This document shows, piece by piece, positions 1 through 64,000 of a stretch of 64,000 bases of DNA. The notes beneath the pieces were generated by a model. That model was not told where the DNA came from. It searched no databases and saw only the letters and a program-made list of their open reading frames with translations. Position 1 is the stretch's first letter. Each line of letters opens with the position of its first letter. Origin of the DNA: Macrostomum lignano (taxonomy: Eukaryota); NCBI GenBank assembly GCA_002269645.1, contig NIVC01000217.1:186001-250000 (forward strand), in the 5' to 3' direction. Both the position numbers and the translations under genes were made by a program.

Positions 1-3000
1 ACACATTCAGTTTGGCACATCTGACACATTCAGTTTGGCGCATCTGACACATTCAGTTTGGCGCATCTGACACATTCAGTTTGGCACATCTTCAGTTTGG
101 CGCATCTGACACATTCAGTTTGGCGCATCTGACACATTTAGTTTGGCACATCTATCTGACACATTCAGTTTGGCACATCTATCTGACACATTCAGTTTGG
201 CGCATCTGACACATTCAGTTTGGCACATCTGACACATTCAGTTTGGCGCATCTGACACATTTAGTTTGGCACATCTATCTGACACATTCAGTTTGGCACA
301 TCTATCTGACACATTCAGTTTGGCGCATCTGACACATTCAGTTTGGCGCATCTATCTGACACATTCAGTTTGGCACATCTATCTGACACATTCAGTTTGG
401 CGCATCTGACACATTCAGTTTGGCGCATCTGACACATTCAGTTTGGCACATCTGACACATTCAGTTTGGCACATCTGACACATTCAGTTTGGCACATCTG
501 ACACATTCATTTTGGCACATCTATCTGACACATTCATTTTGTCACATCTGACACATTTAGTTTGGCGCATCTGACACATTCAGTTTGTCACATCTGACAC
601 ATTCAGTTTGGCGCATCTGACACATTCAGTTTGGCACATCTGACGCATTCAGTTTGGCACATCTGACACATTCAGTTTGGCGCATCTGACACATTCAAAT
701 TGGCACATCTGACACATTCAGTTTGTCACATCTGACACATTCAGTTTGGCGCATCTGACACATTCAGTTTGGCACATCTGACGCATTCAGTTTGGCACAT
801 CTGACACATTCAGTTTGGCGCATCTGACACATTCAGTTTGGCGCATCTATCTGACACATTCAGTTTGGCACATCTATCTGACACATTCAGTTTGGCGCAT
901 CTGACACATTCAGTTTGGCACATCTATCTGACACATTCAGTTTGGCGCATCTGACACATTCAGTTTGGCGCATCTGACACATTCAGTTTGGCACATCTGA
1001 CACATTCAGTTTGGCACATCTGACACATTCAGTTTGGCACATCTGACACATTCAGTTTGGCACATCTGACACATTCAGTTTGGCGCATCTGACACATTCA
1101 GTTTGGCACATCTGACACATTCAGTTTGGCACATCTGACACATTCAGTTTGGCACATCTGACACATTCAGTTTGTCACATCTGACACATTCAGTTTGGCA
1201 CATCTGACACATTCATTTTGGCACATCTATCTGACACATTCATTTTGTCACATCTGACACATTCAGTTTGGCGCATCTGACACATTCAGTTTGTCACATC
1301 TGACACATTCAGTTTGGCGCATCTGACACATTCAGTTTGGCACATCTGACGCATTCAGTTTGGCACATCTGACACATTCAGTTTGGCGCATCTGACACAT
1401 TCGAATTGGCACATCTGACACATTCAGTTTGTCACATCTGACACATTCAGTTTGGCGCATCTGACACATTCAGTTTGGCACATCTGACGCATTCAGTTTG
1501 GCACATCTGACACATTCAGTTTGGCACATCTGACACATTCAGTTTGTCACATCTGCCACATTCAGTTTGGCACATCTGACACATTCAGTTTGTCACATTT
1601 GACACATTCAGTTTGGCGCATCTGACACATTCAGTTTGGCACATCTGACACATTCAGTTTGGCACATCTGACACATTCAGTTTAACACATCTGACACATT
1701 CAGTTTGTCACATCTGACACATTCAGTTTGGCGCATCTGACACATTCAGTTTGGCGCATCTGACGCATTCAGTTTGGCACATCTGACACATTCAGTTTGT
1801 CACATCTGACACATTCAGTTTGGCGCATCTGACACATTCAGTTTGTCACATCTGACGCATTTAGTTTGGCACATCTGACATATTCAGTTTGGCACATCTG
1901 ACACATTCAGTTTGTCACATCTGACACATTCAGTTTGGCACATCTGACACATTCAGTTTGGCGCATCTGACACATTCAGTTTGGCGCATCCATCTGACAC
2001 ATTCAGTTTGTCACATCTGACGCATTTAGTTTGGCACATCTGACACATTCAGTTTGGCACATCTGACACATTCAATTTGTCACATCTGACACATTCAGTT
2101 TGGCACATCTGACACATTCAGTTTGTCACATCTGACACATTCAGTTTGTCACATCTGACACATTCAGTTTGTCACATCTGACACATTCAGTTTGGCACAT
2201 CCATCTGACACATTCAGTTTGTCACATCTGACACATTCAGTTTGGCACATCTGACACATTCAGTTTGGCACATCTGACAAATTCAGTTTGGCGCATCCAT
2301 CTGACACATTCAGTTTGGCACATCTGACACATTCAGTTTGTCACATCTGACACATTCAGTTTGGCACATCCATCTGACACATTCAGTTTGGCACATCTGA
2401 CACATTCAGTTTGTCACATCTGACACATTCAGTTTGGCGCATCTGACACATTCAGTTTGGCACATCTGACGCATTCAGTTTGGCACATCTGACACATTCA
2501 GTTTGGCGCATCTGACACATTCAGTTTGGCGCATCTATCTGACACATTCAGTTTGGCGCATCTGACACATTCAGTTTGGCACATCTATCTGACACATTCA
2601 GTTTGGCGCATCTGACACATTCAGTTTGGCGCATCTGACACATTCAGTTTGGCACATCTGACACATTCAGTTTGGCACATCTGACACATTCAGTTTGGCA
2701 CATCTGACACATTCAGTTTGTCACATCTGACACATTCAGTTTGGCGCATCTGACACATTCAGTTTGGCACATCTGACACATTCAGTTTGGCACATCTGAC
2801 ACATTCAGTTTGTCACATCTGACACATTCAGTTTGGCACATCTGACACATTCATTTTGGCACATCTATCTGACACATTCATTTTGTCACATCTGACACAT
2901 TCAGTTTGGCGCATCTGACACATTCAGTTTGTCACATCTGACACATTCAGTTTGGCGCATCTGACACATTCAGTTTGGCACATCTGACGCATTCAGTTTG

Positions 3001-6000
3001 GCACATCTGACACATTCAGTTTGGCGCATCTGACACATTCAAATTGGCACATCTGACACATTCAGTTTGTCACATCTGACACATTCAGTTTGGCGCATCT
3101 GACACATTCAGTTTGGCACATCTGACGCATTCAGTTTGGCACATCTGACACATTCAGTTTGGCACATCTGACACATTCAGTTTGTCACATCTGCCACATT
3201 CAGTTTGGCACATCTGACACATTCAGTTTGTCACATTTGACACATTCAGTTTGGCGCATCTGACACATTCAGTTTGTCACATCTGACGCATTCAGTTTGG
3301 CACATCTGACACATTCAGTTTGGCACATCTGACACATTCAGTTTGTCACATCTGACACATTCAGTTTGGCGCATCTGACACATTCAGTTTGGCGCATCTG
3401 ACGCATTCAGTTTGGCACATCTGACACATTCAGTTTGTCACATCTGACACATTCAGTTTGGCGCATCTGACACATTCAGTTTGTCACATCTGACGCATTT
3501 AGTTTGGCACATCTGACATATTCAGTTTGGCACATCTGACACATTCAGTTTGTCACATCTGACACATTCAGTTTGGCACATCTGACACATTCAGTTTGGC
3601 GCATCTGACACATTCAGTTTGGCGCATCCATCTGACACATTCAGTTTGTCACATCTGACGCATTTAGTTTGGCACATCTGACACATTCAGTTTGGCGCAT
3701 CCATCTGACACATTCAGTTTGTCACATCTGACACATTCAGTTTGGCACATCTGACACATTCAGTTTGTCACATCTGACACATTCAGTTTGTCACATCTGA
3801 CACATTCAGTTTGTCACGTCTGACACATTCAGTTTGGCACATCCATCTGACACATTCAGTTTGTCACATCTGACACATTCAGTTTGGCACATCTGACACA
3901 TTCAGTTTGGCACATCTGACAAATTCAGTTTGGCGCATCCATCTGACACATTCAGTTTGGCACATCTGACACATTCAGTTTGTCACATCTGACACATTCA
4001 GTTTGGCACATCCATCTGACACATTCAGTTTGGCACATCTGACACATTCAGTTTGGCACATCCATCTGACACATTCAGTTTGGCACATCTGACACATTCA
4101 GTTTGGCACATCCATCTGACACATTCAGTTTGTCACATCTGACACATTCAGTTTGTCACATCTGACACATTCAGTTTGGCACATCTGACACATTCAGTTT
4201 GGCACATCTGACACATTCAGTTTGTCACATCTGACACATTCAGTTTGGCACATCCATCTGACACATTCAGTTTGGCACATCTATCTGACACATTCAGTTT
4301 GGCACATCCATCTGACACATTCAGTTTGGCACATCTGACACATTCAGTTTGTCACATCTGACACATTCAGTTTGGCGCATCTGACACATTCAGTTTGGCA
4401 CATCTGACGCATTCAGTTTGGCACATCTGACACATTCAGTTTGGCGCATCTGACACATTCAGTTTGGCGCATCTATCTGACACATTCAGTTTGGCACATC
4501 TATCTGACACATTCAGTTTGGCGCATCTGACACATTCAGTTTGGCACATCTATCTGACACATTCAGTTTGGCGCATCTGACACATTCAGTTTGGCGCATC
4601 TGACACATTCAGTTTGTCACATCTGACACATTCAGTTTGGCGCATCTGACACATTCAGTTTGGCACATCTGACACATTCAGTTTGGCACATCTGACACAT
4701 TCAGTTTGTCACATCTGACAAATTCAGTTTGGCGCATCCATCTGACACATTCAGTTTGGCACATCTGACACATTCAGTTTGTCACATCTGACACATTCAG
4801 TTTGGCACATCCATCTGACACATTCAGTTTGTCACATCTGACACATTCAGTTTGGCGCATCTGACACATTCAGTTTGGCACATCTGACGCATTCAGTTTG
4901 GCACATCTGACACATTCAGTTTGGCGCATCTGACACATTCAAATTGGCACATCTGACACATTCAGTTTGTCACATCTGACACATTCAGTTTGGCGCATCT
5001 GACACATTCAGTTTGGCACATCTGACGCATTCAGTTTGGCACATCTGACACATTCAGTTTGGCACATCTGACACATTCAGTTTGTCACATCTGCCACATT
5101 CAGTTTGGCACATCTGACACATTCAGTTTGTCACATTTGACACATTCAGTTTGGCGCATCTGACACATTCAGTTTGTCACATCTGACGCATTCAGTTTGG
5201 CACATCTGACACATTCAGTTTGGCACATCTGACACATTCAGTTTGTCACATCTGACACATTCAGTTTGGCGCATCTGACACATTCAGTTTGGCGCATCTG
5301 ACGCATTCAGTTTGGCACATCTGACACATTCAGTTTGTCACATCTGACACATTCAGTTTGGCGCATCTGACACATTCAGTTTGTCACATCTGACGCATTT
5401 AGTTTGGCACATCTGACATATTCAGTTTGGCACATCTGACACATTCAGTTTGTCACATCTGACACATTCAGTTTGGCACATCTGACACATTCAGTTTGGC
5501 GCATCTGACACATTCAGTTTGGCGCATCCATCTGACACATTCAGTTTGTCACATCTGACGCATTTAGTTTGGCACATCTGACACATTCAGTTTGGCACAT
5601 CTGACACATTCAATTTGTCACATCTGACACATTCAGTTTGGCACATCTGACACATTCAGTTTGTCACATCTGACACATTCAGTTTGTCACATCTGACACA
5701 TTCAGTTTGTCACGTCTGACACATTCAGTTTGGCACATCCATCTGACACATTCAGTTTGTCACATCTGACACATTCAGTTTGGCACATCTGACACATTCA
5801 GTTTGGCACATCTGACAAATTCAGTTTGGCGCATCCATCTGACACATTCAGTTTGGCACATCTGACACATTCAGTTTGTCACATCTGACACATTCAGTTT
5901 GGCACATCCATCTGACACATTCAGTTTGGCACATCTGACACATTCAGTTTGGCACATCCATCTGACACATTCAGTTTGGCACATCTGACACATTCAGTTT

Positions 6001-6633
6001 GGCACATCCATCTGACACATTCAGTTTGTCACATCTGACACATTCAGTTTGTCACATCTGACACATTCAGTTTGGCACATCTGACACATTCAGTTTGGCA
6101 CATCTGACACATTCAGTTTGTCACATCTGACACATTCAGTTTGGCACATCCATCTGACACATTCAGTTTGGCACATCCATCTGACACATTCAGTTTGGCA
6201 CATCCATCTGACACATTCAGTTTGGCACAACTGACACATTCAGTTTGGCACATCCATCTGACACATTCAGTTTGGCGCATCTGACACATTCAGTTTGGCG
6301 CATCTGACACATTCAGTTTGGCGCATCTTAGACATTCAGTTTGGCGCATCTGACACATTCAGTTTGGCGCATCTGAGACATTCAGTTTGGCGCATCTGAC
6401 ACATTCAGTTTGGCGCATCTGACACATTCAGTTTGGCGCATCTGAGACATTCAGTTTGGCGCATCTGACACATTCAGTTTGGCGCATCTGACACATTCAG
6501 TTTGGCACATCCATCTGACACATTCAGTTTGGCACATCTGACACATTCAGTTTGGCACATCCATCTGACACATTCAGTTTGGCGCATCTGACACATTCAG
6601 TTTGGCGCATCTGACACATTCAGTTTGGCACAT
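1..6633. repeat. 23-bp tandem minisatellite (ACACATTCAGTTTGGCACATCTG) with 27-bp variants; continues off the left edge, probably intronic in scribble
   Basis: Continuous array with recurrent variants (GGCA/GGCG/GTCA; CTAT or CCAT 4-bp insertions). It ends at ...CAGTTTGGCACAT near 6633. Confidence 0.97.
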
Positions 6634-7274
6634 TTAAACCAATGCATGCAACGCCCGCATAACGGACAAAAAGCAACACCTTTATGTAATGTAAGCCAGA
6701 CAGACAAATTGGATTCATGCATCACTGCAGCCTGATCTCAGGCAATGATGAAATCCCTACCGCCATATCGCTTTTGCAGTCACGCACAAATTTCCTAAAA
6801 GCATTTATCATTCTTCTGCCGCTAGAAAATGGAAAAATCAATCAACAAAAATATGAATTCAATAGATAAATAATTGTATTTATTGTCAAGATGCTCAGTA
6901 AAGCTCTTGTCTTGAACAATTCAAGAAAAATTTGGTATTGTTCTGTTATCATTTCGCAATAGGATTTTTAGGCAATTGCGTTGAAATGATATTTTCATCG
7001 AGGCATAACAAATTTGGCATTTTAGGTCTAGCTGGTAAAAGTACATTTCAGCCAGTCAGTCACTGAATTTGCGCAGTTCCTTTGACTCACTGTGTGTGTT
7101 TTTTCTTGTAAGGATTTGTCTGTTGGTGCGTTTGCTGACTTTGTTTTGCGTGCAGGAATCAACTATTTTTAGGCTCTCAGGCTTCACTGTAAATTCATGC
7201 TGGTAATGCTGGGGTAGACACAGCCAATAATCCACGATAAAAATCCTGGTTTTGGGACAATTTGTTGCTACTAC

Positions 7275-7878
7275 TGGTTTTGGCGCCACGAGGCACTCAT
7301 TTTGGCGCCTTTTATACACTCATTTTGGCGCCGCAAGGAACTCATTTTGGCGCGGCAAGGCACACATTTCGGCGCTTTCAGTCAGACACTCATTTTGGCG
7401 CCTTTTATACGCTCATTTTGGCGCCGCAAGGAACTCATTTTGGCGCGGCAAGGCACACATTTCGGCGCCTTCAGTCAGACACTCATTTTGGCGCCTTCAG
7501 TCAGACACTCATTTTGGCGCCTTCAGTCAGACACTCATTTTGGCGCCTTCAGTCAGACACTCATTTTGGCGCCGCAAGGCACTTATTTTGGCGCCACAGA
7601 CACTCATTTTGGCGCCTTTTAGACACTCATTTTGGCGCCTTTTAGACACTCATTTTGGCACCACAGACACTCATTCATAGGCGCCGCAAGGCACTCATTT
7701 TGGCGCCACAGGAACTCATTTGGGCCCACAAGGCACACATTTTGGCGCCTTCAGTCAGACACTCATTTTGGCGCCGCAGACACTCATTTTGGCGACGCAA
7801 GGCACTCATTTTGGCGCCGCAAGGAACTCATTTTGGCGCCTTTTAGACACTCATTTTGGCGCCGCAAGGCACTCATTT
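7275..7878. repeat. Degenerate ~20-26-bp minisatellite with constant core CACTCATTTTGGCGCC
   Basis: The core recurs throughout the interval, separated by short recurrent linkers (TTTTAGA, GCAAGG, TTCAGTCAGA, ACAGA). Confidence 0.9.
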
Positions 7879-7985
7879 TTTGTTAGCTTTGTGAAGAGTG
7901 GCATGTGTACACACCATAATGTTGTATGCACACACCATAACATCACTATGTTGTATGTAAATTTTATCTCCTTTGTTTTTGCCAG

Positions 7986-24329
<16,344 letters not shown>

Positions 24330-26663
24330 TAATTTAGCTAATCAAGTGAGTCATTTTTAGGTTTCAGTTCTTGGTTTCGAATTGTAGCACTTTGTAAACA
24401 GAATGACCATTTCTCTCAATTTTTTAGATCCTGTTCACGCTTCACTCGGCTATGCAGCACTGCTTTATTAATTTTTTTTTTAAAATTAACATTGCCCTAT
24501 AAAAACTAACACTAAAAATAATGGCTGTGATTTCTGCAATTGTCTATTTTCGCTCGATTGAGGTCCCCCCCCCGAAATTTTCTGTCTTTAAAAGTGTGTT
24601 TTGAGATGATTTTTTATGCAAGCATTGATTGTGGTAGGCTTGTGGTGGCACTAGGCATATCTAGAAATGCTTGGTTTAGAATCTATTTTGTGTGAAAGTT
24701 TACAAAATTCAAGTATGGTTCAATGGACCCTTATTAATTAATTTTCCGTTCCCATTGTTTCGTCTTTTAGTTTTTTCCCGCGCTAGCTGGCTAATAAAAA
24801 AACAAACGGCTGTTTTTGCTTCTTTCGTGTAATTTTCTTGTTTTAAGACTATAATGTTTGCAACGCTCTACTGCCGCGGCTGATCAGTAGTCTACTGCGT
24901 ATAATTCGGTCGTGTAAGTAGTTTCGAATAAATTTTATTTGAGAAAAATAAATTCTCGTTTTGTTATTTCGCTTTAAATTTTTGTTTGTTATGTTTTTTT
25001 TTCAAATTGAAGAGAGCCCTGAGGTTCTACGCTTCCGTCAGTCATCTGTTTTTGCTTTTTGTCATCATGTTTTCTTGTGGCTGCTCCGTCATCCGCAGTA
25101 GTGTCATTTTTTCCAGTCGCTTCTAGAAATTTTTTTAGCTTTGTATGCCCTTTTAGGACGCGTGTGCGAGCTGGCCGCGTCTTGTGTTGCTTGTTTGTGT
25201 TTTTTAACAACTACTAATAGTAATAAAATGTACTTCAAAGCCACTGTAAGACTCGTGCACTGTGTTTTTCATAAGTTTATTAACGTACTTGTATTGTTTT
25301 TTTAATCTGTGTACGGCTGAGTGCCTTTAGGTGGTTCAATTTATGTAGCTCGCTTAATCATTATATAAAATTTGGTTATTACTAATTAAACGTGATTCAG
25401 CATTAAGGACATGCCAGGTGAGTGAATACACCTGTTTCTGTGCAACTGTGGCACACTGGCGCGGGTGTACAATAACTGTTCCGCTTTGTTTCTCTCCGCA
25501 TCAATCGTATAAAAATGTGAGAACTGCGTGTTTAAGTTTGTTCCTCATTTGCGGAGGGTCGCTAGCCGCTACAATTTTAAATCAACAAATTTACGTCATT
25601 TTGCTCCTCGATGTCTGCTTCAGAGTCAGTCGGCTGATTTATTGTATCATCAGTCATAGTCAAAATCGCCCTTCAATGTATTCTCTATTTATAGAACAGC
25701 CCTACAATAAGTTTGTTGTTTTGAGCATCTTTTGCGTCAGTTCAAAAGTTTGCATTGTGTTGTGGCGGAGGACTTCTAAACTAGACAAGCCGAACTGGCA
25801 CAGGGCTTCTTAGGGCGCGATTTATGGTTTACAAAACCTGCTTACAAAGCCTGCGGCGCTTCTTAAAGAAACATTATAAATAGACAGCGCAAAGGTCCGC
25901 CAAAGAATCGAAAGAATAGGTATAGAAGCTGGATTGTGCTCACTTGCAAGCGATTCTGACTTCAAAGTAGCTGTCGTAGTCGCTTCTCAAATTGCTCGTC
26001 AATTGGCTCGGGTAAGTTAATACGTACTCTATGAGCAAGAGGTACATATTTTTACATGTTTAATTCTCGCGCAATAGTGCCTGGGTTCGATTCTTGCGGC
26101 TTAATGTGAATGTCTCGCTTAATGACTCGTCTCTACGGAAGCTGGCCTGGGGTCGTTTCGGGCTATTCTCATTTCTCGCCCATGGGGGCCAAGCCGCAAG
26201 GCAAACACAGCGTTACATGTACATTGCCCGACTATATGAGAAGGTTAGTGCCGGCGTATGTCCTTTGTAAGCGTGTGCGTGCACAAGGCAACTGAAAGCT
26301 ACATGTGCGAGAGCGTACAAGCCAACGCTGCAAAATCCCGCGAAGTCGTAGCTAACTAACCCTTAGCCGTCAGCAGATCCTAAAACTTTCTAGTTCCTTT
26401 TGGTAGGACATTGCTGTATAATATTTTAGCAATTAAAACCGAGCTTAGATGGTCCAACCGGGCGTACCTTGGTCCGCCAAACGCGTATCGATTTTTTGTT
26501 TGCATTTTGCTTTCTTTCTTGCGGAAAGGTATTAGTTACATGTACATGTACCTGTAGTTAGTAAGTTATAGTCAGACCAACCATTCTTAGTATATCCATG
26601 CAGTGGATTAGTTAATTGTTTCAAATTTGCTCTCAAACCACTATAGGGCTGGTTGACAACGAG

Positions 26664-29600
26664 ATGTCCATCCATTTGGAGGGAGTTGAATTGGACGATA
26701 TCGATATTGAAGCTGAACAGGAAGAAGTCCGCGATGTCGTGACGTGTACTACCGCTAAAACTGTATATCAAATAAATGACGCCACCGATGGTAACCAAGT
26801 AGAAGATGACAATCGAAAGACCAAAATTAAAGAATTGCATAAAAAGCTTTTCTATTATGCTAAAAATCTTGAATTTGAAAAAGCCTTGAAGCATCTCACC
26901 GAAAATACAAAAGAATTTGATGAAGAATACAGCGAAATCAACCAAGTCAAAGACACTGAGAGAACTGCCGTGCACTATGCGGCCAATGATGCAGAAGGTG
27001 AGCAGCTTTTTCAACAGTTGATTGCCCTACAAAACTACAGCGGATTGTCAAACTCACCAGATAAATCTGGTCGCACGCCCATGCATCTTTCGGCCAGGCA
27101 TCACAGTGAAAAGCAGTTCAAGGCAAACTTCGGGATGCCTCTGTCTGACTCGAAACTTCAGATGACTGATGTAAACGGTGCAACCCGTTTGCACTACGCG
27201 GCTAGAAATGAAAATTGTTGCGATATTTTCAAGACGGTCATCGAGTCTGTGCCAGACTGTCTAATGTGGCGGAGGAAGGACAATGTCACTGTGCTCGACA
27301 TTTTTATGCGTTATGCCGAGAAAGGCATTGAACAACTGTTTGATGAAGATTGGCGCGGTCTGAATGCACTACGAGACGCCATAAAAGATGTGCGGAGGTG
27401 CAGAGTAATCGCAAGTACACTTGCATCCACTGGGCGGCAATTAGCAGTGACCCGAGAAAACTATTTCTTCAAAAAGCGATCGATGCTTTAGAAAGCGACG
27501 CAAGTTGGAAGTACTTGACTTCTCTAGGGTCGGATAAGGTGACTCCACTCCATATTGCTGCCACTGATTGCAATGAAGAAACCGCTAAGTGGCTTCTGTA
27601 TAAACTAAACAATGAGAGAAGTCTTGAAGATCTGAAGGACTTTGAAGGCAACACTGTGCTACACAAGGCAGCTTCTAATAAAATGTCGCTGGCCACATTT
27701 CTTGACTACCAAGACAAATTAAAACATCCACCGCGAACCCCACATCCATATTTTACATGGCACAACAACTTTGGCAAGACCGTGCTTCACATAGCCTTAG
27801 AAATGTGCAGTCCTGCAACTCTGAAGACGCTTCTAGAGACCATTGAAAGCTCAGATTTGGAACGTTTGGTCAAGCTTCAAGACAAAGAAAAAAATACAAT
27901 GGCACACGATGCCGCAAAGAATGAGAGTAGCGAGGTGCTGCAGATCCTGGCAGATCATCTTGGAAGCTGGAATTTTCTTGCCTGGCGGAACAGCTCAAAG
28001 CAGTCCGTTTTGCACTTTGCTGTGAAGCACTATGGAAATATCGACGCGCTACTTGGAAAAATTAAGAGATTGAAAACTGAATGGACACTTAATTACGTTG
28101 ATAACGACGGGAATACTCTGCTTCATTCCTTGTTCCAGACCAACAGAGACGTAGATGATGTGGAAGCGTTCTGGAAGGCGGCAGAAAGTCTCGTCAATTC
28201 AAGGCTGGTGTCGATCAATTTGCAGAGAATAATCTCGGACAGAATTGCCTGGCCACCGCCACAGCGGACAGTCGCATCATCTCAAAGACACTGGCTCAGT
28301 ACACTGCACTAAGCGAGCACTGCCAAGAAATGCTTCGAAGCTTTCTCATTAGCCCAACTGGTTTGCATGCGGTTCATGTATTTGCTGCAAGGCACGACCT
28401 GAAGCAGCTTGCTGAACCTCTCGCTAAACTGTCGAATCAACAAGTTAAGGATCTACTGCGCCTCCCAGTGACTCAAGCGCACCGCAGCAGTGGTGCAACG
28501 GCCTTACACTTTGCCTGCAAGGCGGGTAATCAAGAGAATATTAGATACCTAATGAGTCAGGGTCTTCAATTGTCTGACGAAACAGACTCCGGTTTGTCTT
28601 GTGTTGACTTTGCCGACGCTAGCGAGAAACTAGATGAACTCATTGATGCAGTATTTCCTGATGAAGAAGATTGCGATGAAGACGCCGACAGCAACTATGA
28701 CGACAAGGCTAGCGAAAGATCTAGAGAAATCACACGACAGAGTTCGCTTACCGACGTTAACTTCATTCGTTTATTAGACAAAAGAACTGGAGCTCTCAGG
28801 CTCCCAAGTCGAACAAAAGCTAAAGTGTCTGGCATCTATTGAGGCGTCAATTGCGTCAGAAGATCTTAGTGCCAAAGAGCAGAACAAGTCGAATGAAAGA
28901 AGCGATATGAGTATCTTGATAAAAGCAATTAAGTCCGACTCCCCAGAGATCTACAGGTGCGCACTGAAACTGTGCCGGGTCACAGCAGAGACCGAGGCAG
29001 ACTTTCCGGAATTTTACAGAGAACGGCTTTTTGACATAAGCAATGAATATGAACTAGGAAATGTTTGCAATAGGTTTTTAACAATTCCATTCAACGAAAC
29101 TTCAGAATTATCAATAATCGATGCAGCTGTCTGCCTTGACAAGATAGACATTCTTATCGATCTTGTGCTCACTCGGCAGTTTGACCTGATTCCTGCATGC
29201 ATAAATCTGCTCATTCAGCTGCAGCCGAGAATCGCTAAATCGGAGGGCAAGTCCGAACAGCTTCAGCTGCTGTACAGCAAAGTTATCAGTGTAGCCATGA
29301 ACGCTCTTGACGCACTGTATTCAAACGCTGACGAGGAAGAAAGACAACTTTTGTTCCAGTACATAACTGGCTCGCTATGGGACGATGATTGCGAGACGAC
29401 TGGTCCCAAGTTTCCGTGCCGAATGGAAAATGGCTCGACTAAACCCTACACCCTAATGGAAATGATTGAGGAAGCGGGCGATGGCGATCTGTTTGCCAGC
29501 GACTGCCTACATAATCTGATTGAATCCGAGTGGAGCAACACCTATTCCCGCTATCGCAGAAATTGCTGCAAACGCAAATTCTCGGTTAAGCCAAGGATAA

Positions 29601-31049
29601 AATTTTGGATTCACCTGATCTCCTTTCTAGCATACAACGTTTTTATCGCGTGGTACATAATGGATTTGCCTACGACTTTCAAGTTCTGGCCTGCAGATTT
29701 AGTCATGATAGCTTATCTTCTTTCATTTACTTTGCAAGAAGTTCTGGACATCTGCACTCGAAGCAAAAGAAGACGTGCCAAAATATGTGGCATTGAGATA
29801 AAAAAATGCCCCGTGTACTTCAAGGATGTCCTCAACCTACTCGACTGTTCCGCCTTAATATTGATGTGGGTCGGGCTGCTGCTGAAGCTTGCCATGTAGG
29901 GCTGCATCTTCGACTATGTCACAGGGGTGGACAGCTCCTCCATGTGCAGCGAGACCAACTCAACGGCCTATCAGGCACTCTTCCGCGGCGGTACGTCAGC
30001 TGATCGAACGTGGACCCAGCCGACTCCGTACAGCGCTTACGCCTGCCAGATGGTTCTGAGCACCGCGTTCCTGCTCTGGGGGTTTCGATCTGTCGCCTTC
30101 CTCGGCTACTCGGAGCGAATCGGTCCAGTGGTGTCCATGCTCAGGACTTTGATCATCCAGGACTTGATTCCTTTCTCTGTCATTATTGTAATCATATTTT
30201 ATTCGTTCGGAGTTTTCTTCTTCAACCTGCTGTATCCGGTTGTCACCTCGACCGAAGCTGACAGAAGCGCGTCTGACTACAGCTGGCATGCCTTTCTGCA
30301 GGTGTTCATGCTGCCGCTAAACTTGCTCTTCACCAACTTTGACGTTCTTCCCACTGAGACGGCTAAAGATAAGGATCAGGTACTGGGAGAAGTGGCGCAC
30401 CACCTTGGTTACAAGTGGTTCAGCAGAGTTATGATGTTCGTCTTCCTGCTGCTCTCGAATATCGTGATGATAAACTTGCTGATCGCCCGGTTCAGCCTGA
30501 CTGTCAGCCGGATGGACAGCAAGTCTTTGGGAACCTGGAGAAAAAGAAATATGGAACTATTGCGTGAATATCAGAGCTACAGTCCGCTTCCTGCTCCGAT
30601 TTCTTTTCTGCACTACCCTATAAAAATGGTATCGTGGTGCATTAAAAAGAGAAATGATGATAATAACGAGCAAAACAGGCTTTTCCCCGAAATTAAGGTA
30701 AGTCTTTGTATTCCATTGAATTGCAAAATTGAGCGGTAAATGTATGAGTGATCAAGAAGTACTTGTACTTTTGATTATTATTTTCTAGGATGCGTGGAAC
30801 AACGAATCCGATTATCCGGATAATTACATCGAATTTTTGTTGTTCCAAGCCAGACAGTTCAGACGAATTCGACCGCAGCTGGCCCGGGTGGTGACCAGGA
30901 ACAAGAGCGACTCGGAAGCTCTGGTAGCTCACGTGGAGAACCTGGTTTCCACTGCGAACCGCGACCTACACGATCGGCTGGGCCAGCTAGAGGAGGAAAT
31001 CAATCGAAAGTTCGCGTTGCTGCAGGAAGCGATCAGTAAGAAAAAGTAG
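26664..31049 (+). pseudogene. Ankyrin-repeat TRP cation channel with TRPM-like TM/TRP domain; ORF disrupted (pseudogene or assembly errors). Exons 26664-30697 and 30789-31049; ~1431 aa if repaired
   Basis: About 14-15 ankyrin motifs (RTAVHYAA, RTPMHLSA, YTCIHWAA, VTPLHIAA, NTVLHKAA, KTVLHIAL, QSVLHFAV, ATALHFAC and others). Six TM segments, then S6/TRP helix MINLLIARFSLTVSRMDSKSLGTWRKRNMELLREYQSYSPLPAP. Frameshifts near 27383-27386, 28185-28200 and 28780-28783, and an in-frame TAG at 29897-29899. Intron AAG|GTAAGT...TTTCTAG|GAT of 91 nt. Confidence 0.75.
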
Positions 31050-33485
31050 TAGCAAGATTCCTTGTTGTATCAGAAGCAGCTGATGTCTGCGAGTGTGAAA
31101 GAAGACGTACTGAAGTGCTTTGTAGAGTAGATTTTTTCTGCTTCGTGATGTTGAAGACAGTTTCTTTGTTTTTTTTCACAGCGTCTTAAAAAATGCGCGA
31201 TTTTACAAAAGTAGCTAGCTAAACTAACATTTTGTTTGTGTTGCATAACTTTTTAATTTACATTAAAGTTTACCACTTGATATACCATTTCTTAAACTAT
31301 CTGGTTCCTTGATGTGGATTAAGAGTTTTTTTAAAAAGAGTTACTTGTCTATACTTCTCCGATGAGAATTTAGGCGTGTAGATCATACAATACAGCATCT
31401 TTAACGAGGATTTAAATCAAGATTACCTAAAATAAAATGATTTAAAATGACTCGTAATCCACTCAAAGCATGCCTATATAATGAGGTCAATATATTCGGT
31501 ATCCAGGATGCGTTACCCAGTTGCACAGGTTGCACTTATGTTTATATTGTTACTCAATGCGAATTTTATATTTAAATTTTTGCTTGATTTTTAACAAGCT
31601 AATATTTATGAATCAAAGTTCCGACAATTTTCTAAACTTTTCTATCAGTCTATCGAGACATTCTGGACGTCAAATAACGTAAATTTTTTTTGGTAAATTT
31701 TCCTCTAAAATTACGTGTATTTGATGCTCATTTAAACTGACACTCTATAGGCTGTGCCTTCTGTGGACTAACTAACAGATATTTCAAATAGGACTAACTA
31801 ACAGATATTTCAAATAGGACTAACTAACAGATATTTCAAATAGGACTAACTAACATGTCCATGGCTAACTAAAAAAATGAATTCAACAATCGTGAACGCT
31901 TCATTATTCAATATTACGTTTTTTCATTGGACATTTAATTTTATTACTACCTGGTGTGTTCAGTCCTAAAACCTTTTAACATCGTTTAAGTACAAGCGTA
32001 TTTTTAAAAACTGAAATAGACCTTAATTGACAGTTTTTTCGAGCACTTCAGTTAATTAAATAAATATGTAGTGTGTGATACTATAAACCTTTTTGTGAAC
32101 TTAGTGTCTTCGCGTAGAGTTTTGATGGATTAATTTACATGTAAAAATGAATTACCCGGCTAATAGACACAACACCTGGCGTGCAAAAGACTATTCGATC
32201 CTCAGGCGTAGGAACTTGTGGCGTACAGCTACTGAAAACTTTAATGTGTGTAATGAATTTAAAACAAATCTCAATGTGTTTTCATTTCAATTAGCTTTAT
32301 TATCTTATTCAGCGCGGGGGCACGGATATTGGATGCTCAGCAACATCGAAAAGTCGCCATCACAGAAGATTCCGTCTGTGGTCGCCACTTTTGAGAGTGC
32401 AGGTAAAGTCTCTCAATCTTTGCGAGTGACGCAACTTAGCTACGCCACGCGGCAGACTTGAGTTCAGGAATGAAATGGGGGGAGCGGCGTGCGAGGCTTG
32501 GACGGATTAAAGCTAGCCCGATCAGTTTTCTCGTATCTTTTATTTCAGAATAGTCCAAGAGAAATTGCTCACTGGCGTATAGAGTGGCGAGTTTGCAATG
32601 TTTCTGAGTATATTAGCGCTCGCAGTAGATTTTGCGACCGTATTTTTTGCCCCACTGCTTGCTCGTCTTTGCGCACAGTTGTATACCATTGGACTGAGAA
32701 CCTGAGTTCTGTTCTGAAAGTTCTGTCTGAGAGCAGTGCAATAAATTTTTTGACTATTTTGTTTTGCGCCCATCCACGTGAGCGCTCGTGTTGTACTCGT
32801 AACGTTGGTCAATAAGTAAGCTCTAAAAATTTACAAGGTAGAGCAGATTGCCTAGTCAGGCAAGACACCGCGCACTTGTGACGATAAAGTTGAAAAAGTG
32901 AAGCCAACGACCGGCCCGAGAGAAAGATGGCATGCCCCCCCCCCCAAAAGGGCCATCAATTTTATGGTATTCGAAGCAATCGTATAATTCAAGTGCGACA
33001 GGGTTGGGGCGAGCGACAGAGAGAGACACAATAGCACAGCACTAGTACAGCGAGCCATTTATGAAAGTGACATTATTCAAAGATTGCAGTAGGTATACAC
33101 TTGCTGTATTCATGACTAGGGTAATGTTACTGTACCTGTCTCGATCGAACCGAAGCCCATTCTCTTTACTGAGTTCAAATAGACAAAATGCAGATAGCTC
33201 AAACAAAGCTGAAGTTCAGGGTATATTTTTCTCACAGAGCATACAGTGCACAACAACAGTCAGTAGTGTCTCCCTCCACGCAATTTGACATGATTCGCGC
33301 TCTCAAGACTGCTTAAAAATTCTGTGGAAACTTCAAAATTGCTAATTATTAAATTTAATGTTCCAATTTACTTTGCAATTTACAGCAAGTTGGGTAACTC
33401 GTGGCTTGACTTATGATGGGAAGTTTTTGATTTGAATTTACAAGTACTGTCTGCCAGTGTATAGCGGCTTTTCAGTACATGTAGG

Positions 33486-33669
33486 GCTGGCGCCCCTGGT
33501 GCTAAAGCTCCTGGTGCTAAAGCCCCTGGTGCTAAAGCCCCTGGTGCTAAAGCCCCTGGTGCTAAAGCCCCTGGTGCTAAAGCCCCTGGTGCTAAAGCCC
33601 CTGGTGCTAAAGCCCCTGGTGCTAAAGCCCCTGGTGCTAAAGCCCCTGGTGCTAAAGCCCCTGGTGCTT
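33486..33669. repeat. 15-bp tandem repeat (GCCCCTGGTGCTAAA) x ~12
   Basis: Near-perfect array. Confidence 0.95.
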
Positions 33670-34739
33670 TAGACATTGGTTAACTTTTGTGCCGCATTAG
33701 GGGGGAGTTAACCGTTGCTGAGTGAATGCATATTCGCTATGCATGCCTGGAAGAGAATACTTTAAGGCTGGGAATTGCTGCTTGAACTTTTGACCGAGCA
33801 GTGGTCTTACTGGGGACCATAAAAGCACCGTTTTTATATTTTATCATTGCGTGCACTGAGATGGCGCGACTTAATTTATTGTCACTTTACTCGTGTTTGC
33901 GCAGTTGTACTATATGGGACTGAGCCTGAGAACTTACGAAAGTTCTGTCTGAGACCCGCGCAATGTGTTGTTTACTCTTTCTTTGCGTCCACCCACAGGA
34001 GCGCTCGTCTTGCAACTTGAGTCAGTGAGTAAAACTCTGTAATAGTTGCACAGTAGAACAGCTTACCAAGTCAGACAATTACACCGCGCACTTGCTACGG
34101 TACACTGTAGAGTTCAGAATTCGTATCAAACGACCGGCCGAGGAAAGGAAGGCATGCCCACTAGGCATCAATTTTACTATACTCACAGGTTTAGCTACGC
34201 GCAGCATTTAATGCAAATGTACGGCAGGGTTAGTTGCGAGATGGCGTGATTGATGTACGTGCGTTAGAGAGAACTGGTTAGTTTGGGACAGACTGTGATT
34301 TATGACAGTCCAAAACCGTGGCTCATTCTTCTCTTTACAGAGTTCAAATGAACAAAACGGTAGCAAAAAAGCTGAAGTTCTCTTTTTCTCACAGTATAAT
34401 AGGAGTCCGGTGGGGGGGGGGAGATCCACTCATCCAGCCGTTGTTCATTTTTGTCGTCGGCTTTAAGTCGGCTTTCTACGAACAAGATATTTTCTGTCGT
34501 AAGTTTTGCCTTTTCAACTGTATTATTCGAAAATTTGAATGGCTCGTAATATTGTGTTGCTGAGTACATTATTCTTGTACTTGAAGGACGACCCTAGGCT
34601 AAGTAAGCTACAATAGTTCATGAGTAAGTTAATCTACACAGCAGGTTAATCTGTCTTCTTATTTACTATAAGATAGAAGTCTTACACCTAAACCTAAACG
34701 TATTGTGAAAGTTGAATAAATTGGAGTAATACAGTCTAG

Positions 34740-35345
34740 TGCTGCTAAAGCCCCTGTTGCTAAGGGCCTGTTTCTGTTGCCCCTATTGCTGGTGCCCCTG
34801 CTGCTGGTGCTCCTGTTGCTGGTGCCCCTGTTGCTAAGGCCGTGTTGCTAGTGCCCCTGTTGCTGGTGCCCCTGTTTCTGGCGGCCCTGGTGCTGGGGCC
34901 CCTTGGTGCTAAAGCCTCTGTTGCTGAAGCTCCTCTCTGTTGCTAAAGCCCCTGTTGCTGAAGCTCCTCTCTGTTGCTAAAGCCTCTGTTGCTAAGGGCC
35001 TGTTTCTGGTGCCCCTATTGCTGGTGCCCCTGCTGCTGGTGCTCCTGTTGCTGGTGCCCCTGTTGCTAAGGCCGTGTTTCTAGTGCCCCTGTTGCTGGTG
35101 CCCCTGTTTCTGGCGGCTCTGGTGCTAAAGCCCCTTGGTGCTAAAGCCTCTGTTGCTGAAGCTCCTCTCTGTTGCCAAAGCCCCTGTTGCTGAAGCTCCT
35201 CTCTGTTGCCAAAGCCCCTGTTGCTGAAGCTCCTCTCTGTTGCTAAAGCCATGTTGCTGAAGCTCCTCTCTGTTGCTAAAGCCATGTTGCTGAAGCTCCT
35301 CTCTGTTGCTAAAGCCATGTTGCTGAAGCTCCTCTCTATTGTTAA
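34740..35345. repeat. Compound GC-rich repeat related to the 15-bp unit (GCCCCTGTTGCT...), with an internal ~245-bp duplication and a ~30-bp sub-array
   Basis: The block starting GCTAAGGGCCTGTTTCTG occurs near 34758 and again near 34991. TGTTGCTGAAGCTCCTCTCTGTTGCTAAAGCC is reiterated. Confidence 0.85.
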
Positions 35346-36312
35346 AGCCAGGGATCACCAGGGATCACCAGGGATCCTCTTGATGACAGTAGCGTTGAAG
35401 TATCTTTGATGGAAGCTTTCGTTTCCTGGAACCTGCGACCCTTTGGCTAGCGTATAATCGAGGTGAAAAATTTCAGATCTTTGATGCAATTGTATAAGTT
35501 AGCCAAAATAGAGCCCGATCAGAGCTGGACAGTATGAGTATATTCTGTACAGTATGAGTATCCAAAAAAATAATTATTTAGTACCGGGGCTTACTACCGA
35601 ATCGTCCAGACTCCATCATCTTGAAACCAGTCGGAGACCCAGTTTACAGTGAGGTTGGCATTACAGCTAAAATAAAAAAGCGAAAAATTGCAAAACTGTC
35701 AGCATGGAAAACCAGCAAAATCGATCAAAACACGCAAAGCCGGTGTGTGAATGAACTGGAATTTACGAGACACTGGAGACAAAGAGTAGAGAAATCTGCA
35801 AAACTGAATCACTTTTCATACAACTTCAAATGGTACATCTCAGCCTAAAAGTAGCCCCATGTGATAAATTCGATCATGATGTATCAGATAAAGGTTTAAA
35901 TGAAAAATACTAAGAGAAGGAAGTACTTTACCTAATGATTTAAGAAGATCGTATTTTTACATGATAAAATAGGCTCAGAAAACAAATGAGTGGAGCCGCG
36001 CCATTTTAAAGGTTTTTGGGCATAGGACATGTACAATTCTACGTAGGATATAAAATTGACATAGAATCCTAATTTTATAAACGAAAAGCTCTCTCGAAAT
36101 TACGAGTACTACGAGATATATGCCAGTTTGCAAAGATTAGACCGTTTTATTTCAAGTTCTCATATCCCAGTAAATACTCGTATTACTTTGCAAAGATTAC
36201 TTTGCAGTAGCAGAGGCAATATTCAACATTATAAATAGCAAATTCACACATCAAATTGCAGGTCCTGTAAAGCGCGTCAGTCATTTCACAATAAATTTCG
36301 ACTTTAAGAATA

Positions 36313-39021
36313 ATGGCCAACTCTGGCATTAAGGCTGGCGCCACTGAGACACAGGAAGACAAGCTGCAGGGCTTGCGTGGAGATGTAGAAACTCTGCTCC
36401 GCGTCATCGTGAAAGATCTTCCTGAGGAGTATCGTCAGGCTCGACAACAAAATACGATCACCCATGAGACAGAAAAAAAGTTAGTTGAATTAATCAAGGC
36501 TAAAGATCCAATCCTCATCCTCAAGGCCAAGCTTTCCCAATCAGAAAATACATCTGGAAGCTTTGATTGTAACAAGCTTTGGAAGAAAAAATTCGACGAA
36601 TTCTCCGAGCTCTCCATAATCAACGTGGCTATCGCTATCGACAAAGTGGACATTCTGCTTGAGCTGGTTCTCTCCAGACGGCACGACCTGCTGCCCGCTT
36701 GCATCACTTTGCTTATAGAATTGAGACCGAAAATTGCATCAAAGAAAGGGAATGAAAAGAAGCTGAAAGAGCTATGCGCTGACGTTTCAAACTTGGCTAT
36801 GAAATGCCTTGACGAGCTCTACTCCAGAGCAAAAAAAGAGGGGCAGAAGCAGCTGCTCTTTGGCTACATTAAAGGATCGATTCCGGCCAATGATCGCGAC
36901 ACCAAAGGCCCAAAGTTCCCATGCCAGCTAGGCGCAAACACACTGAAATATTTTACTTTGTTGGAGATGATAGACATGTGTGGAGAGGGAGATCTGTACG
37001 CCACCGAGTGCTTGCACAGGTTGATCGATGAAGAATGGGACCCACCTGAAGCCGCTTGTCCGTGTTGTGGAGCGCAATCCAAGAAAGCCAACTGTAATTG
37101 TGACGATGGTCCGACAAAAGGGAAAAGTCACAAGGAATCTAACGAAACTGAAGGCAACGAAGTTCAATCACGTGAAGAAAGTTGCTTCCTAAATCGACGC
37201 GTAAAGCCGAAAATTAAATTTTACGTTCATCTTTTCTCTTTCATAACCTTTAACATCTTCTTCGCCTGGTACATTATGGACTTTCCGAGAACGTTTCGAT
37301 ACTGGCCAGTAGAAATCATTCTGGCAGCCTATTTCCTGTCCTTTACTTTGCAAGAAGTTCTGGAAATCTGCAAAAGAAGCAGAATCGATAGTCTTTACTT
37401 GTGCAACTTTAAAGTAAAGTGCCCCGTGTACTTCAAGGATGTGCTCAACCTACTCGACTGTTTCGCCTTGATATTGATGTGGGCTGGGCTGCTGCTGAAG
37501 CTTGCCATCTGGGGCTGCGTCACAGGCGGAAACCGATCCTCGCTATGCAGCGAGACCAACTCAACGGCCTACCAGGCACTCTTCCGCGGTGCGTCAGCTG
37601 ATCGAACATGGACCCAGCCGACTCCGTACAGCGCTTACGCCTGCCAGATGGTGCTGAGCACCGCGTTCTTGCTCTGGGGGTTTCGATCTGTCGCCTTCCT
37701 CAGCTACTCGGAGCGAATCGGTCCGGTGGTGTCCATGCTCAAGACTTTGATCATCCAGGACTTGATTCCTTTCTCTGTCATTATTGTGATCATATTTTAT
37801 TCGTTCGGGGTTTTCTTCTTCAACCTGCTGTATCCGGTTGTCACCTCGACCGAAGCTGACAGAAGCATGTCTGACTACAGCTGGCATGCCTTTCTGCAGG
37901 TGTTCATGCTGCCGCTAAACCTGCTCTTCACCAACTTTGACGTTCTTCCCACTGAGACGGCTAAAGATAAGGATCAAGTACTCGGAGAAGTGGCGCACCA
38001 CCTTGGTTACAAGTGGTTCAGCAGAGTTATGATGTTCGTCTTCCTGCTGCTCTCGAATATCGTGATGATCAACTTGCTGATCGCCCGGTTCAGCCTGACT
38101 GTCAGCCGGATGGACAGCAAGTCGGTGGAAATCTGGAGAAAAAGAAACGTTGAACTGCTTCGCGAATACCAGAGCTGCAGTCCCGTGCCCGCGCCGCTCT
38201 CCTTTATTCACTACATCTACAAGATCTTCCAGTGGTGCCAGAAGCGGCGGAATAATGCCGTACACCCTGAAAATACCCAAGAAGGCCTAATCGAGGTAAA
38301 TTTATTCTTTTTTCGCCACTAAAACATTTTTTGCATAAATTTTCTTGCAATTTATGAAATATTGAGTCGTAAATACGGGTAGACATATATTGCAATACTG
38401 ATAAATACATAAAACTTTGTTGTTTGACGTTAGATCCTTCTGCCGCAGACACCGCAGACACTTGCGTCATATATTATACTGTGTGCACATGGGTAGCGGC
38501 AAAGCGTCCGAGCCTCTTTGGCGCAAAAGATCAAGGGTTGAATTCCTCCACAAAAGCTATGAATACTGACCAGGCGCTTGGGCTGCTTTTCATTATTATC
38601 GGAAAAATAGCAGGTGGGTTTTTACTCGAAGCGCAACGCCTTTGGTGGTGCCGTCCCGCGACCACCGGTGCAGAGGCAGTTCTGCCCACTCTGCTGAATC
38701 CTGCAGAGCACATACAAGCGCACCAATATTGTACGCAGGCACGCACTCATATACACACTCACACAGGGTGTACAGCGACCCGGAATTTCTAATTGCCAGA
38801 CGTGCACACTCTCTGCCCCCCCCCTCACTAGGAAAGTGTGCTTAGATACGTTTTAATGGTTAGGTATCATGCAAGCATTCTGGCATCTACTTTGTGGCCA
38901 ACTGTCGTCGGCGCGAGGTTTTGATTTTTGTTGTTGTTGTTGTTGTTGTTGGTGTTGTTGTTGCTGTTGTTGTTGTTGCTGTTGTTGTTGTTGTTGTTGT
39001 TGTTTTTGTTGCTGCCGCTGC

Positions 39022-39058
<37 letters not shown>

Positions 39059-39143
39059 GCTGCTGCTGTTGCTGTTGTTGTTGTTGCTGTTGTTGTTGTT
39101 GTTGTTGTTGTTTTGTTGTTGTTTTTGTTGCTGCCGCTGCTGC

Positions 39144-39180
<37 letters not shown>

Positions 39181-39642
39181 GCTGCTGCTGTTGTTGTTGT
39201 TGTTTTTGTTGTTGTTTTTGTTTTTGTTGTTGTTGTTGTTGTTGCTGTTCTTGTTGTAAGATCTTTCATGACCGATTCAAATGTACGCTCGTACTTCTAT
39301 AATGAATTCAAACAGCAAATTTCAAGTAAGTTTATGTTCATACTTACAACTGTCGCCCAGGAAACATGGTCAAAGAAACCGAAGGACTTGGAAAGTTACG
39401 AAAATTACTTGGAATTCCAAACCAAGCACTTGCAGCACATTCTGTCGCAACAGCAAAGCCGTAAATTCATGCAAGAAGTGATCGACGAGGATGTCAAGAG
39501 ATACTTAAATCATCTGGTAAAATCCGCCACTCGCGACATGCTCAGCGACATGCTCAAAGTGCTGCAGAGCTCAGTCGGTACTGATGATCCTGCTGGGCAT
39601 ATAAATATTTCAGGTGCAAATCAGACGACATCATCTACTTGA
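36313..39642 (+). CDS. TRPM-like TRP cation channel paralogue without ankyrin repeats. Exons 36313-38295 and 39361-39642; ~754 aa
   Basis: Intact 661-codon frame homologous to the post-ankyrin part of the 26664 gene. Phase-0 intron at the same position (GAG|GTAAAT...CGCCCAG|GAA). Exon 2 ETWSKKPKDLESYENYLEFQ aligns with DAWNNESDYPDNYIEFLLFQ. The start codon is not confirmed; an upstream exon via an AG at 36307-36308 is possible. Confidence 0.85.
38927..39256. repeat. (GTT)n microsatellite in the TRP paralogue intron
   Basis: GTT/GCT triplet run. Confidence 0.96.
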
Positions 39643-41526
39643 AAGAATAGATCTGATAGTAGGACATTGAGTCGGTTTAAAATATCTTTTTAAATCATTC
39701 CTTTTTTGCGGACACCAGTTATAACCATGCTCTTATTCTGACATTTTCTTCAATATATTTATCTCCTGCGTTTAAAAAAGTCCTAATAATTGAATAAAGT
39801 GGCATGCCAACGTAGACTTAAAACAGTTAGAGCTCAGGTAACTTCATGTTAGACATGTTAGACTAGGTTTGGAACGTCATTGCTTAGACTGAGAGCGGCA
39901 ACAGACAAAACGAAAAAATTCTGAGCCGTCCTAACATTCTCTCGATTTGTGTGGAATTGTGGCAGATATTGTGTGATCCAGAGAGATTGTGTGTGACCCT
40001 GATCCTATCCTGAGAGTAATCCCCTAAGAGTCCAAGGTAAGTGACCTGGATGATGAGATGTTTCATACTACGAGTAAATTCATGAGCCTCTTCACGGCAT
40101 CGATTCTCGAACCAGAATCGGTTCGGATTTCCAAGAAAAAAAGCAGTATAACTATTTAACTTTGTTGAATGTTTGACTGCCTTAACAGCCTCACTTTGCA
40201 CGATTTCTCACTTTCTTCTTGGCTATTGCCATTCAATAATCACAATTTTAAAGCACTGATATCCCTCTAGTTTAGGAGACAAAAAGTTATACTTTACAAA
40301 TTGCTTCTGGTTCTAGAACCAGAACAAGCAATATGAAGAGCCTCCATATCAACTGCTCCGACAAGTTATCGGGACGAAAATATTTTTTCTAAAATTTTTT
40401 ACTTAATTTGACAATTTTTTTATTAAAGGAAATTTTATCACTTTGAACTGTAACGCGAATCAACGTGCGAGTTTATATATATATATTTATTTTCTATGTA
40501 ACTGTTCAAGCCGTTACATGTGCCTATTAAACACAAAATATTGCGTTATATTAAGTTTTGTCACATTGACCTGCTAGCTTCTAAGAAAAACTGTCTTCTA
40601 ACAAATCTCGGAATCATATTTACTGAATAATTAGCTACTACGTTGAACTTTTTAAATTCATCAAAGTGTCTTATCAATCTATCGTGTTGTTGCGGTGTAG
40701 ATACATTTAGTTTACTAGATATATAGTAGTGTACTAAGTAGTTTTACTGTGAATTTTTTGATAACTTTATTAGATTTTTTAGAATTTTTTATTTGTAGAA
40801 GTTTCAGAATTTTTAGATTTTGGATTTTAAGTTTTTTCTGCCTTAAAAGAAATCTTTATTTCTTTCGAATTGAATAAACAATTTCACAAGTTATATTGTT
40901 ATAGCGTACTCATTAGTTGTTAATTACTCATAATATTATAGTAGTTTGAATATCCTATTTTTAATCAATTACAAAATTATCATAGTTTTATCACGATTTG
41001 TTTAATTTTTTTGTTATTTTTTATGCTTTGTTATTATTTTTTGTTATCGCTACTTTGTTTAAACTAATACAGTCCAATAATAGTAGGCAACATTGATGTC
41101 TTATATAAAGCGCACACCTGAAAATAATTATAGACGCAACTTTTTCCACCTTGCTGAACTCGTCTTTTAACTCCTGCGAACTTTTTCGTGCACGTCTCTA
41201 AAGAGCGAAGTCTACTTTTTTGTTAATATCCAAGAAGCGTGGAGCAGAGTAGAGGCGTGAAAGCCCAATAAGAAGTTCAGTGCGTGAAGCGGGAGAAATA
41301 GACGTGAATTCTTGGCGATGAAGAGTTGTGAAGACTCGGGATAGTAAATATCAGGCCGTGAAGGGTAACAGGTAAGATTAGGACATAGGAAAATTTGTAG
41401 ACAAAGCCCATGTACTTTAGGAAATATTAAAAATATTACAAAAGAAGCCGTGAACGTTAGGTAGTATATGGCCCACCACAGGACACCACTGCAGAATTTA
41501 ATTCAGTAATCACGCTAGCGGATGGG

Positions 41527-42137
41527 GAACCGGAAGCTGAATAGGGATAGGTGAACCGGAAGCTGAATAGGGATAGGTGAACCGGAAGCTGAATAGGGAT
41601 AGGTGAACCGGAAGCTGAATAGGGATAGGTGAACCGGAAGCTGAATAGGGATAGGTGAACCGGAAGCTGAATAGGGATAGGTGAACCGGAAGCTGAATAG
41701 GGATAGGTGAACCGGAAGCTGAATAAGGATAGGTGAACCGGAAGCTGGATAGGGATAGGTGAACCGGAAGCTGAATAGGGATAGGTGAACCGGAAGCTGA
41801 ATAGGGATAGGTGAACCGGAAGCTGAATAAGGATAGGTGAACCGGAAGCTGGATAGGGATAGGTGAACCGGAAGCTGAATAGGGATAGGTGAACCGGAAG
41901 CTGAATAGGGATAGGTGAACCGGAAGCTGAATAGGGATAGGTGAACCGGAAGCTGAATAGGGATAGGTGAACCGGAAGCTGAATAGGGATAGGTGAACCG
42001 GAAGCTGGATAGGGATAGGTGAACCGGAAGCTGGATAGAGATAGGTGAACCGGAAGCTGAATAGGGATAGGTGAACCGGAAGCTGGATAGGGATAGGTGA
42101 ACCGGAAGCTGGATAGAGATAGGTGAACCGGAAGCTG
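41527..42137. repeat. 26-bp minisatellite (GAACCGGAAGCTGAATAGGGATAGGT) x ~23
   Basis: Highly homogeneous array ending 100 bp from the first tRNA gene. Confidence 0.96.
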
Positions 42138-42237
42138 GGACAAATGAATGGCATGAAAATCAAATGGAACTGGAACTTGAACTCGCAGTAATCATTGGGA
42201 TGTCATAAAATAAAAAAACTGTCTTAAATTTTTTAAC

Positions 42238-42310
42238 CACCCCAGGAGGGACTCGAACCCTCAACCTCCGGATTAGAAGTCCGACGCGCTATCCATTGCG
42301 CCACTGGGGC
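42238..42310 (-). tRNA. tRNA-Arg(TCT), intronless
   Basis: Reverse complement is GCCCCAGTGGCGCAATGGATAGCGCGTCGGACTTCTAATCCGGAGGTTGAGGGTTCGAGTCCCTCCTGGGGTG, 73 nt. It forms a full cloverleaf with anticodon loop CT-TCT-AA and has A and B boxes. Confidence 0.96.
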
Positions 42311-43401
42311 TCTGCAGATCTAACGGTTTCTTTTCAAACATATTGTTTTCAACTCTTTCTACACGGTGAAAAAAGAGTTTGTAGGGATTTCTCCCCCCCC
42401 CAGGGAGTAAACTGAGCTAAAATCTGGAATCGATTTTCCAAATTTTTCTACGCTCAAAGGCGTCTTGAGCCTCACTCTTGGCTGAACTTGTGCAGTGGGG
42501 TGGCTTATTACTAAACCTATTTATGGCCATGATTCTGAAGCAGATCAGGATGCTAAACTCTGGAACCCGTGGGTTTTCGCTACAAAAATGCTTGCTTTGT
42601 TAAATTTCAAATGAAGCAATTAGTATGCGTTTTTGTACGCGGTGCACTCAGAGGTTTATCAAGCCATTTATTCATAAAATGTTACTGTGGAGACCTTCAA
42701 ACACGCAAAGTTTCAGCAAAAATTCAGTCCTTTTTTGCCTCTTTTCTCAATCGATTAAATCCTGGCCAAACCCCATTAATATCAATAGAAGCATACTTGC
42801 AGGAAAGCGGTTTATCAGCTAGTTAGATCTATCATGTCTCCTGCTGGATTCATCTGCAAAAGTCTAATTGCCGTTTACGGTCGTAGAAACCATTATTACA
42901 ATTGATTGCTCAATGGGAGTCGACTAGGCATTGAATTCCAAGCTTCCATCGGGACCGCGCAACCAACGCTCGGAGGCCGGAGATCGGGCCATAATTAAAT
43001 GCGGCCTGGGCAGTTTTTCGGAGCAATTTTCTTTTAAAACAAATTTTCTAACCCTGTGTCTGTCGTTCTCTTTCGAAAAAAATAATTGTTGGCTACCAAC
43101 TGCTCACTGGTGATAGCTGCAGCCGAGCCACTTCCGACAGAAACACACGAAAATGAAATGATACACGTAGCTGCACTACTGTTGCGGCCCCAGCAATGGG
43201 AAGCTCTATGGGAACCCAGCGATAGTCCCTCGTGGGAGAGACGATCGGCTCTCGTGAGCAAATGGCGGCTGAGATACGGGATGCAAGTTTTTGTTATAAA
43301 TTGATAAATGGAGCTTTTAAACGGGACAGAGCGTGACCACTGGGCACGAGCCGAAAATTCTAGCAGATTATTTTCGAAGTCCTTCTCATCAGACAGAAAC
43401 A

Positions 43402-43994
43402 ATGGCCGATCAGCAGGAACTCATGGACATCTTCGACCAGATGGACCGAGATGGAGACCGGATTCTGACTAAAGCGGAGATATCCAGCTTTTTACTGAGT
43501 CGCAACTTCAACAAGAAGTTTATTGAGGTTTGTAAAAATTTTATATTTTACTCAAAATTTTGTCAACAATTAAATATGTTAAACATTAACTTACACAGGA
43601 GTTCTTAGCAACTTTTGACAGTGACAGCGATGGACGAGTTACGGAGGCCGAGTACCGGCAGAAGCTGGGCCTGATGCCAAGTGGCGAGAAGAAGTGAGTT
43701 CTTTTCGGCTGAATGTCTCATTGGTTTCAATGTTCTTTATACTCTTCACACTCAATTTGAACTGTAATGTCCTCCTCCAGCTACTCAAAGTGGTATCAGA
43801 TCTTCCAAAAGTTCGACAAGGACGGCTCCGGCTTTATAGACGAGCACGAGCTGCCGCAGCTCATGGTGGAGATCGGCAGCAAGACCACGTACAGTCCGGA
43901 GCAGTTCCGCAGGTGGATCGCCGAGCACGACGCCAACAAGGACGGCAAGATCAGCTACCCGGAGTTCCTCAACTGGGTGCGCGGAGCTAAGTGA
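43402..43994 (+). CDS. 4-EF-hand calcium-binding protein A (calmodulin-like; resembles the flatworm 16-kDa/SmE16-type family). Exons 43402-43527, 43599-43693, 43781-43994; 144 aa
   Basis: EF loops DRDGDRILTKAE, DSDSDGRVTEAE, DKDGSGFIDEHE, DANKDGKISYPE. GT-AG introns in phases 0 and 2. The family assignment is from memory. Confidence 0.92.
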
Positions 43995-44383
43995 TGATGC
44001 AGCGTACTGGAGCCAAGTATTTTTTTAGTTTTCGATACGGCTACTCTTGAAACTGCACCCCCCATTCGCATCTCTGTTTGCTTCTTTCTTACTCGGAATT
44101 AAACTGCAAAATCCACAGTTTTAATTCTGTTTTATTTTAGCTTTTCTCCAGCATGCGCTACTCCATAACTCTGTTATACTGGATCAGGACTATTTGATAG
44201 ACAATTAGGTTCCATATTATTTGCGCCATGTTTATAAATTTGTTATAATAAATAAAATTTATTAGCTGAGTGCGAGTTGCGCCCCCGCATAGACATCTTT
44301 GCGGTTGAATTCGAAAAAAACGTTATTTTTGTTTTACAAGATAGATGCCTAAAAAGTTAGCTTGAATCAAAAAGTTTTCAGAA

Positions 44384-44456
44384 CACCCCAGGAGGGACTC
44401 GAACCCTCAACCTCCGGATTAGAAGTCCGACGCGCTATCCATTGCGCCACTGGGGC
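44384..44456 (-). tRNA. tRNA-Arg(TCT), identical second copy
   Basis: Same 73 nt as 42238-42310. A TTTTT Pol III terminator follows about 10 nt downstream on the minus strand. Confidence 0.96.
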
Positions 44457-45018
44457 TCCCGACAGTTACAATAAGCGAAATCCCTTTTCAAAAGACTGCC
44501 TGCTCCCACATTGTAGGCAACCCATTGTGTGGGAGTTTAAGACTGTGATCGAGAACGGAGTTTAGAAAGACGACAGGGGGGGGGCTGAAAAACTGTAAAG
44601 TTTTCAGAATGCTCAGCTGTGCTCGGAAAACACATGTGCAAAAGTCTCACACAGGGTGTGCTGCTACTCAGCTGAATGAGTCAGTGAATGAATTCAGTCG
44701 TTTACCCAAGAAGGCTCTCACGAGAATTATAGCGCTTACTTGTTTGATTAATGCAGTACGACTTGATTCAAGTCAATAAAGTTGAATTTAAACCGTTTTA
44801 ATTCATGTTTTATTTCAATATTATTAAAAGAACAAAATGATTAACAAAATCATCAATGCAGAGCTTTTGGGTGTTAAAATTTGATTGCAACAGCAAGACG
44901 TTAAGCAGAGTGTTTGCAATAAAAGAGTCAATGCATCCGGATACATTTTAAGAGCGATACAATTGGTTTGTCTGTGAGATCAGTAAAAACGATCAGTGTC
45001 TAGAATCGCTGCTGACTC

Positions 45019-45612
45019 TCAACTTCTGGGTCCTCTCACCCAGTTGAGAAACTCGGAGTAGCTGACTCTCCCGTCGGCATCCGAGTCGTGCTCGCGAATC
45101 CAGTTCTCAAAGTTGGACCGATTGTACTTGGTTGTGCTGCCGATCTCCTCCAGCACTTTCGGCAGCTCGTCAGCTTCGATGAAGCCTGAGCCGTCCTTGT
45201 CGAATGAATCGAACACGGTTTTCCAAGCCGAGTACCTGAAATTTAGTTAAGATCGGTGCAATTATTTTGATTCCATAATTAGAATGGGCATCTCACAAAA
45301 CGCCCAGAAGTTCTTACTCAACCTCCTGCGGCGGGATGAGGCCCAGCTTCTCCAGACACTCGTTCAGTGTCACCTTGCCATCGTTGTTGGAGTCGAAGTT
45401 AGCCAGAAAGGTCTAAAATATGATCGTTTTTAATTTTTAACTTCACTTTTAAAGCCTGTTTAATTTGTCTAAGCTTTCTTTACCTGGACAAAATCGGCAT
45501 TGAAGCCCTTCTTTTTCACCAGGTAGTCGGTGAGCTCCTGCTCAGACAGAACTCCATCTCCATTGGCATCCATTGCTCGGAAAATTGACTCCATCTCTTC
45601 TATGGTTGACAT
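45019..45612 (-). CDS. 4-EF-hand calcium-binding protein B. Exons 45612-45484, 45412-45318, 45235-45019; 146 aa
   Basis: Starts MSTIEEMESIFRAMDANGDGVLSEQE; other loops DSNNDGKVTLNE, DKDGSGFIEADE, DSDADGRVSYSE. Same intron phases and same 95-nt middle exon as gene A. Confidence 0.92.
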
Positions 45613-46052
45613 GATGCCGGTTCCGCTTTGCAAAGTTCGGAAGTGTAAAACAGTGTAGTGTAGTAGTTTGGCTCAGCTACAGGAGGAATTAACTATTTGA
45701 TGAGGCCAAGTTCGTGACACGCTGGAGTTGTAAATCCGACTATAAAACCAGCAAGCTGCTGCGCGCACAGAAGCTTTGTGGTAGGGCAATTTATTTAATT
45801 CTCTCTTGCTGCTGAACGAGCTGCCATCTCATTGTGGCCCCATAGATGAGTTTGAATTGCGCAGTGTCTGATCTGCTGGTCCTGCTCCTACGAGCTCTGC
45901 TCTCCGTCTCTCTCTTTCTCTCCCTCCCTCATCTCTCAAAGCAGAGTGCCTAGTATTGAAAAGTAAACACTGTGGGAGCGCCGAGGGTGTGCAGAAATTT
46001 TAATCGCGGCTCTAAACGGCATTGCCGCGTGCGCGCGCCTCCGTGCCCAGTG

Positions 46053-46130
<78 letters not shown>
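46053..46130. repeat. (CT)n/GAGA microsatellite in the divergent B-C intergenic region
   Basis: CT dinucleotide run. Confidence 0.95.
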
Positions 46131-46133
<3 letters not shown>

Positions 46134-47140
46134 GGGCTCTCAAGCTTTCAAGCAGCAGCGAGTATTTAGTTTGCTATGGCTAGCTGTAGCATTTTGCTCT
46201 CCTAAAAAACTGCTATTAGCATTACTCCTTCTGTGTTTTTAATTCTGCTGATTAGAAGCATTCGACATTTCTATGCAAATTTATGGTAGACAATAAAAAA
46301 CTTTACGGTAGACGGCTGTAAATCCCTGCTGAAAGTGGGGAGAAAGGGATTTCATATAACAATGAAAGCATCGTCAGGTCTGAATATTGATTCGGTCAAG
46401 AGATTAATTATTGCGTGGACGAAGCCCGAGCTGGGAATACAGAGAAATAGTATAAGAACAACTTGTATACTCTATTATAAAAATTTTAAAATAGACGGAT
46501 AACGGCGATATACCTCGGCCGAACGTTGGTGCAAGTTATGAGTACCCATTTGCGTCGAGAGGCGTCGGTTTTCTTAACGGTGATTCCCTGGAAGCCTAAT
46601 GCGCCGACCTGGATGGAGAAAGTTATCGATTTCAGTCTCTTTATGTGGGAGCCCTTTCATTTACGAGTTTAAAAAAGTTTTTTTTCGTCACGCATGGATA
46701 ACGGCTAAGAAATATACTCCCATAAACACCTTGTGGCTGTTTTGCTCAAGTCTCTGCCCCTAAGCACCAATTTTACCATAGATAAGACTGTCACTCGGGC
46801 TTAAAGCCTACAGAAAGCATTACGTCAAGTACGCTCGTACCAGTATACCTCAGTTGCAACAAAAGCAATAATTTGGATAGAAAACTGTTATACTGTTTTA
46901 GCTTTTGCATTTCTATATTACGAGCTATTCTCAATTCTCATTCTTTAAGCCGCCAACCGTTATTATTCAGTCTCTATGCCTGAAATTTTCTCATCGATCA
47001 ACAGCATAATTCAACACCAAAAACGCCAGAGAAGTAACCGTGCGAACCTTCGCACGCCTGCTTGGGGCCGCCCTTTAGCCTTCAATATAAGCGCGCCTTC
47101 CCTGGTGACACATCGAGTCGAAGCTCTCACCATCGGCAAG

Positions 47141-47151
47141 ATATAAATAGA
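47141..47151 (+). promoter_or_regulatory. Candidate TATA box for EF-hand gene C
   Basis: GATATAAATAG lies about 185 bp upstream of ATG 47327. Motif match only. Confidence 0.35.
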
Positions 47152-47326
47152 AGCAAAGTGGCACAACCCGGCAGCCAAAGTGGGCAACCAACACAACAGC
47201 TACCGACTTCCTCGGGCCGATTCAGGTGACATTAACCAGCGGGATCAGCCCATCGAGCCAAAGACTATTCGCACCGTCAGCCAGGAGCCCGAATCCAGCG
47301 TCGAACCAACTGAACCTCCGAGTGAC

Positions 47327-48707
47327 ATGGCCAACGAAGAAGAATTGATGAAGTTCTTTGACGAGTGCGACGTGGACGGATCTGGCGAGATCACCTTGGC
47401 TGAGCTTAAGGAAGTTTTTGCCAATAAGAAGGTGGATGAAAACGCGCTTTCGGTAAGGACCTTGAAAAAGATTTCCTGTGTGTGATCGTATTTAATGTAA
47501 ACAAGGTACTCGCAAAAACTGATTAATTTTTTTTGTGTTTTTCAGAGCTACATTGATTCTTTCGATCGCGACCAAGACGGCAAGATAAGTCGCGATGAGT
47601 ACCGAAAGTCTCTAGGCCTGTTTCCGGAGAGCGAGAGAAAGTAGGTTTCTTGAATTGATGTTTGTTTTACTGCATCAATGTGTGCCTTTGCACGCGCTTA
47701 TTAATAAGTCATACGAGGTCAGCAAAATCAAAGTAATGTAAATAAAAATTCTTTTTTCTACCGTATGAATGTACCCGCTCCTTGCGGGTGCAGCAATATT
47801 GTCCAGCTCATTTATTTCCCTCGGTATGAAAACAGTAAATTGAGGTTCCTGTATTTCCTTTTCGTGTTTATTCGGGTCCACAAGTGCCTTACGCATGGTT
47901 GACAAGCAGAAATATAAGGTGTATATAAGGTGTATGGTGTGTTACGGTGTATATAAGGAACATACTCGTCGAAATAATTTAACAGAAATGCCGTCGGCGC
48001 ACGAAAGCACTCTGGGGGGGGGCAGGGGGTAATAAAAATCTGGAAATGAGTTTGTCACTTGCTATCTAAACAATTTTATGGCCGAAATATTCAAGTAGTT
48101 GGCAGGTCAAAGCAAGGAGACAGAAGGCGCCTATTCCAGCAACCCGCGAAGAGTAGCTTTGGATCAATGGCGGAAGGCCCTTTTCAAAAAGAAAGAAAGT
48201 GGCTCATCTAGTTTCGTGGACAAACCTAACAAGCCGTCCGATGTTCAAGGATGTCCGATGTTTAAGCTGCAGAAGAGGCAGAATTCTCTTTGAAGGTATC
48301 CCCAGAGGAACACCCGGAGGAACACTGCGGCGCATTGCATCCGTCGTTGTCAATGAGGATCGTGGTGATGGCTCCGATGTCTTTACTGTCGTGATTTAGC
48401 GAGTTGTGCTTGTTAAACAATGTTTGGCAGTCTCGTAAGTCTCGTAAGCACCTTATAAAATTAAAGCCGATTTACTCCAACAAAACCCGACAGAGCGATG
48501 GCCTGGCGCGGAGTATTCGAGTCCTTCGATGCAAACGGCTCCGGCAAAATCAGCCGCGACGAGCTCGACGCCGTCCTGCGCGAGATGCACGGCGGCGACC
48601 ACGGCTATGACGCGGAGGCGCTGCAGCGATTCCTACAGCAGAACGATAAGGATGGCGACGCGGAGCTGGATTATGAGGAGTTTCTCCAGTGGATTCGGCA
48701 CAACTGA
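47327..48707 (+). CDS. 4-EF-hand calcium-binding protein C. Exons 47327-47452, 47546-47640, 48494-48707; 144 aa
   Basis: EF loops DVDGSGEITLAE, DRDQDGKISRDE, DANGSGKISRDE, DKDGDAELDYEE. Exon sizes 126/95/214 nt are identical to gene A. Confidence 0.92.
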
Positions 48708-48972
48708 GGCGACGCATTATGCTATACGCCTAACATAAAACTTTCCTCCCTTATACACAGGATTGCCATATAACCATATAACCATTCCGCTTTATTAGTT
48801 TTATTGATTTTGGCTTTTATCTATTTAGCAGCCGACATTATATTACGTTATGCTGCTCGTGCCTAATTCCATCAAAATTAACTAAATAAACAGGCTAAAT
48901 GTTCCCATTTAAAACTTTTCATTTACCTTCAATAGAAAAAACCTAGTGACGCTATTTTAACATCGCAACTCC

Positions 48973-51012
<2,040 letters not shown>

Positions 51013-51478
51013 TTCTTATCTGTCTCTTTTTTAAAATACATGCTTGTCTCATTGTGCGTAATTCATAAAAAACGCAGCCGAAACAGCGAGTCCTTAAGAG
51101 CGTACTACTAAATCAGTTAGGGACGGTGGACAGAAACCTTCCTCGTCACAAACTTAGATGATTTTTTATCGGCGTGACGTTAGAGTGCGTATGTATTATT
51201 ATTTTTTGAAACGGCTTACACATTTCCCGACCGTCAAAGCAAGTTTGCAATGAGAATTGGAGCTCGTTACCCAACTTTTATAGTTGACCGAGCCCACGCG
51301 AAACGACCGTGGATAATTAAATGCGGAACGATTTCAAAGTAATTTTGCTTGGCGAAAAAAAATAATTGGCAAGAAGCCAGAGCGGAGAGCCTACGGACGG
51401 CTGATGACCGAAATAGAAAAAAAAATTAGGAAAACAGAAACAAGCTTCCAGCTTCCAAGATGAAAGCTAATTACGAAG

Positions 51479-53379
51479 CTAACGCGGCCTGGAAGGCTGG
51501 CTAACGGATTTGCACGCCTCGGTCAGGACAACGCGTGTTGTTACTGGGCGGCACTCCAGCGAGCTTCGCTGCTCAAGGCTTGGCTCTACAAACTGCTCCC
51601 CGATGATGTAGTGCGACATGGCGTGGCACTGAACTGAGTTCAACGGAGCTCCCGAGATGCTGCGATGCTCGACAGGTCGACCGCGAGTCTGCTGACGTCG
51701 ACGACGAAGGCACTTCTGGATGGCGTCGCTCACGATGGACGCGCTGCTGCTCTTGTCCTCCTCATCGTCAGTTGTTGTGCAGCGGTCGATCTCCGAGTGG
51801 AACAGCGCCTGCTGCTGAAGCTGCTGCTGTTTTAAGCGGCGTTTTCGAATGCTGCGACCGCGGCTGCGCGACTGCTGGCTGAGCTGCAGCTGGCGGATGA
51901 GATCGTCTAGTGCGTCGGCGGTTCCGATGGCCTGCGTCAGCGGGCCGGAGCAGCCGTGGCGGTTCTGACGGGTGATTTGATTTCGGAGTTGGTTTTAAGG
52001 GCTGTCATTTCATGTTCGGCATGTACCAACAAGTAGGTCAGGTAGTTAGCGCGTCTGACTCTTGGGTCAAAGTACCCAATGAACAGAGAATGTACACTGC
52101 TTGACGATGAGCAGTCAGTGAAGCTGTGCACACTTGTGTGAGCAAGTGTCTGCGTACGTATCTGTGTGCGAGTTCTCAGAGGTCAGGTAAACAAGCATTC
52201 TTGTCTCGTAGTAGTCTGCATTACGAGCTACCAGTTGTAAATTTTAACAAACCTTGAGCAGCACCAGGGCAGCTGCAAGGGTTGACCGAAGCGACTCAAC
52301 GTTGCACAGAATGCCGCGCATCAGAGCCCGAGTCAGTGCGCGACCTTCAGACGGATCGTTGAACACCGTAGCCAGAAGGTCGCGCAGAGCGCTCGTGTCC
52401 GATTTGACATCAGCATTTGGCGAATTTGCTGTTAGCGAAGACACCAGTGACTGCTTGGCAGATCTAGTCGACGACGGTCGCAGTCGCGGTGAAGCTGACA
52501 GAGGAGCTGGCGGCTCAGCCGATGAATTGTGCGGCGACAATTGCTGCGGTGGCTGCTGCTGTTGCCACGGTGTTGTTGAATGCGTCAGTGACTTCCGCTT
52601 GCTGTAGCAGCCGAAACACTGGGGGTTGTCATCATCAAGATACGAGTCAGCGTACTGAAGACTTGCGAACAATGATTTAGGAATGAGAATGTGGGGATTA
52701 ATGAGAATCTGAAAATGAAGTAGGATGTGGGAATGAGAGTGTGGGAATGTGGACGTGGGAATGAGGGTGTGGAAATGAGGACGTGGAAATGAGGATATAG
52801 GAATTAGGGAAGAGGATGTGGGAATGAAGGAGGGTGTGGGAATGAGGATGTGGAAACGAGGATGTACATGTAGGAGGAAGTTGTAGCCTAGTGGTTAGAG
52901 CATCGGGCTCACGGCTTGAAGGTAGGGGGGTTCGATTCTCGATCCCACTGGAACAATTTGTATCCCCTAGCAAGACACTTAACTCTGCATTGCTTCAGTT
53001 CACCCAGCTGTAAAATTCCCCTACAAGTAAAATGGCCTCGAATTAAATAATATAAAACAATGGATCTATGAAGCAATTGGTGCTCACATCAAAACCTTCG
53101 TGCCCGCAGCTCAGCGCTTCCAGCATGAGAAACGGCTCATCAGACGCGGATTCAGAATCTGTTTTGTCGTTGACGTCTTTGCATCTTTCGTTTCGCCGAA
53201 TCTCCAATAACTCGTCATCGTCATCCTGAGTACAGCTGGTCTCGCTGCTGATTGGACGGAAGATGGCCTGGGCTACGGAGCTTTGAGCGGCTGGAAGTCG
53301 CGGGTAAGAGGGCATTATGACGCAAAATTTGATCAACATTGGTAATCTTCTACTACTACTACTACTACTACTACTACTA

Positions 53380-53472
<93 letters not shown>

Positions 53473-53479
53473 GCTACTG

Positions 53480-53523
<44 letters not shown>

Positions 53524-56500
53524 GCTGCTGCTACTACCACTGCTACTACTACTACTACTACTACTACTACTGCTACTACTACTACTGCTACTCACCGGAG
53601 TCTGTCACAGCACTCGGCTTCACCATACTGGTTTTTCTAGAGTCGCTAGCAACGCATTTGGCACTGGTAGGCACGATGGTATTCAACCTGGCCAGGTGGT
53701 CCTCGACAATGTTAAGCTGCTGGAATGTCACCTCGCCTGCGGCTGGAAGCGAAACGAAAGTCAACTTTGGAAATGAAGAAATTGTGTTGCAAACTCGGAT
53801 AATGCAAAAAATGGATGCTCACCCAAATTTTGGCGTCGCCTTTTGTGCCGCCTCGACCGCGACAAACTTTTTCGACGAATTGGATTCTGGGATATTATTG
53901 GTTGAATTTTTAGTAGTTTTTTTAAGCTCGGTTTTAAGTCGGTATTAGTAAACTCACTGAGATTCACGATTTAACTTAGCCTCTGGGATGTTTAATTACT
54001 TTGGCTTTGGGTTGTTCAATTTGACTTTGGGGTGTTAAGTTAGCCTCTGGGATGTTTAAGTCGCTTCTATCATGTTTAATTAGCGTCTGGGATGATGAAT
54101 TAGCTTCTAGAATGTTTAATTAGACTTTGGGATGTTTAGTTAGCCTCTGGGTTGTTAAAGTAGCCTCCTGGTCTTTAATTAGCCTTTTGGGTGTTTAATT
54201 AGCCTCTGAGATGTTTAATTAGCTTCTAGGATGCTTAATTAGCCTCTTGGATGTTTAATTAGCCTTTGGGGTGTTTAATTAGCCACTGAGATGTTTATTT
54301 GCCTCCGGGATGTTTAATTAGTACCTGGGATGTTTAATTAGCCTTTGGGGTGTTTAATTAGCCACTGAGATTTTTATTTGCCTCCGGGATGTTTAATTAG
54401 TACCTGGGATGTTTAATTTGCATTCGGGGTGTTTGATTAGCCTCTTGGGCGTTTAACCAGCCTCTGTGATGTTTAATTAGCCTCTGAGATTTTTAGTATT
54501 TAATTTGTACGATTCCATCTAAGACACAAATTGTGTTGCTCAATGCTCAAGGACTCACAATCGTTGCACACTCGTTATTCTGTCCCGCGTCAAGCGAGAT
54601 TGACAGATCAACAGCGTTGCTCTCGTTGCCAAGCGAGCTCACCCAGCTGAACGCCAGACTCTGGTCTGAATAATACTGACAATCACCTTCCAGAGACGAC
54701 TGGCAGACTGCAGTCTGGCCGTTTGTCTGGCCGTTCAAGTCTGGGCAGACGCAAGCGACTTTCTCCATCAGTCTGGTTTGCTTAGCTGATGCCACTTCTG
54801 GCGGATGCTGGGTACAGAAAACAGAATGGCTTTCAGATTCAAGTTTGATTTTGAATTGGAAAGGGATACGAGGGCCTTCGAAACTAGAATAGAACCTAGC
54901 TTAAAGGATCCAGGATTATGGGATCTGGGATTGGGATCTCAAATTTTGGAATCTGAAATAAAGGATTTACGATTTGGTATTTAGTATTTGGGATCTGGGA
55001 TTAGGTATTTAGAATTTAGGATTTGGGATCTGGGATTCGGGATTTGGGTTTCTGGGTTAGGATTTGGGACTTAAGATTGGGGATTTGGGATCTGGGTTTT
55101 TGGATCTTGGGATTTGGATCTCGAATTTAAGATCTTGGATTTGGGAATCTGGGATTTAGGGTGTGGGAGAAATCCTATGAGATTTAGGATTTAGGATTTA
55201 GGATTTAGGATTGGGAATTTATCATATAGCATTCATGTTTGAGGATTTGGGATTTGGATCTGGAATTTTGCGATCTGGGATTTGAGATATAAGAGTTGGA
55301 ATCTGGGATTGCGGATATGGGGTTTGAGATCCGGGATTTAGGATCTGAGATATGGGATCTGGGATTTGGGATCTGGGATTTGGGATCTGGGGTTTCAGAT
55401 CTGGGATTTGGGATCTGGGATTTGGGATTTGGGATCTGGGATTTGGGAGCTGGGATTTGGGATCTGGGATTTCTGATCTAGGACTTGGAATCAGAAAGTT
55501 GGGATCTAGGATTTTGGATCTAAGATTTAGGATTTGGGATCTAGGATCTGGAATTTAGGATCGATTTGAGATCTGTTTTTTGGTATCTGTGGTGTTGCTG
55601 ACTTCACATAAAAAATATGGGATTCAGGATCTAAGATAATCCCATTCAAACCTGGAAAACAAGACAGCCCTTTTGGCTGGCACTGGCGCCCCTAGCGGAC
55701 GGCTTAGGCGCATCCTTCATGGAAGTCGCGGTTGTCGGCGAGGACGAGTCCTCGTACACGGCTGCTTCGCCGGTTCGCCTTTCGTTCCAGGTGCCGTAGC
55801 CCTGTGGGCGTTGGACCATGAGAACTCAGGGCATGTATCACCTGTCTCTTAACAATTAGCTACCCGAGATTTCTACCCATTCCACTGTCTCATGAGCTAA
55901 CATTTCTAATCATACGGAATGTAAACTCTACTGACTACTTACTCAGTAGTTATTTTTGAGCATATATTTTTGTGTTCCAAATGCATCCATGCAGTTAACA
56001 AACTTCAACTTCTAAAACTTCAATTTTAGAACCATTTTAGAAACAAAAATAATCATAAGCCAATCCATTACTACTCACAATGCTAGATGAGTACTGTTGA
56101 TGCTGCTCCTGATGGCGCTGAATCATCCACTGGCGCTGCTGAGCTGTGGTGCTAGAGTTCGCGCAGTTGCTACCAGAAGCGTGGGGTGGCACCTGAACTC
56201 CAGAGCGGGATTTCAACAAATACTGCTGGTTCTAAGCAAGATTTGACAACAGTTTTATTGAAGATGCTCCAAATATCCTACTTATAGTAGAAATAACAAC
56301 ATTTTAAAGCGAATTGAAATACTGAGTTACCCGATTAGGCTTGGCCGCTGGCTGATGATGCGAGTCCATTCTGGTGAGAGTCTGTCGCAGGCTGCTGCAG
56401 ACCGCCGCCAGCTGCCTCCGGCGCGAAACGGGACGCAGCTGGCTCTGCGATGTCGTTGTTGGAGTGGCGATGGACTGCTGATCGAAGTGGCTGTTAATCA

Positions 56501-56660
56501 GGGTCAGGTTGGACTCGTTGAGCAGCTCCACACCGGATAAGTCTGCCTGGGGATCGCTGGGCAGGAGATCCACCTGAAATTGGCAATTAAGCAATCAATC
56601 AATCAATCAACCAATACAATACAATTTCAATTAATCAATCAATCAATCAATCAATACAAT

Positions 56661-56694
<34 letters not shown>

Positions 56695-56723
56695 TAATCA
56701 ATCAATCAATCAATCAATACAAT

Positions 56724-56773
<50 letters not shown>

Positions 56774-56774
56774 T

Positions 56775-56814
<40 letters not shown>

Positions 56815-56823
56815 CAATTTCAG

Positions 56824-56884
<61 letters not shown>

Positions 56885-59800
56885 TAATCAATAAATTATT
56901 CCTAACCTCCTCCTTCTCCTCATCCGTCTGCCGCTGCTCAACTTCCTGCTCGGCAGTTTCCGAGCCAGCACTCAGCTTAAATTTGCAGGCAACTTTCTGG
57001 CTATTGTCAAGATGCTCGCTCACAGTCACTTCGCCCACTTTCATATCAATATTCAAGTCGCCATCCTGAGAGCCGGCCGTGCTTTGGTTGCTCGCAGACG
57101 GGCGCAAAGAGCTCTGGAAAGGTGAAAAAGTGAATCAATGTAGATCTGAATATGGAACCTTCTGGTTGCTTCAGATTCTACACAACCCTGATCCTCGCCG
57201 CATCCCTGAACCCCTAGTCACCACGACCTTCCCATCAACCTGACCCTACCACTCACCCATAAACTCGCACACCCTGACTCCCACACCCTGACCCCCTCAC
57301 CTTGACCTCCATCACACTGACCTCTTCACCATGACCCTCACCATGACCATCACTGTAACCCCCTCATCCTGACACCCATAAACCTGACCCCCTTACCATG
57401 ACCCTCCTCATCATGACCCCCTCGCCTTGACCCCCATACCCTGATCCCCTCATCCTGACCCCCTCACACTGACCTCTTCACCATGACTCTCACCATGATC
57501 CTCACTATGACCCCCTCATCCTGACCCCTTACCCTGAACTCCTCATCCTGACCCCTACCCTGACCCCCTCATCCTGACCCCCTACCCTGACCCCCTCACC
57601 ATGACCCTCCTCATCATGACCCCCTCGCCTTGACCCCCGTACCTTGACGACTGTTACCTGACCCCCTAATCCTGATCCCCTAATCCTGACCCCCTAATCC
57701 TGACCCCATAATCCTGACCCCCTAATCCTGACCCCATAATCCTGACCCCCTAATCCTGACCCCATAATCCTGACCCCCTCATCCTGACCTCCCTAACCCT
57801 GACCCCCCTCAACATGAGTCCCTCGTCCTGAACCTCCCTCACTCCAATCAAGCCCATTAAAAGAAAACAAATTCTTAAAAAATTACCGCGTTTCGCGCCT
57901 CTTCTAGCAGTTGACGCTGCTTTTGCGGCGATGCAGCTCGTTTCGCTGGCCACTCGCGCACTGGAACTTCAATGTTGTAGACCACGCTGCCGCTCGGAGC
58001 CTGCAGACTGGCCCGTCTTGCTGCTTCGTACTCCACCCGATCCGTCTCGGGCTAAATATAAACCATCAAATGTGAAGGGGTTCAAGACAATGTAGATTCT
58101 CAACCGCAACGCACTTGAAAAAACTTGATATAAGTCGACGCAAAAACGTTAAAACAGGCACTCATTTTAGCGCCGCAGGCACTCATTTTAGCGCCGCAGG
58201 CACTCATTTTAGCGCCGCAGGCACTCATTTTAGCGCCGCAGGCACTCATTTTGACGCCGCAGGCACTCATTTTAGCGCCGCAGGCACTCATTTTAGCGCC
58301 GCAGGCACTCATTTTAGCGCCGCAGGCACTCATTTTAGCGCCGCAGGCACTCATTTTAGCGCCGCAGGCACTCATTTTAGCGCCGCAGGCACTCATTTTA
58401 GCGCCGCAGGCACTCATTTTAGCGCCGCAGGCTCTCATTTTAGCGCCGTAGGTACTCATTTTAGCGCCGCAGGCACTCATTTTAGCGCCGCAGGCACTCA
58501 TTTTAGCGCCGCAGGCATTCATTTTAGCGCCGCAGGCATTCATTTTAGCGCCGTAGGTACTCATTTTAGCGCCGCAGGCTCTCATTTTAGCGCCGCAGGC
58601 ACTCATTTTAGCGCCGCAGGCACTCATTTTAGCGCCGCAGGCTCTCATTTTAGCGCCGCAGGCACTCATTTTAGCGCCGCAGGCACTCATTTTAGCGCCG
58701 CAGGCACTCATTTTAGCGCCACAGACACTCACTTAAGAGCTGTAGACACTCACTTTAGCTCCGCAGGCACTCATTTTAGCGCCGCAGGCACTCATTTTAG
58801 CACTGCAGTTACTCATTTTAGCGCCGCAGGCACTCATTTTAGCGTCGCAGGCACTCATGTTAGCGCCGCAGGCACTCATTTTAGCGCCGCAGGCACTCAT
58901 TTTGACGCCGCAGGCACTCATTTTGACGCCGCAGGCACTCATTTTGACGCCGCAGGCACTCATTTTAGCGTCGCAGGCACTCATTTTAGCGTCGCAGGCA
59001 CTCATTTTAGCGTCGCAGGCACTCATTTTAGCGCCGTAGGTACTCATTTTAGCGCCGCAGGCTCTCATTTTAGCGCCGCAGGCACTCATTTTAGCGCCGC
59101 AGGCACTCATTTTAGCGCCGCAGGCACTCATTTAAGAGCTGCAGACACTCATTTTAGCGTCGCAGGCACTCATTTTAGCGCCGTAGGTACTCATTTTAGC
59201 GCCGCAGGCTCTCATTTTAGCGCCGCAGGCACTCATTTTAGCGCCGCAGGCACTCATTTTAGCGCCGCAGGCACTCATTTAAGAGCTGCAGACACTCATT
59301 TTAGCGTCGCAGGCACTCATTTTAGCGTCGCAGGCACTCATTTTAGCGCCGTAGGTACTCATTTTAGCGCCGCAGGCTCTCATTTTAGCGCCGCAGGCAC
59401 TCATTTTAGCGCCGCAGGCACTCATTTTAGCGCCGCAGGCACTCATTTAAGAGCTGCAGACACTCATTTTAGCGCCGCAGACACTCATTTTAGCGCCACA
59501 GGCACTCATTTTGGTGCCGCAGGCACTCATTTTGGTGCCCTGAAGCATAATTTTCATAGCGGGTCACCAGGTGAGGTGGGGGGAGGGACAAAGCATTGGC
59601 TTGGCCCCCCATAGCTTTTACTGGGAAGACAAGTCCCTGGAAGAACGATACTGAACACCTTACTACAAATGCAAAGTACGCTCGTACACAAAGCCATAGA
59701 AAAATGTGTCTAAACTATCTCAAAACAATTAGTCTAATACCGCTAAACATACCGTAAACCACAGGAAAACAATTATAAACCACCACTGAAAACACCAAAA

Positions 59801-62800
59801 TCGCAGCTAAACACGCATAACTATAACAAAACGAGTAAAACTTAGTTGAAAAACTCACATCGCTATAATTTGAATCTGCATCGGTTCTGCATGCGACATC
59901 CGCTGTTTCACTCTCCGGAGTTGGACTAGCACCGTCTGATTGCGATTTGGGGTCCTAAAATAACAAATAAAGAAGCAAACTCGTTAGCTGACTCTTTATT
60001 AATATCAATGTGAACACTTTTTCTTACCTTTGTCAAAAAGGACACAGTTTTCCTGCTCCCTCTAACCTGACGCAATTCCATGAGTCTTCGTTGCTCAAAT
60101 TCATCCTGAAATTTGGCGATTTAGTTTTTTTTTGTTGCTATGGTGATATTTTCTGACGATTATCCATAGTAACAGGCTGAGAAGAGCATGCAGCTTTTTT
60201 ATTAGAGGCAGGGGGTTGTGTGCACCCTGGCGCGCTTTAAGCGACATTGTTGCACAACCGGCAAGAGGCATTACTGCCCATTCCGCCGTCTTCCCTGAGC
60301 AGGCACACAAGCGCGCGGATAGGTACGCAGTCATACGCACAGGCACACACTCACACAGGAGTGCACAGCGTTAGGCAGGTACACTTCACTGTGCCTTGTG
60401 TGTTGGCCTTGAAGGCCGGTAATTGCACAAGCAGAGCCAAGCCGAGATTCCAATTTTGCCCCAAATTAAAATGACTGCATTTGGAATCGACCTCTGCCTC
60501 AGCCAATGGAAAGCCATATTGTACAAGGGAAAGTCTGCTCATGCAAAAGACTTCAAAGGTGTAATAAATAGCTCAGAAATCCATTCAGACTGCTCAACTC
60601 ACTGCCTCATTCGCATCCTCGTGAGCGCATCGAAGCCGACGCGACTCCGTACCGTCAATGTTCAGACCGGGCAGGGAGCCGGGCCGGCACAGAATGGTGG
60701 TGCCGGCAACCAGGTTCATGCTGCTCTCCGGACTGCCCTCCGCTGACTTTCCACCTGAGCTGCGGCGACTGCCGCCCATTGAGCCTCGCCTTGAGCAGCA
60801 GTTGGAGCTGCTGGTGCACAGCATCCGATTCTCCAGCACGTTCTGGCGCTTTTCGCAGCTCTCAATCTGGCGAATCTGCTGCATTATGTTGCTCAAATTT
60901 TCTTCCTCATCATCGCAGGTCTGCCTGTGATGGGTTTGTCTGCCGGATGAAACCTTGGAGACCCTGTGACTGCGGTGATCGCCATGATGGCGCTGGTGAT
61001 GGTGATGATTTCGGTTCCGCGGGCCGCTGGACACGCGAACAACTTGACGATTGATAGAAAGGCTGACTGGCGGCTTAGCACTGTTTGGCAGAGGCGGCGG
61101 CGGCATAGCGTAGGGGCTCAACTCGACTGAGTATTCCTGATGACGGTATTGACTTTCGTTAGAGGAGCACTGAGGCTGGTTGCTGGTCGAGCAGCCATCA
61201 TCATCTGTGATGGCCGACTCATCCGGGACTTGAGACGGCTGCTGGTAGTTGCCAGAGTAGTGGGCCTGCAGATAGGTAGTCACATGTAACTGCATCCTAT
61301 AATATAAACTTTATTTAGTTGCAAAATTTGACTGAAGAATTTTACTTGCCAACTTATTCAATTAGCACCCTAAAGCATTTGGTTATAAAAAAGATTACAG
61401 AAGATATCTGGCCCTAATGGCCAGAAGTGCAACCGACAGCTCAGCCGCAGCTACGCTTGTAATTCGCGGCGAATCTGAAGGCTGCGTACGGCTTTTCAGT
61501 CCAAGGACTGGGGGGGGGGGGGGTCGACACACATGCAACTTGAATTACCCCAGCTAATGCTCGCACCCATTTTACAGCTGGGTGAACTGAAGCAATGCAG
61601 AGTTAAGTGTCTTGCTTAGGTACACAAATTGTTTCAGTGGGATCAAAAACCGTACCCCCGGCCCGACCTTCAAGTCGTGAGTCCAATGCTCTAACCAATG
61701 GGCTACAACCTCCTCGGTGAGAAATTGGTTCTAAGTAAATCTATAAAGCTTGTCAAACCACCTCAAAATAAACGCTTCTGGCTTCGGGTATGCACATATG
61801 AAGTCCAGGAACAGTTTTATTGCTCAAAAAACGAATTTCTGATCCAGGTACTCACAGTTGGTTCCGGACTTTGTCTGATGGATTAAAAGTAGATAATTGA
61901 CCCTCTGTTAAGCAACTGAGGAGCATTGATGAATAATACACTACGCTAACTAGCATTTCCTTTACACAAAAAACACTGGACGCACCTGTCCAGCTGACTT
62001 CCGTCTGTCGCAAACCTCTCCTGTCCTCTTCATTTCGCAATTTGCATCATCGGAATCTTCTTCCTCCTGACCGCTGCCCGTCACAGTTGCCGTTGGCGGA
62101 AAAATCATATCTGAGTCCGTTGACGCCAAGTCGTCAGTTTCATTGTCGCGATTCTCTGGTGCCTCAGTTTCAACGTCGCACTCTCGCTGCTGCTGGCTGT
62201 GCTGAAAATGTTGATTGCTGTTACAGCTGATCTGCGGCTGAACAGACTTGGAGTCCAATTCCAATCGCTTCGGGATGATGAGCTGACGCTGGTGCTGGCG
62301 CGTCTGGCACAACTGCAGCTGCTGGTAGCGGTGCTGACACTTCACTGCGTGACGGCGCATTTCAGCGATGCTTTGCTGCTGATAGCTCTGCTGCATTGGA
62401 CCAGCCGGCGTTGCGCATTGATTTGCATTGGTCTCAATGTCCTCCTCTACACACAAAGAATCGCTGTCGCCTCTGTCCTCACAGTAGAGCCGCGATGTCG
62501 CTTCTGAACCTGTAGCTGCCAAGATAGCAGCCTCTGACAAAGGATAATATTGAATGATTACTATCGTTGCTCGTTTCATACTAGTATAATATTTTAAACA
62601 TCTAGTATTCATTTTAGGAGAATAATGACGAATTATGGTTATGTACTCTTTGAGCCTTGACGGTTGGCCCTCAAGGTCCTTCAGGGAGAGTCATCCGTCA
62701 AGCCCAACAGATTAATTTTGTCGTTTACGGAGTCGAAACGGAGGAATCCTATAAGCCTGCATAGTAGTTCCAATAACTTCATTTACCATTAAAGTCCAGA

Positions 62801-63051
62801 TCTTCAGAGCTCAGCCCGTGGTTGTTGGCCATCTCGCAGTGGACGGTGGCGCCGTCACTCTCCGCCAGCTGCTGAACTGAGCCCGTGAACATCCGACTGT
62901 CACGTCGCTTTTTCTTATTTTTCTTTTGCAGCTGCGTCGTCATTTGCTGAGAAATCTGCTTCAGTTTCTCCAGCTCGACGAGTTGCTGCTTCCGCTGACG
63001 ACGCTTTTGCTGCTGCTGCTGCAGCTGCTGCTCTGACAGAGACTGCCGCAT
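51479..63051 (-). CDS. Uncharacterised low-complexity (Q/S/E/D-rich) protein, ~1345 aa from ATG 63051. Exons 63051-62787, 62533-61986, 61265-60603, 60066-60028, 59954-59859, 58051-57887, 57113-56907, 56573-56331, 56231-56079, 55801-55652, 54807-54559, 53764-53596, 53290-53088, 52654-52253, 51964-51479
   Basis: All 14 introns are GT-AG and the phases chain without a stop; 4038 nt = 1346 codons ending in TAG at 51479. The 53764 acceptor (AAG) is the weakest. The frame may extend upstream via a 63-nt intron (63167-63105) and an exon 63280-63168. I recognise no domain. Confidence 0.75.
52873..53015 (+). mobile_element. tRNA-derived SINE with CORE (MIR-like) central domain
   Basis: A-box-like TAGCCTAGTGGTTAGAGC and B-box GGTTCGATTC, then GCAAGACACTTAACTCTGCATTGCTTCAGTTCACCCAGCTGTAAA, which resembles the CORE consensus. 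Confidence 0.8.
53350..53591. repeat. (CTA)n microsatellite
   Basis: Fills the intron 53595-53291 of the minus-strand gene. Confidence 0.96.
53975..54490. repeat. Degenerate 20-bp minisatellite (TGTTTAATTAGCCTCTGGGA)
   Basis: Repeated units in the intron 54558-53765. Confidence 0.85.
54915..55625. repeat. 7-bp-based repeat (GGGATCT/GGGATTT/TTTAGGA)
   Basis: Fills the intron 55651-54808. Confidence 0.88.
56600..56890. repeat. (AATC)n microsatellite
   Basis: Fills the intron 56906-56574. Confidence 0.95.
57230..57800. repeat. Degenerate CCTGACCCC-based repeat
   Basis: TGACCCC recurs every ~14 bp in the intron 57886-57114. Confidence 0.85.
58157..59540. repeat. 21-bp minisatellite (GGCACTCATTTTAGCGCCGCA)
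   Basis: About 65 units. The supplied 499-aa ORF is its translation. Confidence 0.97.
61535..61715 (-). mobile_element. Second CORE-type SINE copy, inverted relative to 52873
   Basis: The reverse complement aligns with 52873-53015. A 46-nt core is identical (61570-61615 vs 52969-53014). Confidence 0.82.
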
Positions 63052-63776
63052 GATGGCATCGCTCCGATCTTGGCGGAGCTGCGGACCCTGGACTGCGGCA
63101 ATTGCTGTCGCGGTTTATGGGTGTGTGGTCGCAGTTAAAGCTTCGATAACTTCTCCTATCGACTGACGAGCAGCTGTCAGATAGAGGTTCTCAATAGGCT
63201 GCTGCGTGTTCCCCTTTCTGACTGACAATTTTTTACTTGATTTTTTAATCTCGAAGTTTTCTATGGCCGAAAGGGTTTGGCTAACCGTAATAACAAATTT
63301 GATAATTAATTTTTTTCTTCTACCAGTATTATGTGTGCTAATTTCTCAGTTGTGAGAAAGGCGTTTTAAGCCCTCAGTTTTCCATTGTCTCTACGTGGTA
63401 GACTTTTGAAAGTATTTTAAAACTAAAACTAAAACTAGTCTCGGCTTTTCTCATATCGTTAAAAGACAAGAAAAATGAACACAACAGATTGATACTACAA
63501 TTCTGGTCAAAATTTTTACTGACATTCAAACAAATACTTTGCGGTTAGGCAATTGAACATTTTGTTATAAATGTCAGAGCAAATGTCTGACTCAATCCTA
63601 TACACCATTCCGTAGACTTCTGAGCACACACAAATGCGCCAATACTGTACGCAGGCACAGCACTCGTACAAATGCTCACACGGGGTGTACAGCGGTCCTG
63701 ACTTTCTAATCATCAGGCATGTACACTCTCTAGCTGTGCCTTGGAGGTTGGCCTTCATGGGTGTAAACTTCGTGAC

Positions 63777-64000
63777 CAGTGGCGGATCTAGAGTTTCATT
63801 TTGGGGGGAGGGCCGAGTTCAAGTTTGGGGCGCCAACACGAGTATAAGGGGCGCCAATTTTTAGGCTAGGGGGCGCAAAAAATGCGTGTAGGGGGCGAAA
63901 AATCAAGCTTAGGGGGCGCAAATTTAGGTTGTTGGGGGGCGCAATATGTTCGGTCAAGCTATTTTTTTGGGGGGGGGGCGGCCCCCCTCCCCCTAAATCC
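63777..64000. mobile_element. Probable ~230-bp MITE (non-autonomous DNA transposon), right TIR truncated by the window edge
   Basis: The left end is CAGTGGCGGATCTAG. The window ends CCCTAAATCC, matching the start of the reverse-complement TIR (predicted continuation GCCACTG). The interior carries GGGGGCGC repeats. Confidence 0.6.

What the first reader, a model, noticed from the sequence alone, without database searches (positions are those of the whole stretch)
26664..31049. Ankyrin-array N-terminus fused to a TRPM-type channel body
Seen: ~14-15 ankyrin repeats, a TRPA1-like number, precede an acidic linker, a helical region and 6 TM segments. Established: TRPM channels have MHR domains rather than ankyrin arrays, and end S6 with NLLIAMF...WKFQR..LI.EY...P.P.P. 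TRPA1 ends with NLLIGLAVGDI. This protein reads NLLIARFSLTVSRMDSKSLGTWRKRNMELLREYQSYSPLPAP, with a pre-S1 LMEMIEEAGDGDLFASDCLHNLIESEW resembling MHR4. Inference: a chimeric or divergent TRP subfamily with a TRPA-like sensor on a TRPM-like pore. I cannot tell whether it has been described.
Basis: partly seen in the sequence, partly recalled or inferred. Interest (0 to 1): 0.7.

Follow-up and report, generated by a model that had tools for sequence, protein, structure and literature searches.

The report
Broken flatworm ankyrin–TRPM-like channel gene
This is a decaying copy of a Macrostomum lignano (flatworm) ion-channel gene that joins about 15 ankyrin repeats to a TRPM-type channel body; that design is real but was already noted in flatworms for the meclonazepam target TRPM_MCLZ, and here it belongs to a large undescribed gene expansion.

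Summary
Window 26664-31049 (+) encodes about 15 ankyrin repeats, an acidic stretch, an MHR4-like helical linker, S1-S6, a TRPM-type TRP helix and a C-terminal coiled coil.

This copy is almost certainly a pseudogene. It has three frameshifts and a TGG->TAG stop after S3. A second, 97%-identical M. lignano copy carries different lesions.

The channel body matches only TRPM structures, by sequence (E down to 6e-27) and by fold (top 50 Foldseek hits). It lacks the TRPM MHR1/2 (SLOG) domain.

The gene belongs to a large expansion seen almost only in M. lignano: about 35 clusters at 50% identity, many with ankyrins and channel in one ORF. The nearest outside relatives are flatworm ankyrin-bearing "TRPM-like" channels, probably the TRPM_MCLZ group. 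Published work already describes that group as TRPM-like with N-terminal ankyrin repeats and as a functional cation channel.

So the architecture is known. The Macrostomum clade is a divergent, apparently undescribed variant: a conserved LLFTNFD pore motif, and ankyrin-less paralogues, one intact 5 kb downstream. A gene-conversion tract links the two neighbouring genes.

Interest is moderate to low.

The parts
26664..27389 (+). Coding segment A (frame 0): N-terminus and ankyrin repeats 1-4
   Evidence: Translation; ANK HMM and motif hits; PDB ankyrin matches.
27382..27403 (+). Frameshift 1 (frame 0 to frame 2). It is shared with the second M. lignano copy L001. It lies at or next to an AAAA run, so a shared homopolymer miscall cannot be excluded.
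   Evidence: Sequence. There is no indel difference from L001 here. The corrected translation aligns collinearly with intact P0011/P0156 across the site.
27395..28193 (+). Coding segment B (frame 2): ankyrin repeats 5-11
   Evidence: The AF2 model has 7 helix pairs (pLDDT 75). Foldseek matches ankyrin-repeat domains.
28194..28198 (+). Frameshift 2: a 5-bp insertion (TCAAT), specific to the window copy
   Evidence: L001 lacks these 5 bases and reads through as AAESLVKAGVDQF.
28201..28821 (+). Coding segment C (frame 1): ankyrin repeats 12-15, including the one canonical repeat GATALHFACKAGNQENIRYLMSQG (28492-28563), plus the acidic stretch at 28654-28704
28823..28824 (+). Frameshift 3: a 2-bp (AG) deletion, specific to the window copy
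   Evidence: L001 has the extra AG and reads RTKAKECLASIEAS in frame, matching the paralogues.
28826..29596 (+). Helical linker, with an MHR4-like core from about 29102 to 29533 (SELSIIDA...LTRQFDLIPACINLLIQL ... LMEMIEEAGDGDLFASDCLHNLIESEW)
   Evidence: hhalign of this family's linker against the linker of the flatworm ankyrin TRPM-like group: 95%, E 3.8e-8. That group against TRPM MHR3/4: 99.9%, E 7.7e-32. Foldseek aligns the whole P0004 model to TRPMs.
29597..30598 (+). Channel core: S1 29597-29662, S2 29699-29752, S3 29816-29896, S4 30041-30103, S5 30164-30238, pore helix/filter LLFTNFD 30293-30343, S6 30419-30496, TRP helix plus SPLPAP 30530-30598
   Evidence: TRPM alignments; coordinates.
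29897..29899 (+). Premature stop TAG just after S3. L001 has TGG here, and the paralogues P0001/P0002 read W at this residue.
30026..30505 (+). Gene-conversion tract shared with the downstream paralogue. DNA identity is 95-100% here, against 45-60% in the linker and 58% by 30626.
   Evidence: Sliding identity profile.
30698..30788 (+). Phase-0 intron (GTAAGT...TTTTCTAG, 91 nt)
   Evidence: Sequence. Gene 2 has an intron at the same position.
30789..31049 (+). Last exon: the W-x-x-E-S-D-Y-P...F-Q motif and the C-terminal coiled coil (30921-31034), ending in TAG TAG
   Evidence: The C-terminal part aligns with the TRPM C-terminus.
36313..39642 (+). Neighbouring intact paralogue without ankyrin repeats: exon 1 36313-38295, intron 38296-39360, exon 2 39361-39642; 754 aa; 99% identical to P0002

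Best explanation
The locus is a non-functional (pseudogenised) copy of a Macrostomum lignano gene.

Intact relatives of this gene encode a tetrameric six-transmembrane TRP cation channel of the melastatin lineage. In them the N-terminal MHR1/2 (SLOG) ligand-binding domain of canonical TRPM is replaced by a solenoid of about 15 ankyrin repeats.

Shown:
- One collinear coding region: ankyrins, MHR4-like linker, S1-S6, TRPM-type TRP helix, coiled coil.
- No SLOG domain.
- The TM region and the overall fold match only TRPM.
- Membership of a large expansion seen almost only in M. lignano. Its closest outside relatives are the ankyrin-bearing flatworm 'TRPM-like' channels, probably the TRPM_MCLZ group.
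- Two or more lesions in this copy that are hard to ascribe to sequencing error.

Inferred for intact members:
- Assembly through the C-terminal coiled coil.
- Gating transmitted from the cytosolic ankyrin/MHR4 ring to the TRP helix.
- Retained Ca2+ dependence through the cavity of the S1-S4 voltage-sensor-like domain. The ligand positions read E..D in S2, N..D in S3 and E in the TRP helix.
- Unusual permeation, because the filter reads LLFTNFD instead of the TRPM YGE/FGQ.

This copy would end after S3 and cannot form a pore. Its pore region has nevertheless been homogenised by gene conversion with the intact ankyrin-less neighbour.
For: Architecture:
-, with models and Foldseek.
- Single-ORF relatives. 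P0007 is one 3678-nt ORF in L002. P0021 is one 1537-aa protein in NCBI's annotation of a 5.1-kb contig filed under a bacterial MAG.
- The gene 1 ankyrin region aligns collinearly with P0011/P0156 (residues 58-673, 34% identity, E about 1e-75).

TRPM affinity:
- phmmer: TRPM1 1.9e-18.
- Profile search: top 60 hits all TRPM, 6e-27 to 6e-13.
- Foldseek: top 50 all TRPM, 820-940 aligned columns.
- Linker hhalign chain.

No SLOG: jackhmmer finds it in the canonical TRPMs and never in this family.

Family and taxonomy:
-.
- Neighbour-joining bootstrap support: Macrostomum family 100, flatworm ankyrin group 91, the two together against the SLOG-TRPM and TRPS-like sequences 63.

Lesions:
-. The window copy alone has the +5 bp insertion, the -2 bp deletion and TGG->TAG.
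- L001 has its own -1, +1, -60 bp and roughly 1.5-kb deletions.
- Codon differences between the two copies are 36 non-synonymous to 20 synonymous.
- Public gene models of the locus (P0003, P0009, P0026) all skip or start after the lesions.

Literature:
- TRPM_MCLZ has ankyrin-like repeats, lacks MHR1/2-SLOG and gives currents in HEK293 cells (PMC10788528, PMC11731825, PMC12861061).
Against: Assembly error is not fully excluded.
- M. lignano assemblies do contain indel errors. P0007's ORF in Mlig_3_7 is cut by a 1-bp shift that is absent from models based on another assembly.
- The shared frameshift at about 27390 sits at an AAAA run. The AG loss is in an AGAG context. Either could be an artefact.
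- That leaves the 5-bp insertion and the TAG as the solid lesions.

Phylogeny is limited.
- Grouping with the TRPM_MCLZ-type clade has only 63% support in an unrooted distance tree.
- Mean distance to that clade (1.60-1.66) is barely below the distance to canonical TRPMs (1.71).
- The S. mansoni TRPM_MCLZ sequence itself was not in my set. Calling the second group 'TRPM_MCLZ orthologues' rests on taxon, on a database 'TRPM7' label matching the earlier 'TRPM7-like' classification of TRPM_MCLZ, and on the doubled channel part in Opisthorchis that matches the published exon 3a/3b duplication.

No expression or functional data exist for any family member.
Confidence: 0.75

Rival explanations
1. 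The gene is intact and functional in the animal, and the three frameshifts and the stop are assembly or polishing errors in a repeat-rich long-read assembly.
For: - Indel errors are demonstrable in an M. lignano assembly.
- Frameshift 1 is next to an A4 run, and frameshift 3 is in an AGAG context.
- The coding sequence is otherwise open and well conserved.
- Identity with the neighbouring gene is 95-100% in the pore region.
Against: - A 5-bp non-homopolymer insertion and a G->A substitution that creates TAG are not typical long-read errors.
- An independent copy in another assembly carries further lesions, including 60-bp and roughly 1.5-kb deletions of S1 and of S5 through the C-terminus.
- The non-synonymous to synonymous ratio of 36:20 indicates relaxed constraint.
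- Three independent public gene models avoid the lesions.
Confidence: 0.13
2. One reading: a new TRP subfamily created by fusing a TRPA-type ankyrin sensor to a TRPM-type pore.
For: - The repeat number (about 15) is in the TRPA1 range.
- TRPA1 ankyrin domains are among the structural matches.
- The family is very divergent from canonical TRPMs and lacks SLOG.
Against: - The ankyrin matches are generic. Gankyrin, EHMT1, ankyrin-B/G, DARPins and NOMPC all score better than TRPA1.
- The ankyrin-for-SLOG design is shared with a flatworm-wide clade that keeps clear MHR3/4 homology.
- That clade is already described in the literature (PMC12861061), so this is neither a local chimera nor undescribed.
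Confidence: 0.05
3. The ankyrin part and the channel part are two adjacent genes that merely look continuous.
For: - Ankyrin-less family members exist: gene 2 in the window, and two tandem copies in L003.
- Some database models contain only one half of the protein.
Against: - There is no stop or start boundary between the last repeat and the linker.
- P0007 (L002) is one uninterrupted ORF across both parts. P0021 is annotated as a single protein spanning both parts.
- More than 10 full-length models show the same order of parts.
- The last canonical repeat and the 'LRLPDR' linker motif are conserved together.
Confidence: 0.03

Closest known systems
Flatworm TRPM_MCLZ ('TRPM-like') channels, e.g. 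Schistosoma mansoni Smp_333650, the meclonazepam target
   Same: - N-terminal ankyrin repeats in place of MHR1/2-SLOG.
- TRPM-type S1-S6, TRP helix and C-terminal helices.
- Few exons.
- Restricted to flatworms.
- The linker is homologous by hhalign (95%, E 3.8e-8).
- The two groups join in the unrooted tree at 63% bootstrap.
   Different: - The Macrostomum family has about 15 repeats, mostly degenerate. My ANK HMM detects only 1-7 repeats in members of the probable TRPM_MCLZ group.
- Only an MHR4-like remnant is detectable, whereas that group has clear MHR3/4 (E 7.7e-32 against TRPM).
- The pore motif LLFTNFD is different and conserved.
- TM-region distance to the group is almost as large as to canonical TRPMs.
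- The family has expanded massively and includes ankyrin-less paralogues.
- This particular copy is disabled.
Canonical TRPM channels (TRPM1/3, TRPM2, TRPM4/5, TRPM7, TRPM8)
   Same: - Best sequence and fold matches for the TM region, TRP helix (W-R-K-R...EY...SP.P.P) and coiled coil.
- The Ca2+-ligand positions of the S1-S4 domain are retained (alignment to nvTRPM2, 6co7).
- MHR4-like pre-S1 motif.
   Different: - No MHR1/2 (SLOG), Nudix or kinase domain.
- An ankyrin array instead.
- The selectivity-filter motif is not YGE/FGQ.
- The family falls outside the SLOG-TRPM cluster in the tree.
TRPS (TRP soromelastatin, ced-11-like)
   Same: A sister lineage of TRPM with a similar TM core. A SLOG-undetected clade that may be TRPS appears in the same search (P0070, P0076, P0079 and others; bootstrap 100).
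   Different: TRPS is reported to lack ankyrin repeats and to be SLOG/Nudix-linked (PMC7306681). The linker of this family shows no hhalign match to that clade (E 0.46).
TRPA1 / TRPN (NOMPC)
   Same: A long N-terminal ankyrin solenoid ahead of a six-TM TRP channel.
   Different: The TM/TRP region is far weaker against NOMPC (8.8e-6). TRPA1 is absent from the 60 listed sequence hits and the top 50 fold hits for the channel body.

Membership tests
TRPM (canonical melastatin) | N-terminal MHR1/2 (SLOG-like) domain | tested here: not met
   jackhmmer seeded with a TRPM SLOG region hits the canonical TRPMs in the set (E 1e-14 to 1e-181). It hits none of the Macrostomum family or the flatworm ankyrin group. 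The N-terminus is an ankyrin solenoid.
TRPM (canonical melastatin) | MHR3/4 helical domain before S1 | tested here: inconclusive
   Direct hhalign against TRPM gives only E 0.0096 (probability 4%). Homology is supported through a chain: this family to the flatworm ankyrin group at 95%, then that group to TRPM at 99.9%. Foldseek also aligns the whole P0004 model to TRPMs. Only the MHR4-like part is detectable.
TRPM (canonical melastatin) | TRPM-type S1-S6, TRP helix and C-terminal coiled coil | tested here: met
   phmmer and profile hits are exclusively TRPM among those listed. The AF2 model has a long C-terminal helix (residues 737-818).
TRPM (canonical melastatin) | Placement inside the TRPM clade in a rooted phylogeny | tested here: inconclusive
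   The NJ tree is unrooted and has no TRPC/N/A/V outgroup. The family sits outside the SLOG-TRPM cluster.
Flatworm 'TRPM-like' / TRPM_MCLZ group | Ankyrin repeats at the N-terminus, no SLOG, TRPM-like channel body | tested here: met
   The published description is in PMC11731825 and PMC12861061.
Flatworm 'TRPM-like' / TRPM_MCLZ group | Clustering with TRPM_MCLZ orthologues to the exclusion of other TRPMs | tested here: inconclusive
   The split has 63% bootstrap support. Smp_333650 itself was not available. Naming the second group as TRPM_MCLZ orthologues is an inference.
Flatworm 'TRPM-like' / TRPM_MCLZ group | Activation by meclonazepam; cation current on heterologous expression | not testable with these tools
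   Needs an experiment.
TRPA | TRPA-type TM region and C-terminus | tested here: not met
   No TRPA1 among the 60 listed sequence hits or the top 50 fold hits for the channel body. TRPA1 matches only through generic ankyrin repeats (8e-6).
TRPN (NOMPC) | 29-repeat ankyrin spring plus TRPN TM core | tested here: not met
   About 15 repeats. The TM match to NOMPC is 8.8e-6, against 1.9e-18 for TRPM1.
Pseudogene | Disabling lesions relative to intact homologues, relaxed constraint, independent decay in sister copies | tested here: met
   Three frameshifts and one nonsense codon. L001 has further lesions, including two deletions. Non-synonymous to synonymous differences are 36:20. Caveat: one or two of the small indels could be assembly errors.

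The most novel reading that the evidence does not exclude
The flatworm ankyrin-bearing TRPM-like lineage (the TRPM_MCLZ type plus this Macrostomum expansion) may not be a derived TRPM that swapped SLOG for ankyrins. It may instead be an older, separate TRP family that kept the ancestral ankyrin N-terminus. That would be a living intermediate between ankyrin-type TRPs (TRPC/TRPN) and the ankyrin-free TRPM/TRPS pair. It would contradict the inference that ankyrins were lost before the TRPM-TRPS split (PMC7306681).
Probability: 0.12. Interest if true: 0.75.

Novelty: new variant of a known kind. Interest (0 to 1): 0.35.

Why it matters
Ankyrin-bearing TRPM-like channels are drug targets in parasitic flatworms (TRPM_MCLZ).

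A free-living laboratory flatworm with dozens of divergent relatives offers three things:
- A natural series for asking what the ankyrin ring does on a melastatin-type pore. It includes natural ankyrin-less versions and a distinct conserved pore motif.
- A way to ask whether the ankyrin N-terminus in this lineage is ancestral or regained.
- A way to see how tandem paralogues and their pseudogenes exchange sequence.

The specific locus, being a pseudogene, matters mainly as an annotation warning. Public gene models of it are mis-spliced or fused.

Tried and rejected
- **Profile against PDB for the linker.** No match upstream of S1, so MHR4 homology had to be tested by hhalign and by fold.
- **Direct hhalign of the family linker against TRPM and against the TRPS-like clade.** Not significant. 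Only the chain through the flatworm ankyrin group works.
- **jackhmmer from a consensus ankyrin repeat.** It finds only 1-7 repeats per protein, because the repeats are degenerate. The count had to come from relaxed HMM thresholds, motif and spacing and from the AF2 model.
- **Second word-indexed homology search, with a profile.** Only 10 hits, all M. lignano. It added nothing on other taxa.
- **The 14-nt GT...AG stretch at 27390-27403 read as a micro-intron that would restore the frame.** Rejected as far too short for a spliceosomal intron. The verified introns here are 91 and 1065 nt.
- **Search for ankyrin exons upstream of gene 2, 31050-36312.** None found.
- **Search for an intact copy of gene 1 at the P0001 locus, L003.** That locus holds only two ankyrin-less copies.
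- **DNA-level comparison of L002 with the window.** No similarity; the paralogues are too diverged.
- **No ML tree software was available.** The phylogeny is therefore a Scoredist-type NJ tree with 100 bootstraps and no outgroup.
Full report
**What is in the sequence**

Window 26664-31049 (+) holds one long coding region that changes frame several times. The pieces are:
- frame 0, 26664 to about 27389;
- frame 2, about 27395 to 28193;
- frame 1, 28201 to 28821;
- frame 2, 28826 to 30697, interrupted by an in-frame TAG at 29897-29899;
- a canonical 91-nt intron at 30698-30788 (GTAAGT...TTTTCTAG, phase 0);
- a last exon, 30789-31049, ending in TAG TAG.

The conceptual product is about 1430 aa. 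Its parts, in order, are an N-terminal tail, about 15 ankyrin repeats, an acidic stretch (FPDEEDCDEDADSNYDD), a helical linker, S1-S6, a TRP helix followed by SPLPAP, and a C-terminal coiled coil.

**Ankyrin array**

- The N-terminal half hits ankyrin-repeat proteins in the PDB: NOMPC 1.1e-14, ankyrin-1/2 1.3e-14, and TRPA1 only 8e-6.
- A relaxed ANK HMM finds 10 repeats. Five more degenerate units fit the motif and the 36-43 aa spacing.
- The uninterrupted piece 27395-28192 was modelled (pLDDT 75, pTM 0.74). It has seven helix pairs.
- That model matches gankyrin/Nas6p, EHMT1, ankyrin-B/G, NOMPC and TRPA1 ankyrin domains at TMq 0.55-0.67.

The similarity is generic ankyrin, not specifically TRPA.

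**Channel body**

- phmmer of the C-terminal half against the PDB gives TRPM1 1.9e-18 and TRPM3/2/7 about 1e-13. Chlamydomonas TRP1 reaches 2.8e-7 and NOMPC 8.8e-6. No TRPA or TRPC entry is among the 60 listed hits.
- A family profile raises this to 6e-27, and all top 60 hits are TRPM. The match covers only S1 onwards.
- An AF2 model of the paralogue P0004 (last ankyrin repeats to the C-terminus; pLDDT 65, pTM 0.60) finds only TRPM structures in the top 50 Foldseek hits. E values run from 4e-10 to 2e-8, with 820-940 aligned columns, so the linker region is included.
- The linker itself is recognisable only through a chain of profile comparisons. This family against the flatworm ankyrin TRPM-like group gives 95%, E 3.8e-8. 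That group against canonical TRPM MHR3/4 gives 99.9%, E 7.7e-32. The direct comparison is not significant.
- No MHR1/2 (SLOG) domain is detectable in any member, although the same search finds it in the canonical TRPMs of the data set.

**Origin and family**

Of the 31 clusters I looked up, every close homologue that carries a name is from the free-living flatworm Macrostomum lignano, with one exception described below.

L001, a contig of assembly GCA_002269645.1, is a 97%-identical second copy of the locus and its flanks. The window is therefore M. lignano.

An exhaustive HMMER search found about 35 clusters (at 50% identity) with E < 1e-36. Many are full-length proteins of 1200-2100 aa with the same order of parts.

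Fusion of the ankyrin and channel parts is not an annotation artefact:
- P0007 is one uninterrupted 3678-nt ORF.
- P0021 is a single 1537-aa protein in NCBI's annotation of a 5.1-kb contig filed under a 'Kangiellaceae bacterium' MAG.
- The frameshift-corrected ankyrin region of the window gene aligns collinearly with intact P0011/P0156 over residues 58-673.

P0021 is the one exception to the M. lignano rule. It is evidently a contaminating contig from a related animal.

**Relation to known channels**

The next tier of hits (E about 1e-34 to 1e-26) is ankyrin-bearing, SLOG-less channels from other flatworms: Opisthorchis, Schistocephalus (labelled 'TRPM7' in its database) and Dicrocoelium. Further M. 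lignano genes belong here too. Canonical TRPMs come after them.

I built an unrooted NJ tree of S1-TRP from 105 sequences, 298 columns and 100 bootstraps.

| Grouping | Bootstrap support |
|---|---|
| Macrostomum family | 100 |
| Flatworm ankyrin group | 91 |
| The two together, against SLOG-TRPMs plus a SLOG-less TRPS-like clade | 63 |

The literature already describes this second group:
- The authors suggest the label 'TRPM-like'.
- The Opisthorchis protein P0032 has a doubled channel part. This matches the published exon 3a/3b duplication and supports the identification.
- Himmel et al. (PMC7306681) state that ankyrins are absent from TRPM and TRPS and were probably lost before the two split.

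The general design is therefore known. I found no paper describing the Macrostomum clade.

**State of this copy**

I compared the window with L001. Over 3.8 kb there are 67 substitutions and 9 indel events.

| Lesion | Window copy | L001 copy |
|---|---|---|
| Frameshift at about 27390 | present | present (shared) |
| TCAAT insertion at 28194-28198 | present | absent |
| AG deletion at 28824 | present | absent |
| TGG->TAG at 29897-29899 | present | absent (TGG) |
| -1 at window position 27650 | absent | present |
| In-frame 60-bp deletion of S1 | absent | present |
| +1 in an A run at window position 29800 | absent | present |
| Deletion of about 1.5 kb removing S5 through the C-terminus | absent | present |

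The paralogues P0001 and P0002 read W where the window has the stop.

Codon differences between the two copies are 36 non-synonymous to 20 synonymous, which indicates relaxed constraint.

Public gene models of the locus all dodge the lesions. P0003 and P0009 use odd micro-splices, and P0009 also fuses gene 1 to gene 2. P0026 starts just after the TAG.

One caveat applies. M. lignano assemblies contain indel errors. The shared frameshift lies at an AAAA run, and the AG loss is in an AGAG context. The firm lesions are the 5-bp insertion and the nonsense codon. I put pseudogene status at about 0.75-0.8.

**Neighbourhood**

About 5 kb downstream lies an intact paralogue: 36313-38295 plus 39361-39642, 754 aa, 99% identical to P0002. 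It starts at the linker and has no ankyrin repeats. Its intron is at the same phase-0 position as the gene 1 intron.

DNA identity between the two genes varies sharply along their length:
- 45-60% in the linker;
- 95-100% across 30026-30505 (S4 to S6);
- back down to 58% by 30626.

This is a clear gene-conversion tract.

A paralogous locus, L003, carries two tandem ankyrin-less copies and no ankyrin gene.

**Likely mechanism of intact members (inferred)**

- They would form a tetramer through the C-terminal coiled coil.
- A cytosolic ring built from the ankyrin solenoid and the MHR4-like domain would contact the TRP helix.
- The Ca2+-ligand positions of the S1-S4 domain are retained. They read E..D in S2, N..D in S3 and E in the TRP helix (alignment to nvTRPM2). 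This suggests Ca2+-dependent gating.
- The pore motif LLFTNFD is conserved across the family and replaces the TRPM YGE/FGQ. Selectivity is therefore unpredictable.

**Verdict**

- The architecture is already described for flatworm TRPM_MCLZ.
- The Macrostomum expansion is a divergent, undescribed variant.
- This locus is a decaying copy.

Noticed in passing
window 36313-39642 (+): An intact paralogue with no ankyrin repeats: 754 aa, exon 1 36313-38295, exon 2 39361-39642. Its 1065-nt intron contains a (TTG)n microsatellite. It matches UniRef A0A1I8J5P4 (P0002) at 99%. This natural 'ankyrin-deleted' version of the channel lies 5 kb from the broken ankyrin-bearing copy.
   Followed up: partly
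window 30026-30505 and about 37620-38105: A gene-conversion tract. The S4-S6 region of the pseudogene and of the neighbouring gene is 95-100% identical in DNA, while flanking coding sequence is 45-75% identical. The 1.5-kb deletion in L001 starts inside this tract.
   Followed up: partly
P0021 / P0207 (NCBI MEE4247282.1, 5106-bp contig): A 1537-aa member of this animal channel family is deposited as a protein of a 'Kangiellaceae bacterium' MAG, and in IMG as 'ankyrin repeat protein'. This is most likely a flatworm or other meiofaunal contig mis-binned into a bacterial genome.
   Followed up: no
L002 about 7670-7680 (P0007 locus, NIVC01000620.1): The P0007 ORF ends at ...FLFMGW* because of a 1-bp shift inside S6. 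Frame +1 continues LVNIVMLNLLIALF..., as in models P0006 and P0008 from another assembly. This is either an assembly indel or an allelic lesion.
   Followed up: partly
L003 2306-4286 and 9830-11822: Two tandem copies (period about 7.5 kb) of the ankyrin-less paralogue P0001, with no ankyrin-bearing gene nearby.
   Followed up: partly
Public models P0003, P0009, P0026: Database gene models of this locus are artefactual. P0003 and P0009 bridge the lesions with micro-introns or wrong frames. P0009 also fuses gene 1 and gene 2 into one 1526-aa protein. P0026 begins just after the premature stop.
   Followed up: partly
window 1-6633; 9940-12674; 13304-14014; 15845-16795; 41520-42137; 48972-51025; 58155-59533: The window is dominated by tandem repeats. 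Examples are a 23-bp satellite of about 281 copies at the 5' end, (CTGT)n/(CTGTCTGT)n arrays of up to 2 kb, and 20-26-bp minisatellites. They explain the strong AT/GC skews and the many spurious long ORFs.
   Followed up: no
window 24084-24161 against L001 1-1950: The 78-bp segment at window 24084-24161 matches overlapping positions about 27 bp apart all along L001 1-1950, so L001 carries a roughly 2-kb tandem array there. The two copies of the locus differ greatly in satellite length just upstream of the gene.
   Followed up: no
window 8713-9273, 15217-15800, 20120-20860 (+): ORF fragments that look by eye like exons of an LRR- and PDZ-domain scaffold protein of the Scribble/LAP type. Examples are ...[22 protein letters not shown]... 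and PDZ-like [11 protein letters not shown]...PGDRLLAVN / MGLSICGG...[10 protein letters not shown]. They are separated by repeat arrays. I ran no search on them.
   Followed up: no
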